Source: a phage. From it: a stretch of 64,000 nt of DNA. Each line of letters begins with the position of its first letter. The first letter of the stretch is position 1. Positions 1 through 64,000 of this stretch are shown here, one piece after another. The stretch lies in sequence record PZ445454.1. One strand, written 5' to 3'. Both the position numbers and the translations under genes were made by a program. Below the pieces are notes generated by a model. That model was not told the origin of the DNA. It made no database searches and was given only the letters and a program-made list of their open reading frames with translations.

Positions 1-1602
1 ATGGACTTAAATGCTGTTAAGCAGAAGCGAGTGGAAGATGTTAGGAAAGTCCTAGCTGGAGAGTTGGGGCTTTCTGATGAAGTAAAAGAAATTATCAAAT
101 CATTCGGTAAAGACCCCTCTAAATTCCTTCCAACTCAAATTCTGACTTTATTAAGATACACACCAGACCAAGTTAGACTTATCTTCAAATTGATGACTGA
201 TAAGAACTATGTAGCCCCTCAGCCGGGTTCTCAAGAGGTCTTTTTAAATACTAATGCTGACTTGGTTCTCTATGGTGGTGCTGCGGGTGCTGGTAAGACT
301 GCTGCATTGTTGATGGACTCTTTAAGATTTATTGAAGACCCTAACTATAATGCTGTGTATTTCCGTCGAAACACAACACAGTTACAAGGTGGTTTATGGC
401 CTGCTGCAAAGAAACTATTTGGTAAGTTTGGTGGGGTTCCTCATGAGCAGAAGATGACTATCACATTCCCTTCTGGGGCAACTATCAAGTTTACCTACCT
501 AGAACTTGAAAAGCACGCTGAAGGTCATCAGGGTATTGAATACTCAGCTATTTACTTTGACGAAGGTACGCACTTTTCTGCTTCACAGATTTCATACCTA
601 CAGACTCGTCTACGTTCTGGGGCTGAAGGTGATTCATACATGAAGATTTCTATGAACCCAGACAGAGACCACTTTATTTACGATTGGGTAGAACCATTCT
701 TAGATGAAGAAGGTTACCCAGACCCTGAAAAGTGTGGTCGTATTCGTTGGTATGTAATGAATGATGGTGTTATGGTTTCTGATTGGGAGAGAGACAAGAT
801 TCTTGAAATGTTTCCTCTTGAGATTCCTCAAACATATACATTCATCTCTGGTACGATTGATGATAACCCAATTCTTGACTTCCTAGAACCTAAATATCGT
901 GGTAAGTTGGAAAACAACACCCCTGTAAACGTTGCAAGACTTCGTTTTGGTAACTGGAAGGCTCGTGCAGAAGGTTCAAACTATTGGCAAAGACAATGGT
1001 GTGAAATTGTTGATTCACTCCCAGAAGATGTATTCGATGTCAGAGCATGGGACTTAGCAGCAACTTTACCATCTGAGATTAACCCTAATCCAGACTGGAC
1101 AGCAGGTGTTAAGATGGGTAAATCTAAAAAAGACGGTTGCTATTATATCATTGATGTAGTAAGATTTAGAGATAGACCCTCTGGAGTCGAAACACAAATT
1201 AATTTGACTGCTGAAAGTGACGGTAAGCGAACTGGTATTTTTATCCCTCAAGACCCAGGCGCTGCTGGTAAATCCTACGCAACATCCCTCATCAGGAAAC
1301 TTGCCGAGAAAGGTTATCGAGCAAGGGCTAAACCAACAAATAAAGATAAAGTTACCCGATTTGCGGGGTTTTCTGCTGCTTCTGAAGCTGGACTTGTAAA
1401 AGTCTTGAGAGGTAGTTGGAACGAAGCTTACTTCCAAGAACTTGAAGGCTTTTGTGGTGATGGTAAAACTAAAGATGACCAAGTGGATGCTACCAGTGAT
1501 GCTTTCAACAGTCTTAACGAAGTTAAATTATTCAAGCCACCATCAATGGGTGCTCACACAGACTTAGTGAGAGGAAACCCATATGAGGGGCTTAGACGTT
1601 GA
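1..1602 (+). CDS. terL: terminase large subunit (ORF starts at first base of window; true start may lie upstream)
   Basis: 533-aa ORF; Walker A-like LYGGAAGAGKT about 90 aa in; immediately followed by portal-like gene. Confidence 0.75.
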   Translation: MDLNAVKQKRVEDVRKVLAGELGLSDEVKEIIKSFGKDPSKFLPTQILTLLRYTPDQVRLIFKLMTDKNYVAPQPGSQEVFLNTNADLVLYGGAAGAGKTAALLMDSLRFIEDPNYNAVYFRRNTTQLQGGLWPAAKKLFGKFGGVPHEQKMTITFPSGATIKFTYLELEKHAEGHQGIEYSAIYFDEGTHFSASQISYLQTRLRSGAEGDSYMKISMNPDRDHFIYDWVEPFLDEEGYPDPEKCGRIRWYVMNDGVMVSDWERDKILEMFPLEIPQTYTFISGTIDDNPILDFLEPKYRGKLENNTPVNVARLRFGNWKARAEGSNYWQRQWCEIVDSLPEDVFDVRAWDLAATLPSEINPNPDWTAGVKMGKSKKDGCYYIIDVVRFRDRPSGVETQINLTAESDGKRTGIFIPQDPGAAGKSYATSLIRKLAEKGYRARAKPTNKDKVTRFAGFSAASEAGLVKVLRGSWNEAYFQELEGFCGDGKTKDDQVDATSDAFNSLNEVKLFKPPSMGAHTDLVRGNPYEGLRR

Positions 1603-1609
1603 TAGCTAG

Positions 1610-3085
1610 GTGAGAAGAATGGCAGAAATTACAGAAACACAAGAAAGCTTACCACCATTTAGAATGGGTGAAGTAGGTTCTTTGGGTCTGAAGGTTAAGA
1701 ATGGAAGAATCTATGAAGAACCTCGTCAGGCACTAAGGTTCCCTGAAAGTATTAAAACTTTCCAATTAATGATGCGTGACCCTGCTGTAGCAGCATCTGT
1801 AAATATTATTAAGATGTTTGTCAGAAAAGTCAACTGGAGATTCGTACCTCCAAAGGGAAAAGAGCAAGACCCTAAAATGCTTGAAAGAGCAGACTTCTTT
1901 AATTCTTTAATGGATGACATGGAGCATGATTGGGCAGATTTTATTAACTCTGTAATGTCATTCTGCACTTATGGGTTCTGTGTTAACGAAAAGGTTTATA
2001 AGAAACGTCAGGGTAAAAAAGGAAAGTACCAGTCAAAATTTGATGATGGTCTAATTGGGTGGGCTAAATTACCAATCAGAAACCAGTCAACACTTGATAA
2101 GTGGTATTTTGACGAAGACTTTAGAAAAGTTACTGGTGTTAGACAGAATCTGAGAAATGTTTCACATATTGCTGGAGCAATCAATCTCGGAGAAAGACCA
2201 CTAACAAGAAAACTTCCACGAGCTAAATTCATGCTGTTTAAGTATGATGATGAGTATGGTAACCCAGAAGGTCGTTCACCATTACTTAATGCTTATGTAC
2301 CGTGGAAATATAAAGTACAGATTGAAGAGTATGAAGCTGTTGGTGTTTCAAGAGATTTAGTAGGTATGCCAAAGATTGGTTTACCACCAGACTATCTGGA
2401 TGAAAATGCAGAGCCTGAAAAGAAAGCTTTCGTACAATACTGCAAAACTGTTGTTAATGATATGATTGCTAATGACAGAGCAGGTTTAATCTGGCCTAGA
2501 TATATCGACCCAGATACTAAAGAGGATATCTTTGAGTTCTCATTGGTTTCTAGACAGGGTGCTAAAGCATACGATACAGGTTCTATTATTGACAGATATT
2601 CCAAGCAAATTATGATGGCATTTATGTCAGATGTTCTTGCTATGGGTCAATCAAAATATGGTTCATTCTCTCTTGCAGATTCTAAGACAAGCCTATTAGC
2701 AATGTCAGTAGATATTCTGCTGAAGCAAATTAAGAACGTAATTAACCGTGATTTAGTTGCACAGACTTATGCTCTTAATATGTGGGATGATGAAGAACAT
2801 GTACAAATCACATATGATGATATCGAAACTCCAGACCTTGAAGCAATTGGTTCTTATATTCAGAAGACTGTTGCAGTAGGTGCTTTGGAAGTTGACAAAG
2901 AGCTATCTAACAAACTTAGAGAGCATATTGGTCTTCCTCCTGCTGATGAGTCTCAGCCAGTATCTGAAAAGCTTTCTCCAAATAGCCAAAGCCGTTCAGG
3001 AGATGGTTATAAGACCGCTGGAGAAGGTACTGCAAAGACACCTTCAGCGAAAGACCCAAGCACAGCAAATAAGGCAAATAAATAA
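1610..3085 (+). CDS. portal protein
   Basis: 491-aa ORF directly downstream of terminase; size and acidic C-terminus typical of portal; position-based call. Confidence 0.6.
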   Translation: MRRMAEITETQESLPPFRMGEVGSLGLKVKNGRIYEEPRQALRFPESIKTFQLMMRDPAVAASVNIIKMFVRKVNWRFVPPKGKEQDPKMLERADFFNSLMDDMEHDWADFINSVMSFCTYGFCVNEKVYKKRQGKKGKYQSKFDDGLIGWAKLPIRNQSTLDKWYFDEDFRKVTGVRQNLRNVSHIAGAINLGERPLTRKLPRAKFMLFKYDDEYGNPEGRSPLLNAYVPWKYKVQIEEYEAVGVSRDLVGMPKIGLPPDYLDENAEPEKKAFVQYCKTVVNDMIANDRAGLIWPRYIDPDTKEDIFEFSLVSRQGAKAYDTGSIIDRYSKQIMMAFMSDVLAMGQSKYGSFSLADSKTSLLAMSVDILLKQIKNVINRDLVAQTYALNMWDDEEHVQITYDDIETPDLEAIGSYIQKTVAVGALEVDKELSNKLREHIGLPPADESQPVSEKLSPNSQSRSGDGYKTAGEGTAKTPSAKDPSTANKANK

Positions 3086-3585
3086 TGGCTGAAGTTATCT
3101 CTATTTCAAATGCTACACGAGTGCATTCGTATAGGGGCGTACTTATCATTACTGATAAGCTATCTGTAGAGGCTGGCTCAAGGGCCAGCCTTTCAGGTTA
3201 TATTAGTGATGGTGGAACCTCTGACGTTTTCACTATTTGCAGGTTACTTGATGCACCAATGAGTGGAAAACCGTTTATTTCAGGAAATTGTAGTGAAATT
3301 GTTAAAATTCCATTTGACAGTTCATGCCTTTTGGGTGTAAAGTTATATAACTGCGAGAATAAACGTATCAATGTTAATAGCATTGAAGCCGCTTTCATTA
3401 CCCTCGATACTGCATTTCAATCCCCGATGACAGTTAACAAAGATACAAACAGACTTGAATACATTTTTTCACAAAATGATTACAAAGTACTTGTCAAAGG
3501 TAAAGTATATGATATGATTGTAAATGTGGTAGATGAATCTGGTAACCATTCAACAGTCCTTAAACAAAAAGTAAGGTTTAATTAA
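3085..3585 (+). CDS. hypothetical head-module protein
   Basis: 166-aa ORF start-stop coupled to portal gene; no recognisable motif. Confidence 0.45.
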   Translation: MAEVISISNATRVHSYRGVLIITDKLSVEAGSRASLSGYISDGGTSDVFTICRLLDAPMSGKPFISGNCSEIVKIPFDSSCLLGVKLYNCENKRINVNSIEAAFITLDTAFQSPMTVNKDTNRLEYIFSQNDYKVLVKGKVYDMIVNVVDESGNHSTVLKQKVRFN

Positions 3586-3917
3586 TGGGAACATTAACTA
3601 TTGATGGTAAGAATAAAATCCTCGCCACGCTAACCCCAACGACTATTATTTTACACAATGTAGACCCAACGGCAGACCCTACAGCAAATAAGGTTACTCA
3701 GCCAGTGGCTATTTATTTTTCTGAACCGGATAATGGCTTAATTGCCTCAGAAGACACAGTTAATATTACTGTTCCAGCTTCTGCAACGGTCTCACACTAT
3801 AGCTTGTGGGATGCTAACGATAAATGCGTGGCAACTGGTGCTCTTAGCAAACCTCAATTCTTTGCTGAAGAAGGTATCTATGTTATCTCTTCAGTCTCTG
3901 TAGATTTAAACAAATAG
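3585..3917 (+). CDS. hypothetical head-module protein
   Basis: 110-aa ORF, ATG overlaps previous stop. Confidence 0.45.
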   Translation: MGTLTIDGKNKILATLTPTTIILHNVDPTADPTANKVTQPVAIYFSEPDNGLIASEDTVNITVPASATVSHYSLWDANDKCVATGALSKPQFFAEEGIYVISSVSVDLNK

Positions 3918-3928
3918 GGTGAGTAAAA

Positions 3929-5275
3929 ATGAGTTCGAATATCTTCAGACTTGCTGATAGATTATTCAACCAACCTTTACTAGCCACTGAATCATTAGCT
4001 CACTCAGCAGCAACTTATGTGAATAACAGATTGCTGGGTGATGTCCAAGCAGCAGTAAACTTTGATAAACCCAAAGGTGAAGCAAGAAGTCTTTTAAAAG
4101 TAAAAGATGATATTGCTATTATCCCTATTATGGGTGGTTTAACTCACCGTATGACATTCATTGATGCAATGTGTACAGGTGGTTTAAGCTCTTATGAAGG
4201 TTTACGCAGAGGCTTTGACGAAGCTTTAGCAGATGAGTCAATTAAGACTATTGTTCTGCACATCGATTCTGGTGGTGGTGAAGCTTCAGGTTGCTTTGAA
4301 TTAGCACGTCACATTATGGCTTCAAGAGGCCAAAAGAAAATTATTGCTTATGTAGATGAGTTCGCTTGTTCCGCTGCATATGCTCTTGCATCTTCTGCTG
4401 AAGAAATTATTGCATCACCAGATGCAGATGTTGGTTCTATTGGTGTAATCATGGTTCATCAGGAATTAACTAAGGCATTTGAAAAGAATGGCGTAACAAT
4501 TAACGTCATCAAAGCTGGTGAGTTTAAAGGTATGGGTTCACCATTCCAAGCACTTTCAGAAGAAAGCAAAGAAAGACTTCAAAAGAGAATTAATGATACC
4601 TACGCAACCTTTACAGGTTTTGTAGCCGAATCTCGTAATATCTCTGAAGAAGCTGTAAAGAATACTGAGGCGAATGTTTATTCTGCTCAGGAAGCTCTTG
4701 AACTTGGTTTAATTAACTCAATCATGTCTCAAGATGATTTCTTAAATTACTTACAAGGTTCTGAAGAGGCTCCTGTAAGTTTAAACGTTAACAATTCAGG
4801 TGAAGAAATGACTGAACAAGAAAAGCAAGAACTAGAAGCTTTGCGTCTTCAGGTTGCTCAAATGAAAGCTAAAGAACAGGAAGCTGCTTTGTCAGATTTG
4901 ACTAATAAGATTTCTGCTTCTGCTGAAGCTTTTGGATTTGATGCAAAAGAAGCTGCAACGACTATTTTAGGTGCTGGTCTTGATAACCCTCTAAGTGTTC
5001 TGTTTATGAATGCTATGGAAGGTGCTAACCAGAAACTTAATGAAACTATCGCGTCCCATGCTTCTGCAATGGAAGAAAAAGAATCAGAAATCACCAAGCT
5101 GAAAGAAACTGCTGGTGCTGTTCTTGAACATTCCAACGCTATGGAAGAAGTGGGTAATGACGGCGAAGCTGATTTGGTTGAAGAAGAAAAAGAACCAGCT
5201 AAAAATGCTTCCGAAGACACCGCTGAACAACGCAAACTGGCTCTCCAGAATGCTCTAAAATCTCTTATCAAATAA
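3929..5275 (+). CDS. prohead protease (S49/ClpP-like) fused to acidic coiled-coil scaffold-like C-terminal half
   Basis: N-terminal half has S49-like signature (IVLHIDSGGGEASG, ACSAAYALASSAEEIIASPDADVGSIGV); C-terminal 200 aa Glu/Ala/Lys-rich; lies between portal and capsid. Confidence 0.6.
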   Translation: MSSNIFRLADRLFNQPLLATESLAHSAATYVNNRLLGDVQAAVNFDKPKGEARSLLKVKDDIAIIPIMGGLTHRMTFIDAMCTGGLSSYEGLRRGFDEALADESIKTIVLHIDSGGGEASGCFELARHIMASRGQKKIIAYVDEFACSAAYALASSAEEIIASPDADVGSIGVIMVHQELTKAFEKNGVTINVIKAGEFKGMGSPFQALSEESKERLQKRINDTYATFTGFVAESRNISEEAVKNTEANVYSAQEALELGLINSIMSQDDFLNYLQGSEEAPVSLNVNNSGEEMTEQEKQELEALRLQVAQMKAKEQEAALSDLTNKISASAEAFGFDAKEAATTILGAGLDNPLSVLFMNAMEGANQKLNETIASHASAMEEKESEITKLKETAGAVLEHSNAMEEVGNDGEADLVEEEKEPAKNASEDTAEQRKLALQNALKSLIK

Positions 5276-5286
5276 GGAACACAATA

Positions 5287-5664
5287 ATGGCATATCAAGG
5301 TTTTACTAAGTTAGGTAACAGAGAACCTCTGAATGATATCATTCTTTGGGAACAGATTACCCCAACAGGCCACTCTCGTAAAGAGTACACTCCACAGGCA
5401 TCTACAGAATACCGTGTAGGTGAAGTTCTGAAAGCAGATGGTACTAAGGTACAAGCTGGAGAAGAAGCCCAAGCAGACTCTGTATGTATCGTTAATTTCT
5501 ACGCAGACCTGCAACTGTCTTATCATGGTCAGTTGAAAGTAGTAGGTATCCACCGTGATGCAGAACTGAAAGACCTGCTTACTCTTGAAGCGAGCGTTGA
5601 TGCTGCTGCCGTCAAGACAGCTCTGGCTGCTAAAGGTATTGATTTCGTACCAACTGGCCTGTAA
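5287..5664 (+). CDS. hypothetical head protein (decoration or scaffold candidate)
   Basis: 125-aa ORF immediately upstream of major capsid gene. Confidence 0.4.
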   Translation: MAYQGFTKLGNREPLNDIILWEQITPTGHSRKEYTPQASTEYRVGEVLKADGTKVQAGEEAQADSVCIVNFYADLQLSYHGQLKVVGIHRDAELKDLLTLEASVDAAAVKTALAAKGIDFVPTGL

Positions 5665-5697
5665 TAACAATAATAAGACATTCTGGAGAATTTTACA

Positions 5698-6804
5698 ATG
5701 TTGACTAATTCTGAAAAAAGCAGATTTTTCCTTGCTGACCTGACTGGTGAAGTCCAGTCTATCCCAAATACTTATGGGTATATTTCCAACTTAGGTCTGT
5801 TCCGTTCAGCACCAATCACCCAAACTACTTTCCTTATGGACTTGACTGATTGGGATGTTAGCTTGCTTGATGCGGTAGACCGTGATAGCCGTAAAGCAGA
5901 GACTAGCGCACCTGAGCGTGTTCGTCAAATCAGCTTCCCAATGATGTACTTCAAAGAAGTTGAAAGCATTACTCCTGATGAAATTCAGGGTGTACGTCAG
6001 CCAGGCACTGCAAACGAACTGACTACTGAAGCTGTAGTACGTGCTAAGAAGCTGATGAAGATTCGTACCAAGTTCGATATTACTCGTGAGTTCCTGTTTA
6101 TGCAAGCTCTGAAGGGTAAAGTTGTTGATGCTCGTGGTACTCTGTATGCTGACCTGTACAAGCAGTTCGACGTTGAGAAGAAGACTGTTTACTTCGACCT
6201 TGACAATCCTAATGCTGACATCGACGCTTCTATTGAAGAACTGCGTATGCACATGGAAGACGAAGCTAAGACTGGCACTGTAATCAACGGTGAAGAAATT
6301 CACGTAGTTGTTGACCGTGTATTCTTCAGCAAACTGGTTAAGCATCCTAAGATTCGTGACGCTTATCTTGCACAGCAGACTCCACTGGCTTGGCAACAGA
6401 TTACTGGTTCTCTGAGAACTGGTGGTACTGACGGAGTTCAGGCTCACATGAACACCTTCTACTACGGTGGTGTTAAGTTTGTCCAGTACAACGGTAAGTT
6501 CAAAGACAAGCGTGGTAAGGTTCACACTCTGGTGAGCATTGATAGCGTAGCAGCAACTGTTGGTGTTGGTCATGCCTTCCCTAACGTATCTATGCTGGGT
6601 GAAGCTAACAACATCTTCGAAGTTGCATATGGTCCATGTCCTAAGATGGGTTATGCAAATACACTTGGTCAGGAACTGTACGTATTCGAATACGAAAAAG
6701 ACCGTGACGAAGGTATTGACTTCGAAGCTCACTCTTACATGCTGCCATACTGTACTCGTCCTCAGTTGCTGGTAGATGTTCGCGCTGACGCTAAAGCTGA
6801 CTAA
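5698..6804 (+). CDS. major capsid protein
   Basis: 368-aa ORF after protease/scaffold; good RBS (GGAGAA); biased codon usage (CGT/CTG/GGT rich) suggesting high expression. Confidence 0.6.
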   Translation: MLTNSEKSRFFLADLTGEVQSIPNTYGYISNLGLFRSAPITQTTFLMDLTDWDVSLLDAVDRDSRKAETSAPERVRQISFPMMYFKEVESITPDEIQGVRQPGTANELTTEAVVRAKKLMKIRTKFDITREFLFMQALKGKVVDARGTLYADLYKQFDVEKKTVYFDLDNPNADIDASIEELRMHMEDEAKTGTVINGEEIHVVVDRVFFSKLVKHPKIRDAYLAQQTPLAWQQITGSLRTGGTDGVQAHMNTFYYGGVKFVQYNGKFKDKRGKVHTLVSIDSVAATVGVGHAFPNVSMLGEANNIFEVAYGPCPKMGYANTLGQELYVFEYEKDRDEGIDFEAHSYMLPYCTRPQLLVDVRADAKAD

Positions 6805-6825
6805 TATTCTTAAGGAGGGTTATGA

Positions 6826-7275
6826 ATGTGTTATACAGGCGACCCAGCCAATAACCCTCTTGATAGAGTAAGAATCCTCTGCACAGACACCAATAATGAT
6901 GAAATTCTTATTGAGCAGTCTGTGCTAGAGTGGTTCTATCTAGAATCTGGAAAGGATGAAAAGAAAGCAGCCATCAAAGCTCTTAAATATTTACTCTTTC
7001 AAGTAGCCAAGATGGGAGATGAGAAGGTTGGTGGTGTTTATTTGCGTAACTCTTCCAGATTCAAATCTCTGAAAGCTGTTTATGACGACCTTGTTAAAAG
7101 CTCTGTTTCAGGACTACCCTATGCAGGTGGTATTAATCAGTGCGACATTGATATGCGTCGTCAGAATCCTTGCTCTGTCAAGAAATACACAGAATATGGT
7201 GATGCTGCCAGATACGAAGGCAGAGATTACTGCAACCGTGTTAATGGCGTATTTATTATCGAGCGAGATGAATAA
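6826..7275 (+). CDS. hypothetical head-tail joining protein
   Basis: 149-aa ORF with RBS AAGGAGGG; position after capsid gene. Confidence 0.4.
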   Translation: MCYTGDPANNPLDRVRILCTDTNNDEILIEQSVLEWFYLESGKDEKKAAIKALKYLLFQVAKMGDEKVGGVYLRNSSRFKSLKAVYDDLVKSSVSGLPYAGGINQCDIDMRRQNPCSVKKYTEYGDAARYEGRDYCNRVNGVFIIERDE

Positions 7276-7757
7276 TGGTTAAAAGGGTTATTCACCCCGC
7301 TAGAGCAAAATTAGTCGGGGCTATGAAGAACTTGCAAACGGCTAATGCTCAAGTTGGGTATTTTCAAGAACAAGGTCAACATAGCTCTGGTTTTTCTTAT
7401 CCTGCTTTAATGTATTTACAAGAAGTTATTGGGGTTCCTTCAGCTTCTGGTAAAGTATATCGTAGGTTGTTTGAAATCACTATGATGCTAAACAAACAGG
7501 CCTTGTTAGAGCAGACTAAGAAGAATCTATATAAGCAACTTAGCAGTCTCAACACAGACCCTTCAAATACCTTAGAAGCGTTTGCAAAGAATGCTCAAAA
7601 GGTAATTAAAAGAGGTTTTGGTAATTCTGCTATCCTCCCTCCTAACGCACCTTCCACAGTCAAGAAAAAAGGCTTTAACGCACCTCTTGTTGAGACAGGT
7701 GACTTAAGAGATAACCTTGCTTATAAAATTTCTACTAAGAAGGGTATTAAGAAATGA
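7275..7757 (+). CDS. hypothetical head-tail joining protein
   Basis: 160-aa ORF, translationally coupled. Confidence 0.4.
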   Translation: MVKRVIHPARAKLVGAMKNLQTANAQVGYFQEQGQHSSGFSYPALMYLQEVIGVPSASGKVYRRLFEITMMLNKQALLEQTKKNLYKQLSSLNTDPSNTLEAFAKNAQKVIKRGFGNSAILPPNAPSTVKKKGFNAPLVETGDLRDNLAYKISTKKGIKK

Positions 7758-8155
7758 GACTCTTAAACAGACACAGCTTTGTAGTAAAGCGTAAAGTCTC
7801 TGAAGATGGTTATTATAATGATGATGGTGATTGGGTAGCTTCACAAGATATTGTAGAGGTTAACTGTAAAGGTAATATCCAGCCATATATCAAAGGTTCT
7901 GTAAAGAATGGTACACAGATTGCTTTACCGGAAGGTATCAGGCTTACCGATACAAGAATCCTGTATACCACATATAAACTTAGAACTTCAGATGATGTAG
8001 AGTGGAATGAGTCTGATATTGTTATGATTGATGGTCATGAGTATGAAGTATTTATGACTATGGATTGGTCACAACAATTAGCCCATACATCCCATTATGA
8101 ATATATCATTATTAGAAGGGATAAAATGAATGCAGTTAGAAACAGCAGAACTTGA
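7754..8155 (+). CDS. hypothetical head-tail joining protein
   Basis: 133-aa ORF overlapping neighbours by 4 and 26 nt. Confidence 0.4.
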   Translation: MRLLNRHSFVVKRKVSEDGYYNDDGDWVASQDIVEVNCKGNIQPYIKGSVKNGTQIALPEGIRLTDTRILYTTYKLRTSDDVEWNESDIVMIDGHEYEVFMTMDWSQQLAHTSHYEYIIIRRDKMNAVRNSRT

Positions 8156-8729
8156 AAAAGGTCTAGTTAGAACCTTAGTGGATGTTATTGGTCACAGACT
8201 AGCTCGTGATAAAAATAATAGACCAAACGTAATCAGAGCTTACCCTTCTGATAACTCAAATGACAAAGGTTTAAAACCTGACCAGCCATTTATCACCGTA
8301 TATTGTCAAGATGCTGCAACACCTTATGGTTGGGTTCTTGATAAGTTTGTTGAGGATGATGTAGTTTGCTACAGAATTGCTTTTCAGATTCCTGTATTGA
8401 TTACGGTAAATGGTAAAGGTGCTCACAGTATTATGCTTGAGCTTAAACAACGATTAGAGATGAGTTCAGTCAGAGATTTAATCCTTGAAGAAACAGGAGC
8501 TACAGTACTAGACACTGGAGCAATCCCAAATGATTATACTTATCTCAATACAGATTTCGAAAATTCTGCACCTCTTGTTGTAACTCTTGTAAAAAACTCA
8601 GTCCTGAAGGATGAACGTGGAAGTATTATTGAGCGTGTCATTGTTGATGGTGAGTTGGTTTATGAAGAAGGACAAGAGCCACCAGAATATACTATCCATC
8701 TAGATGTAGACTCCAAAGGGGTAAAATAA
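8130..8729 (+). CDS. hypothetical tail completion protein
   Basis: 199-aa ORF preceding putative sheath. Confidence 0.4.
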   Translation: MQLETAELEKGLVRTLVDVIGHRLARDKNNRPNVIRAYPSDNSNDKGLKPDQPFITVYCQDAATPYGWVLDKFVEDDVVCYRIAFQIPVLITVNGKGAHSIMLELKQRLEMSSVRDLILEETGATVLDTGAIPNDYTYLNTDFENSAPLVVTLVKNSVLKDERGSIIERVIVDGELVYEEGQEPPEYTIHLDVDSKGVK

Positions 8730-10082
8730 ATGTGGAATCCAATTGTTAATGTAGATATTACATTGAACACCGCAGGAACTACAAGAGAAGGTTTTGGTTT
8801 GCCACTATTCTTAGCTTCAACAGATAACTTTGAAGAAAGAGTGCGTGGTTACACTTCCTTAACTGAAGTTGCTGAAGATTTCGATGAGAATACTGCTGCA
8901 TATAAGGCTGCTAAACAACTTTGGAGTCAGACTCCTAAAGTAACTCAGCTTTATATCGGTAGACGCGCTATGCAGTACACTGTATCAATTCCTAATGCTG
9001 TTACTGAAAGTACAGATTACTCAATTACTGTAGCTGCTGGCGGTGGAATTTCTCAACCATATCAGTATACAGCGCAAGCTGAAGACACTGCTGAAAACGT
9101 GTTGCAACAGTTTAAAACACAGATTGAAGCTGACCCAACAATCAAAGATAAGGTTTCTGTGAATGTAACTGGTAGCAATGGCTCTGCCACAATGATTATT
9201 ACCAAAGCTGGTGATAATGACTTTGTGAAAGTAACAACCACAGCACAGACTGTATATATTGCAAGTACAACTGCTGATACAGCATCAACTGCTCTGGCAG
9301 CTATCGAAGCTTACTCTACCGACTGGTATTTCATTGCAGCAGAAGACAGAACTCAACAGTTTGTCTTAGCAATGGCTTCTGAGATTCAGGCTCGTAAGAA
9401 AATCTTCTTTACAGCTAACTCCGATGTAACAGCCCTACAAGGTACAGAGTTAGCCAGTGCAAATGATGTTCCAGCACAGCTTGCTAAGAATATGTACACT
9501 CGTACAGTTTGCTTGTGGCATCACGCAGCAGCAGAAGATTATCCAGAGATGGCATACATTGCTTATGGTGCTCCATATGATGCAGGTTCAATTGCTTGGG
9601 GTAATGCTCAGCTAACTGGTGTAGCAGCTTCTCTACAACCATCTAATCAGAGACCTCTGACAAGTATTCAGAAGTCTGCTTTAGATGTACGTCACTGTAA
9701 CTTTATTGACCTTGATGGTGGTGTTCCAGTGGTTCGTAGAGGGATTACTTCTGGTGGGGAATGGATTGATATCGTCCGTGGTGTTGACTGGTTAGAATCA
9801 GACCTGAAAACTTCTCTGAGAGACTTGCTAATTAACCAGAAGGGTGGTAAGATTACTTATGATGATACTGGTATTACCCGTATTCGTCAAGTCATTGAAA
9901 CCTCTCTGCAAAGAGCAGTCAACAGAAACTTCCTGTCATCTTACACAGTTAATGTTCCTAAAGCCTCTCAAGTTGCTTTAGCAGACAAGAAAGCGCGTAT
10001 CCTGAAAGACGTTACCTTCGCAGGTATCTTAGCAGGGGCTATCTTGGATGTTGACTTGAAAGGTACAGTGGCTTACGAATAA
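8730..10082 (+). CDS. putative tail sheath protein
   Basis: 450-aa ORF in the canonical sheath-tube-chaperone-tape measure order; no motif confirmed. Confidence 0.45.
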   Translation: MWNPIVNVDITLNTAGTTREGFGLPLFLASTDNFEERVRGYTSLTEVAEDFDENTAAYKAAKQLWSQTPKVTQLYIGRRAMQYTVSIPNAVTESTDYSITVAAGGGISQPYQYTAQAEDTAENVLQQFKTQIEADPTIKDKVSVNVTGSNGSATMIITKAGDNDFVKVTTTAQTVYIASTTADTASTALAAIEAYSTDWYFIAAEDRTQQFVLAMASEIQARKKIFFTANSDVTALQGTELASANDVPAQLAKNMYTRTVCLWHHAAAEDYPEMAYIAYGAPYDAGSIAWGNAQLTGVAASLQPSNQRPLTSIQKSALDVRHCNFIDLDGGVPVVRRGITSGGEWIDIVRGVDWLESDLKTSLRDLLINQKGGKITYDDTGITRIRQVIETSLQRAVNRNFLSSYTVNVPKASQVALADKKARILKDVTFAGILAGAILDVDLKGTVAYE

Positions 10083-10097
10083 TAGAGGTAAATTGGA

Positions 10098-10544
10098 ATG
10101 GCTATGTATCAGCAATATTCCCCTAAAGACGTTGTATGTAGCTGGAACGGCATTGCTATTGAAGGCTTTGCTCCAGACTCATTCTTGCGTCTACAGAGAA
10201 CATCACCACTTGTGACACCAGTTGTTGGTGCAGGTGGTCAGGTTGCTCTGACACGAAATGCAGACAAGACAGGTACTATTGAGATTGAGCTAATGCAGAC
10301 TTCTCTCTCTAACCAGATGCTTTCTGCAATTCAAGCTAAACAAGACAATATGGAACTTGAAGAAGATATCTCTTCTAACTTCGTAATCTACGACCCATCA
10401 GGCTCTGTTCTGGCAACTGGTATTAACGCTTGGTTGCAGGAGTTACCACAGATTGAACTTGGTCGTGACCAGAACTCTAAAACTTGGATTTTTGGTTGTG
10501 AGAAGTTAGACTACACTTCTACAATTCCAGCGTCAAGTGTTTAA
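10098..10544 (+). CDS. putative tail tube protein
   Basis: 148-aa ORF after putative sheath, followed by strong terminator. Confidence 0.45.
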   Translation: MAMYQQYSPKDVVCSWNGIAIEGFAPDSFLRLQRTSPLVTPVVGAGGQVALTRNADKTGTIEIELMQTSLSNQMLSAIQAKQDNMELEEDISSNFVIYDPSGSVLATGINAWLQELPQIELGRDQNSKTWIFGCEKLDYTSTIPASSV

Positions 10545-10554
10545 TAAATCCTAT

Positions 10555-10590
10555 AAGGGGGAGACTTTAAAAGGTCTTCCCCTTTTTTGT
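10555..10590 (+). terminator. rho-independent terminator
   Basis: hairpin gggggagac/gtcttcccc followed by TTTTTTGTTTC. Confidence 0.6.
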
Positions 10591-10617
10591 TTCTTTTAAA
10601 AGTATTAAGGAATCACA

Positions 10618-11016
10618 ATGAAAACAGAATCTAGAGTAATTAATGGTAAGAAAGTAAATATCGTTCTGCTTGGGGCAAGAGATGGTATTAAAATGTCTAT
10701 GAAGTTGGGTAAAATTGTTGTTCCAACTTTTGCACAGATGCTGTCAAGTCTGACTGACAAGGGTAAGAAGGAGGCTCCGATGGTTCCATTTAAAGAACTT
10801 GTTGAAGCTTGTTTTGACAGAATTGAAGAAATTAACCTTGAAGAGATGGCAACCCTGTTATTTCAAGGGGCAACTGTTGACGACTTCCCACTTAATATTG
10901 ATACGTACTTCCAAGCAAACTACGGTGAGTTCATTGATTACTTAGCATTTGCGCTGGAGGCAAACTTCGGAAGTTTTTTCGAAGCAAGCATTTTCAAAAG
11001 CCTAACTTCTCAGTAA
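10618..11016 (+). CDS. tail assembly chaperone (G-like)
   Basis: 132-aa ORF immediately upstream of tape measure gene; contains slippery site near 3' end. Confidence 0.5.
   Translation: MKTESRVINGKKVNIVLLGARDGIKMSMKLGKIVVPTFAQMLSSLTDKGKKEAPMVPFKELVEACFDRIEEINLEEMATLLFQGATVDDFPLNIDTYFQANYGEFIDYLAFALEANFGSFFEASIFKSLTSQ
10974..10980 (+). other. candidate -1 programmed ribosomal frameshift slippery heptamer T_TTT_TTC
   Basis: X_XXY_YYZ heptamer in frame of 10618..11016; -1 frame is open from here through ORF 11019..11258. Confidence 0.5.
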
Positions 11017-11018
11017 AC

Positions 11019-11257
11019 ATGGGTAACACTCTACAGACACCACTAACTGATGCTGCTGTAGAGGCAACCTATGAAGAAGCAGACGAGATGAAATTTGTGC
11101 TTGCTATTTATGGTATGGAAGGGTGTAAAGAAACACTTGACCAACTCTTTGCTATGACATTCTCTGATTTATTATCATTGAGACAATTTCTTGAAATTCA
11201 GAGGTCGTATAAAGAGGAAATTGCTTACAACGAACTTAGAAGAGCAGGAAAAATGTA

Positions 11258-11258
<1 letters not shown>
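11019..11258 (+). CDS. tail assembly chaperone frameshift extension (GT-like C-terminal part)
   Basis: 79-aa ORF in -1 frame relative to preceding chaperone ORF; open upstream back to the slippery site. Confidence 0.45.
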
Positions 11259-19274
<8,016 letters not shown>

Positions 19275-19276
19275 TA

Positions 19277-20425
19277 ATGGCAGTAGGTGAAATTCAAATT
19301 AGTGCCTTGCCTCAAGCAGCCTTACCGATTGACCTTAGTGATATCTTCCATCTTAAGCAGGGTATTGAGGATAAGAGATGTACTCTTGAGCAACTACTTG
19401 CTCCACACTCAAGCCTAAGAAATAACCCTCATGGTGTTACTAAGACACAAATTGGTTTAGATAATGTTATTAATGCTCTTCAGTTAGTTGCTGCAAATAA
19501 CTTATCAGATATTGTTAATGTAGCTGAGGCAAGAAAAAATCTACAGATTATGTCTTCAGAAGAGGTTAATAGCCTTATTCAACAGCATATTAATGACAAG
19601 AGCAACCCACACAATACAACTAAGGCGCAGGTTGGTTTAAGTAATGTCCAGAACTGGACAACATCTAACCTTTATAATGAAGATGCAGATAAGTATGCTA
19701 CAGCAAGAGCAGTAAATAACTTGTACAAGGCTGTTCAGGCTTCTTATCCAGTAGGTACTATCCATCTCTCTATGAATCCTGCAAACCCCTCTACATATTT
19801 AATTTGTGGAGGTACTTGGGAGTTAGTCTCAAAAGGGAGAGCACTTGTAGGTTATGATAGTGATTCTAGGCCAGTTGGTTCAACGTTTGGTTCACAGACT
19901 ACTGCACTGACGGTTAATAACATCCCTGCACATACCCACTCAGTGTACGTCACTGGTGGTGGTCACACTCATGGTGCAACGGCCTCTATCAGTGCTTTTG
20001 ATTATGGCACTAAAGGTACTACAACGTTTGACTACGGAACAAAGACCGTATCTACTTATGACTATGGCAACAGAACAACAAGTGCTGCTGGCTTAACACA
20101 AACAACATTCATTAACCGTGGCTATGCTGATGGTGGCTGGAGAGGTTTATCGGTTGAGGGGGCAAGCTATGACCCAAGAGCTACATTGACAACAGCTAAC
20201 AACCACACTCACTCTGTAGCAATTGGTGCACATAATCACACGGTTGGTATTGGTGCTCACAGCCATACTGTTGCAATTGGTTCCCACAACCACTCAGCAA
20301 CAGTAACAGTAACCGGAGCAGGTGAGCATTCACACTCTGGTACAACTGGTACAACTGGTTCTGGTCAAGCATTTAGTGTTGAACAGCCATCCTTCGTACT
20401 GTATGTATGGCAGAGAACAGCTTAA
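19277..20425 (+). CDS. tail fiber protein (short paralog) with His-x-His repeat tip
   Basis: N-terminal NPHxxTKxQxGLxNV repeats; C-terminal GAHNHTVGIGAHSHTVAIGSHNHS repeats; C-terminus GSGQAFSV...WQRTA shared with next gene. Confidence 0.65.
   Translation: MAVGEIQISALPQAALPIDLSDIFHLKQGIEDKRCTLEQLLAPHSSLRNNPHGVTKTQIGLDNVINALQLVAANNLSDIVNVAEARKNLQIMSSEEVNSLIQQHINDKSNPHNTTKAQVGLSNVQNWTTSNLYNEDADKYATARAVNNLYKAVQASYPVGTIHLSMNPANPSTYLICGGTWELVSKGRALVGYDSDSRPVGSTFGSQTTALTVNNIPAHTHSVYVTGGGHTHGATASISAFDYGTKGTTTFDYGTKTVSTYDYGNRTTSAAGLTQTTFINRGYADGGWRGLSVEGASYDPRATLTTANNHTHSVAIGAHNHTVGIGAHSHTVAIGSHNHSATVTVTGAGEHSHSGTTGTTGSGQAFSVEQPSFVLYVWQRTA
19920..20340 (+). repeat. His-x-His (HTHS/HNHT/HSHT) coding repeats in tail fiber tip
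   Basis: repeated cac-ac(t/c)-cac codon triplets encoding HxH, spaced by GIGA/VAIG. Confidence 0.6.
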
Positions 20426-20435
20426 TTTCTTTACA

Positions 20436-20455
20436 GGGGCTTTATAGCCCCTTTT
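20436..20455 (+). terminator. rho-independent terminator between tail fiber genes
   Basis: hairpin ggggct/agcccc then TTTT. Confidence 0.5.
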
Positions 20456-20471
20456 AAGAGGAAAATTTATA

Positions 20472-22826
20472 ATGGCAGATTACAAGTTGAGTGAATTAAA
20501 CTCAATCGACACAATCCGTTCAGACGACCTTCTTCATGTCAGGGTTAAAAAGAGACCTGAAATGCTAGGTGATGAAGACCGTCGAATGACCTATCAAGAC
20601 TTCTTAGCATCTTTTAAACTTGAGAGATTTGTTCAGATTGCTGGCAGCACTATGACGGGTGACTTAGGAATTGTCAAGTTACTTTATGGTGGTAAGGCAG
20701 TCTTTGACCCTACAGGTTCTTCTGAGATTAATATTGGGGATGCTTTAAAGGCTTTTAAAATCAACGCAAATGGTCTTAAGTTAACTGTTGCAGATGCTTC
20801 AAGGTCAGCAACTGTTTATCATACTCTGAATAAACCAAGTCCTAATGAACTTGGCATGAGAACTAATGAAGAGAATGATGCAAGATATGCAAGATTAGCT
20901 GTAAATAACACCTTTAGAGCCACTCAGACTATTGTTGCTGACAATGAAGGGTTAATTATTAAGAATTTGACACAAAATCAACCTTTGTATATCCGTGGCG
21001 TGGACACTGCGAATGTATCTAGGTGGTGGTTAGGTGTAGGTGGCATGGACTCTACTGATGTATCCTTAAACAATAGCTTCTCTGGGACACAAATTACTCT
21101 TTCGAGGTCAGTGATTACGGCTAACAAGAATCTCCAAATCACTGGTCAAGTTCAGCCTTCTGACTTCTCTAACTTAGATGCTAGATACTTTACTCAGACA
21201 GCAGCTAATCAGAGATTTGCACAGTTAACTGCTAATAATACTTTTAGTGGTTTAAATACATTCAATAATGCTGTTAACATCATCTCTAATTCTGCTGCTA
21301 TCATGCTGCAAAATAAATCTACAAATGAATCTTTATTCATCCTAGCAAAAGATAGTGAAAATAATAACTTGTGGTATCTTGGTAAGGGTAGTGCAAACTA
21401 TAGTACCACATTACACGATTATAAGGGCAACACCTCGATGGTCTTAGACTCGTCTGGTGCTACATTCAGCAAGACTGTAAAAATCACTGGACAGGTTCAG
21501 CCTTCAGATTGGGCTAACATTGACGCTAGATACATCCCAGCAGGAACTTTGAGTAATCTCGCTAAGCTAAGTGATGCAAACACTTTCAGGTCTGCACAGA
21601 TTATTAATCAGAATGGCTCATTATTACAGCTAAAGAATACTACACAAGATGGAGAGCTATACTTGGCTGGTTATAATGTTGATGGTGTTAGAAGGTGGTA
21701 CATTGGGAATGGGGAAGCATCCAACCCAGAAAGACTTATTATCCATAACAGCAAAACTGCAACTACGATTTATATGATAGATGATTTCTTGCTGACTAAA
21801 ACTGTTAGAATCATTGGTCAAGTTCAGCCTTCTGATTGGACTAACTTAGATGCTAGATACTACGTTCAATCTTCAGCAGATGCGAAGTACATCTGGTCAG
21901 CAGTCAGGGAGACAGTAAGAGCAGAGGATGGTGGTGTAGCTTGGAATAAACCTTCAGGAATCTATCTTGAGATGCTTAAGGGTGGTGGGTCAAACCGTTT
22001 AGTCTCGCACATGTTCGTTAATACGGGAGCATCAACACCTGCTGCACAATTGATGTTTGATTATAGAAATGGTGGGATGTGGTACAGAACAGCCAGAGAC
22101 GCACATGGTTTTGAGGAGGATTGGTCTAAGATTTACACAGAGGCTCAGAAACCAACCCCTTCAGAGATTGGTGCATACACTAAAACTGAAACTGACCAGA
22201 AGATTGCACAGGCAGTAAGTGACTCTACAGACCTTAATAAAATCTATCCAGTGGGTATTGTGACATGGTTTAACAGTAATGTTGACCCTAATACAGCACT
22301 GCCTGGTCTAACTTGGACGTACCTCAACAATGGTGTTGGTAGAACTATCAGAATTGCAGCAGCAAATGGTTCAGATGTTGCTACAACTGGTGGTTCGGAC
22401 TCTGTGACGTTAGCTGTTGGGAACTTGCCTTCACACACGCACAGTTTTTCTGCTACCACTTCATCTTTTGACTACGGAACAAAAAGCACTAACACGACTG
22501 GTTCTCACGCTCACTCTGTAAGTGGCTCTACTTCATCTGCTGGTCACCACAACCACGCTATCTCGTGGATTGGTCAGAACTCTACACACTATTCTGGTGG
22601 TGGTGGTGGTAGAATCGGTACAGGTCCGGGTTACACTGATGGGGGTGGTGACCACGCGCATTCAATTAGTGGTACTGCCGCCTATGCTGGTGACCATGCT
22701 CACAGTGTTGGTATTGGTGCTCACAGCCATACAGTTAGCGGTAACACTGGTGGTACAGGTTCTGGTTCAGCATTTAGTGTTACTAACCAGTTCTACAAGT
22801 TAATGGCTTGGGTGAGAACTGCTTAA
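20472..22826 (+). CDS. tail fiber protein (long paralog) with triplicated internal motif and His-x-His repeat tip
   Basis: three copies of I(T/I)GQVQPSD(F/W)xN(L/I)DARY; C-terminal HTHS, HAHS, HSHT repeats and GSGSAFSV...WVRTA ending. Confidence 0.7.
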   Translation: MADYKLSELNSIDTIRSDDLLHVRVKKRPEMLGDEDRRMTYQDFLASFKLERFVQIAGSTMTGDLGIVKLLYGGKAVFDPTGSSEINIGDALKAFKINANGLKLTVADASRSATVYHTLNKPSPNELGMRTNEENDARYARLAVNNTFRATQTIVADNEGLIIKNLTQNQPLYIRGVDTANVSRWWLGVGGMDSTDVSLNNSFSGTQITLSRSVITANKNLQITGQVQPSDFSNLDARYFTQTAANQRFAQLTANNTFSGLNTFNNAVNIISNSAAIMLQNKSTNESLFILAKDSENNNLWYLGKGSANYSTTLHDYKGNTSMVLDSSGATFSKTVKITGQVQPSDWANIDARYIPAGTLSNLAKLSDANTFRSAQIINQNGSLLQLKNTTQDGELYLAGYNVDGVRRWYIGNGEASNPERLIIHNSKTATTIYMIDDFLLTKTVRIIGQVQPSDWTNLDARYYVQSSADAKYIWSAVRETVRAEDGGVAWNKPSGIYLEMLKGGGSNRLVSHMFVNTGASTPAAQLMFDYRNGGMWYRTARDAHGFEEDWSKIYTEAQKPTPSEIGAYTKTETDQKIAQAVSDSTDLNKIYPVGIVTWFNSNVDPNTALPGLTWTYLNNGVGRTIRIAAANGSDVATTGGSDSVTLAVGNLPSHTHSFSATTSSFDYGTKSTNTTGSHAHSVSGSTSSAGHHNHAISWIGQNSTHYSGGGGGRIGTGPGYTDGGGDHAHSISGTAAYAGDHAHSVGIGAHSHTVSGNTGGTGSGSAFSVTNQFYKLMAWVRTA
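21130..21870 (+). repeat. three dispersed direct repeats inside long tail fiber gene
   Basis: near-identical about 47-nt segments (ggtcaagttcagccttctga...ttagatgctagatac) at about 21140 and 21812, diverged copy at about 21484. Confidence 0.6.
22425..22745 (+). repeat. His-x-His coding repeats in long tail fiber tip
   Basis: LPSHTHSF, GSHAHSV, GHHNHAI, GDHAHSI, GDHAHSVGIGAHSHTV. Confidence 0.6.
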
Positions 22827-22833
22827 TCCCTTG

Positions 22834-22862
22834 TTGACTGATTGTTAAGATGGTGTTAATAT
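22834..22862 (+). promoter_or_regulatory. sigma70-like promoter candidate TTGACT-N17-TAATAT overlapped by 9-bp inverted repeat
   Basis: TTGACT then 17 nt then TAATAT; inverted repeat aagatggtg (about 22847) / caccatctt (about 22879) spans the -10 and start region. Confidence 0.4.
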
Positions 22863-22905
22863 TCTTTATGGGTATTCTCACCATCTTGGCTGATGAGGTG
22901 ATTAA

Positions 22906-23103
22906 ATGCCTACAATCCTAGCAATTCTTCTAAAAAATCTAGGTAGCTTCTTCTGGAAACTCATTTTATCCCTTCTAAGTGAATACATGATTGAGAAAGT
23001 GTTCTTTAGGCTTGCAAGATATCTTGCGAGTAAAACAGACACACCTATTGATGATGAGTTCGTAGATAACTTAGAAAAAGCTTTTAAGGGGGAGAATAAA
23101 TGA
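22906..23103 (+). CDS. small hydrophobic protein (membrane; holin or fiber-associated candidate)
   Basis: 65 aa; hydrophobic N-terminus ILAILLKNLGSFFWKLILSLL. Confidence 0.4.
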   Translation: MPTILAILLKNLGSFFWKLILSLLSEYMIEKVFFRLARYLASKTDTPIDDEFVDNLEKAFKGENK

Positions 23104-23471
23104 AGTGGCTAGAGGAAGCTTTTAAAAATAATATTGGTGCAATTGTAGTTGGTATTTTTAGTGTTATTGGGATGTATACCACCATGCAAGTCTCGGATGG
23201 TAAGCAAGAAGTGTCTATCACAACAAAGTTACAGCAGTTAGATAATTATTCCAAAAGTAATTATTCAGCTATTCGTGATTTACAGTCTGATATGAGGCTG
23301 CTTCAGCTAGGGATGGAGAACCAGAAAGTCCAGTTAGAGAATGTTAAGGGTGAGAACGCAAAACTTACTAAGACTCTTGATAAATTCTCTGATAGTGTGA
23401 ACAATCTGGCTCAATCAGTATCAGCCCTCCAAGCTATTACTGAAAAGAACACAAAGAATACTGAAAAGTAA
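23100..23471 (+). CDS. membrane-anchored coiled-coil protein
   Basis: 123 aa; N-terminal TM IGAIVVGIFSVIGMY then heptad-like QLDN...LQLGMENQ region. Confidence 0.4.
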   Translation: MKWLEEAFKNNIGAIVVGIFSVIGMYTTMQVSDGKQEVSITTKLQQLDNYSKSNYSAIRDLQSDMRLLQLGMENQKVQLENVKGENAKLTKTLDKFSDSVNNLAQSVSALQAITEKNTKNTEK

Positions 23472-23477
23472 AGTTTA

Positions 23478-23506
23478 AGGCTCCTTTTTACGGGAGCCTT
23501 TTTTGT
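23478..23506. terminator. terminator hairpin between convergent blocks
   Basis: aaggctcc / ggagcctt stem followed by TTTTTTGTTTT on plus strand. Confidence 0.6.
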
Positions 23507-23507
23507 T

Positions 23508-24407
23508 TTATTTACCTACTGACAAAGGTGCTTCAATCTTCCCTGCATGTTGATAGTTGCTAATACCACCAATAAAGTCACTTGCAGTAAGATGTTTCAG
23601 GTCACTTAAAGTATTAAGTTGTAAACCAATCTCAAAAGTAGGTGCATGGAACTCTTCATTGCTCATCAGTTCATAAACCTGCTTCATATGGTTCTGATAA
23701 ATCTGAGTATCCCCAAAGACACCTATCAAATATCGTGGAGTGTATCCAGTCATCTTACAAAGAACTTCCAGAATAAAACCATAAGACGCAATGTTAAAGG
23801 GAAGTCCTAGAAAGGTGTCTACAGAACGCTGATACCATTGTAAGTCAACTTCACCTTCATTAGTGATATAAATCTGAAACAGAACATGACAAGGTGCTAA
23901 AGCCATTGAGTTTGCTGCAATATCTGCTGCATTCCAAGCATTAACTAGCATGTAACGGTCTGTGATATCACCCTTCATCTTTGTTACTAAGGTCTCTAAC
24001 TGGTCTACAACACAACCATTATGACCTTCAAAGTTTCTCCACTGAACTCCGTAGATTCTTCCACCTGCATCTTCTAACCAATCCTGTTCAGAAGAATAAT
24101 TAGAGCTTAACCAGCGTTTAAAATCATCTGACCAGATTGTCCAGCGTTCTCCGTCATTTTCACCCCAAGTACGGTAACGAAGTTCACCAAGCTTATTCTC
24201 ACCGTTCAGGAACCATAAAGCTTCCCCAATAACTTGCCGTGTAAACACCTGTTTAGATGTTAAGAGCGGGAAACCAGTTCGCATATCAAAACGAAACTGA
24301 GGTGGAGCAAATGCAGAGATAACATCTCCAGTTCGTGTAGTACGCAGTTCGCCAACAGATAAAACATGGTTCAGGATATTTTTGTAACTTGTATCTGCTT
24401 GTGACAT
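23508..24407 (-). CDS. thyA: thymidylate synthase (or related dUMP/dCMP pyrimidine C5-modifying enzyme)
   Basis: ThyA-like signatures: catalytic-Cys region LAPCHVLFQIY, and YQRSVDTFLGLPFNIASY. Confidence 0.7.
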   Translation of the reverse strand: MSQADTSYKNILNHVLSVGELRTTRTGDVISAFAPPQFRFDMRTGFPLLTSKQVFTRQVIGEALWFLNGENKLGELRYRTWGENDGERWTIWSDDFKRWLSSNYSSEQDWLEDAGGRIYGVQWRNFEGHNGCVVDQLETLVTKMKGDITDRYMLVNAWNAADIAANSMALAPCHVLFQIYITNEGEVDLQWYQRSVDTFLGLPFNIASYGFILEVLCKMTGYTPRYLIGVFGDTQIYQNHMKQVYELMSNEEFHAPTFEIGLQLNTLSDLKHLTASDFIGGISNYQHAGKIEAPLSVGK

Positions 24408-24408
24408 A

Positions 24409-24954
24409 TCAAAAGTGTCCTTTTACTTGTGGAACATAAATTTCAAAAGTTGCTTTACCATCCTCTGATGGTTTTGACTGTACCTTTGTAAACACACGGT
24501 TATCATACAGCTTCTCAAAGAAGTTTTCAAAAGGTAAATGCACGGTGGCCTCTTCAGTAACTTTATGGAAAACAGTATGGAACACCACACTAGCATACGG
24601 TAAAGCATTGACAAGGATACCTGCACCACCAATTACAAAGACATCTTCATCAATAGAGCTATCAAGATACTTCAAAAATGCTCCAAATGACTCTTTACTG
24701 GCTTTAGCATACATTACATCATCTTTGCCAAAGTCTATGCCTAAGTATGGTACAGAATTTGTTAAGATGAGGTTTGCACGTTCTGGTAAAGGTTTACTAC
24801 CCAGAGTCTTGAAAGTTTCATTACCCATCACTACTAAGTTATTTTTAGTGAGTCTCTTAAACTCTTGCATGTCCTGTTTATGTCGAGGCCACGGCATACC
24901 AGTTGGAGTACCAAACTCACCATTTTCACCACTTGCAAAGATTAATTTAATCAT
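24409..24954 (-). CDS. folA: dihydrofolate reductase
   Basis: 181 aa; N-terminal IFASGENGEFGTPTGMPW DHFR signature; adjacent to thyA. Confidence 0.7.
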   Translation of the reverse strand: MIKLIFASGENGEFGTPTGMPWPRHKQDMQEFKRLTKNNLVVMGNETFKTLGSKPLPERANLILTNSVPYLGIDFGKDDVMYAKASKESFGAFLKYLDSSIDEDVFVIGGAGILVNALPYASVVFHTVFHKVTEEATVHLPFENFFEKLYDNRVFTKVQSKPSEDGKATFEIYVPQVKGHF

Positions 24955-25211
24955 TTTGTAAATCCTTTCTTAATAAACCAGTTGATAACATTCTTCACAG
25001 CTTTATTGCTATGGTAGATTAAGTGTGGTGTAGGTTGGTATGAACCATAAGCCCAGAATGATAGATGCTCACCACAACCAACACATGTTGTACTCTCTTC
25101 AGCTATATGACCATTAACAATCACATGAACTTCACCTTGTAAGTCTGTACATCCACAATGTGGGCATCGGATAGGTGTTCCATCAGACTCATAGCAGTGT
25201 TCAATTTTCAT
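24951..25211 (-). CDS. small zinc-ribbon protein
   Basis: 86 aa; CPHCGC ... CVGCG cysteine pairs. Confidence 0.45.
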   Translation of the reverse strand: MKIEHCYESDGTPIRCPHCGCTDLQGEVHVIVNGHIAEESTTCVGCGEHLSFWAYGSYQPTPHLIYHSNKAVKNVINWFIKKGFTK

Positions 25212-25733
25212 CTATTTAACCTCAAAAACTGGCTCAAGAACCAATATAAAGTCTACACAGTCATCTTCTTCATCCAGAATACCATCAAAGTTCTTAGGAA
25301 CGAAGTCGAAGAGGCTCATAACAAAACAGTCAGAAGTAACCCTAATAGTCCCTCCCATGTTCTCTACAGTCAACACTGTACGACTTTCTTTTACCTCCCT
25401 CAGAAGATTACTCACAAAGTCATCTAAGAAATACTTCATTAGTGACTTGAAACCTTTAGGGTAATCTGTACCAGAGTATGTTTCAATCTGTGGTACAAGC
25501 TTAACATTTATACTAGTCTTTGTTAAGAATGTATTAGAGAACATACTATCAGGTAACTTACAAACAGTCTTTCCAGTACCTTCATGTTCAATCTCAACAA
25601 AACCAGCTTCATCGCCACATGTAACTATTTTAAAAGATGCTTCATTCTCATACTGTGAAGCCATAAACTTTTTAAGCATCACTTTAAGGAAGTCTGCATG
25701 AGCATCTTGTAAGAAGATATCAATCATAGTCAA
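25212..25733 (-). CDS. hypothetical protein
   Basis: 173-aa ORF in tightly packed minus-strand operon. Confidence 0.45.
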   Translation of the reverse strand: MTMIDIFLQDAHADFLKVMLKKFMASQYENEASFKIVTCGDEAGFVEIEHEGTGKTVCKLPDSMFSNTFLTKTSINVKLVPQIETYSGTDYPKGFKSLMKYFLDDFVSNLLREVKESRTVLTVENMGGTIRVTSDCFVMSLFDFVPKNFDGILDEEDDCVDFILVLEPVFEVK

Positions 25734-25740
25734 TCACCTA

Positions 25741-26100
25741 TTATGGGAACAAGCACTTAATGTCATCGTTTTTGAAAACAAAACTTGTGTAGTTATGACC
25801 ATCAACATCCAGCCAAACAGCCTGAACATCCACACCATCAAGATTTTGGTAAAGCTCTTTGATGAAGTGGTCTTTTACAATCTGACTGCTAGTTGTTTCC
25901 AACTTAATGTTCGAGATTGCTGAACCTACAGCCATATAGCCCATGACACGTTTCTTCTCAGTATGCTTAATCTTACCATCTTTGTAAGCCATAATGAGAT
26001 TGGAAAGAATCTTTACACCATAATACTTTTCAAGGTGAGTAGGTACACCATAAAAGCCTAATGCGAAGTTTTCAGAGTGGATAATGTTTTCACGTTTCAT
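25741..26100 (-). CDS. hypothetical protein
   Basis: 119-aa ORF. Confidence 0.45.
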   Translation of the reverse strand: MKRENIIHSENFALGFYGVPTHLEKYYGVKILSNLIMAYKDGKIKHTEKKRVMGYMAVGSAISNIKLETTSSQIVKDHFIKELYQNLDGVDVQAVWLDVDGHNYTSFVFKNDDIKCLFP

Positions 26101-26101
26101 A

Positions 26102-26401
26102 TTAATCTGCCAACCTTAAATTGAAATTAACACCAAATTTTTCACATACTTCCAACATATACTCAAGGGAGACGTTACCAGTGAGATGGATTATGTTGGA
26201 TACACGAGCCTGAGAGATACCACAAATTTTAGCAACTTGCTCTTGAGAAAGACCTCTTGATTTAATCTCTCTCTTAAAACGATGTGCAACAAAGTCTCTC
26301 ATTTCGTCTACATCCATTGGACAAATATAACTCTCCATTTCAGCCTCTCTATCAGCCTCCCAATCATCTTGTGGGGCATAAGGGTCAAAAACCTCATTCA
26401 T
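26102..26401 (-). CDS. helix-turn-helix DNA-binding protein (putative transcriptional regulator)
   Basis: LSQEQVAKICGISQARVSNI HTH motif; start chosen at internal ATG (MNEVFD) with RBS GGAAGAAGAAAG; track ORF extends to 26431. Confidence 0.5.
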   Translation of the reverse strand: MNEVFDPYAPQDDWEADREAEMESYICPMDVDEMRDFVAHRFKREIKSRGLSQEQVAKICGISQARVSNIIHLTGNVSLEYMLEVCEKFGVNFNLRLAD

Positions 26402-26606
26402 CTTTCTTCTTCCGTTTGCGTGAAGTATCAATCAATGAATCTATATTTGTAGCCCTAACCTTTTCACGTTCATCATTAAGATAATCATCAAGAGCCTTTT
26501 CAATCTGTGAATCATCTTGACAAATGACTGTAAAGACTGTAAAGCCGTCTGTATCATCAATTATCTTACCATAACCGCTTCTGGGATGTAACTTTTTAAG
26601 AGCCAT
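26394..26606 (-). CDS. hypothetical small protein with basic C-terminus
   Basis: 70 aa; ends RKRKKKDE. Confidence 0.4.
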   Translation of the reverse strand: MALKKLHPRSGYGKIIDDTDGFTVFTVICQDDSQIEKALDDYLNDEREKVRATNIDSLIDTSRKRKKKDE

Positions 26607-26607
26607 A

Positions 26608-26991
26608 TCAAATACCTGTGCAGCTTCTGTTTTCTAAGAAATACTCAACACCATACATAGCTTTTTGCATCAAATCTTCTTTAAACTGGATACGATGATT
26701 GAGCATAACCTGTACATCAATATCATCATGGTGTTTCTCTTTAATATTTGCAGATTGCAGGAAATACTCTGCAAGAACGCGATACTGGTAGTCAGTCACC
26801 TTATCAGTCATCTCTGTCAAAGACTCTTCAGAGATTGGTTTAAGTAACTCACCTTTAGATAGCGCAACACCTTTAACAATCTGGCAAGTGTCTTCTGGAA
26901 CACCTGATAAGTCCACATTTGGAAGTTCTGTTGCATTAACTGGTAAATTCATTGCCATAACCATTGCAGCAGCTAATAAAACCTTTTTCAT
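26608..26991 (-). CDS. predicted secreted/periplasmic protein
   Basis: 127 aa; N-terminal signal peptide MKKVLLAAAMVMAMNLPVNA. Confidence 0.5.
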   Translation of the reverse strand: MKKVLLAAAMVMAMNLPVNATELPNVDLSGVPEDTCQIVKGVALSKGELLKPISEESLTEMTDKVTDYQYRVLAEYFLQSANIKEKHHDDIDVQVMLNHRIQFKEDLMQKAMYGVEYFLENRSCTGI

Positions 26992-27110
26992 AATGACCTC
27001 AAAGTTATATTAAATTTTGTATTACATTGAGTATAAAAATAAGCTATAACACCTGACTTGTCAACAGATTTTATAGCTTATTTGGCAGATTTTTTATAAG
27101 GCTACTGCCA

Positions 27111-27204
27111 TCCTTCCATACCTTACCTTACCACACCTAACCATACCTAACCATACCTAACCATACCTAACCATACCTAACCAAACTACACCATACAATA
27201 CCTT
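27111..27204. repeat. tandem 10-bp repeat array (CCATACCTAA, 4 perfect copies plus about 5 degenerate)
   Basis: read directly: tccttccata ccttacctta ccacacctaa (ccatacctaa)x4 ccaaactaca ccatacaata. Confidence 0.85.
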
Positions 27205-27270
27205 GTTAAAAGACCCTCTTAAAAGACCTTTTAAAAAGGTAAGTCTCATTTTAATGTAGTTGAGACTAAC

Positions 27271-27330
27271 TACCCATACCAAACAGCACCGCACTATGCC
27301 TTACCCCACCTCACCGAGCCTCGCCCCACA
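27271..27330. repeat. C/A-rich low-G tract (plus strand) in otherwise AT-rich genome
   Basis: tacccataccaaacagcaccgcactatgccttaccccacctcaccgagcctcgccccaca. Confidence 0.6.
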
Positions 27331-27410
27331 TCACTTAAAAACCCTTTTCAAAGACTCTTAAGTGATGCTGGTGAGTACCCGTTGGTTTATGCTGCTCAGT
27401 ATACTCACCA
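27329..27410. promoter_or_regulatory. pair of inverted repeats (10-bp catcacttaa/ttaagtgatg; 9-bp tggtgagta/tactcacca)
   Basis: read directly; arms separated by about 19 and 24 nt. Confidence 0.6.
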
Positions 27411-27431
27411 AATTTTCTATGTCAACAACTT

Positions 27432-27578
27432 TTATATAAAAGTCCTGATAGCTATATGTGTTACAAAACAGAAGATTGTGAACAAGACACCCATTGCAAA
27501 GGATGTGTTCAAAAGTTTACTTGTTATGTAAGACAACACAAAGATAACTAATGCAAATAGTATGATTATGCTTAGCAT
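27432..27578 (-). CDS. possible 48-aa hydrophobic peptide downstream of ligase
   Basis: ATG 3 nt after ligase stop; translation MLSIIILFALVIFVLSYITSKLL...; no clear RBS, below ORF-track size cutoff. Confidence 0.25.
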   Translation of the reverse strand: MLSIIILFALVIFVLSYITSKLLNTSFAMGVLFTIFCFVTHIAIRTFI

Positions 27579-27581
27579 AGT

Positions 27582-28685
27582 TTACTCATAATCCCTAATA
27601 ACTAGTCCGACAGGGAACTGTAAAGAACCCTTACGAGTCATCTTCTGGAACTGAACCGTTAAAGGCTTCCCGATAAACTCATCAGGATGCTCAGCAAGAT
27701 ACTGTTTCTTCTCATGAGTAGTCTTCCATGAGACATCTACAAAGACGTTAGGAAGAGTCTCTACAACGAACTTACCATGACCACGTTTATCGGTCTTTAC
27801 ACCAGTCACTTTAAACTCTTCAGTGTGCATCTTCTTGTGCTTAATCAAGAAGTATGAACGGTGACCACACTCATAGAAGGAGTCTTCAGAGATTGAACGG
27901 TACATTGCACCTTCAAACTTGGCTTCAACCCACTTATCATGAGCTTCATCAAACTCTTCCCAAGAATTTACACGACGAGATTTAACAGGGACAACTTTAC
28001 AGCCATCTCTAAAGTCATTCAATGGTGAAGTCTCAATAATATCTCTACGCTCAGGCCACGTTTTAGTACTGTCACAGATATCATACCAGTAGAACTTAAG
28101 TAAGTGTCTGTCAGGATTGTCTTCATTTTTAATCATGGAGACAATATCTTCTAAGTCCCACCCATGAGCATAAATCTCTCCATCAAATTCATCAACATCT
28201 TTGTGGAGCCTTAACATTGCCATAATGTCAGGTATTAGTTCAGTAGGGATTTTGTAAACAGTATTCTCACGAGAATATGCTGTAAATACACTGCCAATAC
28301 TTAAGTGTCTTGAAATTCTACAACGTACACCATCAAGTTTTGGTTGAGCATCAGCAGGGAACTTCAGATACTTTGCATGACTAACCTTTGCAGCGTCATG
28401 AGCAAGCTGTACACCTACCTTTTCAGTATTCTGTGCAGACTCTTTTGTGTAAGCATAACCTTTACGGTCAACTTGCTTTTTATACTTAGCAGCAACTTCA
28501 AAGAGAGCTTGCTGTTCAGCGTTACGCTCATTCTTTTTACCGATGTTTTTCGGTTCTGCTGTATACTCTTCAAACATCATCTTGCCATTTTCTTTACCGT
28601 AGGTTGTAATAACTTTGTCACCTACAGCAACGCATGACCAGACGTTAAAAGAGCCATCTTTATTTTGTTTGTACAGAATTGTCAT
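27582..28685 (-). CDS. lig: ATP-dependent DNA ligase
   Basis: adenylation motif I KLDGVRC (KxDG); start chosen at MTILYK with RBS AGAGGT; track ORF extends to 28721. Confidence 0.7.
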   Translation of the reverse strand: MTILYKQNKDGSFNVWSCVAVGDKVITTYGKENGKMMFEEYTAEPKNIGKKNERNAEQQALFEVAAKYKKQVDRKGYAYTKESAQNTEKVGVQLAHDAAKVSHAKYLKFPADAQPKLDGVRCRISRHLSIGSVFTAYSRENTVYKIPTELIPDIMAMLRLHKDVDEFDGEIYAHGWDLEDIVSMIKNEDNPDRHLLKFYWYDICDSTKTWPERRDIIETSPLNDFRDGCKVVPVKSRRVNSWEEFDEAHDKWVEAKFEGAMYRSISEDSFYECGHRSYFLIKHKKMHTEEFKVTGVKTDKRGHGKFVVETLPNVFVDVSWKTTHEKKQYLAEHPDEFIGKPLTVQFQKMTRKGSLQFPVGLVIRDYE

Positions 28686-28878
28686 TTTTAACCTCTGAGT
28701 GATACCAAGTGTAACAAGCATTACATGCGTAAAGCTCTAAGTCATTTTTATCTGGTTTATGGAAACAGTTTGACCCACAACGACACCGGAATAGTTTACC
28801 ATCAACACGAAGAATGAATGTTTCAAGCTCACCATCTTCTGTAAGAACTGCGTTCTTAAGTTTATCTTCTACAGTCAT
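28660..28878 (-). CDS. small zinc-ribbon protein
   Basis: 72 aa; CRCGSNC ... CNAC. Confidence 0.45.
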   Translation of the reverse strand: MTVEDKLKNAVLTEDGELETFILRVDGKLFRCRCGSNCFHKPDKNDLELYACNACYTWYHSEVKNDNSVQTK

Positions 28879-29081
28879 TTTCTCTTACCACCAATCTCTA
28901 CGTCAATCACTTGAACATCACCAGCAACATCAAACTTATGAATGATGCTTTCCACAGTGTAAGTCCAACCCTCGATTCGAACCAACTCACCTTCTCGTGG
29001 GACGATTGGGTTACGTTGAGCTACGGTTGTAGTGGAGTGAACAACATCATAACAGTAGATATAGTTTACTAGGACTTCCAT
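28875..29081 (-). CDS. hypothetical small protein
   Basis: start set at internal Met (MEVLVNY) preceded by GAGG; track ORF extends to 29180. Confidence 0.4.
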   Translation of the reverse strand: MEVLVNYIYCYDVVHSTTTVAQRNPIVPREGELVRIEGWTYTVESIIHKFDVAGDVQVIDVEIGGKRK

Positions 29082-29091
29082 CTTGAAAACC

Positions 29092-29328
29092 TCACTCAAT
29101 AACAGTAGTGTGTGATTGACCATTTTTGCCATAGCTATAAGATGTTGTTGTTTGAGAGTTTGGGCATCTGACAACAACAATATCTCTGCTTATGGCATCA
29201 CCATGTAACTTATAGGCTCTGCAATCTTGCATCTCTGGTGGGAGGCTATAAGAAGCATTTTTGTCCTCGTAAGAGGGATTACAGCCAGATAGAAGGATAA
29301 CACTAAGCACAATTACTGCTTTCCACAT
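29092..29328 (-). CDS. predicted lipoprotein
   Basis: signal peptide with lipobox LLSGC; start at MWKAVIV. Confidence 0.5.
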   Translation of the reverse strand: MWKAVIVLSVILLSGCNPSYEDKNASYSLPPEMQDCRAYKLHGDAISRDIVVVRCPNSQTTTSYSYGKNGQSHTTVIE

Positions 29329-29341
29329 AATACTTCTCCTA

Positions 29342-29497
29342 TTACTGTTCACGATGTTCTACTTCTCTGTACGTTCGTCGATAGTTTATAATAAGCTGTG
29401 CTAACTCGTTGCTTTTAACACCTGAACGTAGAAGTTGCCAATCAAAACCTTTACCGACTCTTCCATACAAACTAAAGAATTTTACTTTGCGTTTCAT
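29342..29497 (-). CDS. possible small basic protein (51 aa)
   Basis: ATG preceded by GGAGATACCAAA; MKRKVKFFSLYGRVGKGFDWQLLRSG...; below ORF-track cutoff. Confidence 0.3.
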   Translation of the reverse strand: MKRKVKFFSLYGRVGKGFDWQLLRSGVKSNELAQLIINYRRTYREVEHREQ

Positions 29498-29514
29498 TTT
29501 GGTATCTCCAATAC

Positions 29515-29742
29515 TCAGATGTCAATGCTAATACGTTCACCCTTAAGGACTCCTGTACGGTCCCTTGCAATCTTACCGTCAACAATAAGGATATGTGCAG
29601 ACCTTAAAGATTCGCCATTAAAAGCTTTTACGAACTTACAAGGCATTACCACAATAGACATCTCCTGAATCAACTCTGGAGTATAGCAATTGTCGTGAAG
29701 TTGCTGAATAACGTCTGCAAGTGTCATTTTTGATGTCTCCAA
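29515..29742 (-). CDS. hypothetical protein
   Basis: 75-aa ORF in co-directional array. Confidence 0.4.
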   Translation of the reverse strand: METSKMTLADVIQQLHDNCYTPELIQEMSIVVMPCKFVKAFNGESLRSAHILIVDGKIARDRTGVLKGERISIDI

Positions 29743-29933
29743 TACTCAATATCAATAAGTTCTTGTGCAATACTTTTCAGATTACCTTTCAAGAAAACCT
29801 TCTCAGAACCTGAAAGAGATGAATTGTCAATTAGCCTGTTCATTCTCTCAAACAACTTCTGCTTACGGTTCTTGATAGTTTCCTTTGAAGCACCTTTCAT
29901 CATCGCTGCATGGGTTCTTCCACGGTGGCTCAT
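29724..29933 (-). CDS. hypothetical small basic protein
   Basis: 69-aa ORF. Confidence 0.4.
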   Translation of the reverse strand: MSHRGRTHAAMMKGASKETIKNRKQKLFERMNRLIDNSSLSGSEKVFLKGNLKSIAQELIDIEYWRHQK

Positions 29934-29984
29934 AAGCCCTCCTATACAAGATATAGTATAAGGTACTCTTCCCTGAGCACCTTG

Positions 29985-30512
29985 TCAACTTAGTTTTGCA
30001 AACTCTCCGTGGAGTTTAATAGCAGCTTCACAGTAAGCTTTATGGGCTTCTTCAGGTGTGTCATAGTAGCCTAATGACATCTTTTTACCTTTATAGCTTA
30101 TTTGCGCAAGCCACCTACCAGACTTCTTCTTCAGGCTTACACCCTTATAGCCTGATTTATTGGTAGATAGTTTGCTTTTATTCCAAGCACTTTGGCAGTC
30201 ATCTGCTTCTCTTAAGTTTACAACCCTGTTATCAAGGGAGTCCCCATTAATATGGTCGATAACACCTCTCGGTAGCCTACCATACACGTACAGCCATGCG
30301 AGTCTGTGTGCTTTATGTGCTTTCTTGTCAAAATAGATAGTAATCTGCTTATGACCAGTTGAGTCAATCTGGATGCTCCCCGCTACCTGTCCTGCGTACT
30401 TACTATTAAAGACTTTAACAGCCCTTGAGTCACCCTCTCTACGAAGCCAAGTAAAGACCCCTGTTTCGGGGTCATAGTGTAGTAGCTCCTTTAAACGTTC
30501 TTGTGTAATCAT
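29985..30512 (-). CDS. HNH homing endonuclease with AP2-type DNA-binding domain (freestanding)
   Basis: HNH region HRLAWLYVYGRLPRGVIDHINGDSLDNRVVNLREA; AP2-like YKGVSLKKKSGRWLAQISYKGKKMSLGYYDTPEEAHKAY; start at MITQER overlapping DNA polymerase stop. Confidence 0.65.
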   Translation of the reverse strand: MITQERLKELLHYDPETGVFTWLRREGDSRAVKVFNSKYAGQVAGSIQIDSTGHKQITIYFDKKAHKAHRLAWLYVYGRLPRGVIDHINGDSLDNRVVNLREADDCQSAWNKSKLSTNKSGYKGVSLKKKSGRWLAQISYKGKKMSLGYYDTPEEAHKAYCEAAIKLHGEFAKLS

Positions 30513-30551
30513 TTTGTCACCATTAATGCACTTCCAACCACGATTTACCAA
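29985..30551 (-). mobile_element. freestanding homing-endonuclease gene inserted at 3' end of DNA polymerase gene
   Basis: HNH-AP2 ORF abutting and overlapping polymerase gene end. Confidence 0.5.
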
Positions 30552-33252
30552 CCTTGCCAGTACCAGTTACCAGTGTTTCACTCTTTAGTCCTAAGTTCTT
30601 AGAGGCTTGCCCGTAATACCAATCAGTGACAGCCTTCACCTCTGCCGTCATACTTTCTGGGCATTCCCAACTCGTCTCGTCGTGATAGGAGCACAATAAA
30701 CGAGCACCTATAGCTGGTTTGCGACCGTTCAACTTCATCAAACCTTCGTCAATCATACGACGGCAAGCAAGGTTAATTGCCTCGTTCTGAATCTGACTTT
30801 CCGAACCCATGAGCAAATAATTCAATAACTTATGTGGAGATTTACACCACAACCAAGCTCCAGCAACCTTTACAAAACCCCCTTTAGAGATTGCAGCAGT
30901 CTTACCAAACACCTCTTCAAGTGCCTTTTTAGTTGCTTTGTAGTCAGCTTCCAAGTCATCTAACAGCTTCTTAATTTTAGGTAAACGAATAAAGTAAGTC
31001 TGTTTAGTCAGTGCGCCTTCCTGAGTAGTTGCAGCTTTAATCGTCTTAGCAAACTTCTCATCCCCTGCACCGAACAGTAGTGCATAGATACCATTCTTAG
31101 CTTTCTTACGACCTTTGCTAATCTCATGAAGAAGACTCTCATCCTGAGTAGCTCGACAAGTCAAGATGTCCTGCTCATCATTCAAGCTAAAGTAAATACT
31201 GTTCAGGGTGTGTGCATCAGTCCCTGAATAGACAACGTACAGGTCATTCTCAGAGTCATAGTGAAGGTACTTATCAATCTCTGGGTTGAGATACTCATCG
31301 AAGTGTTTGCAGTAATAGCGTCCATCTTCTTGACGAGTAAACTCAATTTCTTCTTTACCTTGCGTTACCGCTTTGGTGAAATCTTTATCACCCATAAAGT
31401 TACAAAGAAGAACTAACTGGGCTGAGTTCATGTCTACAGAGACAACGTTAGTACCTTCCTCACAAATCCACACTGCCCTCATTGGTTCCCCATAGACAGC
31501 AGCACCAGACGGTACGTTTACAATACCATATTGTGTCATACGTCCAGTTGAAGTACCAAACACCATTGCACCAGCACTAAGGCGACCATCAGGACGAATC
31601 TGGTTCAACCAACCTTTTTCATCATCCTTTGAGTTCTCAATAGTTCTGCGTCTGTGCATCAAAGTGTAGTATTTCGCAATCTTCTGTCCAAGCTCACCTT
31701 CAATCGTATCATAAGATGATTCAGTAAGTTTTGGTGAAGTACGGATTAAGCAAGGCTCAAGCAAATCTGTGTACTTCTTCACAGACCAGTTATGCTCAAT
31801 GTACTGTACACCTTCATGTTCAACATAACTCAAGCCACACCGCTCAACCATTTCCTGCCACTTAGGATGTTTTGTAATCATCTTTTTATTGTCTTTGAAA
31901 CGACAAACTTTGACAGGGCGACCATCAGAGTCTTTCTTGTAGTTCCAGTCATCTGGAATCCAACCAACTGATTTCAAGTAGTCTTTAACAACTGCTACCT
32001 GAGTCATACGAGAAACTTCAAACTCAATTGGTGTATACGGTGCATCAATCAAACCTGTGTAGCGACTTGACTCAAGTTCAAAGTGGTTAACAACGTGACT
32101 GTTATAATACTTCACAGTTTTAACTGTTTTTACTGGCTTCCAATCTTTGCATTTCTTACCCATCTTTGCATTCAACTCATTGCAAATTGCACGAGCATCC
32201 TTCATTGCTACAAAACCTTCCTTGTACTCTTCACCAGTTACAGTGTTGGTTGGTGTATAGCAATTCCTTTTTTCAATGTTAAAAATCTTTGTAGTTGGCT
32301 TACCAAATGGCTTGATTTCATATGTTTGCATCTCACCATTACGTACCTGCTGACGATACTTTGTCTTAGGGTACTTGGTAATTCTTTTCAGTCCATCTGC
32401 ATGACCAAATGTTTCAACATACTCATTCCAAGCTTTTGCAAACTCTTCTCCAGTGACTTTACCTTTGGTCTTAATAGTTGGAGGAAGATGTGGTTCAACC
32501 TCTGAAGCAAGCTCATTAGTCAACTTGTCAAGTTCCTTTACATGGAACTCCATAAGCTCTTTATCAGCTTTCCAACCATTAATAGCTTGTTGACTCATCC
32601 AGAAAGATGTTTCTTTAGCTCGCATGTAGGTTTCATAAGTATCTATACCACACTTCTTAAGCTTGAGATATTCATTATCAAGTGCCCGTTTAGTTTTGGC
32701 GTTAATACGAATATCTTCTACAACACGAGTGAAGATTTCTGCATTCCACACACCCCAATGCTCAATCTCTGGTTTACGAACACCAACACGAGCACCCCAT
32801 GCAGCCAAACCATGAGCACCTTTATAACCCTTTGGAGTTGGTCTATCCATCCACTGAACACGAGACTGGATAAGAGAGTCCTGAAAGAAATTACTCCACG
32901 GTTTACACTTTGGATTATCAAAGTTCCATAAATCCGGTGCAATGTGATTGAAAACCCACCAGTCATAACCGAGGCCATTATGGATACAAAGACGTTTTGC
33001 CTTTAACGCAAACTCAATACCTTCACGTAAACCACCCTTAATGTACTTAGTGTACTTGTGACCGAGGATAGGCTCATCTGTAAAGACCCATACAGGCGGC
33101 TCTTCATCGTCAGATTTATAGTCTGCAAAGGCCATTACGTGAACTTTAGTGAACTCAAGGAGTAAACCATCAGTTTCTGTATCACCAACCAAATGTAAGT
33201 TTTTAAAATCTACGTTTTCCATTTTTACTCCCTCTAAAACCATTAACCTCAT
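30523..33252 (-). CDS. DNA polymerase, family A, with 3'-5' exonuclease domain
   Basis: Exo I DTETDG; motif A-like VSVDMNSAQLVLL; motif B-like KAKNGIYALLFGAG; motif C-like YHDE; 909 aa. Confidence 0.8.
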   Translation of the reverse strand: MRLMVLEGVKMENVDFKNLHLVGDTETDGLLLEFTKVHVMAFADYKSDDEEPPVWVFTDEPILGHKYTKYIKGGLREGIEFALKAKRLCIHNGLGYDWWVFNHIAPDLWNFDNPKCKPWSNFFQDSLIQSRVQWMDRPTPKGYKGAHGLAAWGARVGVRKPEIEHWGVWNAEIFTRVVEDIRINAKTKRALDNEYLKLKKCGIDTYETYMRAKETSFWMSQQAINGWKADKELMEFHVKELDKLTNELASEVEPHLPPTIKTKGKVTGEEFAKAWNEYVETFGHADGLKRITKYPKTKYRQQVRNGEMQTYEIKPFGKPTTKIFNIEKRNCYTPTNTVTGEEYKEGFVAMKDARAICNELNAKMGKKCKDWKPVKTVKTVKYYNSHVVNHFELESSRYTGLIDAPYTPIEFEVSRMTQVAVVKDYLKSVGWIPDDWNYKKDSDGRPVKVCRFKDNKKMITKHPKWQEMVERCGLSYVEHEGVQYIEHNWSVKKYTDLLEPCLIRTSPKLTESSYDTIEGELGQKIAKYYTLMHRRRTIENSKDDEKGWLNQIRPDGRLSAGAMVFGTSTGRMTQYGIVNVPSGAAVYGEPMRAVWICEEGTNVVSVDMNSAQLVLLCNFMGDKDFTKAVTQGKEEIEFTRQEDGRYYCKHFDEYLNPEIDKYLHYDSENDLYVVYSGTDAHTLNSIYFSLNDEQDILTCRATQDESLLHEISKGRKKAKNGIYALLFGAGDEKFAKTIKAATTQEGALTKQTYFIRLPKIKKLLDDLEADYKATKKALEEVFGKTAAISKGGFVKVAGAWLWCKSPHKLLNYLLMGSESQIQNEAINLACRRMIDEGLMKLNGRKPAIGARLLCSYHDETSWECPESMTAEVKAVTDWYYGQASKNLGLKSETLVTGTGKVGKSWLEVH

Positions 33253-33282
33253 ACATTACTGCAAAAAATTATAAAAAGCAAG

Positions 33283-33312
33283 TTGACAATGTACTTGACA
33301 AGGTGTTAATCT
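33283..33312 (+). promoter_or_regulatory. tandem TTGACA -35-like hexamers in divergent control region
   Basis: agTTGACAatgtacTTGACAaggtgttaatct; -10 assignment ambiguous. Confidence 0.3.
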
Positions 33313-33394
33313 TTGCGAAGTGGGTTTTTACTTAAAAGGTTACTTAACAGTTTAACTATACAGATACTTTAAAACTCTTAAAAGATTATTTAAT

Positions 33395-33435
33395 AGCTTT
33401 TAAAAAGCTTTAAAGTATAACGTATAGAATACGTT
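33395..33435. promoter_or_regulatory. two palindromes (agctttt-a-aaaagct and aacgtat-aga-atacgtt, latter containing TAGAAT) 45-85 nt upstream of first plus-strand early gene
   Basis: read directly from sequence. Confidence 0.5.
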
Positions 33436-33479
33436 AAGATAAAAGATTAAAACTTAATAGTTACTTAAAAGAGGCTTAC

Positions 33480-33902
33480 ATGCAGAAAATGTTTGTTCAC
33501 CCAGACATAGCTGACTTTGTTAGAGCTTTGCAGAAGTTGGAAGAACTTGACATTGCTGCTCAACGGGAATATGCTCACCATCACAGGAGAATGGTTGATA
33601 TACAACATGAGATAGAGTTATCAGAAGACTATGAAGATGACTTAAAATGCTCTGTGTTTGAGCATATGAAAGATGTTGCTACGGCGAGACGTAAAGCTAA
33701 AGACACAGTTGCTTTACTAGATTCTCTTAAAAAGAGGTTGCAAAGTGGTACAGACCTGTGTAATCTAGCATCACTGATTAACGATGTTGAAACTTCTTGG
33801 GATAGGCACTATTATCCGCGTTCTGAAAAGACACTTGACTTTTCTTCATCAGAAAACTTAAAATGTTCTAGAAAGAAACTTAACCAACTGAGAGAGAAAT
33901 AA
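33480..33902 (+). CDS. hypothetical early protein
   Basis: 140 aa, charged/coiled-coil-like; RBS AAGAGG. Confidence 0.45.
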   Translation: MQKMFVHPDIADFVRALQKLEELDIAAQREYAHHHRRMVDIQHEIELSEDYEDDLKCSVFEHMKDVATARRKAKDTVALLDSLKKRLQSGTDLCNLASLINDVETSWDRHYYPRSEKTLDFSSSENLKCSRKKLNQLREK

Positions 33903-33903
33903 T

Positions 33904-34704
33904 ATGAATATCGATGTAGAAAAGATGCTTGAAGAAAAAGGTATTGACGAAGCGTTCTTAATCAATGCCGTAGAAATCATGGCTATGATTCTTCGTGGCA
34001 ACAACTACACAGAACAGTTTATGCCTGCAAGTTATAACTTGCCTGAAGACAAGTCTGATAACGGTGCTTTTGCAGAACAGGTCAACATGATGCTTTGCGA
34101 CAAAACACTCGCTTTAGCATCTATCGTTGTAGGTGTTGATGCTCTTGCAGAGTTCATTTTTTATGAGATGCAGAAAAATGACTATATTGCCATGACCACT
34201 GAAGAAAAAGACTTGCTACTACTCGCAGGTAATGATGAACTAATTGACCTGTTAATTTCATCAACAAGTGCTGTTATGGCTGCTCTTGAGAAGCGTATGG
34301 AAGAGAAACTTTCACGATATGAAAAGCTTGATTGGGGCGTAGAAGAATTAAGCCCACGAATCAAGGAGATTATCCAGCAAACTAAAGAGTCTTTGGAAGA
34401 AGCTGTTGAAAATGACTCTGTAGCTGATATAGAACCACTTCAGGTGAAAGTTGCACTGATGATTCCAGCTATCTCTACGATGATGAATATCGTTGCACTA
34501 ATCCAGCTTTCACAGATGATGGGTGTGAGTATTGAGTTCATTGAGGAGATGACTGGCGGTGTTAGTATGCAAGCAATCAATGATGTTTTGGTGAACATTG
34601 GTGCTTCAATCATTGAAGAGAAACTACGCATTAACTTCGGTGATGATTTTGTGAAGCAACTCTCAGCTATGGCTGAAAAAGAGTCTGCTGAGCAACTGCA
34701 CTAA
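33904..34704 (+). CDS. hypothetical acidic early protein
   Basis: 266 aa, strongly acidic. Confidence 0.45.
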   Translation: MNIDVEKMLEEKGIDEAFLINAVEIMAMILRGNNYTEQFMPASYNLPEDKSDNGAFAEQVNMMLCDKTLALASIVVGVDALAEFIFYEMQKNDYIAMTTEEKDLLLLAGNDELIDLLISSTSAVMAALEKRMEEKLSRYEKLDWGVEELSPRIKEIIQQTKESLEEAVENDSVADIEPLQVKVALMIPAISTMMNIVALIQLSQMMGVSIEFIEEMTGGVSMQAINDVLVNIGASIIEEKLRINFGDDFVKQLSAMAEKESAEQLH

Positions 34705-34721
34705 GTCTTTATAAATCTTAC

Positions 34722-34748
34722 AAGCCTCCTTAGTTGGGGGCTTTTTAG
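34722..34748 (+). terminator. rho-independent terminator
   Basis: aagcctcc ... gggggctt hairpin then TTTTT. Confidence 0.55.
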
Positions 34749-34765
34749 TAATTAATGGAGATAAA

Positions 34766-35509
34766 ATGAGTAATATTATCGCATTTACTGGAAAGGCACG
34801 TTCTGGAAAAGACACCTCATGTTCTATTGTGAAGAACATCTTAGAGGATGAGTATGGCTACAATGTTGAAGTAATGGCCTTTGCAGACAACCTTAAACTA
34901 TCTGCATCAAAGATATTTGACTTGACTTGGAATGACCTGTACGGTGAAACTAAAGAGACTCCACAGGTTTTTGACTTATCATATCCTGAACTGATGTTTA
35001 AAGTTACGGAAGCTATGGAGTTCACCTTCAGAGATGAACGTTACCATATGGACTTCAAGCTTATGTCAGAGTTAACCGGACGATTAATCATGGAGCTTAA
35101 GAAGGTTGCTAAACCGACTCTATTGACACGTCTGGGGTTTAGTAAAAAGTATAAATTCTCATCAAGACAAATTCAACAGATTTGGGGTACTGAAGTTGTC
35201 CGTAAAGTAATGGGCGACAAGTTCTGGTCTAAAGACCTTGAAAAAAGAATGGTTAGATTCCATGAAATGTGCTCACTTAGAAATCAATATGGTTTTGTCT
35301 TAATCAGTGATTTAAGATTTGACTCTGAAGCTGAATGGCTGAGTAGATTTGCACACCAAACTATTGAAGTAAAAAGAGACAATGTGGACAAAGTTTCATC
35401 ACATGTTTCAGAAAATGGTATTTCTACAAAATATGAGCGTGACATTATTCATAATAATGGTACTCTTGCAGACCTTGAGAACAAGCTAAGAGCCATCATT
35501 AAAGTTTAA
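34766..35509 (+). CDS. deoxynucleoside monophosphate kinase
   Basis: N-terminal P-loop FTGKARSGKDT resembling T4 gp1-type dNMP kinase. Confidence 0.6.
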   Translation: MSNIIAFTGKARSGKDTSCSIVKNILEDEYGYNVEVMAFADNLKLSASKIFDLTWNDLYGETKETPQVFDLSYPELMFKVTEAMEFTFRDERYHMDFKLMSELTGRLIMELKKVAKPTLLTRLGFSKKYKFSSRQIQQIWGTEVVRKVMGDKFWSKDLEKRMVRFHEMCSLRNQYGFVLISDLRFDSEAEWLSRFAHQTIEVKRDNVDKVSSHVSENGISTKYERDIIHNNGTLADLENKLRAIIKV

Positions 35510-35517
35510 AAGAGAGA

Positions 35518-35718
35518 ATGAAGATGAGAGTAAAAGACAATTTTAAAGTTATTGACCACCGTTTAGTGGAACTCTCATCTCTTTCCAATGAGGTAATGAT
35601 TGAACGTCTTAAGAGAGTTGAATCACGAAGGAAAGAGATTGCAGATGAAATTCATGAACTGGACAAGATTGAAAATGGATTGAGGGCAGAACTACAACGA
35701 AGAGGTGCTAATGTCTAA
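35518..35718 (+). CDS. hypothetical small coiled-coil protein
   Basis: 66-aa ORF. Confidence 0.4.
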   Translation: MKMRVKDNFKVIDHRLVELSSLSNEVMIERLKRVESRRKEIADEIHELDKIENGLRAELQRRGANV

Positions 35719-37696
35719 AGGTCGTAAATTGAAAGAGGCTGGTCAGTTTGTTGGTCATTGCGCATGTCCACGTTGTGGTTCATCAGATGCTGGTTCAATC
35801 TATCATCATGACGATGATTCTTATTCAATGACTTGCTTTAGTTGTAACAAAGGTTTCCCAGAATGGGATTTTGATAAAGGACAAATCGTGAGCACTTATT
35901 CTACTGGTTCAGACAATAAAAACCGTACTTTCCGTGGAATGGATTTAGACGATGTAAAAGAAAACCTAGAAGCAATGGACTTGAAAGATAGGAAGATTCC
36001 TGCAAAAGTCCTTGAACGCTTAGGTATCAAGGTTGACATTGACAGTGACGGTGAAATTGATGCGCACTTCTATCCAACTTACAAACGTAATGAAGATGGT
36101 AAGCTAGAACATGTTGGCTACCGTGTTCGTCACCGTTACCCAGAAGACCATCCAAAAGAGCACCTACGTGGTAAGCTAAAAGACTTTTCAGGTGGTGTTG
36201 GAGACATTAAAGGTGAACTGGCAATGTTCGGTTCATGGATTGCTCCAGAAGGTGGTAACCGTCTATTCATCTGGGAAGGTGAGATGGAATGTGCGACAGC
36301 AATCTATATGACCTCTCTTGCGATTAAAGACAAGTCTCGTCGTAAGAATTACTGTCATGTATCTGTTCCGTCAGGTGCAAACATCAAGTCTATCAAAGAT
36401 AACTATCAGTACATCACATCATTTGATGAAATCTACTTGTGCTTTGATAACGATGAAGCAGGTGCTAAAGCTACCAAAGAGGCTGCTGGTATCTTACCTA
36501 TTGAGAAGGTTCGTTTATTCCAGTATCCAGAGGGTGTAAAAGACCTTAACGAATGGTGGACAAAGTTCTATAAAGAGAAAGACACAGTTCTGGAAGGATT
36601 TAAGCAGCGTATCTACAACGCACCTCGTTACTGTCCTGCTGGTATCAAGAACTTTGCAGATGGTTTTGAGGCAATGAAGAATCGTGGTCAGATTCCATTG
36701 ATTCCTTTCCCAGAATCTTTCGGGGATTTGAACAGACTGACTTACGGTGGTTATGGTTTGGGTGAGATTACGACTATTGCAGCACCATCTTCAGTAGGTA
36801 AGTCAGCTTACACTCGTGAGATGATTTATTCAGCTTGGAAAGAAACTGATTACAATATCGGTGTAATTCCTGTAGAAGATACTTACGAAGAACTTATGGA
36901 AATGCTCTGTGCAATCCACCTGAGCAAGCAGATTTCTGAGATTCCTTATGACGAACGTGATTGGGATGAATTGAAGGAAGCACACGCAGAACTGTCTAAA
37001 GGCCGTCGTATACATATCGTTGACCATCAAGGGGCAATTGACCAAGATAACCTGCTGGAATTTGTTGACTATCTTGTTAACAGTTTAGATTGCAAGATTA
37101 TCATTCTTGACCCTATTACATTGGCTCTGTCACGTTCCGATACGGATGAAGAGGAAGTTTTGTCTGAGCTATTGCGTCGTTGTAAACGCTACCAGTATGC
37201 ACAGGTAAACGTCTGTCACGTTCGTAAGAGTGCAGGTGGTCAGAAAGCTAACTCTGAAGGTGGAGATATCTCTGAAGAGGATATTAAAGGCTCTGGTGCG
37301 TATTTCCAGATTTCTATGAACAACATTCTGTTAATGCGCAACAAGGTTGACCCAGACCCTGTTAAGAAAAACTTGACAAAAATCAAGTTAACTAAATGTC
37401 GTCGTCACGGTAAGTCAACGGGTATTGCTGGTCATACTTGGTACAATCCAGATACAGGGCGTCTCATTAAAGCATCTGGTTGTGGAGTTGACATTGATGG
37501 TGCAGCAGAAAATATCCGGCAACAGTTTGGTATTGGTGAGGCTGAAGACCATTACGATGACTCTTTGCCACATTATGAGGATGAAGTGTTTGACCGTGAG
37601 ACTGGTGAAGTCTATACTGATGAGCAGCGTCAAAGCTCAACGATTCCACCTGTATTAAGTGAGGATGCAGATGACTGCCCGTTCGAAACTGAGTGA
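35705..37696 (+). CDS. bifunctional DNA primase / DnaB-family replicative helicase
   Basis: N-terminal zinc finger CACPRCGS...CFSCNKG; TOPRIM-like FDNDEAG; helicase Walker A APSSVGKSAYT and Walker B IIILDPIT. Confidence 0.75.
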   Translation: MLMSKGRKLKEAGQFVGHCACPRCGSSDAGSIYHHDDDSYSMTCFSCNKGFPEWDFDKGQIVSTYSTGSDNKNRTFRGMDLDDVKENLEAMDLKDRKIPAKVLERLGIKVDIDSDGEIDAHFYPTYKRNEDGKLEHVGYRVRHRYPEDHPKEHLRGKLKDFSGGVGDIKGELAMFGSWIAPEGGNRLFIWEGEMECATAIYMTSLAIKDKSRRKNYCHVSVPSGANIKSIKDNYQYITSFDEIYLCFDNDEAGAKATKEAAGILPIEKVRLFQYPEGVKDLNEWWTKFYKEKDTVLEGFKQRIYNAPRYCPAGIKNFADGFEAMKNRGQIPLIPFPESFGDLNRLTYGGYGLGEITTIAAPSSVGKSAYTREMIYSAWKETDYNIGVIPVEDTYEELMEMLCAIHLSKQISEIPYDERDWDELKEAHAELSKGRRIHIVDHQGAIDQDNLLEFVDYLVNSLDCKIIILDPITLALSRSDTDEEEVLSELLRRCKRYQYAQVNVCHVRKSAGGQKANSEGGDISEEDIKGSGAYFQISMNNILLMRNKVDPDPVKKNLTKIKLTKCRRHGKSTGIAGHTWYNPDTGRLIKASGCGVDIDGAAENIRQQFGIGEAEDHYDDSLPHYEDEVFDRETGEVYTDEQRQSSTIPPVLSEDADDCPFETE

Positions 37697-37952
37697 TAGC
37701 TATAAAAGAGAGGGGTTCATACCCTTCTTTGAAGAAAAAAGTTTAAATAAATTTCAGGAAGAGTGTTTGACAAAGGTTGATAGGTTCTATAGAATGCTCT
37801 ACATGAAATGTGATGGTGGTGTCGAAGTAGAGAAAAAGTCCTATCACAATACTGTCACAGTCATCATCACTATGCCTGAACATAATATTGGTTGGCTGTT
37901 TGTAATAAAAGAAAATGTGTTTGAATATCAAGTATATCGGAGAATATCATGA
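37659..37952 (+). CDS. hypothetical protein (start uncertain, overlaps primase-helicase end)
   Basis: 97-aa ORF. Confidence 0.3.
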   Translation: MRMQMTARSKLSDSYKREGFIPFFEEKSLNKFQEECLTKVDRFYRMLYMKCDGGVEVEKKSYHNTVTVIITMPEHNIGWLFVIKENVFEYQVYRRIS

Positions 37953-38098
37953 AACACTCTAAAGCATTTGAAAAAGTTTTTGGGGATTCCTTAAAAGCCA
38001 CTGCTGGAAAACCAGCAAAATACTATGAAGAGAAGCGTGTAAGAACTGGAAAAACTGCACGTAAAGCAACTTCTAAAGATAAGCACAACTTCCAGTAA
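37949..38098 (+). CDS. possible small basic protein (49 aa)
   Basis: ATG overlapping previous stop (ATGA), RBS GGAGAA; MKHSKAFEKVFGDSLKATAGKPAKYYEEKRVRTGKTARKATSKDKHNFQ. Confidence 0.35.
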   Translation: MKHSKAFEKVFGDSLKATAGKPAKYYEEKRVRTGKTARKATSKDKHNFQ

Positions 38099-38105
38099 TT
38101 AATGT

Positions 38106-38134
38106 TTGACAATAGAGTATCAACAAATTAGAAT
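38106..38134 (+). promoter_or_regulatory. sigma70-like promoter TTGACA-N17-TAGAAT
   Basis: tgtTTGACAatagagtatcaacaaatTAGAAT about 35 nt upstream of SSB start. Confidence 0.55.
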
Positions 38135-38170
38135 TGGTACTCTTCATAAATTGAGATAGAGGTTTAAATA

Positions 38171-39028
38171 ATGTCTAAAGTTGTTAAAATGAAAGCTCCG
38201 GTAGAGAAGTACAACGGTACTGAACGTCAAACTCTGCGTTACCTTCTGAAAGATGTCTGGTTTTATTACCTGAACACTTCACCACGTCCGGGAAAAGGTA
38301 AGTCCATTGATAAGAAATTCCCAGGCAAAGACTGTAACTACAGCGTTTCAATTCTGGCAGAAGATGGTAACAAGCTGTTTAAAGAGTTTACTAAGTCTAA
38401 GAAAAACCCAGAAGGTTGGGATAAAGTTACTACTGAAGCAGTTGATGCAGATGACTTCGAAGAGAAGTTTGGTTGCAAACCACCATTTGAAGCAGATACT
38501 TACTACATCTTGAAAGTAAGTCGTGCAGCAGCTTATAAAGATGGTGCTGTGTGGACAGCTAAACAGTCATTCCCTGTAATGCTGATTGAAGAAGTAAATG
38601 GTAAGCGTGTAGCTGTTAAACAGCCGATGAAGAAAATCAAAGCTCAAGCATCTGACAAACATGAAGATGATAAGAACTATGATGTAATTCACCCAGATAT
38701 TGCAGTTGGTAACGGTTCTTTTGGTAGTGTGATTCTCTCTACTCACTTCTACACTTTTGAGAATAACGTTCTGACAAAACCTATTCAGGAACAGTTTATC
38801 ATTGATACTCTTGTACCTTACACTGGGGGTAACGGTGCTAACGGTGAACCTGAACTGGATGAAGATGAACTGGCTATGCTTGGTCTTGATGGCGTTGAAG
38901 ATAACGGTGAAATCACTGAAGAAGATGCAACAGACCACAAACCTTCGAATGACTCTGATGATGGTGATGACGAAGACTTGCCGGACCCAGATGACGAAGG
39001 AGAGGAAGACTTCGATACAGAAGACTAA
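38171..39028 (+). CDS. ssb: single-stranded DNA-binding protein
   Basis: 285 aa with extremely acidic C-terminal tail DDGDDEDLPDPDDEGEEDFDTED; own promoter and terminator. Confidence 0.6.
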   Translation: MSKVVKMKAPVEKYNGTERQTLRYLLKDVWFYYLNTSPRPGKGKSIDKKFPGKDCNYSVSILAEDGNKLFKEFTKSKKNPEGWDKVTTEAVDADDFEEKFGCKPPFEADTYYILKVSRAAAYKDGAVWTAKQSFPVMLIEEVNGKRVAVKQPMKKIKAQASDKHEDDKNYDVIHPDIAVGNGSFGSVILSTHFYTFENNVLTKPIQEQFIIDTLVPYTGGNGANGEPELDEDELAMLGLDGVEDNGEITEEDATDHKPSNDSDDGDDEDLPDPDDEGEEDFDTED

Positions 39029-39045
39029 TCTCTAAAAGTTACTTT

Positions 39046-39075
39046 AAAGCCCTGTACTTAGTATGGGGCTTTTTC
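39046..39075 (+). terminator. rho-independent terminator
   Basis: aaagccc ... gggcttt hairpin with TTTTT. Confidence 0.45.
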
Positions 39076-39090
39076 ATATGGAGAGCCATA

Positions 39091-40131
39091 ATGGAGAAGT
39101 ACACATTAACAAAGCTTCCCGATTCAGTTACACATGTCTTTATTGACTCTGACAGCATTGCCTATAAAGGTGCTTGTGTAGTTGAGAAAGCAAAGTATAA
39201 ATACGTTAATAAACTCACAGCAGAAGAATCTGAACCATTTGATAATGCGAAAGATGCTGCAAGATGGTTAGCAGACCAGAGAATCCTTGTGGAAGAGCTT
39301 GGCCTGACATTTGATGAAGATGAATGGGAAAGACAAACTTGGAAAGAAGCTAAGAGTGAAAAAGAAGCTATCATGGCTACTCAACAGGTTCTTCAGGAAT
39401 GGCTTAAGGTTGTTGGTAAAGAAAGAACTTGGGTGGGTTATTTAACAGAGAAAGGTGTGCATAAACATAAAGACATTAAAGGTCTTGAGCACCAATATCA
39501 AGGTAACCGTAAAGATGCTGTCACACCAACACACTTAGTCGCTTGTCGTGAATACCTTTTATCCAGACCAGAGTTCAAGCTCTTAAAGGGAGGCTTCGAA
39601 GCCGATTCAATCGTAATTGCTAAAGCTGAAAAGATGGGTAAGAAGGCTGCTCTTATGAGTATTGACAAAGACCTTCGACAAGCTGAAGGAACTTATTGTA
39701 TTGATATGACTTATGAAAAATCACCACTAATCTTTATTGCTGATAATAATGTTGGTGATATCTGGGATTGTCCTATCAAATCAAAACCAAAAGCTGCAAA
39801 AACAGTTGGTGTAGGTTTTAAATTCTTGTGCTATCAGGCTGTTGCTGGAGATAATGCAGACAACTACTTTGGCCTTAAAGGTGCTGGTAAAGTAGCTGTG
39901 ATGAATGCTTTAGATGGCAAAGAGACATACAAAGAGTGTCTTGATGCTATCTATGAACTCTATGCTAAAAAAGACTCTTACACCTATGTATCATGGGATG
40001 GACAGACAGTTACAAAGACACCGTTAGAGTTAATGGAACAGCATTTCTGGATAGCTTATCAAGAAAGAAATCCAAAAGATAATTTCTCTTTTAAGAAATA
40101 TAATTGGGAGCCACGTATGAATGAAGATTAA
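39091..40131 (+). CDS. 5'-3' exonuclease / RNase H (FEN family)
   Basis: FEN-like acidic clusters HVFIDSDSIAYKG and EADSIVIAKAE...SIDKDL; VAGDNADNYFGLKGAGKV helix-3-turn-helix-like region; polymerase lacks 5' nuclease domain. Confidence 0.5.
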   Translation: MEKYTLTKLPDSVTHVFIDSDSIAYKGACVVEKAKYKYVNKLTAEESEPFDNAKDAARWLADQRILVEELGLTFDEDEWERQTWKEAKSEKEAIMATQQVLQEWLKVVGKERTWVGYLTEKGVHKHKDIKGLEHQYQGNRKDAVTPTHLVACREYLLSRPEFKLLKGGFEADSIVIAKAEKMGKKAALMSIDKDLRQAEGTYCIDMTYEKSPLIFIADNNVGDIWDCPIKSKPKAAKTVGVGFKFLCYQAVAGDNADNYFGLKGAGKVAVMNALDGKETYKECLDAIYELYAKKDSYTYVSWDGQTVTKTPLELMEQHFWIAYQERNPKDNFSFKKYNWEPRMNED

Positions 40132-40618
40132 AGGATTTGGCAATTGCCCCACCTATGGTCATTGGGTATCTTTATGTGGGGAAGTTGACCCCACTAAACA
40201 TTTTGGTTTTGTCTATTTAGTACACTGTAAGAAAACCGGACAATATTATATCGGAAAGAAACAGCTTAATAGTGTGACTAAAAGAAAAGTTGCTGGCAAG
40301 ACTCGGAAGAAGGTAGTCACTAAGGAGAGTGATTGGATGACTTATGAAACTTCTTCTGAGTATATTAAAAAAGATATTGAGAGCTTTGGAAAAGAATTTT
40401 TTGACTTTTACATTATTCAGACCTACTACACGAAAGGTGGCCTAGTTTATGGTGAAGCAAACCTCCAACATAAATTCGATGTAATGACAAAAAGGATTGA
40501 CTCTAAGCTCAGACTCTTCTACAATGCCAATATTGCAGCAATTAAGTTTATCACTAAAGAAACTTATGAAGATGCTGAAAAAAGAATCCATAAGGTAATG
40601 AAAGCAAACTGCGCTTGA
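40121..40618 (+). CDS. GIY-YIG-like nuclease domain protein
   Basis: FGFVYLVHCKKTGQYYIGKK matches GIY-x10-YIG spacing. Confidence 0.4.
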   Translation: MKIKGFGNCPTYGHWVSLCGEVDPTKHFGFVYLVHCKKTGQYYIGKKQLNSVTKRKVAGKTRKKVVTKESDWMTYETSSEYIKKDIESFGKEFFDFYIIQTYYTKGGLVYGEANLQHKFDVMTKRIDSKLRLFYNANIAAIKFITKETYEDAEKRIHKVMKANCA

Positions 40619-40624
40619 TAACTA

Positions 40625-40888
40625 TTGAGAGAGAATAAAATGTTTAATAAAAGCAAAGCTGTGAGTCATGTAGCAAAAGTTGACAGTAAGATTGAAGAAC
40701 TTGAGCGCATTCTTGCAAATGCTAGAGAGTCGATAATTAAAGAAGTTGAAGCTGTTGAATCTCAAATGCAGCACCTAATGCTTAAACGTCAAGAGCTACG
40801 TGAACATCTGGAATATATTGAAACACGAGAGCTAAAGGTTAACAGATATTTTAAGGAGTCCGAATGTTTAACTCAAGAGAATCAGTAA
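40625..40888 (+). CDS. hypothetical coiled-coil protein
   Basis: 87-aa ORF. Confidence 0.4.
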   Translation: MRENKMFNKSKAVSHVAKVDSKIEELERILANARESIIKEVEAVESQMQHLMLKRQELREHLEYIETRELKVNRYFKESECLTQENQ

Positions 40889-41619
40889 AAAACTGGAATC
40901 TTCGTTGCGGAAAAACTCAAAAACAACCATACAGTAATGAGTATTGGGAGTCTTTGAAATCTCAATCTCTGTGTATGCTTGAAGAAGCAAAAGAGCTTGT
41001 AAAAGCAATTGAAGAGAAAGACCCCATTGAGACACTGGATGCTCAGGCAGATTTGCAATATGTTCTTGACGGTTTGATTTATCTGTCACAACATGACCAT
41101 AACGGTGCTATGAAAGCTGTTTGCCATAATAATGACCTGAAGTACACAGATGACTATGAAGAAGCTTTAAAACGTCTTGCAGATGTTGAGAAGCGTACTG
41201 GTCAAGAGTGTATCATCAGAATGTCAGTGGTTGATGGTAAAGAGTGGTATGCGATTGTCCGTGCAGCCGATGGGAAGATTATGAAGCAATCAAATCTCCC
41301 TAAAGTACAGCTTGGTGAATACATTGTAGAGCTTGAAAGCCAAGAACTTTTTGTGGTAGTATCTGAGACATGCGTTATCTGCAAAGGTATTGTAGGTAGC
41401 TTAAAGGATTTGGGTGTAGATGGTTTTGTAGAAGTTAATCCAATTACCTCTAAAGCAGATAAAGATTTCTGTAAAGAGAATGGACTATGGATTGCAGATA
41501 TTGTCTACTATGATGGTGAGCAGTTCCATGTAACCTCATACCCGAAACTGAATTATGATGCTAATAACCTGAAGTGCTGGTTAAAAGGGGTTGGTTATAA
41601 TGGATTCACAGAACATTAA
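40864..41619 (+). CDS. hypothetical protein with possible MazG-like NTP pyrophosphohydrolase N-terminal domain
   Basis: EEAKELVKAIEE...ETLDAQADLQYVLDGL resembles MazG/HisE EExxE...D metal-binding helices. Confidence 0.3.
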   Translation: MFNSRESVKNWNLRCGKTQKQPYSNEYWESLKSQSLCMLEEAKELVKAIEEKDPIETLDAQADLQYVLDGLIYLSQHDHNGAMKAVCHNNDLKYTDDYEEALKRLADVEKRTGQECIIRMSVVDGKEWYAIVRAADGKIMKQSNLPKVQLGEYIVELESQELFVVVSETCVICKGIVGSLKDLGVDGFVEVNPITSKADKDFCKENGLWIADIVYYDGEQFHVTSYPKLNYDANNLKCWLKGVGYNGFTEH

Positions 41620-41923
41620 TAAAGAGGGTGTGGCTCAGAAGAGCCACTTCTCAAACTACAATATTTCTATGACGGTGTTTATGAATGACCCGTTACTAGA
41701 AAAATATGGTGAGACTCCAGATACACTTCTGGACAATGAACAAGTTTTAAAAGCAGTCCTGTACAAATACGGGATTGATATTGAGAAAGAGTATTCCTTT
41801 GAAATCTGCCAACATAGGAATACTTTCGGTAAAGTTGTGATGGCTCCGCTCTTTATGGGTGTAGAAAGGACTGACTATGGTTGGTTGTATCTAAAAAGAA
41901 ACTTGGAGAAATACCGTGTCTAA
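41591..41923 (+). CDS. hypothetical protein
   Basis: 110-aa ORF. Confidence 0.4.
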   Translation: MVIMDSQNINKEGVAQKSHFSNYNISMTVFMNDPLLEKYGETPDTLLDNEQVLKAVLYKYGIDIEKEYSFEICQHRNTFGKVVMAPLFMGVERTDYGWLYLKRNLEKYRV

Positions 41924-42254
41924 AGCAAAAAAGCTATCTTATGATGACATTATCTCAGGTGTTAAGCTAGGTGTTGACAGCATCGGACAAGACGTTAAGC
42001 ACGGAGACACAGTTATGTACTGTGATGACCGAAGAGGTAGAAGTGCAATCTTGTTTGGAAGAGTTGTTTGCAAGATGCGAGGTAATTACGTTGTTGCAGA
42101 CATGGATGTGAACGTTACACAAAAACTTGAAACAATTATGGATGATAATACATCATCATGGTTCTCCCTGAATTGTATGCACACTTCTTCAGTCACAAAG
42201 GTAAGTGATAAGTTTTACGATATGTGGCAGAATGAGCAAATTTTCAAGATTTAA
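41916..42254 (+). CDS. hypothetical protein
   Basis: 112-aa ORF followed by terminator. Confidence 0.4.
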   Translation: MSKAKKLSYDDIISGVKLGVDSIGQDVKHGDTVMYCDDRRGRSAILFGRVVCKMRGNYVVADMDVNVTQKLETIMDDNTSSWFSLNCMHTSSVTKVSDKFYDMWQNEQIFKI

Positions 42255-42260
42255 ACTAGG

Positions 42261-42283
42261 GAGCCTCTTCGGAGGCTCTTTTC
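42261..42283 (+). terminator. rho-independent terminator (UUCG tetraloop)
   Basis: gagcctc-ttcg-gaggctc then TTTTC. Confidence 0.65.
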
Positions 42284-42300
42284 ATCTGTAGGATTCAAAA

Positions 42301-44535
42301 ATGATTAAGACAATTAAAAAATCAAATGGTACAGTAGTAAGCTTTGACCCAGAAAGACTGAATAAGTGGGCATCATGGGCAGATAAACGTGGAATTATCT
42401 GGTCAGAAGTCACTATGGAAGCTATGAAACGTGTTTATGAAGGATGCACCACAAAAGAGATGCACCAAGCCATGATTGATGTTTGTGTTGATAAACAAAC
42501 TCAAGAATACTCAGATATGGCTGGACGGCTACTTTTGGGTATTATCTACAAAGAAGCCTTTGGAGGCTTTACTAAGGTTCCTACACTAGTTACCTTCGTT
42601 AAAAATATGGAGAGAGCAGGACTTTGGGAGAAGATGGACTATTCACAGGAAGAGCTTGAATACCTGCAAGGTTACATCGTACATTCAAAAGATATCTCTT
42701 ACGGTTATGCAGTCTTGAAACAGTTCAGAGACAAGTATGGTATCCGTGATATTAAAACGGGAAGACTTTTTGAGTCACCACAATTTATGTTTATGGGTAT
42801 GGCTATGAAAGCCTTTGAGAAGCAACCAAAGCACCGTAGACTGCAAGATGTTATCAAGCTGTACACTTACCTATCTGACCTGAAGATTAACGCTCCTACA
42901 CCTTATTTAAACGGTTTAAGAGCAACTAAATCAGGCTATGCGTCATGCTGTTTGATTAAGGCAAATGATACTGCTGAATCACTTGGTATTGCTGCAAAGG
43001 TTGCTTATGATATGACTACAAAGCAAGCTGGTATTGGTATGCTGATGGAGACTCGCACTATTGGTGATGGTATCCGTCAAAATACGATTGAGCACATGGG
43101 TAAACTGCCTTATTACAAGCTTGTACGTTCATCTGTAGAGGCAAACAAACAGAAGAGCCGTGGTGGTTCAGCTAATAACTTCTACACTGCTCTAGACCCG
43201 CAGATTGAAGATTTACTGCGTTTGAAGCACCCTACAACGGTTCCTTCTAAACGTATTAATGAGATGGACTACTCATTCGGCACAAACGATTATTTCTGGC
43301 AGTGTGTTCAGTATGATACAGATTGGTTGCTATTCTCTTACAAAGATGCACCAAAACTCTATGACATGTTCTACACAGCATCTGCTGATGAGTTTGCTAT
43401 GGCAGTTGGTCACGCAGTACATTCAGGAGTTAAGCACAGACGAGTCAAGGCTCGTGAAATTGCTAAGCTGTTTATTCAACAGCGTTATGCTACAGGTCGT
43501 GTGTATCCATTCTTCACTAACAATGCAAACACACATACACCATTTAAAGAACCATTGAAGATGTCAAATCTTTGCATGGAAATTGTGTTGCCAGTGTATG
43601 GTTTTGAGAAAGAGACAGACCTTTACAGAGACGATGCTGTGAAAGAGGATGGTGAGGTGGCTCTTTGCTTCCTAGCTAGTTTGGTTGCAGGGAGAATTTC
43701 AGAAGATGAATACGCTGACGTTGCTTATTATGCTCTTGCAATGGTTGACTCCGTTATTGACCTTATGGATTATCCGTATCCGTCGATGCGTAACCATGTT
43801 CAGAAGCGTCGTTCTGTTGGGATTGGCCTTACAAATGTGGCTCATTACCTTGCGAAGAACTACGTGAACTACTCTTCACGAGCAGGTAAAACGAAACTTC
43901 ATGAACTTGCAGAGATGCACTCTTACTATCTGCATGAAGCTTCTCTGAGACTTGCTAAAGAGCGTGGCGTTCCAGAGTACATGAAGTTCACTAAGTATCC
44001 TGAAGGTTGGGTTCCTCCAAAGACAGCTAACAAGAAGATTGATGAAAAGCATGATGCAAAACTACGATATGATTGGGATGACTTAGCACAACGTATCAAA
44101 GAAAATGGTGGAATCCGAAACTCTGTATTAGAAGCTTACATGCCTAATGAGAGTTCTTCACTAGCAACTAATACGACAAATGGCTTGTACCCAATTCGTG
44201 ACTTTATTTTAACTAAAAAGTCTGCAACTGGTAACGTACTGTTTATTGTTCCAGATTATGAAGAGTTGAAGTATGTCTATGAAATTGCTTGGGATATCGA
44301 CACCTTTGACATGATTGACTGTTATGCAATTGTTCAAAAGTTCACTGGTCAAGCTATCTCTTCAGACTTCTATGTTGACTATGCAAAGTCTAAGAAGGTA
44401 TCATTGGCTCAAGCTTTGAAGTACATGATTTATGCCAACTCGGTAGGTATGAAAACCATGTACTACCTTAACAGTCGCATTGGTGTAGGTAAATCTGCAC
44501 TGCAAGATGCTTATTGCGAGGGTTGTGGTGTTTAG
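42301..44535 (+). CDS. nrdA: ribonucleotide reductase class I large subunit
   Basis: 744 aa; N-terminal ATP-cone-like IKTIKKSNGTVVSFDPERL; followed by nrdB and nrdH. Confidence 0.75.
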   Translation: MIKTIKKSNGTVVSFDPERLNKWASWADKRGIIWSEVTMEAMKRVYEGCTTKEMHQAMIDVCVDKQTQEYSDMAGRLLLGIIYKEAFGGFTKVPTLVTFVKNMERAGLWEKMDYSQEELEYLQGYIVHSKDISYGYAVLKQFRDKYGIRDIKTGRLFESPQFMFMGMAMKAFEKQPKHRRLQDVIKLYTYLSDLKINAPTPYLNGLRATKSGYASCCLIKANDTAESLGIAAKVAYDMTTKQAGIGMLMETRTIGDGIRQNTIEHMGKLPYYKLVRSSVEANKQKSRGGSANNFYTALDPQIEDLLRLKHPTTVPSKRINEMDYSFGTNDYFWQCVQYDTDWLLFSYKDAPKLYDMFYTASADEFAMAVGHAVHSGVKHRRVKAREIAKLFIQQRYATGRVYPFFTNNANTHTPFKEPLKMSNLCMEIVLPVYGFEKETDLYRDDAVKEDGEVALCFLASLVAGRISEDEYADVAYYALAMVDSVIDLMDYPYPSMRNHVQKRRSVGIGLTNVAHYLAKNYVNYSSRAGKTKLHELAEMHSYYLHEASLRLAKERGVPEYMKFTKYPEGWVPPKTANKKIDEKHDAKLRYDWDDLAQRIKENGGIRNSVLEAYMPNESSSLATNTTNGLYPIRDFILTKKSATGNVLFIVPDYEELKYVYEIAWDIDTFDMIDCYAIVQKFTGQAISSDFYVDYAKSKKVSLAQALKYMIYANSVGMKTMYYLNSRIGVGKSALQDAYCEGCGV

Positions 44536-44590
44536 TTTTAACAACTATGAGGGTCGTAAAAGACCCTCTAAAAATAGCTTTGGAGAGACC

Positions 44591-44848
44591 ATGAAAGATT
44601 TAATAGAAAAACATGAGCGACCAATATACTTGCTCTACAAACCCCGCAAAACATTGTACTATGTGAGCAGCACAGGTATCATGATAAAGCAGAATGATGA
44701 CTTATGGGTCACTGGAGCCTCTTACATCTCTACAGCAGATGGTAAAATCTACGCAAGACCTTATGAGATGTTTAACAAAGAAAATTGGGAAGTTTTAGAC
44801 AGAAAACAAGCCTTAGAAATGATAAAGAAAGGAGAAATCACGCTATGA
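44591..44848 (+). CDS. hypothetical small protein between nrdA and nrdB
   Basis: 85 aa from internal ATG with RBS GGAGAG; stop overlaps nrdB start (ATGA). Confidence 0.4.
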   Translation: MKDLIEKHERPIYLLYKPRKTLYYVSSTGIMIKQNDDLWVTGASYISTADGKIYARPYEMFNKENWEVLDRKQALEMIKKGEITL

Positions 44849-45918
44849 TTAACCAGCACCCAATCTTTTTAGGTGGTGAGAGAAAGACGTTTGACTCTCT
44901 TAATAAACACTACCCAAAAATCTTTGAACTTTATAAACAACAAAAGGCACAAGACTGGTCAGAAGATGAGTTCCCTTTTGAACAATCACGTCTTGATTTT
45001 GAGAGTGTTCCAGCATCAATGTCAGGTGTAATGCTTGAGATTCTTAAGTGGCAGTGGGAAGCAGATACTCAAGTCGCTAAAAGTTTAGCGTTTGCCTTTG
45101 CACCATTCATCTCTGATGACATCTATGCGACTGCAATTATGAAGCAGTCTGAGATTGAAAACCTACATGCTCTTACTTACTCAGAGATTGTAAGGCAATG
45201 TATTAAAAACCCTGAAACAATCTTAGATGAGATTAACCAGAATGTTGCTGTACAAGACCGATTAAAAACTGTGAATCGTGTTCTTGAAGAATTACTGGAT
45301 GAAGGTATAAACTATCGCCTGAGTTATGTGCGTGACTCACTTCTGGACAAAGACCCTTTACACTTCCATAAAGTGATTCTGAAAGGGCTGTTTGCAGTGA
45401 CTGCACTTGAAGGTATATCTTTTATGGCATCCTTTGCATGTACTTTTGCACTTGATGCTCAAGATAAATTTCAGGGTATTGCTCAAGCTGTCCAGAAAAT
45501 TATGCTTGATGAAATCCTTCACACTAAAATTGATATTGAAGTTTTAAAAGAAACTTTAAGAGATGATGAGTGGCAGAAAGCTTTTCAACAAATTCTTCCA
45601 GAGATTAAAGTAATCTTAGATGAAGTAGTTGAAAGTGAAGAGAAATGGTCGTATTATATCTTCTCCGAAGGACGTGCTGTAGTTGGCTTAAATACAAAGC
45701 TTCTTCATGAGTGGGTTTACTATAATGCTGCCCCACTGTATGATATGTTTGGCATTCCCAGAGATTTTGTAGCTCCTAAAGAACCACCTTTGAAGTACAT
45801 GATTAAGAAGATGGAAATTGATAAAGAGCAGAATGCTAATCAGGAGCAACAGAACGGTGCGTACCTATTGAATACTGTTGTAGATGATTTGAATAGTGGA
45901 TTTTTAGAGGTTCCTTAA
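44845..45918 (+). CDS. nrdB: ribonucleotide reductase class I small subunit
   Basis: start at MINQHP with RBS AAAGGAG; ferritin-like iron-ligand motifs (e.g. LDEILHT); track ORF extends to 44785. Confidence 0.7.
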   Translation: MINQHPIFLGGERKTFDSLNKHYPKIFELYKQQKAQDWSEDEFPFEQSRLDFESVPASMSGVMLEILKWQWEADTQVAKSLAFAFAPFISDDIYATAIMKQSEIENLHALTYSEIVRQCIKNPETILDEINQNVAVQDRLKTVNRVLEELLDEGINYRLSYVRDSLLDKDPLHFHKVILKGLFAVTALEGISFMASFACTFALDAQDKFQGIAQAVQKIMLDEILHTKIDIEVLKETLRDDEWQKAFQQILPEIKVILDEVVESEEKWSYYIFSEGRAVVGLNTKLLHEWVYYNAAPLYDMFGIPRDFVAPKEPPLKYMIKKMEIDKEQNANQEQQNGAYLLNTVVDDLNSGFLEVP

Positions 45919-46160
45919 TGACTTATGTAATTTACTCCAAAACTGGATGCCCTCAATGTGAGACTGCAAAGAATTTTGCAAAAGCTCGTGGTATTGAACA
46001 TGTTGTGAGAATGTTAGGGCAGGATTATGAGCTATCAGACCTGATGGATATTGCACAGATGCCAGTTCGTCAGATGCCATTCATCATGAAAACTGATGGG
46101 CAAAACCTAAAGCCTGTTGGAACGCTACAGAATTTTATGGCAGAGGTGAATAATGCTTAA
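45918..46160 (+). CDS. nrdH: glutaredoxin-like protein NrdH
   Basis: 80 aa; redox motif CPQC near N-terminus; coupled to nrdB. Confidence 0.65.
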   Translation: MTYVIYSKTGCPQCETAKNFAKARGIEHVVRMLGQDYELSDLMDIAQMPVRQMPFIMKTDGQNLKPVGTLQNFMAEVNNA

Positions 46161-46359
46161 ACGCCTTTGGGAAGGTTTGGTTGTTGATGCACCAGCTATT
46201 GTGATTGGTATGCTTATTGTTAACCTATTTACTGACTTTGAACAAGGTTCATTGTTTGGAGCTATGTTACTATGGGTTATCTTCGAAATATTAGAGATAC
46301 AGTTAGGTATCACTGAAAAACTAAGAGAACTCTTTGCGAAGTTTTCTAAAAAGATTTAA
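46153..46359 (+). CDS. small membrane protein
   Basis: 68 aa; hydrophobic segments AIVIGMLIVNLF and GAMLLWVIFEIL. Confidence 0.4.
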   Translation: MLKRLWEGLVVDAPAIVIGMLIVNLFTDFEQGSLFGAMLLWVIFEILEIQLGITEKLRELFAKFSKKI

Positions 46360-46366
46360 AATGAAA

Positions 46367-46388
46367 GGGTCTCTTCGGAGACCTTTTT
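46367..46388 (+). terminator. rho-independent terminator (UUCG tetraloop)
   Basis: gggtctc-ttcg-gagacc then TTTTT. Confidence 0.65.
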
Positions 46389-46407
46389 AGCATGTAAAGG
46401 GGCAATA

Positions 46408-47604
46408 ATGAACAAAGTACAGATTATTAAAAAGAATGGCTCACTCGAAGAACCTGATATCAAAAAAGTTTTAGCAGCAGTCACAAAGTCAGCTAATAGG
46501 GTTGGGTATAGAGAACTCCCACCAGATGTTACCCAAGCTCTTGAGTCAGCATTTATGAGGATTCTGGTAAAATCCACTAAGCAGAATAACTTGCTCATCT
46601 CGGTAAATGATATCCACAGTATCGTTGAAGGTGCTTTGGCAGAAGTCAATCACGAGATTTATGAGTCTTACTCAACATACAGAAATTACCGTAAAGAGGT
46701 TGCTCAAAATTGGGATGAACTCTACCAGAAGACTAAAGATACACTCTTCTTAGGTGACCGTGAAAATGCTAACTTTGACAGTAGTTTAATTTCTACGAAA
46801 GGTTCAATTATCCGTGGTTACCTGACTAAAGAAATCTTTAAACAGTATCATCTAACACCAGAGGAACTTGAAGCCATTGAGAAAGGCTTTATCTATATCC
46901 ACGATTTGAGAGACCTGATTTTTGGTGGTATTAACTGTTGCCTGTTTGACATTGGTAAAGTCCTGAAAGGTGGCTTTGAAATGTCTGGCATCGAATATTG
47001 TGAACCAAAGTCTGTGCTGTCGGCCTTACAGGTTATTGGTGACGTAGTTCTTTCAGCAACTGCACAGCAATTTGGTGGCTTTACTTTAGCAGAGATTGAT
47101 AAGGTACTTGTGCCGTATGCTAAGAAGTCTCTACGCTACCATGCTGAGAAAGCAGCATCTTATGGTATTCCTAAAGAACATTACCATAATTATGTCATGG
47201 AGCAGCTACAGCTTGAATTGACTCAAGGTTTTCAATCACTTGAAATGAAACTAAACACTGTACCTTGTAGCCGTGGGGATTTTGCATTCACAACTTTGAC
47301 ATTTGGTTTACTTGACTCAGATATGTCTAATGAAGACAACCGGCTACAATACATGATTGCAAGTACTCTCCTAGATGTTCGTATGAATGGACAAGGTAAG
47401 AGCAAGAAGCCTGTTGTATTCCCTAAACTGGTTTATATCTATGACCAGAAGAGACATGATGAAAATATCTGTCAAGGTCACCTGTACAGTAAAGCCATTG
47501 AGTGCTGCTCTAAAGCAATGTATCCAGATTTCTTAAGTGTATCTGGTCATGGTGCTGTAGCAGAGGCTTTTGAGCGTTCTGGTAAGGTTATTTCACCGAT
47601 GGGT
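46408..47604 (+). CDS. nrdD: anaerobic ribonucleoside-triphosphate reductase, exon 1
   Basis: N-terminal ATP-cone; ORF ends ...VISPMG then stop; joins in frame to exon 2 giving SPMG-CRAFL. Confidence 0.65.
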
Positions 47605-48346
47605 TAACAGGCTCTATAGCTCATCTAAAACGTGCCTAAACAGGGAAACTCTACAGATGTAGACAATCCTGTGCTAAATGATGTAAGATGTAAGAAACTA
47701 TATAACATAGGAGTATTACATGCCAAATTATCATGTTACTGAAGACGGAAGAGTCTTTAGAGAAAATGGTGTAGAGCTTACACAGTGGAAATCCAACACT
47801 GGGTATATGAAAGTAAAGTTTTACGGTAAGAAGAATCGTGACATGTATGTCCATAGGTTAGTTGCTGAGAAATATGTACCTAACCCAAACAATCTTCCAA
47901 TTGTAAAACACAAAGATGATAACAAACTGAACAACCATGCTTCTAACTTAGAATGGGGAACTCATTCTGAGAATGTTAAAGAAGGTTATGAGAACGGTTG
48001 CTACAAGTTTTGTAAGCGTTCATATGCTGTGAAGGCTACACACAAAGTGACAAAAGAAGTTATTGCTGCCAAGTCAATACGAGAGTTATCCAATATACTC
48101 GGATATAATCGCAAGACTATCTCTTCAATATTGAAGGGTGTAAAAGAGCATAATAACTTTGAACATGAATTTGAATACATCTAAATGCCGAACGACTAAC
48201 CGTGATGAATGTAGCGGTGTAGGGTCAAGCGACTCGAAATGGTACGCTACTTAGAAATAAGTAGAAGATATAGTCTGGACTTACTGGTGACAGTAAGCAG
48301 CTTGGATAAAGCGGGGTAAGCGTAGCGAACTTGCCTGAACAACAAG
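47605..48346 (+). mobile_element. group I intron (candidate) interrupting nrdD, carrying HNH endonuclease ORF
   Basis: 5' exon ends in T; 3' part has short helices with GNRA-like loops (ctactt-agaaat-aagtag; ttactg-gtga-cagtaa), P7-like gact/agtc elements and terminal G before exon 2; boundaries approximate. Confidence 0.6.
47720..48184 (+). CDS. HNH homing endonuclease (intron-encoded)
   Basis: NUMOD4-like YHVTEDGRVF; HNH region HRLVAEKYVPNPNNLPIVKHKDDNKLNNHASNLEWGTHSEN; C-terminal HTH-like SIRELSNILGYNRKTISSILKG; RBS AGGAG. Confidence 0.65.
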   Translation: MPNYHVTEDGRVFRENGVELTQWKSNTGYMKVKFYGKKNRDMYVHRLVAEKYVPNPNNLPIVKHKDDNKLNNHASNLEWGTHSENVKEGYENGCYKFCKRSYAVKATHKVTKEVIAAKSIRELSNILGYNRKTISSILKGVKEHNNFEHEFEYI

Positions 48347-49294
48347 TGTAGAGCATTTTTATCACCATACCATAACGAAGATGGTGAAGAGTTTTATGTA
48401 GGTCGTGCTAACATTGGTGCTGTGTCTTTGAACTTACCAATGATTTACCAGTATTCTAAAGAGAATGGTTTAGATTTCTGGAAAGAGCTTGATAAGTACC
48501 TAGAGATGATTCGTAGTTTCCACAAGAAACGCTATGAAATGATTGCCAATATGCCAGCAAGTTCTAACCCTCTTGCATTTACACAAGGTGGTCTGTACAA
48601 AGGAACTAAGAAGCCTACTGACAGGGTTGGTTGGGATATTGTGAAGTCCTTCACAGCTTCTTTTGGGGTTACTGCGCTTGATGAGCTATCTGTTCTTGCT
48701 GAAGGTAAACGACTTCATGAAGTTGGAAGTTATAGTTTTGCATATGATGTTCTGGCATACATCAACATGAAAACTGAAGAGTTTAAAAATGAAGATGGCT
48801 TCTTATATGCCGTCTATGGTACTCCAGCAGAATCACTTTGTGGAACTCAGCTAAAACAGTTCAGAGAAATGTTTGGTGTTATCAAAGGTGTTTCTGATAA
48901 GGAATATTTTACAAACAGTTTCCATATGAATGTTGCAGCAGACATCTCACCATTTGAGAAGCAGGACTTAGAAGAACCATTCTTCCATATCTGTAGAGGT
49001 GGCAGAATCCAGTATGTAAGGGTAGCTAACCCAGAAAACTTAACAGCACTTAAAAGTTGTATTACAAGAGGGATGTTGAAAGGTTTTTATCAGGGACTTA
49101 ACTTTGACTTAGCAATCTGTGAACATTGTGGTAACAGACCAAAGGCTGATGTCGAAGAATGTGAGGTTTGCCATTCACATGATATCTCTGTGATTAACAG
49201 GGTGTGCGGATATCTGGGATGGACTAAGATTAAAGGTGAATCCCGAATGAATGATGCAAAAATCGCTGAGATTCGTGACAGGATTTCTATGTAA
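48347..49294 (+). CDS. nrdD: anaerobic ribonucleoside-triphosphate reductase, exon 2
   Basis: glycyl-radical motif RVCGYLG near C-terminus; zinc-ribbon cysteines CEHCG...CEVCHS; frame open from about 48347. Confidence 0.65.
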   Translation, partial: CRAFLSPYHNEDGEEFYVGRANIGAVSLNLPMIYQYSKENGLDFWKELDKYLEMIRSFHKKRYEMIANMPASSNPLAFTQGGLYKGTKKPTDRVGWDIVKSFTASFGVTALDELSVLAEGKRLHEVGSYSFAYDVLAYINMKTEEFKNEDGFLYAVYGTPAESLCGTQLKQFREMFGVIKGVSDKEYFTNSFHMNVAADISPFEKQDLEEPFFHICRGGRIQYVRVANPENLTALKSCITRGMLKGFYQGLNFDLAICEHCGNRPKADVEECEVCHSHDISVINRVCGYLGWTKIKGESRMNDAKIAEIRDRISM

Positions 49295-49448
49295 AACTTG
49301 ACAAGATGGTGTGGGTCTTGATAGGCTTACATCACCTTTTTTATTGGATGTTAGATATGGCAGAGAGTATTATTGGGTTGTTCATAGGTTCTGTCTTACT
49401 AGGGTTCTTTTTAGGACTCTCTTATTGTGAATTGAGAGATAAGTTAAA

Positions 49449-49649
49449 ATGTTTAAGATATCAAAAACGATGATATACATACTCCACATTCTAATCTTCT
49501 TCTTTGGGGTTAGTGTTATGGTATGGGGTTTTTCAGACCCACAATGGAGTTTCTCATATCATGGTCAGATGGATTTATGGTCATGCTTCAAACCATTTTT
49601 AGGGTTAGCTATAGCATTCAGTGCATTACCAACTAAGGTGAAATTATGA
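49449..49649 (+). CDS. small membrane protein (2 predicted TM)
   Basis: 66 aa; MIYILHILIFFFGVSVMVWGF and FLGLAIAFSAL. Confidence 0.4.
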   Translation: MFKISKTMIYILHILIFFFGVSVMVWGFSDPQWSFSYHGQMDLWSCFKPFLGLAIAFSALPTKVKL

Positions 49650-50041
49650 TTAAGTTAAACCAAAAACAGTTAGAGTGGCTTAAAGATTACGCCTCAGAGT
49701 GTGGCTCTTGCGAAAAGAATCACGTAAAATACTCAACATTCCATACGACCTTCATATTGTATATCAGCGACAACGTTCTAAGCGATTCCGTAGAAGATGG
49801 TGTAGTATTGCCTAATGAGTTACTTGATAAATTAGCTGTAGTCACTGGAACTTGGTCTGAAGAAGATGGTCATGAATTATCTGATGATGTTGTCTTCTAC
49901 ACCCTTGAAAACATCATGAATCCAGAGTACATTATACTAATGACTTGCGCGCAAGATTGTGTTCCATTACAAGACTTTATTAAAGAACACTGTGAAGAGT
50001 TTATTACTAAACAGGTTCCTTGTGAGGTGGTGTTTGAATGA
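49646..50041 (+). CDS. hypothetical Cys-containing protein
   Basis: 131-aa ORF. Confidence 0.4.
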   Translation: MIKLNQKQLEWLKDYASECGSCEKNHVKYSTFHTTFILYISDNVLSDSVEDGVVLPNELLDKLAVVTGTWSEEDGHELSDDVVFYTLENIMNPEYIILMTCAQDCVPLQDFIKEHCEEFITKQVPCEVVFE

Positions 50042-50337
50042 GTAAAACAATTCGAAGAAAAGGTTTAAAGAACGTTCATGGACTCTATGAGTGGAGAAAT
50101 GAGGTACGTAACAGAGAAAATGCTTCAGAGGTCTACTACCACTCTGATATGATGTCCAGAAAAGGTGGCTCTTACGACTTTACAAGTCAGCCTTGCAGAG
50201 AGATTAAGAAGGCTACTAAACGTCTTACAAGAACACAAATAAGGCAGCTTTCTAAGACATCCTTCTTAGATGAAGACTTTGACATTGATAGCAAGTCTCC
50301 AAAGAAAGCCGCTAACAGCACTTATATGTATTGGTGA
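50038..50337 (+). CDS. hypothetical basic protein
   Basis: 99-aa ORF. Confidence 0.4.
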   Translation: MSKTIRRKGLKNVHGLYEWRNEVRNRENASEVYYHSDMMSRKGGSYDFTSQPCREIKKATKRLTRTQIRQLSKTSFLDEDFDIDSKSPKKAANSTYMYW

Positions 50338-50346
50338 GGTAACTAG

Positions 50347-50832
50347 ATGAATTACATGGAGATTCGACCATTTGACACAGCTAATGGTGAAGGGGTTCGT
50401 GTAAGCCTCTTCGTAGCTGGCTGTAAACATCACTGTGAAGGATGCTTTAACAGGGAGTCTTGGAAGTTTAATGCTGGTAAAGAGTTTACCTATGCAAACC
50501 TCTACGGCATCATTAAGTTAATGGATGATAATGCTATCAGTGGGTTGTCAATACTTGGTGGGGAGCCTCTGGATGACAGAAACATTCAAGAGGTCACCAA
50601 CATATGCAAGCGTATTAAAACTGTTTATCCAGAAAAGTCTATATGGCTTTGGACAGGTTTTCAACTGCACGAAAAAATCCACTTAGATGTGATGAAATAT
50701 GTTGACGTGGTGATTGATGGTAAGTATGATTCATCTAAACCAACAGTTAAACCATATCGTGGTTCTGATAACCAAAACCTCTGGAGAAAAGAGTATGGAT
50801 GGCAAGGCGATTGTCAGTGGAGAGCAGAGTGA
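50347..50832 (+). CDS. nrdG: anaerobic ribonucleotide reductase activating protein (radical SAM)
   Basis: CKHHCEGCFN radical-SAM-type cysteine cluster; about 160 aa. Confidence 0.65.
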   Translation: MNYMEIRPFDTANGEGVRVSLFVAGCKHHCEGCFNRESWKFNAGKEFTYANLYGIIKLMDDNAISGLSILGGEPLDDRNIQEVTNICKRIKTVYPEKSIWLWTGFQLHEKIHLDVMKYVDVVIDGKYDSSKPTVKPYRGSDNQNLWRKEYGWQGDCQWRAE

Positions 50833-51070
50833 TTATTCTGGCAAGTGGACTTATGACATCAACAAGTTAGATGCTTGGATGATTTATACGAGAGAAAAAT
50901 TTGGTGCACATTCATTATGTGCTCTTGCAACGATTGTAAAGAATGTCACCTTTGTCATAAACGAGTCAGATAAATTTGGAAACTTCTACAGGATTCAAAA
51001 CATTAGAGAAGGTATAACTCCAATCGGTATCACTGAAGAAGAACTTCATAAGTTCTGTATCAAACTTTAA
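50794..51070 (+). CDS. hypothetical protein (start uncertain; overlaps nrdG 3' end)
   Basis: track ORF 50714..51070; internal ATG at 50794. Confidence 0.35.
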
Positions 51071-51073
51071 TGA

Positions 51074-51352
51074 GTGAGACTAAAAATGGGAATTTTAGGT
51101 AATATGAAAGCTGGATTCTTGAAGGCACTGGCAAAAGCAGCAGCAATCATTTCTATGACTGGAAAGCAGGTTGGTGTGGATGCTTCAGCAATTGCACAGG
51201 TTCTTGCAAGCCAAATTGAACAGCAGCCTTACATCCACGTTGGACGTGGTAAAGGTGGTAAAAAACAAGCACATCGACCAACTGGTGCAGCAGCTATTAA
51301 ACGAGCAGCTAAGAAAGCTCGTAACCGTAAACGTAATAAGAAGGCTAAATAA
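51074..51352 (+). CDS. small protein with amphipathic N-terminus and highly basic C-terminal tail
   Basis: C-terminus KRAAKKARNRKRNKKAK. Confidence 0.4.
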   Translation: MRLKMGILGNMKAGFLKALAKAAAIISMTGKQVGVDASAIAQVLASQIEQQPYIHVGRGKGGKKQAHRPTGAAAIKRAAKKARNRKRNKKAK

Positions 51353-51354
51353 TC

Positions 51355-51675
51355 ATGAGCAAAGTTTATAACACTCGCAAATTACAGATTTTCGTACTGT
51401 GCCAGTTTATGGCTAAAGAATATAACTTCTACTATTGTGGTACAGGTTTTATTAGTGATGATGATGGCTCATACCTCCCATTCAAAGAAGCTGTAAAACT
51501 CTTTAATGAAGAGAAAAGCTCTAAGAAAGATATTGAAAAGGTTAAGCTAACCTACAGCAAGAAAGATAAGAAGATTATCTGCCTAGATAACTTTGTAAAA
51601 GTTACTGGAGAAGCAAAAGAGTTTATGGATGAGAGTGAGATTTCATTCACAAGCATCTTGAAAGTAGCTCAGTAA
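51355..51675 (+). CDS. hypothetical protein
   Basis: 106-aa ORF followed by terminator. Confidence 0.4.
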   Translation: MSKVYNTRKLQIFVLCQFMAKEYNFYYCGTGFISDDDGSYLPFKEAVKLFNEEKSSKKDIEKVKLTYSKKDKKIICLDNFVKVTGEAKEFMDESEISFTSILKVAQ

Positions 51676-51687
51676 ACAGATACTATA

Positions 51688-51716
51688 AGGGGACTGTAAA
51701 GGTTCCCTTTTATTTT
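51688..51716 (+). terminator. rho-independent terminator (weaker)
   Basis: gggac..gttccc stem with G-U pair then TTTTATTTT. Confidence 0.4.
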
Positions 51717-51725
51717 GGAGATGAT

Positions 51726-52241
51726 ATGTATCTGTCAAACCTAAAACGTTCTGCTGCAATGTCAGTGCTAAGACTCAGCTTTGAGGAACGTCAAGAGTTC
51801 ATTGACTCCCACCAATACGACCCTTCTAACTCCAATCACATGATTCTCTGGAATCGTGGCAGTACTCGTGAAAGAGCACTATTCCGTTACTACCCGCATT
51901 ACACCATAGATAACCTGTATGAGTGTTTTGTTGTGAAGAACACCATTACAGTACTCAATAAACTTTGCAGATACACAGGTAGTCAATCCTTCACATTAGG
52001 CCACCACAAACCTGTTACAAAGGGTGGTGAGCATCACTGTGCAAACTGGTTTATCCAGACTAAACTTGATAACCAGAAGCAAGGGGATAACCTTCTAAGC
52101 ACACCTAAGATGACCTATGAAGAGCAAGAGAAATATATCAAAAATAATATGCCAGGTGTGCTTGACAACAACTATACAGATTTGGCAATATCTCTCCTGT
52201 TGAAGTTCGAGACAGTTTATAGGGCAACTTACAATGGCTAA
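51726..52241 (+). CDS. HNH-like nuclease (candidate)
   Basis: LGHHKPVTKGGEHHCANWFIQTKLDNQKQGDN fits an HNH-type core. Confidence 0.35.
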   Translation: MYLSNLKRSAAMSVLRLSFEERQEFIDSHQYDPSNSNHMILWNRGSTRERALFRYYPHYTIDNLYECFVVKNTITVLNKLCRYTGSQSFTLGHHKPVTKGGEHHCANWFIQTKLDNQKQGDNLLSTPKMTYEEQEKYIKNNMPGVLDNNYTDLAISLLLKFETVYRATYNG

Positions 52242-52512
52242 AGAGAAGTGGGAGATTTTACCATTAGTCAGTGAAGGTGGTAATGGTTGTGAAATGTACA
52301 TGATACGTGGTCATGTTCCAGAACCAATTGCGCTTGAGATGGTAAACAACTTTACAGATGGCTCTTACAAAGACTTAGGGGAGCCAACTATAAAGCAGCA
52401 ATGGGTAAAGCCTGTACCAGACAGCACAGGTAACTGTAGTGTACTTTATCACGTTGTAGACCCTGCAAAATGCAAATCTGCAATGGCAGTAACAAACGTA
52501 ACTTTTGATTGA
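52234..52512 (+). CDS. hypothetical protein
   Basis: 92-aa ORF. Confidence 0.4.
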   Translation: MAKEKWEILPLVSEGGNGCEMYMIRGHVPEPIALEMVNNFTDGSYKDLGEPTIKQQWVKPVPDSTGNCSVLYHVVDPAKCKSAMAVTNVTFD

Positions 52513-52523
52513 GAGATAAAACT

Positions 52524-53405
52524 ATGAAAACTGTTATTGAAGCCGTCGTCACCGCACAAGAGAAATTCTTCCACACAGAAAAATTCAATATCATTCAATT
52601 CCCATCTGGAGAAATTGGTGGAAACTTCTCTGAAGATTTTGTTAAGTTTACTGAGCGTAATGCTGGTAAGATTGATAATGTTATAATTACTGTACAGGGA
52701 TATGACAAAGATACACTGTTTGCATTAGCTTTGGCTAAGGATGCCGTTGACAGTCTTGTTCCCCAGAAATCAGCGATGAAAACCATTGTTTTCGGGTTCT
52801 TACCAAATGCTCGATATGACCGCCACATGTTCAAAGGTGATGCAGCAGCACTGAAAGTCTTTGCCAACCTAGTTAATGCAATGGGTTTTGATGCAGTATG
52901 TGCTCTTGACCCTCACAGTAATGTTGCAGAAAACTTATTTAAGTGCTTTCAAAGCATGAAGCAAAAAGATGTGGCAGTACACTTTGCAAGTGACCCACGC
53001 ATTGATTTCTTGGTAGCCCCAGATGCAGGTGCAGCTAAGAAGACTGAAGACACCGCTAAAGAGGTGGATAAACCGTATATCACAATGTCTAAGGTGCGCA
53101 ATCTTAAGACTGGAGAAATTACTGGTATGCGAATCCTTGATGATGTTGATTTGACAGATAAAACTGTCATGATTCTGGATGATATTTGTGATGGAGGCCG
53201 AACCTTCGTAGAGGCAGCGAAACACCTACGCGAAGCAGGTGCAAAACGTGTGGAACTCTATGTAACACATGGAATTTTCTCTAAAGGTGTTGAAAACTTG
53301 CTTGACAACGGAATCGACCATATCTACACTACAAACACTTTAGGTGAAGCTAAAGACCGTGGCTTAACACATTACGGTCAAGTGACTGTAGCAACCATTG
53401 ACTGA
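52524..53405 (+). CDS. ribose-phosphate pyrophosphokinase-like protein (Prs family; possible ADP-ribose pyrophosphokinase of an NAD+ reconstitution pathway)
   Basis: type I PRTase fold signature VMILDDICDGGRTFVEAA; start at ATG with RBS GAGAG (track ORF starts 52509 at TTG); adjacent to NadV-like gene. Confidence 0.6.
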   Translation: MKTVIEAVVTAQEKFFHTEKFNIIQFPSGEIGGNFSEDFVKFTERNAGKIDNVIITVQGYDKDTLFALALAKDAVDSLVPQKSAMKTIVFGFLPNARYDRHMFKGDAAALKVFANLVNAMGFDAVCALDPHSNVAENLFKCFQSMKQKDVAVHFASDPRIDFLVAPDAGAAKKTEDTAKEVDKPYITMSKVRNLKTGEITGMRILDDVDLTDKTVMILDDICDGGRTFVEAAKHLREAGAKRVELYVTHGIFSKGVENLLDNGIDHIYTTNTLGEAKDRGLTHYGQVTVATID

Positions 53406-53415
53406 GATTTTATAG

Positions 53416-53435
53416 GGGCTTGAAAGCCCCATTTT
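53416..53435 (+). terminator. rho-independent terminator
   Basis: ggggctt-g-aagcccc then ATTTT. Confidence 0.55.
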
Positions 53436-53450
53436 GAGAGAGACTAAAAG

Positions 53451-55232
53451 ATGACTAAATCACTTTACGCAGTACCAGCAGGTTTAAATGCAGATGCTTA
53501 CAAATCTGGTCATGTTTACCAGTACCCTAGTGCAACAGAATACTTGATGTTCAACCTGACACCACGTAGTGATAAATGGTTTAACAGCCCCTTAGCAATT
53601 GATGGTGTAGTGGCTTTTGGTATTCAGCGTTTTGTTAAAGATTACTTGATAGACCACTGGAACGCAACTTTCTTTGAGCGTGATAAAAAAGAAGCAATTG
53701 ACGAAATCTTAGAAGTCATGAATGGTGTTCTGGGTAAAGATGCTATCGGTCGAGAGCATTGGGAAGCACTTCACGACTTAGGCTATCTACCAGTTGAAGT
53801 ATATGCTGTAGAAGAAGGTACAGTTGTCCCTATGCGTGTCCCAATGATTGTCTTCCAGAACACTGTTTCAGGCTTCCATTGGGTAGCAGGTTATCTGGAA
53901 GATGCTTTCTCTGCTGAGATTTGGAAGGCTTGTACCATTGCAACTATTGCATTGCACTACAAACGCATCTGTAAGAAGTGGGCTGACCTTACTTGCGACA
54001 ATGACTTACATTTACCTTATCAGTGCCATGACTTTGCTATGCGTGGTATGTCCGGCTTTACTGATGACGCATTTAACGCTGTAGGCCACTTAACCAGCTT
54101 TAAAGGAACTGATAGCTTCCCTGCTGTGTATACGGCTAAACGAATATATGGACAGTCTTACCCAATCTCTGATATTGGTAGTTCTGTACCAGCCACTGAG
54201 CACTCTGTAATGTGTGCAAACATTGCTTGGGAAGGTGGTAATGAGTTGATTGAAGAAGAAAGACGCTTTAAAGGTGAGTTGCAAACCTTCCGTCGTTTCT
54301 TAACAGAAACTTACCCAACTGGTATTGCAAGTATTGTTTCAGATACTTATAACTTCTGGAGAACCGTGTCAGAAATCTTGCCAGCACTTCGTAAAGAAAT
54401 TATGGAACGTGATGGTAAGCTGGTAATTCGCCCTGACTCTGGAGACCCTGTACATATTGTCACAGGTTATAAAGCAATCCACTTAGAGTGTGCTAAGAAG
54501 GCTTATTACGAGCATCTAAGCAAGCTGGAAGCTAGTGACACAATGTTGGATGCTGTTCTGAACATGAAGCTTGAAAACATCAGCTATGGTATTGCTGGAT
54601 GGCTACTATCAGAAGGCTACGAAATGGTTGTTGACAGAGAAGACTTTGAAGTTGCTGATACAGTGATGTTGAAAAATGCTTATATGGTTGGTTCTGCAAA
54701 CGTTGTAACACGTCCTGTAGCTGAGATTGATGGAGCTATTAAGACACTGTACAACATCTTTGGAGGAACTACTAACTCTAAAGGGTTTAAGGTGCTGGAT
54801 GAGCATATCGGCCTTATCTATGGTGACTCTATCACGCTGGAACGTGCAAACGAAATCCTGAAGCGTCTGTATGAAATGGGTTTTGCAAGCTCTAACGTAG
54901 TGTTTGGTGTAGGCTCTTACACTTACCAGTACATGACTCGTGATACCTTTGCATTTGCTGTCAAAGCAACCCTTGCAAGCATTGGTGGTAAAGAGATTAT
55001 GCTTGCAAAAGACCCTAAAACAGATAGTGGTGTTAAGAAGTCTGCCTTTGGTGGTGTATCACCTATGTGGGATGGTGATAAGCTGAAAGCTGTAGATGGC
55101 TATGGATTCCAGAGTTTTGCAGATGTACTTGACCACCCAGCTTGTGCTTTACGTTTAGTCTTTAGTGACTCTGAGCAGTTCGGTTACACAACTCTTGGTG
55201 ATATTCGAAACAATATTGACAAGCAGCTTTAA
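53451..55232 (+). CDS. nadV: nicotinamide phosphoribosyltransferase-like protein (NadV/Nampt family)
   Basis: 593 aa; N-terminal LYAVPAGLNADAYKSGHVYQYP typical of Nampt/NadV; RBS AGAGAG. Confidence 0.65.
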   Translation: MTKSLYAVPAGLNADAYKSGHVYQYPSATEYLMFNLTPRSDKWFNSPLAIDGVVAFGIQRFVKDYLIDHWNATFFERDKKEAIDEILEVMNGVLGKDAIGREHWEALHDLGYLPVEVYAVEEGTVVPMRVPMIVFQNTVSGFHWVAGYLEDAFSAEIWKACTIATIALHYKRICKKWADLTCDNDLHLPYQCHDFAMRGMSGFTDDAFNAVGHLTSFKGTDSFPAVYTAKRIYGQSYPISDIGSSVPATEHSVMCANIAWEGGNELIEEERRFKGELQTFRRFLTETYPTGIASIVSDTYNFWRTVSEILPALRKEIMERDGKLVIRPDSGDPVHIVTGYKAIHLECAKKAYYEHLSKLEASDTMLDAVLNMKLENISYGIAGWLLSEGYEMVVDREDFEVADTVMLKNAYMVGSANVVTRPVAEIDGAIKTLYNIFGGTTNSKGFKVLDEHIGLIYGDSITLERANEILKRLYEMGFASSNVVFGVGSYTYQYMTRDTFAFAVKATLASIGGKEIMLAKDPKTDSGVKKSAFGGVSPMWDGDKLKAVDGYGFQSFADVLDHPACALRLVFSDSEQFGYTTLGDIRNNIDKQL

Positions 55233-55246
55233 AAGTATATGATAAG

Positions 55247-55268
55247 AGGCTCCTACGGGAGCCTTTTT
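55247..55268 (+). terminator. rho-independent terminator (UACG loop)
   Basis: aggctcc-tacg-ggagcct then TTTTT. Confidence 0.65.
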
Positions 55269-55285
55269 AATTTCTGGAGAAGACT

Positions 55286-55630
55286 ATGGATAACCTTTCT
55301 ATATGGTTCAATAAGGAACCTGTACAACCTAAATACTTACAAGTTGCCTATACAGACATCCTTGAAGTTCTCGGTAAAGAAAAGTTTGAAAAGTTCTGTG
55401 AAGGTATCTATAATCACCACTGTCAGTTTGCTACGAAAGAGGGTATGTTTGTCATAGAACAGTTCTTTGGCAGAGACCCAGATGACTATGAAGAGATTAG
55501 CTTTGTAATGAAATACATGATAGAGTATATTGAGAATCGTGGATTCGAAGTTAATCCTGAATTTTATGAACATGAGGGTGTACCTTTAGCAAAAGGTTTT
55601 GACGGTATACTTGTTAACTGGACTTGGTAA
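55286..55630 (+). CDS. hypothetical protein
   Basis: 114-aa ORF. Confidence 0.4.
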   Translation: MDNLSIWFNKEPVQPKYLQVAYTDILEVLGKEKFEKFCEGIYNHHCQFATKEGMFVIEQFFGRDPDDYEEISFVMKYMIEYIENRGFEVNPEFYEHEGVPLAKGFDGILVNWTW

Positions 55631-55971
55631 AAGCTATGAAAATCAAAGAGATGAACATCAACGTTGTCCTAGAAGAACGTTGGGAGAATATTAAGAAACC
55701 CGAAGATGGTAAAAAGTTTCTTAACAAAATTTTAGTAGCAGCTAAAGAAGAACTGACTGGTAAGGTTGCAGCAGCAATCACAATAAAAGTCTGTGTAAAA
55801 GGTCTTCCACAACATCACCAATTTGCTCTTGATGAGTTTAAAGAAAACTTCTACAATCCAAACAAACAGATGCTTGAAAGTAACTTTGCAGTGTCTACAA
55901 GTATCGTCCATGACAGAAGTTTTATCCTTTACAAAAATATGAGAGGTGAGCCATGCAAGCATATTGGATAG
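55624..55971 (+). CDS. hypothetical protein
   Basis: 115-aa ORF. Confidence 0.4.
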   Translation: MVKAMKIKEMNINVVLEERWENIKKPEDGKKFLNKILVAAKEELTGKVAAAITIKVCVKGLPQHHQFALDEFKENFYNPNKQMLESNFAVSTSIVHDRSFILYKNMRGEPCKHIG

Positions 55972-56129
55972 AAATTTTACTGTCACTTGGTAGTGTAGCA
56001 GTATTTGTTTACCTTCTTTGCAAGTACTATGCAGAGCACAAGAAGTGTGACTACTGTAACGGAGAAGGGTATACAAGAGCAGGTTGTTGCCCTATGTGTG
56101 GCGGTTCTGGTAAAATGTTTAATAAGTAA
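55953..56129 (+). CDS. membrane-anchored mini-protein with DnaJ-type zinc finger (58 aa)
   Basis: N-terminal hydrophobic helix WIEILLSLGSVAVFVYLL followed by two CxxCxGxG repeats (CDYCNGEG, CPMCGGSG); below ORF-track cutoff. Confidence 0.4.
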   Translation: MQAYWIEILLSLGSVAVFVYLLCKYYAEHKKCDYCNGEGYTRAGCCPMCGGSGKMFNK

Positions 56130-56157
56130 TTTAACAGTAAACTAAGAGGAAAGTATT

Positions 56158-58524
56158 ATGCGCATGGTAAATGACCACGCAGAAGTGATTAAGAGTTCAA
56201 CTTCTTTGGAGACATCTCAAGCTCAGATTACAATGACACCTGAAATGTTCAGTCTTCTGAGTTCTGGTGTATATACCTTTAAAGAGAGGGCAGTGATTCG
56301 TGAACTGTCATGTAATGCAGTAGATGCTCAGAAAGAAGCTGGAAAAGAGAATATCCCGTTCCATGTGCATTTACCTACTCGTTTTGAGCCTTACTTTGAA
56401 GTCCGTGATTTTGGAACTGGATTGACTCATGATAAAGTTATGAGTTTGTATCTGAACTACGGGGCTTCTACGAAGAATGACTCTAATGATTACATTGGCG
56501 CAATGGGTATCGGCTCAAAATCCCCATTTGCAATTGCTCAGTCATTCACAGTATCTAGTTATGTTGATGGTGTTGTTAATAAGTACTCTGTTTACCTTGA
56601 GAATGGTATCCCTCAAGTAACTAAGCTTACTACTAACCCAACAAATGAACCCAATGGTTTAGCTGTACGTGTAGCAGTTGCTGACCACCGTATTTCAAAG
56701 TTCTTTGAAGAGGCTGGTCACGTATATTCATACTTTGCTGTAAAACCAGAAAGCAATATTGTATATGATGATGTGTTAGCAGATATGAACGTCATTGCCC
56801 GTGAAGAGGGTGTTTATGATGCTATGATTCATAAGCAAAGTTGGCGTTCTAGTGGTAACAGGACAGAGTTTAATGTGGTGATGGGTAACATTGCCTACCC
56901 TGTTAACATGGAAGCATTACTTGGTGATGATTTCTTCAAAGTCTTGCCAGAGTTTTTCCGTAGGAGTGTAGACCTTGTAAACATCTACATGCCTATTGGT
57001 TCAGTTGCTATAGCAGCTTCTCGTGAAGCATTGCAGATGAATGATACGACAAAAAATGTTATCATTGAGGCTACTAAAAAGATAACTGAAGCAATTACAA
57101 AGGATGTTATCAAGAAAGTTAATAGTCAACCTACACTCATGGATGCTGCACAGGCTTATGCTGAGTTACGTTTGAACTCACGAGAGATGTTTAATGCTGT
57201 GTGTCCGAAGCTGGAGTGGGGTGGCGTTAAGCTTGATTCTCTGGAAGAAGAATTACTAAACATTCGTCGTGGGATTATCTACGCAGAAGACGGCTCAGTC
57301 ATTTATGAACGTGACGGCAAAGGTAATATTAAGGTTGACAGTAAAGGAAACAACATTCCTAAAGTGGACTACCTATACAATCCAGTTGCTTATGTCAAGT
57401 TCAACTCTTTAGAGAGTAAGATTCGTGCAACAGCACTTTCCTACACTCAAGAGGCAAGTATGTTCAATATCTTTGGTGCAATGCGTAAAAGCCAAATTGA
57501 ACAGTTTTTGTTCGTGATTAATGACCGTCGCAATAAAAACGGAACTGAGAAGACTGTAGGACGCAATCAAATCTTGCGTGGTGCATGTCGAGACTACGCC
57601 AATGAGTCAAGTCTGTTTCACAGATACAATGGTATTGTGTTTGTTTTCTCGACTGAAAAAGAGCTAGATGACTTAATCAACCTACACAAACTTGATAAAA
57701 GCTTGTTAAAGATTGTGAAGATGTCTGATAAGGAACATCACTATCAGCGTAAAGAAGCTGTGAGGGGTGTTGTAAAACTCTGGAAAGCTGTTCCAGCAGA
57801 AGGTGTAGCTTCCTATAAAGAGGTTTCAGAGGACTTTGATACAATTGAAGAACCTCAGCTTTACATTAAGGCAGTTGGTGACACAGTTGATGGCGAATGT
57901 TTTTGCTCATCTCCAGAAGATGTAGCTAAGTCAGTCGCTAATGTTATAGGGAAGACAGTCTATGTTTTCCGAAAAGCAAATTGGAAAAAGATACCAGAAG
58001 ACTGGATTGAAGTAGATGAGAAACTATTGAATGACAGCCTAACTGATGTTCACTGGATTAATCATAACAGGTATATGACACGTATCTATATGAATGGTGT
58101 CCTTGACCTTACAAGTAGTTGGATTATTGCCAGAAACTTTACGTTTAATAACAAGAAGATTTCTCGCGGGTATTGCTATTCACGAGATACATACAAAACC
58201 ATCTTCTTAGAAGGTAATGAGAATGCTGTTGAGGCAATGTTTGGTAAGATTCAGTATGTGGCTGCACCGTTTGCATACACTTACACTATCAGTGTTCTTC
58301 AGGATTTGAAGTCATGCCTTGACAATGATACAAAACTGTACAAAAAGATTAAGAAAGCGGGTGACCGCATGGTTATCAAACTGACAAACTACCTTTCAAA
58401 AAGAAAACAAGAAAACTTCTTGCTTTCCCATTTAGATTGGAATAAAGTGTCACCCATCGAAGTGAGTAAGTTCTTAGGCTTTGATGTGAAGTGTGTTCCA
58501 GAAGGGACTACAATTTACGATTAA
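56158..58524 (+). CDS. rIIA: rIIA-like protein (GHKL/HATPase_c N-terminal domain)
   Basis: Bergerat-fold boxes: N box RELSCNAVDA, G1 box VRDFGTGL, G2 box GAMGIGSKSPF; 788 aa; followed by rIIB-like gene. Confidence 0.65.
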   Translation: MRMVNDHAEVIKSSTSLETSQAQITMTPEMFSLLSSGVYTFKERAVIRELSCNAVDAQKEAGKENIPFHVHLPTRFEPYFEVRDFGTGLTHDKVMSLYLNYGASTKNDSNDYIGAMGIGSKSPFAIAQSFTVSSYVDGVVNKYSVYLENGIPQVTKLTTNPTNEPNGLAVRVAVADHRISKFFEEAGHVYSYFAVKPESNIVYDDVLADMNVIAREEGVYDAMIHKQSWRSSGNRTEFNVVMGNIAYPVNMEALLGDDFFKVLPEFFRRSVDLVNIYMPIGSVAIAASREALQMNDTTKNVIIEATKKITEAITKDVIKKVNSQPTLMDAAQAYAELRLNSREMFNAVCPKLEWGGVKLDSLEEELLNIRRGIIYAEDGSVIYERDGKGNIKVDSKGNNIPKVDYLYNPVAYVKFNSLESKIRATALSYTQEASMFNIFGAMRKSQIEQFLFVINDRRNKNGTEKTVGRNQILRGACRDYANESSLFHRYNGIVFVFSTEKELDDLINLHKLDKSLLKIVKMSDKEHHYQRKEAVRGVVKLWKAVPAEGVASYKEVSEDFDTIEEPQLYIKAVGDTVDGECFCSSPEDVAKSVANVIGKTVYVFRKANWKKIPEDWIEVDEKLLNDSLTDVHWINHNRYMTRIYMNGVLDLTSSWIIARNFTFNNKKISRGYCYSRDTYKTIFLEGNENAVEAMFGKIQYVAAPFAYTYTISVLQDLKSCLDNDTKLYKKIKKAGDRMVIKLTNYLSKRKQENFLLSHLDWNKVSPIEVSKFLGFDVKCVPEGTTIYD

Positions 58525-58529
58525 AGTGT

Positions 58530-58559
58530 TTGACAAGGGGCTTCAAAGCCCCTTAGAAT
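58530..58559 (+). promoter_or_regulatory. promoter candidate TTGACA-N18-TAGAAT with embedded hairpin
   Basis: gtgtTTGACAaggggcttcaaagcccctTAGAAT; hairpin aaggggctt/aagcccctt lies in the spacer; no U-tract. Confidence 0.45.
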
Positions 58560-58603
58560 AGCCTTACAAAATGATTTATTAACTAACAAGAGAGAGTAAT
58601 AAG

Positions 58604-59710
58604 ATGACTACTAAAACTAAAGCACAGATTGACGCAGAAATTTACGAACTGGTTAAAGAAGGTAAGCTGACTAAAACAGCTATTGCACAGAAGTTCAATA
58701 CTTCAACCCGTTCAGTTGGTCGTGCTGTAGAGCGTCATGAAGCAACCTTAAAAGGTAAGAAAAAGGTAGCTTCTAAACCAGCTACGAAGACTTTGAAGCA
58801 AGTTGCTAAATCAGTTAAAAAGAAAGCTGACAAGCCAGTTAAAAAGGCTGTTAAAGAGCCTGTACAGAAAGCTCCGGTAAATAAACTGCATGAAGCTATG
58901 CAGAATGGTAACCAGATTGAGTATATGATTACTGGCGATTCTGTTATCATGACTTTCGGTGCAGATTCTGAAATCGTTGAATCTACCCATCCGAACTACA
59001 AAGAAATTGTGATGGCTGTTGTATCCGGTGAGTATAAGAAAGCTTTCGAACTGATGAACATTCGTAAGTCTATCGAAAACTTCACTCAGGGTGCTATCAC
59101 CATCAAAGGTGATAAGCTATTCTATGGTGCTGTTGAGATGCGTTCTACTCTGGTTGACCGTATTCTTCACATGATGAAGACTGGTGATAAAGGTTTTGAA
59201 CGACTTGTAATGTTCTTCGAAAAACTGATGGAAAACCCATCTAAAGGTTCTGTAGAACAACTGTGGGGATTCATATCTCACCTTGATGTTGAAATTGATG
59301 AAGAAGGCTACATTATCGGTTGGAAAAAGGTACAAAGTAAAGCTGACGGTTCTCTGGTAGACAGCCACACCCATAAAGTACCTAATGACTTAGGTAACCT
59401 AGTTGAGATGCCTCGTTGGATGGTTGATAGTGACCCTAACCGCACTTGCTCTCAGGGTTTACATGTTGGTGCATGGGAATACGTATCATGTTTTGGAGGT
59501 GATACCATCCTGAAAGTTCGTGTCCACCCACGAGATGTTGTATCTGTTCCGATTGATTACAACGATATGAAGATGCGTGTATCAGCTTATGAGTCTTTTG
59601 CGATTGTTGACAGCAACCGTAAAGTTATCAAGACTCACTCTGGCTCTGGTGGTCATCGTGTAGTAATTGGTTCTCACGGCGAGTTAATCTCCAAGACACC
59701 ACGCGTTTAA
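58604..59710 (+). CDS. rIIB: rIIB-like protein
   Basis: 368 aa immediately after rIIA-like gene; strong RBS AGAGAG; C-terminal KVRVHPRDVVSVPIDYNDMKMR segment. Confidence 0.55.
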   Translation: MTTKTKAQIDAEIYELVKEGKLTKTAIAQKFNTSTRSVGRAVERHEATLKGKKKVASKPATKTLKQVAKSVKKKADKPVKKAVKEPVQKAPVNKLHEAMQNGNQIEYMITGDSVIMTFGADSEIVESTHPNYKEIVMAVVSGEYKKAFELMNIRKSIENFTQGAITIKGDKLFYGAVEMRSTLVDRILHMMKTGDKGFERLVMFFEKLMENPSKGSVEQLWGFISHLDVEIDEEGYIIGWKKVQSKADGSLVDSHTHKVPNDLGNLVEMPRWMVDSDPNRTCSQGLHVGAWEYVSCFGGDTILKVRVHPRDVVSVPIDYNDMKMRVSAYESFAIVDSNRKVIKTHSGSGGHRVVIGSHGELISKTPRV

Positions 59711-59721
59711 TAGTTTACAAT

Positions 59722-59745
59722 AGGCTGCTTCGGCGGCCTTTTTTA
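59722..59745 (+). terminator. rho-independent terminator (UUCG tetraloop)
   Basis: aggctgc-ttcg-gcggcct then TTTTTT. Confidence 0.7.
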
Positions 59746-59746
59746 T

Positions 59747-59774
59747 TTGTATTTTGTGCAGAGTGCTGTATAAT
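59747..59774 (+). promoter_or_regulatory. promoter candidate with consensus -10 TATAAT
   Basis: TTGTAT-N16-TATAAT about 30 nt upstream of 59806 start. Confidence 0.4.
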
Positions 59775-59805
59775 TGATGTCACGATAAACTAAACAGGAG
59801 AACCA

Positions 59806-60354
59806 ATGAAGAAGTTGATTCTAGGTTTGTGCTTAATGTTTACAGCACACTTATCTTATGCAGTTGACTGCCCAGAGCTATCAATTAGCCAAAAAGTAAA
59901 CATGTTAAAAGCTTACCAGTATGGTGAGAATAACATGGGTAAAGGTTGGGGTATCACTCTAGCTGCTATAGCCTTACAAGAGTCAGAGTTAGGTCTGAAG
60001 GTAGAGAATAAAAAGACACATGATTATGGTATTTTCCAGAATCACTTGAAGACTGTTGTAAAGCGTAACAAAATCAGTCCTAATGTGGCTAAAAAGAAAC
60101 TCTTAAGAGACTTTGATTATGCTGCGAAGGAAACTCACAAAGAGCTTGAGTTTTGGACAAAGGTGCATGGTCAGCCAAAGTCAAAGAAGACTTTACAAAA
60201 AGTTTTAGCATCATATAATGCTGGGTATTCGTACAGAATCCCTAAAGCTAAGAAATATTCTCAAGATGTCTATAACAACATGAAAGTCATCGCTCAATGT
60301 GAATTTGCAACAAACATTTCTAAGGTAAACCATGAAAAAATTAAGAAAGTCTGA
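59806..60354 (+). CDS. secreted lytic transglycosylase (SLT domain; endolysin candidate)
   Basis: signal peptide MKKLILGLCLMFTAHLSYA; SLT-like AIALQESELG and DYGIFQ, YNAG. Confidence 0.55.
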   Translation: MKKLILGLCLMFTAHLSYAVDCPELSISQKVNMLKAYQYGENNMGKGWGITLAAIALQESELGLKVENKKTHDYGIFQNHLKTVVKRNKISPNVAKKKLLRDFDYAAKETHKELEFWTKVHGQPKSKKTLQKVLASYNAGYSYRIPKAKKYSQDVYNNMKVIAQCEFATNISKVNHEKIKKV

Positions 60355-61027
60355 TGAAGTACTGTGTCATGCTTATGACTTACATCCTCATGAGTTAGGT
60401 CTTGATTCCTGTGTATGGACTCCAGAACAGTGTAGGGATTTTGAAGACACCGCAAGAGAAGTTGTATGTTCACTTGAAGAGTTCCACACATCAGAGCCAA
60501 TTGTGAATGTTGTAGATAAAGAGACTGGACAAACTATAGGTGTAAGTCGTGATAGCTTAGTCATAGTCAATAAAGACCTTGTAGAAAAAGGGAATCTTAT
60601 CTTAGCAGATATTGATGGTGTTCTTACAAATTTTAATCACGAAGATTGTTCAACGGAATTGACTGATGGTTCATTTTCACAGTATACTAATCTTCTTGAC
60701 TCTGTAAGAGCAAAACCAACGTATGTTTTCAATATCATTGATGCAATTGCTAATCATGCTGCTGTTGGACTCTTGACAGCAAGAGGTGAATCTCAGAGAA
60801 TACCTACTGAGATGTTTTTAAGGCATAATACAGAGCATGATTACATGCTTTTTATGCGTGGTTTTGGAACTAACTCTATAAGTGCAGAAAGTTTAAAAGT
60901 AAGGATGATTCAGTCTTGCATTCTACCTTACTTTAATATAGTATGTTTTATAGAAGATACAGAGAAGAATGTTCAGAAGGTAAACAGAATCCTTCCACAC
61001 ATTAAAACTATGTTAGTAAAACATTGA
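60332..61027 (+). CDS. HAD-superfamily phosphatase-like protein (possibly nucleotidase) with N-terminal extension
   Basis: motif I ILADIDGVL (DxDG); later GLLTARGE and FIEDTEKN resemble HAD motifs II/IV. Confidence 0.4.
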   Translation: MKKLRKSDEVLCHAYDLHPHELGLDSCVWTPEQCRDFEDTAREVVCSLEEFHTSEPIVNVVDKETGQTIGVSRDSLVIVNKDLVEKGNLILADIDGVLTNFNHEDCSTELTDGSFSQYTNLLDSVRAKPTYVFNIIDAIANHAAVGLLTARGESQRIPTEMFLRHNTEHDYMLFMRGFGTNSISAESLKVRMIQSCILPYFNIVCFIEDTEKNVQKVNRILPHIKTMLVKH

Positions 61028-61037
61028 GAGAAAACTT

Positions 61038-61502
61038 ATGAACAATATCATTACGGTAGCACTGGACGTTACGGCAAACAAATCTGAAGTAGTTCGTAAC
61101 ATTATCAAAAGCAACTTTGAGGGTAAAATCTTCCGTGCTGTCAATGTAAAAGCAGACGGTAACATCCGAGAATACCGTGCTCTTCTGAATGTTAAGAAAC
61201 ACGTCAAAGGTGCTGGTTCAACGACTGCACACAAAGAAAACCTGATGACTATCTATGATATGGGTATGGCTTCAGAGTTAGGTGCTGAAGGTATCGTCAA
61301 AGAAGGTGCTCCGTATCGCTCTTTCAATCTGGAAACTGCTCTTATGCTTTCCTTTACAAGTGGTTCTAAAACAACTACTTATCTCTTTACTGATGCTGCA
61401 ACGGTATCTGCTATCAAGGATAACGCTATCAAAGCTGGGGTAGCTGCTGCTGCAAAAGCTTCTTCGATGGCTGCAAATGTCCTTGCTAAAGTCCTCGGTT
61501 AA
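61038..61502 (+). CDS. hypothetical protein
   Basis: 154-aa ORF with Ala-rich C-terminus, followed by strong terminator. Confidence 0.4.
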   Translation: MNNIITVALDVTANKSEVVRNIIKSNFEGKIFRAVNVKADGNIREYRALLNVKKHVKGAGSTTAHKENLMTIYDMGMASELGAEGIVKEGAPYRSFNLETALMLSFTSGSKTTTYLFTDAATVSAIKDNAIKAGVAAAAKASSMAANVLAKVLG

Positions 61503-61513
61503 GGTTAAGATAC

Positions 61514-61536
61514 AGGCTCCTTCGGGAGCCTTTTTC
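61514..61536 (+). terminator. rho-independent terminator (UUCG tetraloop)
   Basis: aggctcc-ttcg-ggagcc then TTTTTC. Confidence 0.7.
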
Positions 61537-61554
61537 ATTTCAGGAGATTGTTAA

Positions 61555-61902
61555 ATGACATTTAAAGAGTTCTGTCAAGCTACTTTCATAATTGTTTTCT
61601 TAGTTGGGGCAGGTGTCTGGGGAGGATACTCTTACAGAGACTATCAAGTTGCTGAAGCTGAGCTAAATAATGAGAAACTAATAAGTGTGGCTAAAGATGC
61701 TTATCAGGAAGGTTTAGCCACACTCAGCACCAATTACAAAAATGATTTGAAAGATGTGCTTGCTAAGAATAAGCATACAAAAGAGGTACTAACATATGAA
61801 AAAACTAAGCCAGAGTTTTATAATGTTTGTGTTACTGATAATTATGTCAGGGTGTTCAACGAACAAAGTGAACAGTACATTCAAAAACTCCCAAGTAAGT
61901 GA
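61555..61902 (+). CDS. i-spanin (Rz-like) candidate
   Basis: N-terminal TM ATFIIVFLVGAGVWGGY then periplasmic helical domain; contains start of overlapping lipoprotein ORF in another frame. Confidence 0.5.
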   Translation: MTFKEFCQATFIIVFLVGAGVWGGYSYRDYQVAEAELNNEKLISVAKDAYQEGLATLSTNYKNDLKDVLAKNKHTKEVLTYEKTKPEFYNVCVTDNYVRVFNEQSEQYIQKLPSK

Positions 61903-62065
61903 GAGTGACAAGTACACTCAAGAAGAATCAAGATTCACTGTCAAAGGCAACACTGGTAGTGATGTGGCAGCAGCCCTTGAGTTTTATCGTGATGGTTTTT
62001 ACCAGTGCACAATCAAAGCTAATAACCTTATTGATATGATTTTATTAGGGAACAAACAGCAATGA
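61796..62065 (+). CDS. o-spanin (Rz1-like) outer-membrane lipoprotein candidate
   Basis: lipobox LLIIMSGC; ORF starts inside Rz-like gene in a different frame and extends beyond it. Confidence 0.5.
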   Translation: MKKLSQSFIMFVLLIIMSGCSTNKVNSTFKNSQVSESDKYTQEESRFTVKGNTGSDVAAALEFYRDGFYQCTIKANNLIDMILLGNKQQ

Positions 62066-62331
62066 CAGAGAATGAAGACACTTTCTATGTAGAAGGGTAC
62101 TTACTGCTACCACGACCAAAAGAAACTTATATGCGAATTGATTTCTCACCGACCATTATGGATAACGTGATGTGTCATATTTTTATGCAAGGTATCACAG
62201 CACAACTGAAGCATGTTGGTAAAGAGTGCAAAATAAAGGTTGACACTCATCCAGAAATCAAAGAGAATCACTACACATGGTTCTTACCAGACTCTAAAGA
62301 AATCTTAGCAGTTCTTAAAACGAGGAAGTAA
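62062..62331 (+). CDS. hypothetical protein
   Basis: 89-aa ORF. Confidence 0.4.
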   Translation: MTENEDTFYVEGYLLLPRPKETYMRIDFSPTIMDNVMCHIFMQGITAQLKHVGKECKIKVDTHPEIKENHYTWFLPDSKEILAVLKTRK

Positions 62332-62333
62332 CT

Positions 62334-62660
62334 ATGCAGATTAACGGAAGAGACTTTGTAGCCGTTTACTATGAGAAAGGCAAAGAAGTTGGCGTAGCAC
62401 AAGTATCTTATGGCAATGGTAAGTGGTTATATGGAACAATCGCAGTAGTCGGAACAAGAAGTGATACAAAAACTTTTAAAGATTGTGTTGACCTTCTTGA
62501 AGAATCCATCCACAATCATTGGTGTCTGATATGGATGACTGACAACGAAGTGATAGAACGCTTCAAAAAGATTGACATCAACATTGATAGCATTGAGCAT
62601 GTTGATTTGTATGAGCTAACTGAGAAGGTAAACTATGAAAGTAATACTAGCCAGAGATAA
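62334..62660 (+). CDS. hypothetical protein
   Basis: 108-aa ORF. Confidence 0.4.
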   Translation: MQINGRDFVAVYYEKGKEVGVAQVSYGNGKWLYGTIAVVGTRSDTKTFKDCVDLLEESIHNHWCLIWMTDNEVIERFKKIDINIDSIEHVDLYELTEKVNYESNTSQR

Positions 62661-62862
62661 AAAGACACGGAAACTTATCAGGTCAGCAGTGTTCATTGGA
62701 CGAAATGAAGTCATACCATTTACAGCAAATGATGTGATAGCTTACCGGAAGAACTTAGTATTCGCTGACTGTTTACGTGGATTCATCTCTGAACCATTGG
62801 AAGACTTTAAAAGTCGTTGTGGTAAAGGCATCATCATTCAAGAGGCAATTATTCATGGCTGA
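62635..62862 (+). CDS. hypothetical protein
   Basis: 75-aa ORF. Confidence 0.35.
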   Translation: MKVILARDKKTRKLIRSAVFIGRNEVIPFTANDVIAYRKNLVFADCLRGFISEPLEDFKSRCGKGIIIQEAIIHG

Positions 62863-63055
62863 CTTCTGCAAAGATTGTGCTATCGAAATGTTCGGACGTG
62901 ATACAGGTGACTTAAAAGGTCTTATCACTGAAGATGACTTTAAGGCTGGCTATGCAATGCCAGTAATCTGTGAAGGTTGTGGATGTATCTGGGTAGACCA
63001 CGAAGGACAGCGTGTAAAACCTTCAGAAGATAAAGAATCTTGGGAGAGATGCTAA
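62858..63055 (+). CDS. small zinc-binding protein
   Basis: MADFCKDCAIEMF...VICEGCGCIW cysteine pairs; internal start of track ORF 62777..63055. Confidence 0.35.
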   Translation, partial: ADFCKDCAIEMFGRDTGDLKGLITEDDFKAGYAMPVICEGCGCIWVDHEGQRVKPSEDKESWERC

Positions 63056-63841
63056 ATGGGTATTGTAAAAATCATCAATGGGGATATCTTCTCCGCATTT
63101 GATAAAGGTAAGTTTGATATTATTGGTCACGGTTGCAACTGTATGAACTTAATGGGTGCAGGTATCGCTGACAAGATTTCTAAACTTTACCCAAAAGCAT
63201 ATGAGACAGATACAGAAGTTTATCTGTATGCAGGTGGTATAGGCCACAAACCCTGTGAAAATTTACTAGGCAACTTCTCTGTAGCACGTTTAAAACAAGG
63301 CCGTATAGCTAACCTTTACACTCAGCTTAAGACTGGTAAAGATGCCCGATACAGTGCTTTAGAGTCATCTCTGAAACAGCTTAACAGATACTGTGAAGTT
63401 AATCAGTTGAAGAAAGTTGGTTTACCTATGATTGGTGCAGGTATCGGTGGACTTGACCCTCAAGCCGTCACCGTTATCATTAATCAGGTGATGAAGAGCG
63501 TAGATGTCTATCTATATGTCTACGAAGGAGAGATGTACTACAAGTTACGCTCAGGTTGGAAGAACTACTGTGAACCAGAATACTTTGCAGGTGTAGTAGT
63601 GTTCACTGACAATGCAGTTACCCTCTTCAGACGAAGAAAAGGTAAGATACATCAAAGTAACCCTCCGGTTGAAAAGATGTCTCTAAGTAACGCTCTAGTT
63701 ACCCACCTGTCGAAGAGCAATCACAGAATTGCCGTGACGTTTGGTAGTGATGCCGATACATATATCTATGCAAGAACTGATGAGGATATCGAGACAGTTT
63801 TCTCTTCACCAGAAGTTACCTTCTTAGACGCAAAGAACTAA
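63056..63841 (+). CDS. macro-domain protein (ADP-ribose binding/processing) with about 110-aa C-terminal extension
   Basis: macro-like paired glycine-rich loops GHGCNCMNLMGAGIADKI and VGLPMIGAGIGGLD in first about 150 aa. Confidence 0.5.
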   Translation: MGIVKIINGDIFSAFDKGKFDIIGHGCNCMNLMGAGIADKISKLYPKAYETDTEVYLYAGGIGHKPCENLLGNFSVARLKQGRIANLYTQLKTGKDARYSALESSLKQLNRYCEVNQLKKVGLPMIGAGIGGLDPQAVTVIINQVMKSVDVYLYVYEGEMYYKLRSGWKNYCEPEYFAGVVVFTDNAVTLFRRRKGKIHQSNPPVEKMSLSNALVTHLSKSNHRIAVTFGSDADTYIYARTDEDIETVFSSPEVTFLDAKN

Positions 63842-63846
63842 GAAAC

Positions 63847-63962
63847 TCTGTAGAATATTCACAATAGATTAAGCCTTTCTTATCTGGTAAATTTTTCAGG
63901 TAAGGAGGGCTTTTTCATTTTAGAATTGTGCAGGTAGAGTTCTGTAGAGAAATCTGTAGAGA
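63847..63962. repeat. three copies of TCTGTAGA(A/G)A plus two TAGAAT hexamers in terminal intergenic region
   Basis: tctgtagaa at about 63847; tctgtagaga at about 63941 and 63953; TAGAAT at about 63851 and 63921. Confidence 0.6.
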
Positions 63963-64000
63963 GAATTTTGAACTCCAAAGAGAAAATTCATTTTCAAACT

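Follow-up and report, generated by a model that had tools for sequence, protein, structure and literature searches.

The locus studied here lies in PZ445454.1, a Felix O1-like myovirus (Felixounavirus), and was analysed within a 64,000-nucleotide stretch of that record, referred to below as the window. Positions 26000-29000 were matched by 259 phage records at 80-99% identity. The gap at 26992-27581 sits within a run of minus-strand genes for replication and nucleotide metabolism, with ligase, polymerase and DHFR around it, and is bounded by a DNA ligase gene and a 127-aa ORF (Table 1). Across relatives the length of this gap ranged from 273 to 2132 nt. Annotations of relatives divide the ligase into two CDSs of ~72 aa and 379 aa that overlap by 62 nt. 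Both ORFs were also found in the window (28660-28878 and 27582-28721, minus strand), and either a programmed frameshift or a true gene split could account for the arrangement.

Table 1. Features of the gap and its two neighbours in PZ445454.1; promoters are predicted, and RNA modules carry the names of the reading preferred in the text.
Feature	Position	Strand	Remarks
DNA ligase	27582-28721	-	One gap neighbour
Small hydrophobic ORF, 48 aa (MLSIIILFALVIFVLSYITSKLL...)	27432..27578	-	ATG start; directly after ligase stop; outside the VIPR element
Promoter P1, TTGACA-16-TATACT	27398..27425	-	Best sigma-70 match (11/12) of the 12-kb block
Lead-in hairpin H1	27329..27367	-	Perfect 10-bp arms; directly upstream of tract A
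vrRNA-A guide, 11 YNNGG repeats	27274..27328	-	Period-5 score 8/10, unit parse; the former 'G-free tract'
vrRNA-A 3' tail, type a	27233..27273	-	Pseudoknot S1 GTAG/CTAC, S2 AGTCTCA/TGAGACT, then U-tract
Lead-in 2 (AAAAGGTCTTTTAAGAGGGTCTTTTAA...)	27206..27232	-	Holds the taaaagacc direct repeats; site of the putative deletion junction
vrRNA-B guide, 18 YNNGG repeats	27116..27205	-	Period-5 score 10/10, TRF, unit parse; the former '10-mer array'
vrRNA-B 3' tail, type c	27084..27115	-	Pseudoknot S1 AAGG/CCTT, S2 GGCAG/CTGCC
Promoter P2, TTGACA-17-TATTTT	27036..27083 (element); 27064-27036 (promoter)	-	10/12 sigma-70 match
127-aa ORF	26608-26991	-	Other gap neighbour

A preliminary description of the gap had listed an array of 10-bp tandem repeats, a nearly G-free tract, two inverted repeats and a set of direct repeats, and we found all four in place. 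Tandem repeats finder (TRF) reported a period of 10 at 27120-27196 with 7.7 copies and a score of 110, the highest in the window; four perfect copies of CCATACCTAA occupy 27141-27180 and three copies with one mismatch lie nearby. On the plus strand the G-poor tract contained 6 G in 60 nt (27271-27330), and the array contained none in 94 nt (27111-27204). Both inverted repeats were perfect (27329-27338/27358-27367 and 27369-27377/27402-27410), and the taaaagacc direct repeats (family D2) were confirmed. When the window was searched for CCATACCTAA, eight matches were obtained compared with 3.2 +/- 1.9 in shuffled sequences, and none of 100 shuffles reached eight. The repeat sequence was hypervariable in relatives.

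The 10-bp period itself had to be corrected. The true period was 5, and the period of 10 was private to PZ445454.1. When GG was scored at a period of 5 on the minus strand, two tracts gave values of 10/10 and 8/10, while nothing else on the minus strand exceeded 5, the plus strand reached at most 4, and shuffled sequences at most 6. Because the scores peaked at both, the array and the G-poor tract could be recognized as two copies of one kind of element, which, read on the minus strand in the direction of the genes, consists of tandem pentamers made of GGY and two further nucleotides, with GG(T) recurring every 5 nt. To define this grammar we cut the gap into modules in a comparison set of 23 IMG/VR and 3 GenBank loci. 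The profile over 928 units from these 26 loci was G.88, G.99 and T.82 (with C.10), followed by two free positions. Arrays were mostly 10-14 units long, with a mode of 12. The repeat sequence varied between phages whose flanks were 97-100% identical, GGY alone being conserved. Within the 64-kb window the period-5 pattern occurred at one locus only, and the same was true of the pattern and its flanking motifs in a complete relative genome of 87.6 kb. Recombination cassettes resembling the PeSL of T4 were ruled out on this ground, since motifs confined to one locus of a complete genome are not dispersed.

The flanks of the two tracts were also organized. The gap can be read as P1, H1, 11 repeats, tail a, a second lead-in, 18 repeats, tail c and P2, an order adopted because the locus of the relative SUSP1 has these modules. 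P1 has a predicted start near 27391, would drive the first RNA, is 97.6-100% identical across all 26 relatives, and is identical to the promoter upstream of the experimentally expressed SUSP1 vrRNA1. The H1 module, whose stem reaches ~18 bp in the RNA fold, also precedes SUSP1 vrRNA1 and vrRNA4. In lead-in 2 an 11-bp hairpin was predicted in RNA, which provides the second unit with a 5' hairpin analogous to H1. Tail a (GTAGTTAGTCTCA...TGAGACT) is the same as the tails of SUSP1 vrRNA2 and vrRNA3, and tail c (AAGGATGGCAGTAGCCTT...CTGCC), which directly precedes P2, is identical to that of SUSP1 vrRNA4. Four tail types were found in the clade; their sequences differ while the topology, an H-type pseudoknot, is one. 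In a hand-padded alignment 99.3% of the cells in this pseudoknot were paired and 9 of the 11 pairs had changed on both sides, compared with 31-42% pairing when the 3' partners were slid. In the fold of the predicted P1 transcript (z = -3.9), a long hairpin at the 5' end is followed by repeats that are largely unpaired and then by the tail hairpin. Neither Rfam (release 15, gathering threshold) nor ARAGORN returned a match in the window. From these sequence features, P1 would transcribe two serial vrRNA genes in PZ445454.1.

P1 and P2 gave the highest sigma-70 scores in the 12-kb block, and both are inside the gap, oriented with the genes. P2 would serve the downstream 127-aa gene and its operon, and adjoins the repeat element without being part of it; the 119-nt region around P2 had 97.5-100% identity throughout the relatives. 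The P2 -35 is flanked on both sides by a 19-nt inverted repeat (AAATAAGCTATAA...TTATAGCTTATTT, 27037-27055/27065-27083), a possible operator that might be bound by the HTH regulator whose gene lies three genes downstream (26102-26401). At P1, one arm of the 9-bp inverted repeat TGGTGAGTA/TACTCACCA (27369-27410) overlaps the -10 and the other covers about +15 to +25 of the transcript. This repeat was invariant among relatives and seems to be a DNA-level site, because its upstream arm falls mostly outside the RNA.

The gap had also been called a non-coding island, which is apt for the repeat tracts, read here as non-coding RNA genes, and not for the part next to the ligase gene. The stretch 27578-27432 is an ATG-initiated ORF with two hydrophobic segments, which was intact with conservative substitutions in nine loci and is annotated as a CDS in UAB_Phi87, and for these reasons about 150 nt of the island are probably coding. 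The ORF was present in 9 of 27 relatives and absent in about 12; SUSP1 and four others carry an unrelated insert of ~174 nt instead. It is probably an optional small membrane-protein gene beside the repeat locus. Elsewhere in the complete genome of UAB_Phi87 (locus L027), a stretch of ~1.6 kb at 14632-16246, nearly gene-free in the annotation, lies between divergent blocks and possibly corresponds to DNA outside the window; it may be a better candidate for an origin or early promoter than the gap studied here.

The identity of the element emerged from the relatives in which the gap is longer. In the phages tootiki and Andreotti a two-gene cassette was found inside the gap with arrays on either side, and 17 of 27 relatives carried ORFs of 195 and 146 aa (vipr and vap) there. 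The 195-aa protein of tootiki matched PDB 36pp, 'SUSP1 Vipr protein', with E = 8e-128, as well as phrog_4652 (function unknown); Pfam had no model for Vipr or vap. The association extended beyond Felix O1-like phages. An exact scan of IMG/VR for (GGTNN)7GGT returned at least 120 stretches. High-entropy arrays of the Felix type were found in at least 64 IMG/VR loci (64 among the 120 matches listed), often many in tandem, and simple satellites made up about a third of the matches listed. Among these matches, at least two arrays were present in 41 non-Felix loci, and 33 of these encoded a same-strand homologue of the 195-aa protein, 175-215 aa in length. The Vipr-family gene usually ended 2-75 nt before the first array, and in most of the remaining loci the arrays lay at the end of the contig. 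The tootiki protein belongs to this array-associated family, with BLASTP E values down to 4e-31.

Two preprints of 2026 describe the VIPR system, which consists of Vipr, a protein of ~20 kDa with a minimal RAMP fold, an accessory vap gene and vrRNAs, each vrRNA being made of 9-16 YNNGG repeats and an invariant pseudoknot tail (bioRxiv 10.64898/2026.04.26.720920, 10.64898/2026.04.26.720927). Each repeat is bound by one Vipr protomer, with GGY buried and NN presented (bioRxiv 10.64898/2026.04.26.720927). In SUSP1 the resulting Vipr filament recognizes double-stranded DNA, skipping one base for each dinucleotide read, and silences a competing mobile element at the level of transcription; one vrRNA is encoded upstream and three downstream of vipr-vap, and small-RNA sequencing detected them as RNAs of ~100 nt (bioRxiv 10.64898/2026.04.26.720920, 10.64898/2026.04.26.720927). 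VIPR has been proposed as a forerunner of CRISPR. The tracts in PZ445454.1 agree with this definition in both parts. Guide A has 11 units, and guide B has 18 (12 ancestral and 6 duplicated), which is above the published 9-16; tails a and c are SUSP1 tails, with the pseudoknot supported by covariation. Hence we conclude, with a probability of about 0.9, that the gap is a type II (SUSP1-clade) VIPR locus in which two vrRNA genes were kept and the protein genes were lost. Of the options offered in the preliminary description, an array that binds protein and a structured non-coding RNA both point to the right answer, the tracts being read as vrRNA genes whose repeats each bind one Vipr protomer, while a replication origin is not supported. 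It had also proposed the HTH protein at 26102..26401 as a binding partner, a place that belongs to Vipr, which has no gene in the window.

Two further observations were made on the unrelated IMG/VR contigs. Genes of the phrog_15946 family (155-170 aa, unknown function) directly adjoined arrays in six unrelated loci (L046 11014-11511, L140 2322-2819, L129 3853-4365, L087 4419-4928, L050 7855-8337 and L127 7214-7681), and this family is a candidate for an accessory, vap-like gene. In addition, very large vrRNA-like tracts were seen at L087 3233-4394, L041 2217-3406, L138 2609-12927 and L092 7674-8257. They comprise 18 and 13 tandem arrays, 14 tracts over 10 kb on one contig (up to 79 units) and one tract of 42 units, sizes far above the 9-16 units given for single vrRNAs; some of them may be the 'staggered' arrays of the VIPR paper.

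We then examined the absence of the protein genes. In the window, which covers 64 kb of the ~87-kb genome, tblastn gave no match to vipr (best E = 3.3), and a profile of 30 diverse Vipr proteins gave none at E <= 10, while the SUSP1 control was recovered at 7e-47. A homologue of vap1 (tootiki_15, phrog_5926) was likewise absent from the 64-kb window by tblastn. In related phage records vipr was found at one place per record, always at this locus. About 118 Ounavirinae records had vipr compared with 259 that had the locus, so that some 141 of 259 (~54%) were without it. Loci with vipr (n=17) held 4.3 vrRNAs each, and those without (n=10) held 1.7. When records were sorted by organism name, vipr was present in ~77 of 119 named for Escherichia and in ~17 of 77 named for Salmonella, with a vrRNA-bearing gap in all; a vipr-less orphan locus may be the usual state in Felix O1-like phages of Salmonella.

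Alignment to tootiki indicated how the cassette may have been lost. In tootiki lead-in 2 is duplicated, with one copy on each side of the vipr-vap cassette, and the breakpoint was placed within this ~35-nt direct repeat because the window aligns to tootiki on both its sides. From this comparison we infer that the cassette was lost rather than gained in PZ445454.1. Recombination between the two ~35-nt lead-in copies would remove a vrRNA, vipr, vap1 and the terminator and would leave two orphan vrRNA genes, and replication slippage would then have added three extra 10-nt blocks to guide B, producing the perfect 10-mers. The guide sequences are consistent with such a course. The NN dinucleotides of guide A are GG GA TC GA GG AA AT GC GC TT AT, and this guide is identical in tootiki and Andreotti, both vipr-positive. 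Guide B corresponds to the 12-unit guide of tootiki and of the loci L017 and L026, to which three (TA, AT) unit pairs were added through threefold duplication of a 10-nt block, and with 18 units it was the longest array among 90 vrRNAs in 27 loci. The best match of any sequenced phage to this gap was 91%, and none shares it. Taken together, the expansion of guide B and the lack of a match in sequenced phages mark the perfect 10-mers as a private slippage event in the guide.

Before the link with Vipr was made, several other identities had been considered for the repeats, namely a binding site for a TRAP-like ring protein, a run of RNA polymerase elemental-pause consensus sites (G-10 Y-1 G+1), DNA prone to G-quadruplexes or R-loops as an origin like those of T4 or ColE1, an antisense 60-nt Rho rut site, an rrn BoxA-like lead-in and BREX GGTAAG decoys; all were superseded by that link. 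Two readings without a guide RNA deserve to be weighed. A replication origin, in which the 10-bp repeats would be iterons bound by an initiator and the asymmetric tract would be an unwinding or R-loop zone primed from P1, draws on the fact that the locus is unique in the genome and sits among replication genes, and that a strong promoter transcribes into a G-rich non-template strand. We consider it very improbable, because the repeats keep GGY only and are otherwise hypervariable in near-identical phages despite flanks of ~100% identity, because their period is 5 in all relatives and not one helical turn, because their pattern is strand-specific, and because the same modules in SUSP1 are ~100-nt RNAs bound by Vipr. 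In unrelated phages, moreover, the arrays go with a Vipr gene and not with replication genes; no initiator gene was associated with the repeats, the associated gene in relatives being vipr. Our search for literature on a Felix O1 origin or transcriptome found nothing relevant. The preliminary description had named lack of conservation and variable copy number among relatives as signs against a functional array, and the repeat sequence does behave in this way, but the variation reads as that of a programmable guide and not of junk.

Hardly credible, in our judgement, is a plain regulatory spacer, with a terminator, promoters P1 and P2, hairpins and a neutral microsatellite. The presence of the two best promoter matches of the block, the terminator-like hairpin with its U-tract at 27233-27270 and the resemblance of the four perfect 10-mers to slippage products would all fit it. 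From a neutral satellite one would expect neither GGY held at ~0.9 beside two free neighbours across 90 arrays, nor conserved boundaries with a mode of 12 units, nor a recurrence beside the Vipr homologues of unrelated phages. The preliminary description, too, had judged a promoter role insufficient for this much structure.

Given a VIPR locus with its protein genes lost, the functional state of the orphan RNAs in PZ445454.1 can be inferred in part: with no Vipr in cis they would act only on Vipr supplied by a co-infecting vipr-positive relative, and would otherwise be recent remnants. It is quite possible, at somewhat less than even odds, that the two vrRNA genes are inert leftovers of a recently deleted VIPR that are too young to have decayed, with the 10-mer expansion of guide B as the first sign of decay. 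Besides the absence of vipr and vap from the window, this agrees with guide B, which is of low complexity, has expanded by slippage beyond the 9-16 range and is the longest of the 90, with the smaller number of vrRNAs in vipr-less loci, in some of which the tracts are degenerate (L006 and L019), and with the fact that both guides are common to vipr-positive phages, as expected after a recent loss. Several results weigh on the other side. Repeat integrity was equal with and without vipr (0.83 and 0.81, p = 0.49), from which it follows that the orphan vrRNAs are young or else maintained; each of the 10 vipr-less loci still had one or more vrRNA modules with the tail intact; P1 is fully conserved; and a state shared by about half of the related records is not rare.

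A bolder proposal, which we regard as unlikely, is that vipr-less Felix O1-like phages keep orphan vrRNAs on purpose. When a relative or satellite co-infects the cell, their guides would be loaded onto its near-identical Vipr, either to turn its silencing on targets of their own or, as decoys and an RNA form of 'anti-VIPR', to titrate the Vipr of a rival. Vipr identity within the clade is 92-100%, with nearly all values at 95% or above, and the tails are common to these loci. If true, such use in trans would amount to a layer of guide-RNA parasitism that is invisible to protein-centred surveys.

Possible targets of the two guides were searched by the 1-nt-skip rule, for which the published criterion is an NN match of at least 80%; of 20 SUSP1-clade guides for which a natural target could be identified, 18 are directed at a satellite phage (bioRxiv 10.64898/2026.04.26.720920, 10.64898/2026.04.26.720927). 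No self-target was found at three or fewer mismatches, and the exact 1-nt-skip patterns of guides A and B had no match in IMG/VR or GTDB genomes. A pattern from a 9-unit core gave 26 matches, which is about chance level, with none in enterobacteria. When the satellite of the SUSP1 type, which encodes WP_096972663/4, was sought by blastn of the window's baseplate-hub gene and the gap against 5,426 E. coli genomes, no match was obtained; homologues of the hub protein at 78-83% identity belonged to complete Ounavirinae phages.

The kind of element found here is already described in the 2026 preprints, and what seems new is the orphan, vipr-less state, which appears to be common. The published census of VIPR began from the Vipr protein, and its text is silent on vipr-less phage vrRNA loci, the nearest statement being that some satellites encode their own vrRNAs (bioRxiv 10.64898/2026.04.26.720920, 10.64898/2026.04.26.720927). 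Since that census started from the protein, guide loci without it went uncounted. VIPR has only recently been added to the modes of RNA-guided DNA recognition, and the frequency of the orphan state together with the intactness of the guides raises the question of whether vrRNAs are used in trans at co-infection, as borrowed weapons or as decoys. The locus also illustrates a route of cassette loss, by recombination between lead-in repeats. In addition, it supplies an annotation signature, period-5 GGY on one strand followed by a pseudoknot tail, for regions that are now labelled 'repeat_region' or left blank in Felixounavirus genomes.

The closest known counterpart is the type II VIPR of SUSP1 (vrRNA1-4, vipr and vap1), which occupies the same site between the DNA ligase gene and the 127-aa gene. 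The two loci share P1, H1, the GGTCTTTTAAYAA lead-in (placed before vrRNA2 and vrRNA3 in SUSP1), the YNNGG grammar and tails a and c. Compared with SUSP1, the window is without vipr, vap1 and the vrRNA with tail b, and has two vrRNAs in place of four; its guides differ in their NN positions, and one has reached 18 units through tandem duplication of 10 nt.

Likenesses to other systems were more formal. Iterons are 17-22 bp long and conserved in sequence, and an origin of this type combines them with a cognate initiator and a neighbouring AT-rich element for unwinding. With iteron origins such as lambda ori and P1 oriR, and with the R-loop origins of T4, the gap has in common a unique tandem-repeat locus near replication genes and a promoter directed into an asymmetric tract, but its repeats conserve only 3 of 5 nt and differ in sequence among near-identical phages. 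The TRAP sites of Bacillus trp leaders consist of (G/U)AG triplets repeated 11 times with spacers of 2-3 nt, one protein subunit binding each repeat. The vrRNA tracts resemble them in having a conserved triplet and a free 2-nt spacer some 11-12 times over; this is an analogy only, since TRAP and Vipr have unrelated folds, Vipr assembles into a filament and not a ring, and the vrRNA spacers carry information.

Orphan CRISPR arrays without cas genes exist. VIPR departs from CRISPR in having no spacer-repeat units and no adaptation genes, in a specificity that is non-contiguous (2 of every 5 nt), in reading its target with a 1-nt skip and no PAM, and in being encoded by a virulent phage. On the other hand, the crRNAs of Class 1 CRISPR and vrRNAs are alike as programmable guides in which a variable part is capped by an invariant structured handle, and in both Class 1 CRISPR, with its Cas7-family RAMP filaments, and VIPR, a protein of the RAMP fold oligomerises along the guide.

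Follow-up and report, generated by a model that had tools for sequence, protein, structure and literature searches.

Does the small gene that directly follows the DNA polymerase gene of this phage represent a mobile endonuclease gene, and, if so, what keeps it and its relatives at this one position? The window, by which we mean the whole stretch of 64,000 nucleotides that was analysed (PZ445454.1), comes from a Felix O1-like myophage of the Felixounavirus group, and the 4.6-kb segment around the gene was 88–96% identical to 173 Felixounavirus records (≥80% of its length). A previous interpretation made from the DNA alone (hereafter, the sequence-only reading) had described an HNH plus AP2 open reading frame (ORF) at 29985–30551 that starts within the last codons of a family A polymerase gene, and had proposed a freestanding homing endonuclease gene (HEG). 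The genes and domains concerned are as follows.

29724–29933, minus strand: small conserved gene (phrog_5180), the right-hand flank of the slot, 92–100% identical in relatives regardless of HEG status
29985–30512, minus strand: freestanding HNH-AP2 endonuclease gene of the allele A lineage, 175 aa plus stop (maximal ORF to TTG 30551)
30006–30155, minus strand: AP2 DNA-binding domain (residues 120–169)
30180–30314, minus strand: HNH (His-Me finger) core with D86-H87, N99, S108, and N111 (Pfam HNH_3 at residues 67–103)
30517–30521, minus strand: GGTGA, Shine-Dalgarno-like as read from the sequence, 4 nt before ATG 30512 in the 10-nt spacer between polymerase and HEG
30523–33252, minus strand: family A DNA polymerase gene, 909 aa (Pfam DNA_pol_A, E = 2e-14; phrog_17, E = 6e-113)

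Both domains proposed for the ORF were recovered, with matches to Pfam HNH_3 (E = 6.8e-14) and AP2 (E = 2.1e-13) above the respective gathering cut-offs and to phrog_99 'HNH endonuclease' (E = 2e-73), and the adjoining gene was indeed that of a family A polymerase. The AlphaFold model of the 175-aa protein, obtained with a 47-sequence alignment, was confident (pLDDT 94); the significant HNH_3 profile match was accompanied by a beta-beta-alpha fold like that of I-HmuI, and the AP2 match by a three-stranded sheet packed on a C-terminal helix. The product is thus a predicted nuclease, an I-HmuI-like HNH domain fused to an AP2 domain. Endonucleases that combine HNH with AP2 are known from phages, cyanobacteria, and ciliates, and their recognition in phages dates from 2004 (Magnani et al. 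2004, as cited in PMC10448857). The His-Me finger classification places HNH_3/AP2 proteins alongside I-HmuI in its group 2 ('HNH_3 / I-HmuI'; PMC5714182). The window gene shares with the phage HNH-AP2 homing endonucleases an N-terminal HNH_3 domain, a C-terminal AP2 domain, and a small, freestanding, phage-borne gene. It is a known kind of element that is already annotated in relatives: GenBank labels the 95–99% identical genes as HNH homing endonucleases, and the window gene, too, is correctly read as a mobile HNH-AP2 endonuclease. A compositional anomaly was considered and rejected, the GC content being 42.4% in the HEG, 41.1% in the polymerase gene, and 39.2% in the window.

The frame at 29985–30551 (minus strand, 188 aa from TTG 30551) was the longest possible reading in the ORF listing. 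The true start is probably ATG 30512 (MITQERLKELL..., 175 aa), located 10 nt beyond the polymerase TAA (30523–30525), rather than the polymerase-overlapping TTG 30551. This start was preferred because the 528-nt CDS annotated in near-identical relatives (dune_61, 98.9% identical) corresponds to it, the family alignments open at it, and the sister lineages start no more than six codons from the RLKELL motif. The two genes therefore abut, as the sequence-only reading had stated, but the overlap that it described is probably absent. The GGTG of the spacer was retained in lineages A75 and C. A scan for sigma-70-like promoters on the minus strand from the polymerase body to the HEG gave no call.

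The slot itself is delimited by two further features.

29960–29988, minus strand: conserved intergenic element, consisting of TTGACA (29983–29988, which holds the HEG stop TGA) and the 9-bp inverted repeat AAGGTGCTC/GAGTACCTT
29985–30053, minus strand: constant 3' module, the last ~70 nt of the HEG (ending in EEAHKAYCEAAIKLHGEFAKLS and the stop), nearly identical in all slot lineages

An artificial empty-site query, in which 29515–29984 was joined to 30523–31000, was run against the phage collection. It spanned ~945 nt in relatives without an insert, ~1460–1486 nt in those with an endonuclease gene, and ~1165 nt in those with an unrelated extra small ORF further downstream. The HEG-less junction read pol...TGG CTT GAR GTW CAC TAA-TTAGTA-TTGACAAGGTGCTC..., followed by the phrog_5180 gene; thus, the conserved intergenic element lies 6 nt after the polymerase stop (pol-TAA-TTAGTA-TTGACAAGG) in the empty sites, which were clean and held no HEG remnants. 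The insert in the window, of ~538 bp, sits precisely between the polymerase stop and TTGACA, the endonuclease TGA stop lying inside the latter. When the last 75 nt of the gene were used as a query, one copy each was found in 140 phage records at ≥90% identity, including Felix O1. Since 261 records matched the region, about half of the sequenced relatives carry an HEG in the slot (~140/261), and the slot is empty in ~46%. This comparison of polymerase 3' regions is the one that the sequence-only reading had recommended, with universal presence of the gene at this position and no insertion polymorphism as the outcome that would speak against homing; the relatives gave the opposite outcome, because the gene is an insertion polymorphism among them. 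Presence or absence at a fixed site among close relatives, with clean empty sites, is what is expected of a homing gene.

The intergenic element may be an operator, a processing site, or a phage-specific promoter. The sigma-70 scan made no call for TTGACA on account of a poor −10. In LF110P2 (L007), ZX4221 (L008), and L020/L021, an extra ORF of ~220 bp (MTLSEIEVQLQ...) was located between this element and the phrog_5180 gene, corresponding to ~29934–29958 in the window, and resembled the phrog_4230 gene further downstream (29515–29742).

The occupied slots, drawn from GenBank and IMG/VR loci, held at least four HNH-AP2 lineages that were 39–56% identical to each other and occurred in Felixounavirus and Mooglevirus.

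Lineage A: that of the window, with sub-lineages at ~95%, 86%, 75% (Mooglevirus Sf13), and 61% (Erwinia Kolesnikvirus Omen); ~61 records
Lineage B: heid, Si3, and Michonne; 48% identical to A; start overlapping the polymerase stop by 1 nt (ATGA); ~49 records
Lineage C: L023 and L026; 50–56% identical to A
Lineage E: Felix O1 ORF218; 47–51% identical to A; overlapping the polymerase end by ~17–19 nt

Lineage A was also present in Kolesnikvirus, and the slot position is thus common to three genera. Felix O1 ORF218 is an HNH-AP2 member in the identical polymerase slot. Backbones that were 95–100% identical to the window across the polymerase body carried allele A, allele B, or no HEG.

A position common to three genera might suggest a vertically inherited accessory gene, ancestral to Ounavirinae and repeatedly lost without any mobility of its own, and the shared 3' end could likewise reflect common ancestry. 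This explanation was already disfavoured, and we regard it as highly improbable in view of the clean, remnant-free empty sites, of lineages that are only 39–56% identical yet sit in 95–100% identical backbones, and of the HEG being 94–98% identical where the adjacent polymerase DNA is 70–73% identical. The HEGs of heid and Si3 were 97.9% identical, as against 73.4% in the last 900 nt of the polymerase gene, and the corresponding values were 94.5 and 70.4% for heid and L034 and 86.6 and 74.8% for the window and ph2-2. A gene closer than its flanks and incongruent with the backbone is the pattern of horizontal spread expected for a homing gene. The excess of HEG over flank identity was stronger in allele B, which has the canonical Asn in its active site (see below), than in allele A, and allele A sublineages tended to keep their own polymerase 3' haplotypes. 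The domain architecture, the position next to the polymerase gene, and the insertion polymorphism expected under the sequence-only reading were thereby borne out: HEG-less relatives have a clean empty site, several lineages occupy exactly the same point in others, and identity in the gene often greatly exceeds that in the flanking DNA.

The final 22 residues (DTPEEAHKAYCEAAIKLHGEFAKLS) were common to all slot lineages, and the remaining gene DNA had little similarity between lineages. The simplest reading of the shared last ~70 nt is repeated lineage replacement with the downstream crossover inside the HEG 3' end. On the other side of the gene, a divergent flank was linked to HEG status.

30523–30860, minus strand: last ~300 nt of the polymerase gene, with an identity gradient against HEG-less relatives

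Compared with HEG-less relatives, the window was 95–100% identical in the polymerase body, 92, 85, 83, 83, and 77% identical stepwise toward the stop, and 92–100% identical directly downstream of the slot. The changes in the flank were mostly synonymous (34–39 synonymous versus 3–6 non-synonymous codons per 120). Polymerase codon −4 was CTT in 17 HEG-less loci, with L029 (TAT) and the Erwinia-type L032/L033 (TTG) as exceptions, and all HEG-bearing loci had TTG (A and C) or TAT/TAC (B, E, and some A) there. For the final His codon, CAC was seen in all HEG-less loci examined and CAT in most HEG-bearing ones. The flank divergence and the codon −4 pattern would be the expected trace of target-site immunity and co-conversion, and we infer from these polymorphism patterns a target site near the polymerase 3' end, with the qualification that the gradient and the codon −4 association are seen alongside the exceptions (L029 and the Erwinia-type loci) and a confounding insertion inside the polymerase gene of some relatives.

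That insertion, of ~800 nt, was observed in L036, L038 (Si3), and L039, where it splits the polymerase after residue 724 (window ~31080, ~555 nt upstream of the stop) and accounts for the two polymerase CDSs annotated in several GenBank relatives. It holds a 160-aa Cys-rich ORF and could be an intron or a second endonuclease gene; the window polymerase is uninterrupted. The insertion may contribute to the flank divergence or mosaicism. In the HEG-less L029 (IMGVR_UViG_2706796270_000001), the polymerase ends in WYEVH with the TAT codon, as in HEG lineages B and E, which makes it a candidate HEG-loss or cleavage-resistant empty allele. In another HEG-less locus, L004 (MET-P1-301), an in-frame polymerase stop ~120 codons before the end has led to annotation in pieces, with sequencing error or a pseudogene as possible causes.

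Overall, a freestanding HNH_3/I-HmuI-like plus AP2 homing endonuclease gene in a fixed slot between the polymerase stop and the conserved intergenic element is the likely explanation of the locus. In the proposed course of events, co-infection of an HEG-bearing phage with an HEG-less or other-allele relative would allow the protein to bind the recipient DNA via its N-terminal and AP2 modules; the endonuclease would then nick or cut near the polymerase 3' end or the junction, and recombination repair would transfer the gene to the recipient along with as much as a few hundred nucleotides from the 3' part of the polymerase gene. Phages that carry the HEG would be protected by the substitutions observed just before the polymerase stop (CTT to TTG or TAT; CAC to CAT), and lineage-by-lineage replacement would resolve within the shared last 70 nt. 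The HEG is probably co-transcribed with the polymerase gene.

The same polymorphisms also bear on whether the main role of the enzyme is interference competition (marker exclusion) between co-infecting phages, over simple invasion of empty sites. It would then cut the polymerase 3' alleles of other HEG lineages as well as empty ones, in the manner of I-HmuI and I-HmuII in SPO1/SP82, to the advantage of the polymerase allele linked to it. The presence of at least four lineages in one slot, each with distinctive polymerase 3'-end codons, agrees with such a role, and alleles that replaced one another repeatedly, with resolution inside the HEG, would be consistent with the common last 70 nt. Precedents include HNH intron endonucleases competing in polymerase genes and T2/T4 marker exclusion (PMC2988022), as well as an intron endonuclease that mediates interference competition (PMC11620839). 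This role is, however, compatible with ordinary homing rather than exclusive of it, and empty sites are common (~46% of records), so that targets for plain homing exist; we consider it rather unlikely to be the main one.

Our reserve on the homing explanation stems mainly from the active site of lineage A. The family profile, aligned to I-HmuI, placed D86-H87, N99, and position 108 on I-HmuI D74-H75, N87, and N96, with the family 'QN' falling on N96; a single-sequence phmmer search against the PDB did not retrieve I-HmuI, and the profile search did. D86-H87 and N99, corresponding to the acidic residue, the general-base His, and the structural Asn of the canonical site, did not vary within the 47-sequence alignment or among the slot lineages. 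The canonical site further has Asn or His in the first turn of the helix, where this residue directly binds the catalytic metal (PMC5714182), and there S108 (codon 30189–30191, minus strand) replaces the metal-binding Asn. In a 125-sequence alignment, position 108 was Ser (QSAWN) in 13/13 lineage A sequences (including the window, ph2-2, Sf13, Omen, and P0001–P0008) and Asn in 112/112 non-A homologs, lineage B included; lineages C and E also have Asn. The window lineage thus differs from the known HNH-AP2 enzymes at this position, and the activity could be reduced, altered, or lost.

Within lineage A, D86, H87, N99, and N111 were invariant down to 61% identity, and pairwise dN/dS ratios of 0.10–0.19 within lineage A and 0.00–0.28 within lineage B showed that the proteins are under purifying selection. 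Water-mediated or alternative metal ligands are documented in His-Me fingers (PMC5714182), and the invariant N111, three residues after S108, could contribute to metal binding. Given the invariance of the other motif residues and the purifying selection, we think that lineage A keeps activity in some form, perhaps weaker or nicking only. Its homology to the HNH_3 nucleases is secure, and canonical catalysis is in doubt.

These data equally concern the possibility that the allele A protein derives from an HEG but has been repurposed or has impaired catalysis. It would then bind specific DNA sequences through its N-terminal module and AP2, be maintained because it regulates or protects, for instance by target-site occupancy or autorepression, and spread only by linkage and ordinary recombination. 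Ser108 in every allele A sequence examined, as against Asn in the 112 other homologs, is what such a derivative might show; the purifying selection indicates some function but not which, each allele A sublineage tends to be found with a polymerase 3' haplotype of its own, and AP2 domains have been recruited elsewhere as transcription factors (Magnani 2004, as cited in PMC10448857). However, the invariance of D86-H87, N99, and N111 to 61% identity would be unexpected once catalysis was lost, backbones that are nearly identical may have or lack the gene, the identity of the HEG still exceeds that of its flank (86.6% versus 74.8%), and the alternative ligands known in His-Me fingers (PMC5714182) offer a way around the missing Asn. 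We therefore judge a repurposed binder to be quite unlikely and continue to prefer homing by an active, possibly modified, endonuclease.

A further peculiarity of the gene lies near its 5' end.

30456–30473, minus strand: inverted repeat GACCCC-GAAACA-GGGGTC at the HEG 5' end, covering codons D14 P15 .. G18 V19, flagged as terminator-like by the terminator scan

The hairpin was predicted in both the MFE and the centroid RNA folds. Perfect 6-bp stems were found in 22/22 slot HEGs of all lineages, including those of Felix O1 and Erwinia Omen, with varying loops (GAAACA, GATACA, GAAATA, TTAACG, TTAACA, and GACAAA) and varying neighbouring codons, and 6/6 stem pairing occurred in 0/60 distant family members with the same YDPxxG motif. 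A family-wide codon habit was accordingly rejected as an explanation. The codons involved are largely rare in the long ORFs of the window (CCC, 3.5% of Pro; GGG, 7.6% of Gly; GTC, 11.9% of Val; and GAC, 38% of Asp), with a joint probability of 1.2e-4 for the rare codons of the hairpin, and the window holds a single copy of the sequence. In an exact scan of IMG/VR, nearly all occurrences of the hairpin were in Ounavirinae HEGs, and those in a few other HEG groups were approximately as many as expected by chance. The paralogous HNH-AP2 gene dune_50 (42% identical protein), which is located in another slot of phage dune, shares the 36-nt hairpin block at 35/36 positions. Specificity to the polymerase slot was rejected for this reason, and the element belongs to the Ounavirinae HEG group instead. 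The RNA fold z-score of the surrounding 126-nt region (−0.15) gave no evidence for a larger structured RNA, and the Rfam search of 29700–30700 gave no match for the hairpin region. Conservation of the stem in variable surroundings points to selection at the nucleotide level. By analogy with T4 mobE and segF, the hairpin may be a weak internal terminator, with a U-tract that is weak and poorly conserved across lineages, and the HEG dose would probably be limited by it as in those genes.

The best precedent is offered by T4, in which mobE and segF each contain an intrinsic terminator at the 5' end of the coding sequence (PMC2988022). The mobE gene is located immediately after nrdA, whose end its start overlaps; ~30% of the transcripts end at the terminator within mobE, and the next gene is served by a promoter beyond it (PMC2988022). 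The mobE enzyme nicks DNA, and in relatives its locus is taken over by other HEGs (PMC2988022). Work on T4 further describes freestanding HEGs, co-conversion, marker exclusion, and ATGA-type coupling (PMC2988022). The window gene resembles mobE and segF in its location between two conserved genes, in a start that abuts or overlaps the upstream stop (ATGA in allele B and UAAUGA in mobE), and in the GC-rich, terminator-like 5' hairpin. TTGACA at its 3' end, which is not called by the sigma-70 scan, stands where mobE has its downstream middle promoter. Unlike mobE and segF, it belongs to another HNH subfamily with another DNA-binding module, and the slot hairpin, with its weak and poorly conserved U-tract, is a putative terminator.

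The Bacillus phage enzymes I-HmuI, I-HmuII, and I-BasI are nicking HNH enzymes encoded in group I introns inside the DNA polymerase gene and have helix-turn-helix/NUMOD C-terminal modules, whereas the window gene is freestanding after the polymerase stop, carries an AP2 module, and lies in a region (29700–30700) without any Rfam match at E ≤ 1. The polymerase stop, moreover, is unmoved in HEG-less relatives. The IPA-HNH HEGs and 'HEG-islands' of ICP1-like phages likewise combine HNH with AP2, and 29% of these genes adjoin DNA polymerase genes (Barth, Dunham & Seed 2023, PMC10448857). In these phages, cognate HEGs at one location can be swapped for other HEGs, and nuclease genes bound genetic exchange (PMC10448857). 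By definition, the HNH domains of the IPA-HNH group have diverged beyond the reach of the Pfam HNH_3 profile (PMC10448857), which sets apart the window protein with its HNH_3 match well above threshold. More generally, HEGs are concentrated beside polymerase genes, where one can take the place of another at a single site, and HNH plus AP2 is a recognised architecture (PMC10448857; PMC5714182). According to papers on Felixounavirus, the number of homing endonucleases varies, and Felix O1 has six (PMC8300805). What goes beyond this known kind of element is the slot with its several lineages, together with the Ser108 clade and the hairpin.

These details might be combined in a more specific proposal, namely that the Ounavirinae slot is a 'cassette frame', composed of an immune-type polymerase 3' end, a cis-acting rare-codon hairpin, and the constant last 70 nt, in which HNH-AP2 bodies are exchanged by endonuclease-driven allele replacement, and that the Ser108 lineage is an active-site variant with altered chemistry. 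The hairpin may act in such a frame as, for example, an attenuator of polymerase read-through or a protein-binding palindrome, and the altered chemistry may be obligate nicking or a changed metal dependence that is still compatible with spread. We offer this combination tentatively, as something possible rather than probable.

Regardless of this proposal, the locus provides a natural experiment: across ~260 sequenced coliphages and Salmonella phages that are close relatives and easy to grow, one site is either empty or holds one of at least four rival lineages. To our knowledge, no AP2-type HNH enzyme has a mapped target in Felixounavirus-type phages, and a literature search found no cleavage or homing data for any HEG of the Ounavirinae clade; the defined multi-lineage slot makes homing, allele replacement, and marker exclusion by such enzymes directly testable. 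Two small but specific leads also emerge, the Ser-for-Asn clade for catalysis and the conserved hairpin with its rare codons for the control of endonuclease expression. The mosaic polymerase 3' end is an unsuitable phylogenetic marker in Felixounavirus. Copies of the HEG with 85% identity were also found in Felixounavirus sequence under the GenBank records MG065668.1 and MG065664.1 ('Campylobacter phage A126/A132') and one Staphylococcus-labelled record, which are probably mislabelled or mixed assemblies.

The gene had also been counted as one of at least four nuclease-like ORFs in the window, and this count held for two of the other three. No paralog of the endonuclease gene was found within the window by tblastn (E ≤ 1), and the other nuclease ORFs are thus not its close relatives.

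40121–40618, plus strand: SegE-type GIY-YIG endonuclease ORF, after a 5'-3' exonuclease gene
46408–49294, plus strand: nrdD (anaerobic ribonucleotide reductase), in two ORFs (46408–47607 and 48422–49294)
47720–48184, plus strand: ORF with HNH_3 and a sub-threshold NUMOD1 match (E = 0.008), between the two nrdD halves
51726–52241, plus strand: ORF that had been called HNH-like

The last of these had no Pfam match at E ≤ 0.01, and its positional counterpart in phage dune (dune_32) is annotated as hypothetical. Between the 5'-3' exonuclease and GIY-YIG genes, phage dune has the extra HNH-AP2 gene dune_50 (L122, 31092–31607), which is not in the window, so that this second slot is also polymorphic; wV8 (L143) retains only a truncated 38-aa remnant of a dune_50-type gene. 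The nrdD gene, which is in two ORFs in the window, is a single 2145-nt gene in phage dune.

Follow-up and report, generated by a model that had tools for sequence, protein, structure and literature searches.

An acidic, fast-evolving protein and its conserved neighbour at the head of the replication genes in Felix O1-type phages

The closest described counterparts of the two genes examined here are ORF97 and ORF98 of phage Felix O1, registered in RefSeq as NP_944959, 'hypothetical', and NP_944960, 'minor tail protein'. They are neighboured by the divergent polymerase gene ORF96 on one side and by ORF99 (dNMP kinase), ORF100 and ORF101 (primase/helicase) on the other. Whichard et al. assumed divergent promoters in the gap between the polymerase gene and ORF97, and their RT-PCR found ORFs 96, 97, 98, 99 and 101 to be maximal at 25 min, with ORFs 96 and 101 transcribed already at 5 min, and the tail fibre ORFs 76 and 77 to peak at 60 min (PMC3185647). 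Mass spectrometry of Felix O1 virions, both whole and as gel bands, yielded 17 proteins, Gp97 and Gp98 not being among them (PMC3185647). A second described pair, agp047 and agp048, is found in phage SUSP1, which belongs to another genus (Suspvirus); these proteins are 75% and 42% identical to the pair studied here and their genes stand in the same order. In SUSP1 a CRISPRi-ART screen classed agp048 as 'Fit' (score 1.58, p=0.029, 7 guides), as one of only 19 such genes out of 138, together with the polymerase, the exonuclease and agp054, the homologue of Felix O1 ORF104, while agp047 was 'Not Fit' (0.39) (PMC11879866). The authors treat the label 'tail protein' of agp048 as ambiguous, and neither a mechanism nor a single-guide validation of agp048 was found in the text of their paper (PMC11879866).

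Looser resemblances lead to phage T7 and to two kinds of small proteins. The neighbours of our pair are of the same type as the members of the T7 replication module (gp1.7 kinase, gp2.5 single-strand-binding protein, gp4 primase-helicase, gp5 polymerase, gp6 exonuclease), namely a family-A polymerase, a dNMP kinase, a gp4-like primase-helicase, an exonuclease and ORF104 with its gp2.5-like acidic C-terminal tail. T7 is without a known counterpart of ORF97 or ORF98, and an accessory role next to such a module is deduced from position and fitness alone. The DNA mimics T7 Ocr, ArdA, T7 gp5.9 and lambda Gam are, like ORF98, acidic and non-enzymatic; they are early or middle phage proteins, and T7 places such genes inside its replication block. 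ORF98 differs from them in having no sequence or profile similarity to them, about half their charge density and two to five times their size, and in being needed on a restriction-less host. ORF97 is like factors of the Gre/DksA type in that an antiparallel helical hairpin is predicted for it, acidic at the tip and bearing a basic patch. The likeness goes no further, since ORF97 shows no profile match to them, has neither a globular or zinc-finger domain nor a Cys4 motif, and has longer helices.

We analysed a stretch of 64,000 nucleotides (the window). When 1.8 kb around the locus was compared with phage records, 254 of them matched, almost all Felix O1-like myoviruses (Felixounavirus) with 90-98% nucleotide identity, and on this similarity the window is a Felixounavirus genome, its nucleotide identity to the relatives of Felix O1 being 95-98%. 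An earlier note on this DNA had described the interval 33480-34704 as two genes, for proteins of 140 aa and 266 aa, that are first expressed from a divergent control region, had seen both proteins as acidic, predicted helical and free of enzymatic motifs, and had suggested host takeover or DNA mimicry because these are frequent roles of first-expressed acidic phage proteins. Its coordinates are exact, the interval being made up of precisely these two genes. They are orthologues of Felix O1 ORF97 and ORF98 (99% and 93% amino acid identity) in the same order and spacing, with nothing substantive different, and we use the Felix O1 names for them. The features of the locus are collected in Table 1.

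Table 1. Features in and around the ORF97-ORF98 pair, in window coordinates.
Feature	Position	Strand	Remarks
Family-A DNA polymerase (Felix O1 ORF96 counterpart)	30523-33252	-	transcribed divergently from ORF97
Promoter-like element of the rightward unit (putative)	33283-33312	+	sequence read; conservation; MZ726791 annotation
AT-rich leader/intergenic region with repeated CTTWWAAG-type motifs and short palindromes	33328-33471	+	
140-aa protein, Felix O1 ORF97, PHROG 4039	33480-33902	+	ORF list and profile match
266-aa acidic all-helical protein, Felix O1 ORF98, PHROG 4251	33904-34704	+	database label 'minor tail protein'
Hypervariable cassette of ORF98, residues 94-120	34183-34263	+	22 of 27 sites vary within Felixounavirus
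Terminator-like GC hairpin followed by a T run	34722-34753	+	stem 34726-34740, tail CTTTTTAG; after ORF98, before the dNMP kinase gene
dNMP kinase (ORF99 counterpart)	34766-35509	+	
66-aa ORF	35518-35718	+	between kinase and primase-helicase
T7 gp4-type primase-helicase (ORF101 counterpart)	35705-37696	+	

ORF97 is the first gene rightward of a 227-bp AT-rich gap (25% G+C), on whose other side lies the polymerase gene. Its stop codon TAA (33900-33902) is separated by 1 nt from the ATG of ORF98 at 33904, and a Shine-Dalgarno-like sequence stands before each gene, with GAGAGAGA upstream of the ORF98 ATG. PHROG profiles match the full length of both proteins (4039 with E=4.4e-83 over residues 1-140, 4251 with E=1.9e-143 over residues 2-265) and homologues of both genes occur in about 260-300 phage records. 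The order polymerase / ORF97 / ORF98 / dNMP kinase / primase-helicase is common to Felixounavirus, Suspvirus, Mooglevirus and metagenomic relatives. ORF97 and ORF98 are real genes kept across the Ounavirinae under purifying selection. The genes and their families are already catalogued, one of them with published fitness data, and their mechanism is not described. What is new here is the description of a variable acidic position after ORF97 and of a hypervariable cassette in ORF98, the restriction of acidity to one of the two proteins, and the case against the label of ORF98.

Several observations on other genes of the window were made in passing. The polymerase is a single ORF of 909 aa in the window, whereas in Salmonella phage HMD-P8 (L006:1352-4319) the annotation gives it two CDS about 230 bp apart, which may reflect a frameshift or an intron or be an artefact of annotation. 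A 285-aa protein further along the rightward strand (38171-39028, +) is Felix O1 ORF104 (PHROG 3877), which ends in ...DDGDDEDLPDPDDEGEEDFDTED, is extremely acidic there and resembles in this the C-terminal tail of gp2.5, the single-strand-binding protein of T7. The SUSP1 homologue of ORF104, agp054, is annotated as hypothetical and was 'Fit' in the screen (PMC11879866), and ORF104 may be the unannotated single-strand-binding protein of the module. On the opposite strand a 99-aa regulator of the HTH_3 (XRE) type (26102-26401, -) corresponds to Felix O1 ORF85, 'transcriptional regulator'. A 2026 preprint identifies Bas63-035 as the trigger of the DRT7 defence system; we rejected ORF97 as a candidate for this trigger, as gene order points to the HTH regulator ORF85, and by gene count from the terminase the ORF85-type regulator is probably the Bas63-035 counterpart.

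The control region upstream of ORF97 carries two tandem perfect -35 hexamers TTGACA (33283-33288 and 33295-33300), accompanied by imperfect -10 candidates, either GTTAAT (33305-33310, 16-nt spacer) or TGt-TAATCT (33304-33312, 18-nt spacer). CTTGACA is invariant in seven Ounavirinae lineages and MZ726791 has a promoter annotated at the same site. A simple promoter scan of the window did not pick up the element, because its -10 is weak or imperfect. The element looks like a sigma-70-type (host-type) promoter and is considered putative. In the leader that follows, CTTWWAAG-type motifs start at 33331, 33377, 33408 and 33464, TTACTTAAAAG being present three times, and four of the 19 matches of this type in the whole window thereby sit within 141 bp. 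All Ounavirinae lineages examined have an array of CTTWWAAG- or YTWAACAG-type octamers after the conserved TTGACA and ahead of the first gene, with loci elsewhere at L012:5749-5950, L016:4844-4975, L004:4366-4483 and L014:4866-4983. Such arrays might serve as operators, as an origin of replication or as a structured leader; that the repeats are binding sites for ORF97 or ORF98 was rejected because arrays persist in lineages without each of these proteins. At the distal end of the pair, two relatives (MZ726791 and Mordin) have a terminator annotated in the same place as the hairpin of the window. Since the promoter-like element and the terminator bracket ORF97 and ORF98, the pair looks like a short unit that heads rightward transcription. 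The proposal that these genes are the first to be expressed is therefore borne out only in part: it has the conserved TTGACA element upstream in its favour, but the RT-PCR maximum in Felix O1 is at 25 min and not at 5 min (PMC3185647).

The view that both products of this unit are acidic is correct for the 266-aa protein, with a pI of 4.20 and a net charge of -29, and mistaken for the 140-aa protein, which is near neutral (pI 6.38, net -2) and acidic only locally, in residues 44-54. ORF97 is at least 99% identical in 170 records and its dN/dS (against Felix O1, HMD-P8, SUSP1 and Mordin) is 0.02-0.12, with values of 0.02-0.03 included; by these measures it is among the most constrained proteins of the region, and for it the premise of the acidic-protein idea fails. 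It is present in all genera sampled. A profile search gave 32 clusters of 136-152 aa, except for one 93-aa fragment, on contigs of up to ~92 kb, many of them short. Against Pfam only sub-threshold coiled-coil noise was obtained. AlphaFold2, run on a shallow alignment, predicted four helices with a pLDDT of 75.5, which gives a usable model of a long hairpin (residues 8-50/53-88, tip at 51-52) plus two helices. The tip of this predicted hairpin is flanked by seven acidic residues in 44-54, and a basic belt is formed by H35-R37 and R70-K74. Many His, Asp, Glu and Arg residues are invariant in the family, and the invariant residues form the clusters H35-R36, V39-D40, Q42-H43-E44-I45-E46-L47-S48-E49, Y51, H62 and R70-R71-K72-A73-K74-D75-T76. 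ORF97 would then be a coiled-coil hairpin under strong constraint, acidic at its tip and girdled by a basic belt, and on this model its probable role is that of an adaptor or regulator docking on an enzyme of nucleic acids.

ORF98 contains 49 D+E against 20 K+R, which amounts to a charge of -0.11 per residue, and has the lowest pI of the 77 likely ORFs of at least 80 aa in the window. AlphaFold2 on a shallow alignment predicted 11 helices with a pLDDT of 52.6, for which reason the tertiary fold is not usable and is too poor for mapping of surface charge. The predicted secondary structure of both proteins is all-helical, as had been proposed. The lack of enzymatic motifs is likewise confirmed, as Pfam, NCBIfam and PDB sequence and profile searches with both proteins returned no family above noise, ORF98 matches no family of Pfam-A at E <= 1, and no catalytic-type pattern was found among the residues conserved in its family. 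In comparisons with known folds, Foldseek searches of the PDB and BFVD retrieved for both proteins only their own family or generic coiled coils. A C-terminal block FGDDF...AEKE is conserved in ORF98, and so are two hydrophobic helices (Kyte-Doolittle 1.6-1.96). We considered and rejected an integral membrane protein on the basis of Hessa energies, the lowest 19-residue sums being +2.9 to +5.9 kcal/mol in all 11 of the 11 family members. As a separate observation, many of the proteins found at this position, the C-terminus of ORF98 (34687-34701) and those of the same-position proteins in L004, L007, L012 and L015 considered together, end in a hydrophobic-His sequence (QLH, QIH, TIH, TLH, VLH, VVH or PVH), even across families without detectable homology. 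Such an end may be a docking tail. Felixounavirus alleles of ORF98 also differ by a 4-residue indel just before this end (266 vs 270 aa).

In its evolution ORF98 is the fastest gene of the neighbourhood. Its dN/dS is 0.15-0.37 against the four phages named for ORF97, and between genera it retains 39-43% identity as compared with 93-96% for the primase-helicase. When 1.84 billion representative proteins were searched exhaustively with its profile, only ten matched, all of them Ounavirinae-like. The most distant full-length member, of 277 aa, occupies the same position on an 87-kb metagenomic contig that is without ORF97, and the two genes occur independently of each other. The variation within Felixounavirus is concentrated in the hypervariable cassette of Table 1, where dS reaches 1.6-2.1 as compared with 0.12-0.5 in the flanks and omega is 0.17-0.29, and at least four allele types of the cassette exist among otherwise near-identical genomes. 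By these rates the cassette is a set of old alleles swapped by recombination and not a recent burst of positive selection. No association was found between ORF98 allele classes and host genus. In other lineages ORF97 is followed by something else: by a second family in Pectobacterium phages and one metagenomic relative, by a third family in Erwinia phages, with an extra 187-aa acidic ORF, and by nothing before the kinase in Yersinia phage P778, where ORF98 is absent. The same-position proteins across lineages are 259-283 aa long with a pI of 4.2-4.8. Comparison of ORF98 with those of Pectobacterium and Erwinia phages by BLASTP, hmmsearch and hhalign produced co-linear, non-significant alignments (hhalign E 0.03-0.6, probability <2%), and as far as these sequence methods reach, the position after ORF97 is filled by at least three unrelated acidic families in the Ounavirinae.

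The name 'minor tail protein' is given to ORF98 by PHROG 4251 and by more than 100 GenBank/RefSeq records. An experimental origin of this label could not be found, since in RefSeq of 2016 the protein was still 'hypothetical' (PMC4837284). The cryo-EM atlas of phage Bas63 modelled 22 of at least 23 virion gene products, and one helical density of C3 symmetry at the puncture-apparatus tip has no protein assigned, the authors pointing to a product of the baseplate module (PMC12609058). ORF98 is not in these 22 modelled proteins, and neither ORF97 and ORF98 nor their profiles matched any PDB chain, those of the Bas63 virion included, at E <= 10; in the same comparison the capsid protein of the window, used as control, matches Bas63 9ncf_A at 3.9e-250. 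ORF98 is located in the replication module behind a sigma-70-type promoter, with the tail genes about 10 kb away, and RT-PCR groups it at 25 min with the replication genes, which is neither the location in a morphogenesis module nor the late expression of a tail gene. That ORF98 is part of the virion, as a minor tail protein or otherwise, or assists morphogenesis and then leaves the particle, has in its favour the database records, the one free Bas63 density, and the fact that scaffolding proteins are likewise acidic, helical, essential and absent from mature virions. Given the absence of ORF98 from the 17-protein virion list of Felix O1 (PMC3185647) and the other findings above, such a function is very improbable for ORF98 and its reading as a tail or virion protein is largely refuted. 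The label appears unsupported; ORF98 appears to be absent from the virion, to be produced together with the replication genes and to be required for infection.

This has a possible bearing on a published comparison of the near-identical Felixounavirus Citrobacter phages Eifel1 and Eifel2, which differ in plaque and lysis behaviour and of which one lacks 12 bp of the gene for a 'minor tail protein', within a helix (PMC12892995). That protein may be ORF98, because ORF98 is the only product so named in positions 20,000-69,249 of the Felix O1 RefSeq record (49 kb inspected). If the Eifel gene is ORF98, the explanation through adsorption offered for it would be doubtful (PMC12892995).

The SUSP1 screen also missed the primase-helicase, so false negatives are common in it. 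Simple polarity is unlikely for agp048, if not formally excluded, because guides against the kinase gene downstream and against ORF100 scored 'Not Fit'. NEB10beta/DH10B served as the host (PMC11879866). ORF98 is unlikely to be a pure anti-restriction decoy of the Ocr kind, because its homologue is needed on a restriction-less host. We take NEB10beta/DH10B to be without hsdRMS, mcrBC and mrr, that is without type I and type IV restriction, and presumably recA1 and RecBCD+. Pfam-A includes models of Ocr, ArdA and Gam, and the charge density of Ocr or ArdA is about twice that of ORF98. With this host, the empty Pfam-A search and the low charge density, the anti-restriction form of the acidic-protein proposal is disfavoured for the 266-aa protein. 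The earlier note had named as contrary to its proposal that the proteins be structural, or dispensable without host interaction; neither was found, the tail label being unsupported and the homologue not dispensable.

According to the explanation that we rank first, and hold tentatively, ORF98 would be a non-enzymatic replication accessory. ORF97 and ORF98 would be two unrelated, Ounavirinae-restricted, non-virion proteins made from one short transcript, which would start at the conserved sigma-70 promoter, end at a leaky terminator and head the rightward unit of replication and nucleotide metabolism. ORF98, acidic, all-helical and required for productive infection, would serve a T7-like module of family-A polymerase, gp4-type primase-helicase and gp2.5-like ORF104. 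An intracellular role around DNA replication is proposed because of its position, co-expression, fitness effect and non-virion status, and from these we infer both the replication role and its partners, other proteins that it would bind at the stage of DNA replication. This is in accordance with the conserved gene order, the bracket of promoter and terminator, the joint RT-PCR maximum, the fitness of agp048 and the absence from the virion. It is at odds with the lack of similarity to known replication accessory proteins, with the empty fold searches and with a divergence far faster than that of the supposed partners, and its knockdown evidence comes from a 42%-identical homologue whose ORF97 neighbour was 'Not Fit'. 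Replacement or loss of ORF98 in sister lineages is more in keeping with an accessory or host-interaction gene than with a core part of the replisome. Rapid divergence, cassette polymorphism, replacement and loss are typical of host-interaction genes, and this is why host takeover, minus its anti-restriction form, stays a close rival, though somewhat unlikely in itself.

In host takeover ORF98 would bind and neutralise a host protein of DNA or RNA transactions (e.g. RecBCD, RNA polymerase or a protein of the nucleoid), perhaps through nucleic-acid mimicry. It is the most acidic protein of the window, non-enzymatic, non-virion and the fastest-evolving of its neighbourhood, its cassette consists of old alleles exchanged by recombination, and its position is filled by at least three unrelated acidic proteins and is empty in one lineage. 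T7 embeds gp2, gp5.5 and gp5.9 among its replication genes, and the need for the homologue on a recA1, RecBCD+ host is compatible with an essential inhibitor. The same protein has, however, no Pfam match at E <= 1, carries only -0.11 charge per residue, is larger than typical mimics, is needed without type I or type IV restriction and falls into allele classes that are not associated with host genus, and its 140-aa partner has a near-neutral pI and is conserved to an extreme degree. None of the analyses presented here gave a result that positively supports a host-takeover or DNA-mimic role. It is improbable that the pair are regulators of transcription, with the ORF97 hairpin docked on host RNA polymerase in the manner of Gre/DksA and ORF98 acting as a diverged sigma-like factor or an appropriator, by which the polymerase would be switched to middle/late promoters. 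Felix O1 encodes neither an RNA polymerase nor a recognised modifier of polymerase, its temporal control being unexplained (PMC3185647), the head of an operon suits a regulator, and the predicted hairpin (8-88) has the acidic tip and the invariant basic H35-R36 and R70-K74. Yet neither protein matches the Pfam models of GreA/DksA/TraR or of sigma-70 regions at E <= 1, Gre/DksA is not among the best 50 PDB fold matches listed, none of which is significant, ORF97 is without a zinc finger or globular domain, ORF97 and ORF98 occur independently, and agp047 is 'Not Fit' in SUSP1 (PMC11879866). The probability that remains belongs to functions outside replication, takeover, transcription and the tail. 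We also considered that the fast-evolving acidic position of about 270 aa, with at least three families and a recombining specificity cassette, marks a new fitness-critical factor that would act as an essential inhibitor on a conserved enzyme of host DNA transactions or else organise the replisome with an exchangeable specificity; the idea is speculative and rather unlikely.

Phages of the Felix O1 type serve Salmonella typing, biocontrol and therapy, and the tail-protein name of ORF98 is carried in their genome records (more than 100), in the PHROGs and in dependent papers. One paper lists the knockdown phenotype of an ORF98 homologue among structural genes, and another, if it concerns the same gene, offers the speculation that adsorption is altered by the loss of four residues. 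The evidence gathered here corrects this label for a protein that appears to be non-virion, encoded among the replication genes and expressed with them. The idea of an acidic early protein fits only one of the two proteins, and that one, ORF98, appears to be a fitness-critical orphan heading the replication operon.

Follow-up and report, generated by a model that had tools for sequence, protein, structure and literature searches.

The anaerobic ribonucleotide reductase gene (nrdD) of this Felix O1-like phage is very probably interrupted by a mobile intron of group I, subgroup IA2, that splices itself and sits in phase 0 between the codons for Gly399 and Cys400, directly before the codon of the catalytic cysteine. 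The 742-nt insert covers positions 47605 to 48346 of the window (the whole 64-kb stretch of phage DNA analysed; features are on the plus strand unless stated otherwise), and its assignment draws on the Rfam family RF00028, covariation and comparison with intron-less relatives.

Exon 1 (46408..47604; codons 1–399) encodes the ATP-cone and the N-terminal half of the class III ribonucleotide reductase (RNR) barrel and ends with GGT (Gly399). Exon 2 (48347..49294; codons 400–714) opens with UGU for Cys400, the radical cysteine; the Zn-site cysteines 657/660/671/674 lie in it too, as does Gly687 of the motif RVCGY. The unspliced DNA presents these exons as two open reading frames (ORFs): one of 399 aa (46408..47607) with the C-terminus ...VISPMG followed by a stop, and one from 48422 to 49294, whose frame is open from 48347 on and starts CRAFLSPYHNEDGEEFYVGRANIG. 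Joining 47604 to 48347 yields a protein of 714 aa and about 81 kDa with a single stop that aligns end to end with solved structures (9d3x, E 9e-78; T4 NrdD 1h78, E 1e-75). The Pfam NRDD profile is divided between the exons, with positions 1–250 in exon 1 and 264–560 in exon 2, and the exons also match the Pfam ATP-cone and Gly_radical domains. Residues C400, G687 and C657/660/671/674 align to T4 C290, G580 and C543/546/561/564. In the class III reductase, 288-MGCR-291 forms the finger loop's tip (PMC4493059), and it is with Cys290 in this MGCR tip that Cys400 aligns. The activating radical-SAM enzyme NrdG, the functional partner of spliced NrdD, is encoded at 50347..50832 (Pfam Fer4_12, E 2e-43, and Radical_SAM). 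Hence, with a contiguous NRDD domain, the radical cysteine, the glycyl-radical motif, the Zn Cys4 site and the activase, the joined product is a class III ribonucleotide reductase NrdD.

The locus is bounded by two hairpins, both of which carry terminator annotation in phages wV8 and Meda. Upstream of nrdD, a GC-rich hairpin flanked on either side by T runs (46368..46383, without strand assignment) corresponds to the terminator of the preceding unit, and a hairpin scan places a terminator-like hairpin right after the nrdD stop codon (49307..49334). The aerobic reductase gene nrdB, and probably nrdA too, lies directly upstream of the locus.

The junction 47604|48347 is fixed because in intron-less relatives, including wV8 and FO1a, the sequence runs uninterrupted as ...ATGGGT|TGC... 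at the insertion point. In wV8 the sequence is ...CCGATGGGT TGCAGAGCC..., collinear with exons 1 and 2 of the window; the intron-less site of this type reads ...CCGATGGGTTGCAGAGCCTTCTTATCTCC..., and the spliced junction as deduced is ...CCGATGGGT|TGTAGAGC.... The original prediction had proposed a split nrdD joined at 47604|48347, with an upstream ORF ending in VISPMG, a downstream frame open from about 48347 and a C-terminal RVCGY; the joined-protein alignment and the intron-less alleles bear out each of these points, and the alleles place the insertion exactly where it had been put. From the DNA comparison alone the boundary could be shifted by one base (T47605 = T48347); only the group I rules, a U before the 5′ splice site and a G before the 3′ splice site, decide between the two placements. 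The insert opens with an in-frame TAA stop codon and ends with a terminal G (omega-G) at 48346. An intein was considered and rejected, as the insert starts with this TAA and contains further stops in the nrdD frame.

Both splice sites can be paired with an internal guide sequence at 47611..47624, which consists of GCUCUAUA (47611–47618, P10) followed by GCUCAU (47619–47624, P1). In P1, the last six nucleotides of exon 1, AUGGGU (47599..47604), form six of six possible pairs with the guide, including a U·G wobble between U47604 and G47619 at the 5′ splice site; the P1 pairing is kept in all six aligned introns. In P10, the start of exon 2, UGUAGAGC (48347–48354), pairs with GCUCUAUA at eight of eight positions. 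P10 covaries in Vibrio phage F88, where UGCCGAUC and GAUUGGCA likewise form 8/8 pairs from different sequences. P2 is absent from the window intron, in which P1 has just 6 bp.

The remaining helices follow in group I order. The 5′ strand of P3 (CGUGCC, 47631..47636) pairs with GGUACG at 48241–48246; all cells of this helix are paired in the covariation test described below, and three of its six pairs are changed on both sides. The P4-P5 domain (47640..47672), with P4 formed by ACAGGG/UCCUGU and P5 by UCUAC-AGAU-GUAGA, shows compensatory changes and appears in the minimum free energy (MFE) fold. P6 (GC) and P6a (GAUGU) have their 5′ strands at 47673..47684 and their 3′ strands (ACAUC of P6a, then GC of P6) at 48177..48188; the latter overlap the end of the endonuclease ORF, whose last codons and UAA stop make up these strands. 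The 5′ strand of P7 (GACUA, 48194..48198) is invariant in the six aligned introns, fits the Rfam consensus AGACUA...AAGAUAUAGUC and pairs with UAGUC at 48271–48275 in a pseudoknot with P3. In group I introns, P7 is the helix that binds guanosine. Two hairpins, P7.1 (48199–48218) and P7.2 (48222–48235), occupy 48199..48235 according to alignment, covariation and fold, with P7.2 covarying from GGG/CUC to GAA/UUC. Such extra hairpins between P7 and the P3 3′ strand mark subgroup IA2 (Michel & Westhof), and the window intron, which has both and aligns here with the T4-like nrdD intron, belongs to this subgroup. The P3 3′ strand (48241–48246) and the GAAA-capped P8 hairpin (48247–48264) fill 48241..48264. 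J8/7 (AAGAUA) and the P7 3′ strand (UAGUC), together at 48265..48275, are an exact fit to the Rfam consensus GAAGAUAUAGUCU. P9 with a GUGA loop (48280–48297), P9.1 (48300–48312) and P9.2 (48315–48335) complete the 3′ region (48280..48335); the P9.2 pairing survives G-to-A changes among Felixounavirus alleles. The short GNRA-capped helices and terminal G that had been noticed in the 3′ region correspond to the P8 loop GAAA, the P9 loop GUGA and G48346. In the window copy all core helices pair perfectly, and when the core, trimmed of the ORF, was folded without constraints, the MFE structure contained P3 to P9.2 as well as the 8-bp P10 (z −3.2).

Covariance-model searches with the Rfam group I intron family, as envisaged in the original prediction, gave a graded picture. 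A scan of the whole 64-kb window at the gathering threshold returned no Intron_gpI match: the curated gathering score of RF00028 is 50 bits, and the window copy gives two partial matches, 48012–48297 (38.9 bits) and 47640–47737 (17.5 bits). The score is below the threshold because the 465-nt ORF in P6a splits the match and not because the core is missing. The 3′ half of the intron alone has an Intron_gpI E-value of 2.2e-6 against the whole window, and natural ORF-less copies from the phages ECOH1 and RPN213, with cores 98.1% and 99.5% identical to that of the window, pass the cut-off with 54.2 and 60.4 bits.

A covariation test was applied to the P1 and P3–P9.2 structure on six introns from three lineages. 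With a structure that was derived from the same six sequences, and with just three independent lineages among them, 97.3% of cells were paired compared with 31–40% when partners were shifted, 21 pairs were changed on both sides compared with 1–5 in the shifted controls, and none of 500 shuffles reached these values. P10 was checked for each sequence by script, since the columns of P10 and of the 3′ splice site came out misaligned in MAFFT. Another alignment, with a Vequintavirus intron added, misaligned P6a and P8 and was left out of the pair counts; this intron was judged by its own MFE fold. Together, P1 with its U·G, the omega-G with P10, and the P3–P8 core with the P3/P7 pseudoknot argue that the insert is a group I intron; the earlier assignment to this class thus gains support from the ORF-less Rfam scores, the P1 and P10 pairings and the covariation. 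From these features we infer that the intron is spliced.

Most GenBank records of this locus annotate two separate nrdD coding sequences (CDSs) plus a homing endonuclease, and one could read them as a split gene without splicing, in which an endonuclease cassette broke nrdD and two separately translated products come together as a working enzyme. An RNR that is split yet functional is reported for Aeromonas phage Aeh1, where mobE splits nrdA (PMC3653736, PMC7344957), and in phage CB7 one insert with an HNH ORF failed to splice (PMC7344957). We nevertheless regard a split gene as very improbable here, given that the ORF has a complete group I core around it, that ORF-less copies score above the Rfam threshold, and that the P1 and P10 guide pairings match both exon ends exactly. 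Moreover, exon 2 offers no in-frame ATG, GTG or TTG ahead of the GTG at 48422, 25 codons past Cys400, and a separate product starting there would lack Cys400 and the next 24 residues. The ribozyme is also 98–99% conserved even where the ORF has been deleted, whereas at synonymous sites the ORF of the window is about 35% different from that of the phage Alf5.

Nor is it at all probable that the intron has decayed, with inefficient splicing and nrdD a tolerated pseudogene, dispensable given the phage's aerobic NrdAB. The missing P2 and short P1 would fit such decay, and with nrdB (and probably nrdA) upstream the phage may do without the anaerobic RNR in the laboratory. Against this, both window exons are open and 92–97% identical to intact intron-less genes, the changes being mostly silent, and the substitutions among alleles preserve pairing in a core that is perfectly paired.

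The ORF looped out of P6a (47720..48184) encodes a 154-aa protein of the I-HmuI type. An AGGAG ribosome-binding site (RBS), annotated as such in Meda, lies 6 nt upstream of its start (47709..47713). The protein matches Pfam HNH_3 with 40.2 bits (cut-off 24.8; E 2.6e-10), the structure of I-HmuI (PDB 1u3e) over aa 3–145 with E 1.1e-9, and PHROG 59 with E 9e-44; these three results agree with its earlier identification as an HNH homing endonuclease. The HNH motif aligns as HKDDNKLNN...NLEW with HKDGNKDNN...NLRW of I-HmuI. With the domain threshold exceeded and the similarity nearly full-length, the protein is assigned to the I-HmuI-like HNH homing endonucleases; its activity and cleavage site are inferred. 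I-HmuI is a nicking enzyme. Between alleles, the gene has a dN/dS of about 0.08, which indicates that the protein is under selection. In T4 introns a hairpin sequesters the RBS of the endonuclease gene; folding of 47676–47745 gave −9.1 kcal/mol (z −0.65) and no support for such a hairpin. Likewise, a scan for sigma-70-like sites found seven where 9.6 are expected by chance, which leaves an internal promoter for the gene unsupported.

Mobility is suggested by the distribution of alleles. A query with the spliced exons matched 244 records, and alleles were classed in a sample of these. In Felixounaviruses the site is found in three states: intron-less, with an ORF-less intron of 292 or 315 nt, or with the 742-nt intron and its ORF. 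The intron of phage skuden is 100% identical to the window copy. At least two ORF deletions, in ECOH1 and RPN213, arose independently and left the ribozyme core intact. Furthermore, an exon tract just downstream of the intron (48347..48403), which includes the P10 exon strand UGUAGAGC, is associated with intron presence: it carries 9–12 differences per 60 nt from every intron-less allele and 1–2 from every intron-bearing allele, the differences being silent substitutions. The tract varies in length, being shorter in L036, and segregates with the intron across otherwise discordant backgrounds. For example, intron-bearing Alf5 and intron-less CL1 share a divergent block at nt 721–1140 and differ in the exon tract. 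A tract that accompanies the intron is as expected from homing and may represent co-conversion, although linked ancestry in place of repeated co-conversion could in principle produce the same pattern. Presence and absence at one identical site, combined with apparent flanking-exon co-conversion, point to a mobile intron.

The independent deletions in ECOH1 and RPN213 indicate that the ORF is dispensable, and an inactive intron HNH protein has a precedent in T4 I-TevIII (PMC2988022). Accordingly, one might picture an intron that splices and whose HNH protein is inactive or re-purposed, for instance as a maturase or regulator, its distribution reflecting vertical descent and losses. This we consider unlikely, though less so than the absence or decay of splicing: the low dN/dS, the alignment of the HNH motif residues with I-HmuI and the linked exon tract, found in different lengths on discordant nrdD backgrounds, all favor a mobile intron.

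In the mechanism that we propose for this mobile intron, translation of exon 1 on the pre-mRNA would stop at once at the UAA that forms the first triplet of the intron. P1 would arise from pairing of the guide GCUCAU with AUGGGU at the end of exon 1, placing the U·G at the cleavage site, and GCUCUAUA would make P10 with UGUAGAGC at the start of exon 2, while the P3–P9 helices with their P3/P7 pseudoknot would fold around the guanosine-binding site in P7. In the first step, an external guanosine would attack after U47604. In the second, G48346 would take the same guanosine site and the freed end of exon 1 would attack after G48346. Ligation of ...SPMG to CRAFL... would restore the MGCR finger loop; an active class III reductase cannot form otherwise, and splicing would therefore be needed. 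The HNH protein would be translated independently from its own AGGAG and, in a mixed infection, is predicted to nick or cut nrdD alleles that lack the intron. Repair of the break would then transfer the intron, together with a few tens of exon 2 bases, to the recipient (homing).

The closest known locus is that of Salmonella phage Meda (MH586731), which is about 95% identical and has the same insertion site, the 154-aa HNH ORF and its RBS. The Meda record already gives nrdD as a two-part joined CDS with the HNH gene in between, and the genome announcement states that an HNH endonuclease interrupts nrdD and then mentions "another intron" (Microbiol Resour Announc 2019, PMC6486253). Neither source gives the structure or class of the intron, the logic of its splice sites, a survey of alleles or experiments. 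For Felix O1 itself, the genome paper lists no introns (PMC3185647), in agreement with the intron-less allele of FO1a, a strain of the same species.

The T4 nrdD (sunY) intron, to which the insert was originally likened, interrupts the same host gene, is of subgroup IA2 with P7.1 and P7.2, and has an identical 6-nt P1 guide, GCUCAU. Over the aligned core it is 74.7% identical to the window intron, and P7-P7.1 is identical. However, the T4-type intron interrupts codon 180 in phase 1 (AYE|YEVN), equivalent to codon 280 of the window gene and about 120 codons upstream, and its ORF, which lies after P9 and carries a homing endonuclease annotation, encodes I-TevII, a GIY-YIG protein of 258 aa, in contrast to the HNH protein in P6a (PMC2988022). 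Orthology of the two introns was rejected, since insertion site and endonuclease both differ. Thus, the part of the analogy that concerns a related group I ribozyme in the same gene holds, while site (codon 280 as opposed to 399|400) and endonuclease are other than in T4, and the window intron is a relative of the T4 ribozyme at a different site.

Other systems share parts of this arrangement. The T4 td intron, which encodes I-TevI, is an IA2 intron with the ORF looped out of P6a, like the window intron; the 3′ halves are about 70% identical, with a similar P9.2 and tail (GGGGUAAG...CUUAUCUGAACAUAAUG), whereas td differs in its thymidylate synthase host gene, its GIY-YIG endonuclease and the presence of P2. 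For the HNH protein, the closest solved relative is I-HmuI from the DNA polymerase intron of Bacillus phage SPO1 (PDB 1U3E). Both proteins have the HNH motif and a C-terminal helix-turn-helix-like tail and are encoded in phage group I introns, although host gene and ribozyme of the SPO1 intron are unlike those of the window. A Vequintavirus (filed as "Campylobacter phage A142") and the Vibrio phages F88, F93 and F101 have nrdD introns at the same MG|CR boundary. These introns are 762 and 819 nt long, carry the GCUCAU guide and have an HNH ORF in P6a (47% and 39% protein identity). Their cores are homologous to the window core (about 78% identity for F88), and P3, P4, P5, P8, P9 and P10 covary. 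These copies are either unannotated or annotated as separate CDSs.

Judged by its kind, the element is a real but ordinary phage element that involves no new mechanism and is already annotated in Meda. Its value lies mainly in annotation: most of the approximately 90 Felixounavirus records with the insertion list two truncated "nrdD" proteins and not one 714-aa enzyme, and the exact join 47604^48347 corrects the gene model.

The relationship to the T4 intron raises a broader, tentative possibility, which we hold at somewhat below even chances: that one IA2 lineage, marked by the identical P7-P7.1 24-mer and the guide GCUCAU, may have colonised two sites in nrdD as well as recT and terL of unrelated phages, with a different endonuclease family in a different loop each time. 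The 5′ exon ends at the two nrdD sites are AUGAGU (T4-type codon 180) and AUGGGU (Gly|Cys site). If this reading is true, it would imply ectopic transposition of the intron to a look-alike 5′ exon followed by swapping of endonuclease genes, and the intron at the Gly|Cys site would be a cross-family mobile element of Felixounavirus, Vequintavirus and Vibrio phages that targets the catalytic cysteine codon. As it stands, the locus adds an example of an intron sitting exactly at the codon of a catalytic residue, and it offers a clean natural series of what appears to be the homing-endonuclease life cycle, from empty sites through an intron with an ORF under purifying selection to ORF deletions in which the ribozyme is kept.

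The anaerobic ribonucleotide reductase gene nrdD of this phage is interrupted, and ORF layout, Pfam domains and the joined product all agree on this with the original prediction. The first ORF (46408..47607; 399 aa) ends in ...VISPMG followed by TAA and carries an ATP-cone and NRDD profile positions 1-250; the middle ORF (47720..48184; 154 aa) matches HNH_3; and the third (48422..49294) belongs to a frame open from 48347, where it starts CRAFLSPYH... and continues through NRDD positions 264-560 and Gly_radical. When 47604 is joined to 48347 the product is a protein of 714 aa, and class III reductases of solved structure, T4 NrdD among them, align to it along its entire length. The intron-less wV8 allele reads ...CCGATGGGT TGCAGAGCC... 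where the window reads ...CCGATGGGT|TGTAGAGCA..., and it is exactly collinear with both exons, with the insertion point at the expected place. By DNA comparison alone the junction is uncertain by one base, because the intron's first T equals the first T of exon 2. With the group I rules (U before the 5′ splice site and G before the 3′ splice site) the splice sites are 47604|47605 and 48346|48347, so that boundaries first drawn by eye are upheld by wV8 and by these rules. From its sequence, the insert is very probably a genuine group I intron that carries an HNH homing endonuclease gene and is spliced out of nrdD; that it is currently mobile appears likely, at somewhat lower confidence.

Alignment to a T4-like NrdD equates window Cys400 with T4 Cys290 and Gly687 with Gly580, and Cys657/660/671/674 align to the zinc site; by this alignment the intron is positioned between the G and C of MGCR. 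No ATG, GTG or TTG start codon occurs in exon 2 upstream of 48422, and a C-terminal piece translated separately would therefore lack the catalytic cysteine. Both this and the ribozyme kept intact in alleles that have lost the ORF speak against a split gene of the Aeh1 nrdA type that would work unspliced, and we consider such a split gene highly improbable. The intron's first triplet (47605-47607) is an in-frame TAA, so ribosomes on exon 1 would stop at the splice site and not inside the ribozyme. In a Vequintavirus copy of the intron, termination comes two codons later than in the window.

Several lines of evidence identify the insert as a group I intron. An Rfam scan of the window at gathering thresholds gave no match. 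In E-value mode, Intron_gpI matches 48012-48297 (38.9 bits, with the exact GAAGAUAUAGUCU J8/7-P7 consensus) and, in a second part, 47640-47737 (17.5 bits; P3-P6). The former, at E 2.2e-6, is the sole match to an RNA family anywhere in the 64 kb; window 1-64000 contains no second group I signal and, according to ARAGORN, no tRNA genes. In the Felixounavirus alleles ECOH1 and RPN213 the short insert is this intron minus its ORF (core identity to the window 98.1% and 99.5%), and these copies score 54.2 and 60.4 bits, respectively. Thus, the covariance-model check proposed earlier is passed by the ORF-less copies, which exceed the curated cut-off of 50, whereas the window copy falls below it.

The assigned structure comprises P1 (exon AUGGGU with guide GCUCAU, a U.G pair at the splice site), P3, P4, P5, P6, P6a, which holds the ORF in its loop, P7 in a pseudoknot with P3, the IA2 hallmark P7.1 and P7.2, P8 with a GAAA loop, P9 with a GUGA loop, P9.1, P9.2 and the terminal G at 48346. 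The GNRA-capped helices and final G noticed originally are accordingly P8, P9 and G48346. Pairing is canonical at all pairs in the window copy. When six ORF-trimmed introns representing three lineages (Vibrio phage F88, Felixounavirus and a T4-like nrdD intron) are aligned, 97.3% of cells pair. Moving the partners 1-3 columns out of register lowers this to 31-40%. Changes on both sides are seen in 21 pairs, compared with 1-5 in the shifted controls, and none of 500 shuffles reached these values. Unconstrained MFE folding of the trimmed core recovers the assigned helices plus an 8-bp P10 (z -3.2), which joins exon 2 UGUAGAGC to intron GCUCUAUA and directly adjoins the P1 guide. In F88, P10 covaries with the exon (UGCCGAUC with GAUUGGCA; 8/8 pairs).

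The SPO1 polymerase intron encodes I-HmuI, an HNH endonuclease that nicks DNA. Residues 3-145 of the 154-aa protein match it (PDB 1u3e; E 1.1e-9), HNH motif included, and there is a match to PHROG 59 as well; together with Pfam HNH_3 this bears out the HNH assignment. An AGGAG site lies 6 nt 5′ of the start codon, and the last codons and UAA stop of the gene supply the 3′ strands of both P6a and P6. A dN/dS of ~0.08 in comparisons between ORF-bearing alleles indicates purifying selection on the protein; synonymous sites differ by up to 35% and the ribozyme is 98-99% identical, so the ribozyme is constrained much more tightly than silent coding positions.

No introns were reported in the Felix O1 genome (PMC3185647), which fits strain FO1a of the same species, whose allele has no intron. 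Later genome papers describe a "split nrdD" with a homing endonuclease, not termed an intron (PMC4837284, PMC3728262). The announcement of Salmonella phage Meda treats the insert as an intron (PMC6486253), and its GenBank record already joins the two exons in one CDS around the HNH gene. Another, ORF-less intron is reported in the Meda DNA polymerase gene; no counterpart to it is detectable in window 1-64000. One BASEL Felixounavirus is listed with one intron. As a kind of element, and in annotation, the intron is therefore already known. No account of its structure, evolution or experimental study was found, and what is added here is its exact boundaries, secondary structure, placement at the catalytic cysteine, three allelic states, exon tract and same-site relatives in other phage families.

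The analogy drawn with the T4 nrdD intron holds for the ribozyme (L003, the T4-type locus: IA2 architecture, guide GCUCAU, identical P7-P7.1, 74.7% core identity) but not for site or endonuclease: the T4-type intron interrupts codon 180, equivalent to window codon 280 as opposed to 399|400, and carries the GIY-YIG enzyme I-TevII after P9 (PMC2988022). The T4 td intron resembles the window's in its ORF-in-P6a layout and 3′ tail. At the very same MG|CR boundary, introns with an HNH ORF in P6a are found in one Vequintavirus record ("Campylobacter phage A142"; L013, about 2870-3640) and in Vibrio phages F88 (L006, 2388-3206), F93 and F101; the HNH ORFs of A142 and F88 are 47% and 39% identical to the window's. 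An ORF-less intron at this boundary is present in a 137-kb Vequintavirus contig from IMG/VR (L019). These same-boundary introns in other phage groups have no annotation or are annotated as separate CDSs. Records MG065662, MG065664, MG065668 and MG065674, UNVERIFIED and labelled "Campylobacter phage A1xx", hold Felixounavirus- or Vequintavirus-like coliphage sequences ~95% identical to the window nrdD exons; judging by these sequences, host mislabelling or contamination is likely.

The 24-nt P7-P7.1 sequence GACTAACCGTGATGAATGTAGCGG recurs exactly in other IMG/VR viral contigs. In the recT-like loci (L017, L018, L020, L021, L031, L032, L035, L037) the downstream exon encodes RecT (Pfam E 1e-29 for L017; visual assignment for the rest), with a GIY-YIG endonuclease ORF upstream; the host gene in L022 is that for the terminase large subunit (terL). 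The shared 24-mer thus places the same ribozyme lineage in other genes with other endonucleases. Tentatively, one lineage might have transposed between two sites in nrdD and entered recT and terL as well, swapping endonuclease genes.

The spliced coding sequence was set against nine relatives, one 60-nt window at a time. At the start of exon 2, the first 60 nt show 9-12 mostly silent differences from every intron-less Felixounavirus allele compared but only 1-2 from every intron-bearing allele, against a background of 0-7 per window outside this tract. Intron-bearing Alf5 and intron-less CL1 have a common, strongly divergent block (CDS nt 721-1140) but are unlike in the tract, so it is the intron, not the background of the gene, that the tract follows. 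In contig L036 (IMG/VR) the intron is present and the tract is shorter. At exon position +3 the intron-linked U completes P10, where the intron-less C would make a C.A mismatch. The tract is what would be expected as the footprint of homing with one-sided co-conversion.

The Alf5 and CL1 block (47128-47547) has 8-23 differences per 60 nt, and a 12-difference patch at 48793-48852 (CDS nt 2041-2100) is common to ECOH1, RPN213 and VpaE1; such mosaicism of nrdD among Felixounaviruses indicates recombination events that have nothing to do with the intron. Between nrdD and nrdG lies a variable hot spot: directly 3′ of its intron-less nrdD, VpaE1 has a free-standing MobE-like HNH homing endonuclease gene (L009, 2778-3314), at a site just after window 49294, and Alf5 and RPN213 have a different 336-nt ORF directly 3′ of nrdD.

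The locus is 97% identical in Escherichia phage skuden and 92-96% in many Felix O1-like phages (genus Felixounavirus). A 600-nt query made of the two joined exon ends matched 244 phage records. Among the matches listed there are three allele classes: one uninterrupted 600-nt match (intron-less, including wV8, FO1a and VpaE1), two pieces 292/315 nt apart and two pieces 742 nt apart. We estimate ~60 records with the full 742-nt insert, ~30 with a short one and ~150 with none, duplicate RefSeq/GenBank entries counted in. The short introns of ECOH1 (L001, 1801-2115) and RPN213 (L002, 1801-2092) each have an internal deletion, matching window region 47685-48176, that took out the HNH ORF and spared the ribozyme. 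In ECOH1, ATGCCAAA is retained and runs directly into the final ~40 nt of the ORF, and the RPN213 deletion begins directly 3′ of the P6a 5′ strand; as their end points differ, the two deletions had separate origins. Both alleles represent natural stages of the homing cycle, in which the endonuclease is gone and the intron is retained.

Follow-up and report, generated by a model that had tools for sequence, protein, structure and literature searches.

The window analysed here is the whole 64,000-nucleotide stretch of phage DNA in record PZ445454.1. In it two genes lie next to each other on the + strand with a 45-nt spacer. Public records name the product of the first ribose-phosphate pyrophosphokinase and that of the second nicotinamide phosphoribosyltransferase. 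We refer to them as adps and namat, and the features at this locus are listed by position.

51687-51709, + strand: terminator-like hairpin at the upstream edge of genes g77-g80, from the terminator scan (-13.6 kcal/mol); its equivalent in the related phage Tribble is an annotated terminator
52524-53405, + strand: adps (bas63_0079), ADP-ribose pyrophosphate synthetase, 293 aa, Prs fold, from the ORF and protein identity
52847-52876, + strand: Cas13a guide target, an exact match found once in the window (0 expected by chance)
53166-53204, + strand: PRPP-loop-type motif of Adps, VMILDDICDGGRT (aa 215-227 of the translation), which falls within the Pfam Pribosyltran hit (aa 160-249)
53415-53430, + strand: G+C hairpin between adps and namat (GGGGCU/AGCCCC; -11.5 kcal/mol, z=-2.4)
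53451-55232, + strand: namat (bas63_0080), nicotinamide ADPR-transferase, 593 aa, Nampt fold, from exact protein identity
53562-53600, + strand: selectivity-clamp loop of Namat (aa 38-50, PRSDKWFNSPLAI) with K42-W43, where K42 aligns with R40 of the SPbetaL1 Namat
54468-54728, + strand: inserted alpha/beta subdomain of Namat (aa ~340-426, ~85 aa), placed by the gap in the alignment to 9W5W
54912-54944, + strand: selectivity-clamp helix (SCH) motif of Namat, GSYTYQYMTRD (aa 488-498), with the published signature present
55244-55267, + strand: intrinsic-terminator-like hairpin after namat, from the scan (-17.1 kcal/mol, with a U-run); its Tribble equivalent is an annotated terminator

Read from its first TTG, the adps frame extends from 52509 to 53405 (298 aa), and the 293-aa protein begins at the start codon given in GenBank, the ATG at 52524. 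An earlier note made from the sequence had described a 293-aa Prs-fold gene adjoining a 593-aa Nampt-fold gene, each with its own ribosome-binding site and terminator hairpin. Both ORFs are as described, they share a strand, and the loop that the note quoted was found in Adps at the position given above. A GAGAG-type site lies 8 nt 5' of each ATG (52511-52515 and 53436-53442), which agrees with the claim of separate ribosome-binding sites. The claim about terminators held for the hairpin after namat but not for the one between the genes. The latter is followed only by AUUUUG (4 U), was not called by the terminator scan, and the equivalent site in Tribble has no terminator annotation. It is not a canonical terminator.

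Annotated terminators in Tribble bracket a four-gene block equivalent to g77-g80. The terminator-bounded block that holds adps and namat lies amid other reported anti-defence genes, and the pair shares it with g77 and g78, two small genes of unknown function. The PhageMaP study reports a GIY-YIG domain in gp77 (bioRxiv 10.1101/2024.10.10.617714). In our searches bas63_0077 had no Pfam match and only a weak PHROG match to an HNH endonuclease (E=4e-4). A promoter scan returned 17 sites compared with 13.1 +/- 3.8 expected and we therefore make no promoter claim.

The two proteins are already in public records. Adps is identical at 293 of 293 residues to QXV81770.1 of Escherichia phage JohannRWettstein (Bas63). 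The exact Namat sequence is QXV81771.1 and, among about 15 billion proteins, occurs on a single 87,100-bp contig; residues 1-399 are also identical to MZ501086_00077. The products of bas63_0077, bas63_0081, rIIA and rIIB are exact protein matches credited to Bas63 as well, and the major capsid protein is identical at 368 of 368 residues to the Bas63 capsid in PDB 9NCF. The Cas13a guide matched in adps comes from the primer table of Osterman et al., where it was designed for deleting Bas63_79-80. Because of these protein, capsid and guide matches we identify the window as Bas63, an assignment based on proteins and the guide sequence rather than on a full nucleotide alignment. In proteins, flanking genes and guide match there is no detectable difference between the window and the published Bas63 locus. 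Tables S1 and S2 of Osterman et al. list the two products as 'Bas63_Adps' and an 'Adps-associated' Namat (bioRxiv 10.1101/2024.02.11.579819).

To place each protein within its family we used profile models and solved structures, and for both the family matches are much stronger than chance would give. Adps passed the cut-off of TIGR01251, a broad subfamily model for ribose-phosphate diphosphokinase (E=2e-40, score 138.5 against a cut-off of 113), and matched PHROG 619 (E=2e-99). By contrast, it scored well below the Prs equivalog models NF002095 (113.8 against 296), NF002320 (100.8 against 297) and NF002844 (79.6 against 438), and every Prs equivalog cut-off was 3- to 9-fold above the Adps score. 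Prs structures matched Adps with E of about 1e-14 to 1e-18. The catalytic lysine is conserved: K162 of the SPbetaL1 Adps is matched by K190 in the alignment. Based on its identity to the type protein and its scores below the equivalog cut-offs, we assign the protein to the Adps clade within the Prs family. There is no Adps structure in the PDB and our literature search found no paper on one. Separately, Adps is mosaic over its N-terminal ~180 aa: this patch has sharp boundaries in Felixounaviruses that are otherwise 95-98% identical, and Bas63 carries the minority allele.

Namat passed the cut-off of NCBIfam PRK09198 (E=3e-140, score 468 against 405) and matched PHROG 448 (E=2e-201) and Pfam NAPRTase (E=5e-35). 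The earlier note had proposed profile HMMs as a check on both proteins. Adps falls below the Prs equivalog cut-offs; the PRK09198 match does not distinguish a Namat from a Nampt. Among solved structures, the SPbetaL1 Namat entries 9W5W and 9W5X are the best matches (E=1e-127; Foldseek TM 0.94 on the target) and outrank any Nampt by both sequence and fold. NAMPT is more distant (E=1e-41; fold TM ~0.9).

It is the clamp motif, rather than the Nampt-family HMM or the fold, that tells the two enzymes apart, and by this feature the Bas63 protein is of the Namat type. When a lysine occupies the position of SPbetaL1 R40, the next residue stacks on the adenine, and the published example of this is Bas63 Namat. 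The K42-W43 pair of the clamp loop is thus predicted to supply the adenine-stacking residue. Of the residues that contact NAD+ in SPbetaL1 Namat, 17/20 are identical in the Bas63 protein; the changes from SPbetaL1 to Bas63 are R40 to K42(-W43), F392 to Y490, S190 to A196 and A362 to S460. Residues R327, D221, F195 and H251, which are equivalent to SPbetaL1 R306, D215, F189 and the catalytic His, are conserved.

The function of this pair has been studied directly in the phage. NARP1 was discovered through the deletion of Bas63 genes 79-80 (Osterman et al., bioRxiv 10.1101/2024.02.11.579819). The deletion phage formed ~20-fold fewer plaques on SIR2-HerA, and NAD+ was lowered in cells infected with it (bioRxiv 10.1101/2024.02.11.579819). 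Both ADPR-PP and ADPR-cP were detected in Bas63-infected cells, ADPR-PP solely when wild-type phage and the defence system were combined, and counter-defence by Bas63 needed neither host pncC nor nadR (bioRxiv 10.1101/2024.02.11.579819). An independent knockout screen, PhageMaP, confirmed for both g79 and g80 a role in countering Sir2-HerA; when either gene alone was deleted, plating on this defence fell by 1e4-1e6, and it was rescued by complementation (bioRxiv 10.1101/2024.10.10.617714).

In the proposed mechanism, a host NADase defence with a SIR2, TIR or SEFIR domain cleaves NAD+ to ADP-ribose and nicotinamide. Adps, with its diverged Prs fold, would then use ATP to pyrophosphorylate ADP-ribose at its free ribose, giving ADPR-PP. 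Namat, with its diverged Nampt fold and adenine-binding clamp, would use nicotinamide to displace the pyrophosphate of ADPR-PP and so form NAD+ directly. With NAD+ restored, phage replication could proceed. Both in vitro reactions, the roles of individual residues and the crystal structures come from the SPbetaL1 enzymes, which were used because the Bas63 protein purified poorly. By homology with SPbetaL1 we infer both reactions and the residue roles for the Bas63 proteins. The SPbetaL1 system (Adps WIT26982.1; Namat 9W5W/9W5X) has the same two-gene order as Bas63 and shares with it the catalytic Adps lysine and the Namat SCH motif, with ~37% (Adps) and ~47% (Namat) identity over the aligned parts. 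It differs in its clamp loop, which uses R40 where Bas63 has K42-W43. Two further segments set Bas63 Namat apart from it, the additional subdomain of ~85 aa (aa 340-426) and an insertion of ~15 aa (aa 258-272).

The earlier note had proposed that the genes could be a NARP1-type module rather than one for PRPP and NMN synthesis. This proved sound, since the two sequences match Adps and Namat of Bas63, the founding example of NARP1, with 100% identity. We put the probability that the pair is adps (bas63_0079) and namat (bas63_0080) of Bas63, together the prototype NARP1, at about 97%.

We considered three other readings. One is that NARP1 is extended here, by a Macro-domain phosphatase for ADPR-1''-phosphate (NARP1-AP) or by coupling to RyDEP, and such a module could also counter aRES or Thoeris signalling. 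Extensions of this kind occur in or beside the NARP1 operons of about 15% of NARP1 phages and of mycobacteriophage DyoEdafos, and here g77 and g78 share the terminator-bounded block with the pair. However, adps and namat are directly adjacent with only the short spacer, and hmmscan gave no match to Macro (PF01661, PF14519, PF20016) or RyR (PF02026) domains in g77, g78, g81 or g82, even at E<=10. We rejected this reading, which we consider very improbable, because no Macro (Adpp) or RyR (RyDEP) domain was found in these flanking genes. For the same reason we regard the locus as the plain two-gene NARP1. As a comparison, NARP1-AP of Vibrio phage Gary (Adps, the Macro-domain phosphatase Adpp and Namat) has the core Adps/Namat chemistry in common with Bas63, whereas Bas63 has no Macro-domain gene in the pair or among the two genes on each side. 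Following the published logic, and because this gene is absent, the Bas63 module is not expected to save the phage from aRES, a defence whose product is ADPR-1''-phosphate.

A second reading is ordinary salvage, in which Prs converts R5P to PRPP, Nampt/NadV joins PRPP and nicotinamide to give NMN, and NAD+ synthesis is completed by way of host NadR or PncC. In Pfam, PHROGs and NCBIfam alike the matching families carry the names Prs and NAPRTase/Nampt, and the cut-offs of TIGR01251 and PRK09198 are passed. Canonical Prs and Nampt/NadV (E. coli and B. subtilis Prs, human NAMPT) also share their folds, their PRPP-type loops and their catalytic residues with the Bas63 proteins. In addition, homologues of Namat retain NMN synthesis from PRPP in vitro, and Bas63 Namat may have some canonical activity. 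However, the literature gives R5P and PRPP as the substrates of the canonical enzymes and ADPR and ADPR-PP as those of the Bas63 type, and ADPR-PP was found in Bas63-infected cells. The authors describe the SPbetaL1 homologue of Adps as an enzyme that pyrophosphorylates ADPR rather than a Prs. The shortfall of Adps against every Prs equivalog cut-off and the presence of the Namat-specific adenine clamp motif also argue against ordinary salvage, and the canonical enzymes are much more distant (1e-14 to 1e-18 for Prs and 1e-41 for NAMPT, compared with 1e-127 for the SPbetaL1 Namat). The in vivo results already published speak against this reading, which we judge to be very improbable.

A NARP2-type system like that of Vibrio phage KVP40, where Nampt and a phage NMN adenylyltransferase (Nmnat) make NAD+ from PRPP, nicotinamide and ATP, is scarcely credible here: the second protein does have homology to Nampt of the KVP40 type, with weak tblastn matches to NadV of T4-like Vibrio and Klebsiella phages (~28% identity), and NARP2 likewise restores NAD+ in infection from nicotinamide with an enzyme of the Nampt fold, but it starts from PRPP, needs an adenylyltransferase and has neither Adps nor the adenine clamp, whereas in Bas63 the partner gene is Adps and not Nmnat, the protein carries the Namat clamp motif and the label 'Adps-associated' in Table S2 of Osterman et al., and Pfam/hmmscan searches of g77, g78, g81 and g82 detected neither a nucleotidyltransferase nor a Nudix domain.

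Within the NARP1 pair, the inserted subdomain of Namat has no counterpart in SPbetaL1 Namat or in the matched solved Nampt/NadV structures. It sits directly after the catalytic RPDSGDP strand and is modelled by AlphaFold2 with a confidence of about 92-96 in the full model and 89 when folded alone. A structure search returned no fold relative of the insert, and our literature search found no discussion of either the insert or the Adps mosaic patch. The subdomain might serve in docking or regulation, for instance by passing labile ADPR-PP from Adps to Namat, and the Adps N-domain might be an arms-race surface that is sensed or inhibited by a host factor. The idea that the two are functional adaptations is speculative and we think it is probably wrong.

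Because the window is Bas63 itself, the candidate is no new case of NARP1. The NARP1 pair of Bas63 has already been published, and identifying it again brings no new biology by itself; its worth is that of a positive control, as the earlier note picked out from raw sequence the locus where the pathway was discovered. The biology that attaches to the locus is that of NARP1, which comprises two formerly unknown reactions and neutralises NAD+-depleting defences as a class (SIR2-HerA, type I Thoeris, DSR1/2 and SEFIR). It also means that the annotations 'Prs' and 'NadV' are misleading in about 4% of phage genomes.

The earlier note placed two same-strand genes, Prs-like and NadV-like, in the interval 52509-55232 and suggested that they form a NARP1 (NAD+ reconstitution pathway 1) module, consisting of Adps (Prs fold) and Namat (Nampt fold). 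The genes themselves were borne out by ORFs of 293 and 593 aa with Prs- and Nampt-type family matches. Features of the region, with genes numbered by accession order in phage Bas63, are:

51687-51709, terminator-like hairpin upstream of the g77-g78-g79-g80 block; its downstream partner is at 55244-55267
51726-52512, bas63_0077 and bas63_0078, two small genes within the terminator-bracketed block (g77 at 51726-52241)
52524-53405, adps (g79) ORF, first protein, 293 aa when read from its ATG (the start in GenBank); same strand as namat
52524-53063, sharply bounded mosaic patch, Adps aa 1-180, from DNA identity with phage Alf5
53415-53430, G+C hairpin in the 45-nt adps/namat spacer, -11.5 kcal/mol, followed by only four U
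53451-55232, namat (g80) ORF, second protein, 593 aa; same strand as adps
55244-55267, strong terminator-like hairpin 3' of namat, from terminator scan and RNA folding
56158-58524 and 58604-59710, g84 and g85, rIIA- and rIIB-like (QXV81775.1 and QXV81776.1), downstream of NARP1

Adps matched Pfam Pribosyltran (E=8e-12) and Pribosyl_synth (E=2e-10), PHROG 619 'ribose-phosphate pyrophosphokinase' (E=2e-99) and TIGR01251 (E=2e-40). Namat matched Pfam NAPRTase (E=5e-35), PHROG 448 'nicotinamide phosphoribosyl transferase' (E=2e-201) and NCBIfam PRK09198 (E=3e-140). Reading adps from the first TTG gives an alternative ORF of 298 aa (52509-53405). The loop quoted for the first protein, VMILDDICDGGRT, lies at Adps aa 215-227, and the proposal that each gene has its own RBS agrees with a GAGAG-type Shine-Dalgarno sequence 8 nt before each ATG. 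The claim that each gene also has its own terminator held for namat but not for adps, where the spacer hairpin was not called by the terminator scan and has no terminator annotation in the related phage Tribble. The pair is described as a single operon, but this hairpin might attenuate read-through or stabilize the message of the upstream gene. Annotated terminators in Tribble bound the four-gene block equivalent to 51726-55232.

By megablast, the region is Felixounavirus (257 records, the best at 96-97.5% identity). No DNA match exceeded 97.5% because MZ501086, the record of Escherichia phage JohannRWettstein (Bas63), is absent from the phage collection compared. Adps is identical at 293 of 293 residues to 'Bas63_Adps (QXV81770.1)' in the supplementary tables of the NARP1 paper, and Namat residues 1-399, which are those held in the table entry, are identical to MZ501086_00077, labelled 'Adps-associated'. 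An exact-sequence look-up among approximately 15 billion proteins identified the pair as QXV81770.1 and QXV81771.1 of JohannRWettstein, with the exact Namat sequence on one 87,100-bp contig alone. The neighbours bas63_0077, bas63_0081, rIIA (QXV81775.1) and rIIB (QXV81776.1) were likewise exact. The major capsid protein of the window is identical (368/368) to PDB 9NCF and a 450-aa structural protein aligns with 9MT4 from end to end (E=2e-296), both entries being from a Bas63 cryo-EM study. A Cas13a guide 'for knock-out of Bas63_79-80 genes' matches 52847-52876 exactly. Agreement of the proteins, neighbours, capsid and guide RNA identifies the window as the Bas63 genome, with this locus as the prototype NARP1 operon. 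The NARP1-type reading is therefore supported, both proteins being Bas63 Adps and Namat themselves. The locus has already been described: it is the type example.

NARP1 was found in this Felixounavirus through deletion of genes 79-80 (bioRxiv 10.1101/2024.02.11.579819). Plaque numbers of the deletion phage on SIR2-HerA cells were lower by approximately 20-fold, and NAD+ was not kept up; by untargeted mass spectrometry, ADPR-pyrophosphate (ADPR-PP) and a cyclic-phosphate breakdown product were seen only with wild-type phage plus defence (bioRxiv 10.1101/2024.02.11.579819). Independent genome-wide knockouts (PhageMaP) showed that deletion of g79 or g80 singly lowered plating on Sir2-HerA by 1e4-1e6, that complementation restored it, and that effects were weaker on the Ec86 retron and hhe (bioRxiv 10.1101/2024.10.10.617714). 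The reactions were shown with enzymes of Bacillus phage SPbetaL1 because the Bas63 protein 'did not purify well'. SPbetaL1 Adps converts ADPR and ATP to ADPR-PP and, according to the authors, is not a Prs; NAD+ is made by Namat from ADPR-PP and nicotinamide, with a preference for ADPR-PP over PRPP, and Adps K162A and Namat R306G are inactive (bioRxiv 10.1101/2024.02.11.579819). When NARP1 was co-expressed, type I Thoeris, DSR1, DSR2 and SEFIR no longer protected, whereas type II Thoeris still did. Crystal structures of SPbetaL1 Namat (9W5W and 9W5X) contain an adenine 'selectivity clamp' with two elements, the loop SCL and the helix motif SCH (GS-X-phi-X-phi-X-phi-TRD).

We mapped the published contact residues by HMMER alignment to 9W5W, with the numbering offset validated by the expected letter at 20/20 named residues. 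Seventeen of 20 are identical in the window Namat. Changes relative to SPbetaL1 are R40 to K42, F392 to Y490, S190 to A196 and A362 to S460; K42 followed by W43 is the arrangement published for Bas63 Namat. The SCH motif is GSYTYQYMTRD (aa 488-498), and the catalytic residues R327, D221, F195 and H251 are all present. The nearest solved structures by sequence are the SPbetaL1 Namat entries (E=1e-127, versus 1e-41 for mammalian NAMPT), and an AlphaFold2 model (pLDDT 92.5) best matched 9W5X/9W5W (TM 0.94 on target). Adps, for which there is no structure in the PDB, scores approximately one-third or less of each Prs equivalog cut-off and its K190 aligns with SPbetaL1 K162.

No Macro or RyR domain was found in the two genes on either side of the pair, which is therefore the plain two-gene form rather than NARP1-AP (with a Macro-domain phosphatase) or the RyDEP-coupled version (with a RyR-domain protein). 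By published logic, plain NARP1 of Bas63 should not be expected to counter aRES.

PhageMaP reported that gp77, called GIY-YIG, counters the Ec67 retron and that g84/g85 counter QatABCD (bioRxiv 10.1101/2024.10.10.617714). Given these reports and positions, NARP1 lies within a g77-g85 stretch rich in reported anti-defence genes. We did not reproduce the GIY-YIG assignment (no Pfam match; weak PHROG HNH-endonuclease match, E=4e-4), and the 92-aa g78 is without annotation. Upstream of the block, 50347-50832 encodes a 161-aa radical-SAM protein (Fer4_12, E=2e-43), a nucleotide-metabolism gene whose Alf5 counterpart is annotated anaerobic ribonucleotide reductase small subunit (activase). Elsewhere, GC skew is -0.07 to -0.21 at 24001-34000 and positive in the rest of the window; this is an oppositely transcribed block, since the negative skew coincides with large minus-strand ORFs (27582-28721 and 30523-33252).

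Bas63-type Namat is approximately 100 aa longer than SPbetaL1 Namat, mostly through an insertion at aa ~340-426, immediately after the RPDSGDP strand bearing R327 and D329. The insertion varies in length in Felixounavirus-like relatives, is missing from 496-aa enterobacterial homologues and is predicted with high confidence (pLDDT 92-96 in context, 89 alone). It is undiscussed in the literature examined, and the word 'insertion' was not found in the Namat structure paper.

Compared with Felixounavirus Alf5, adps is a mosaic, with DNA identity of 63-83% in 52500-53100 versus 95-98% in both flanks. In Adps aa 1-190, 61 of the codon differences are nonsynonymous and 54 synonymous, versus 3 and 23 in aa 191-293; Namat is identical at 582/593 residues. 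In the phage collection, just 47 records are at least 95% identical for Adps versus 207 for Namat, so the Bas63 N-domain allele is a minority one. No discussion of this patch was found in the NARP1 literature examined. What novelty is left lies in the Namat subdomain, as yet uncharacterised, and in the mosaic of the Adps N-domain; it is improbable that they reflect a distinct function.

A chromosomal pair in Klebsiella michiganensis (DAHJTQ010000013.1, 4211-7491), not discussed in the NARP1 literature examined, consists of a 289-aa Adps-like gene, whose product shares 47% identity with the window Adps across 188 aa, and an adjoining 496-aa Namat-like gene, in which the Namat clamp motif reads GSFTYQYNTRD. 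An NrtR-type Nudix regulator lies divergently to this pair, and the surrounding genes are of the housekeeping kind. The arrangement resembles a bacterial operon of NARP1 type next to a regulator of NAD metabolism, and fits published remarks that NARP1 occurs outside mobile elements in some bacteria.
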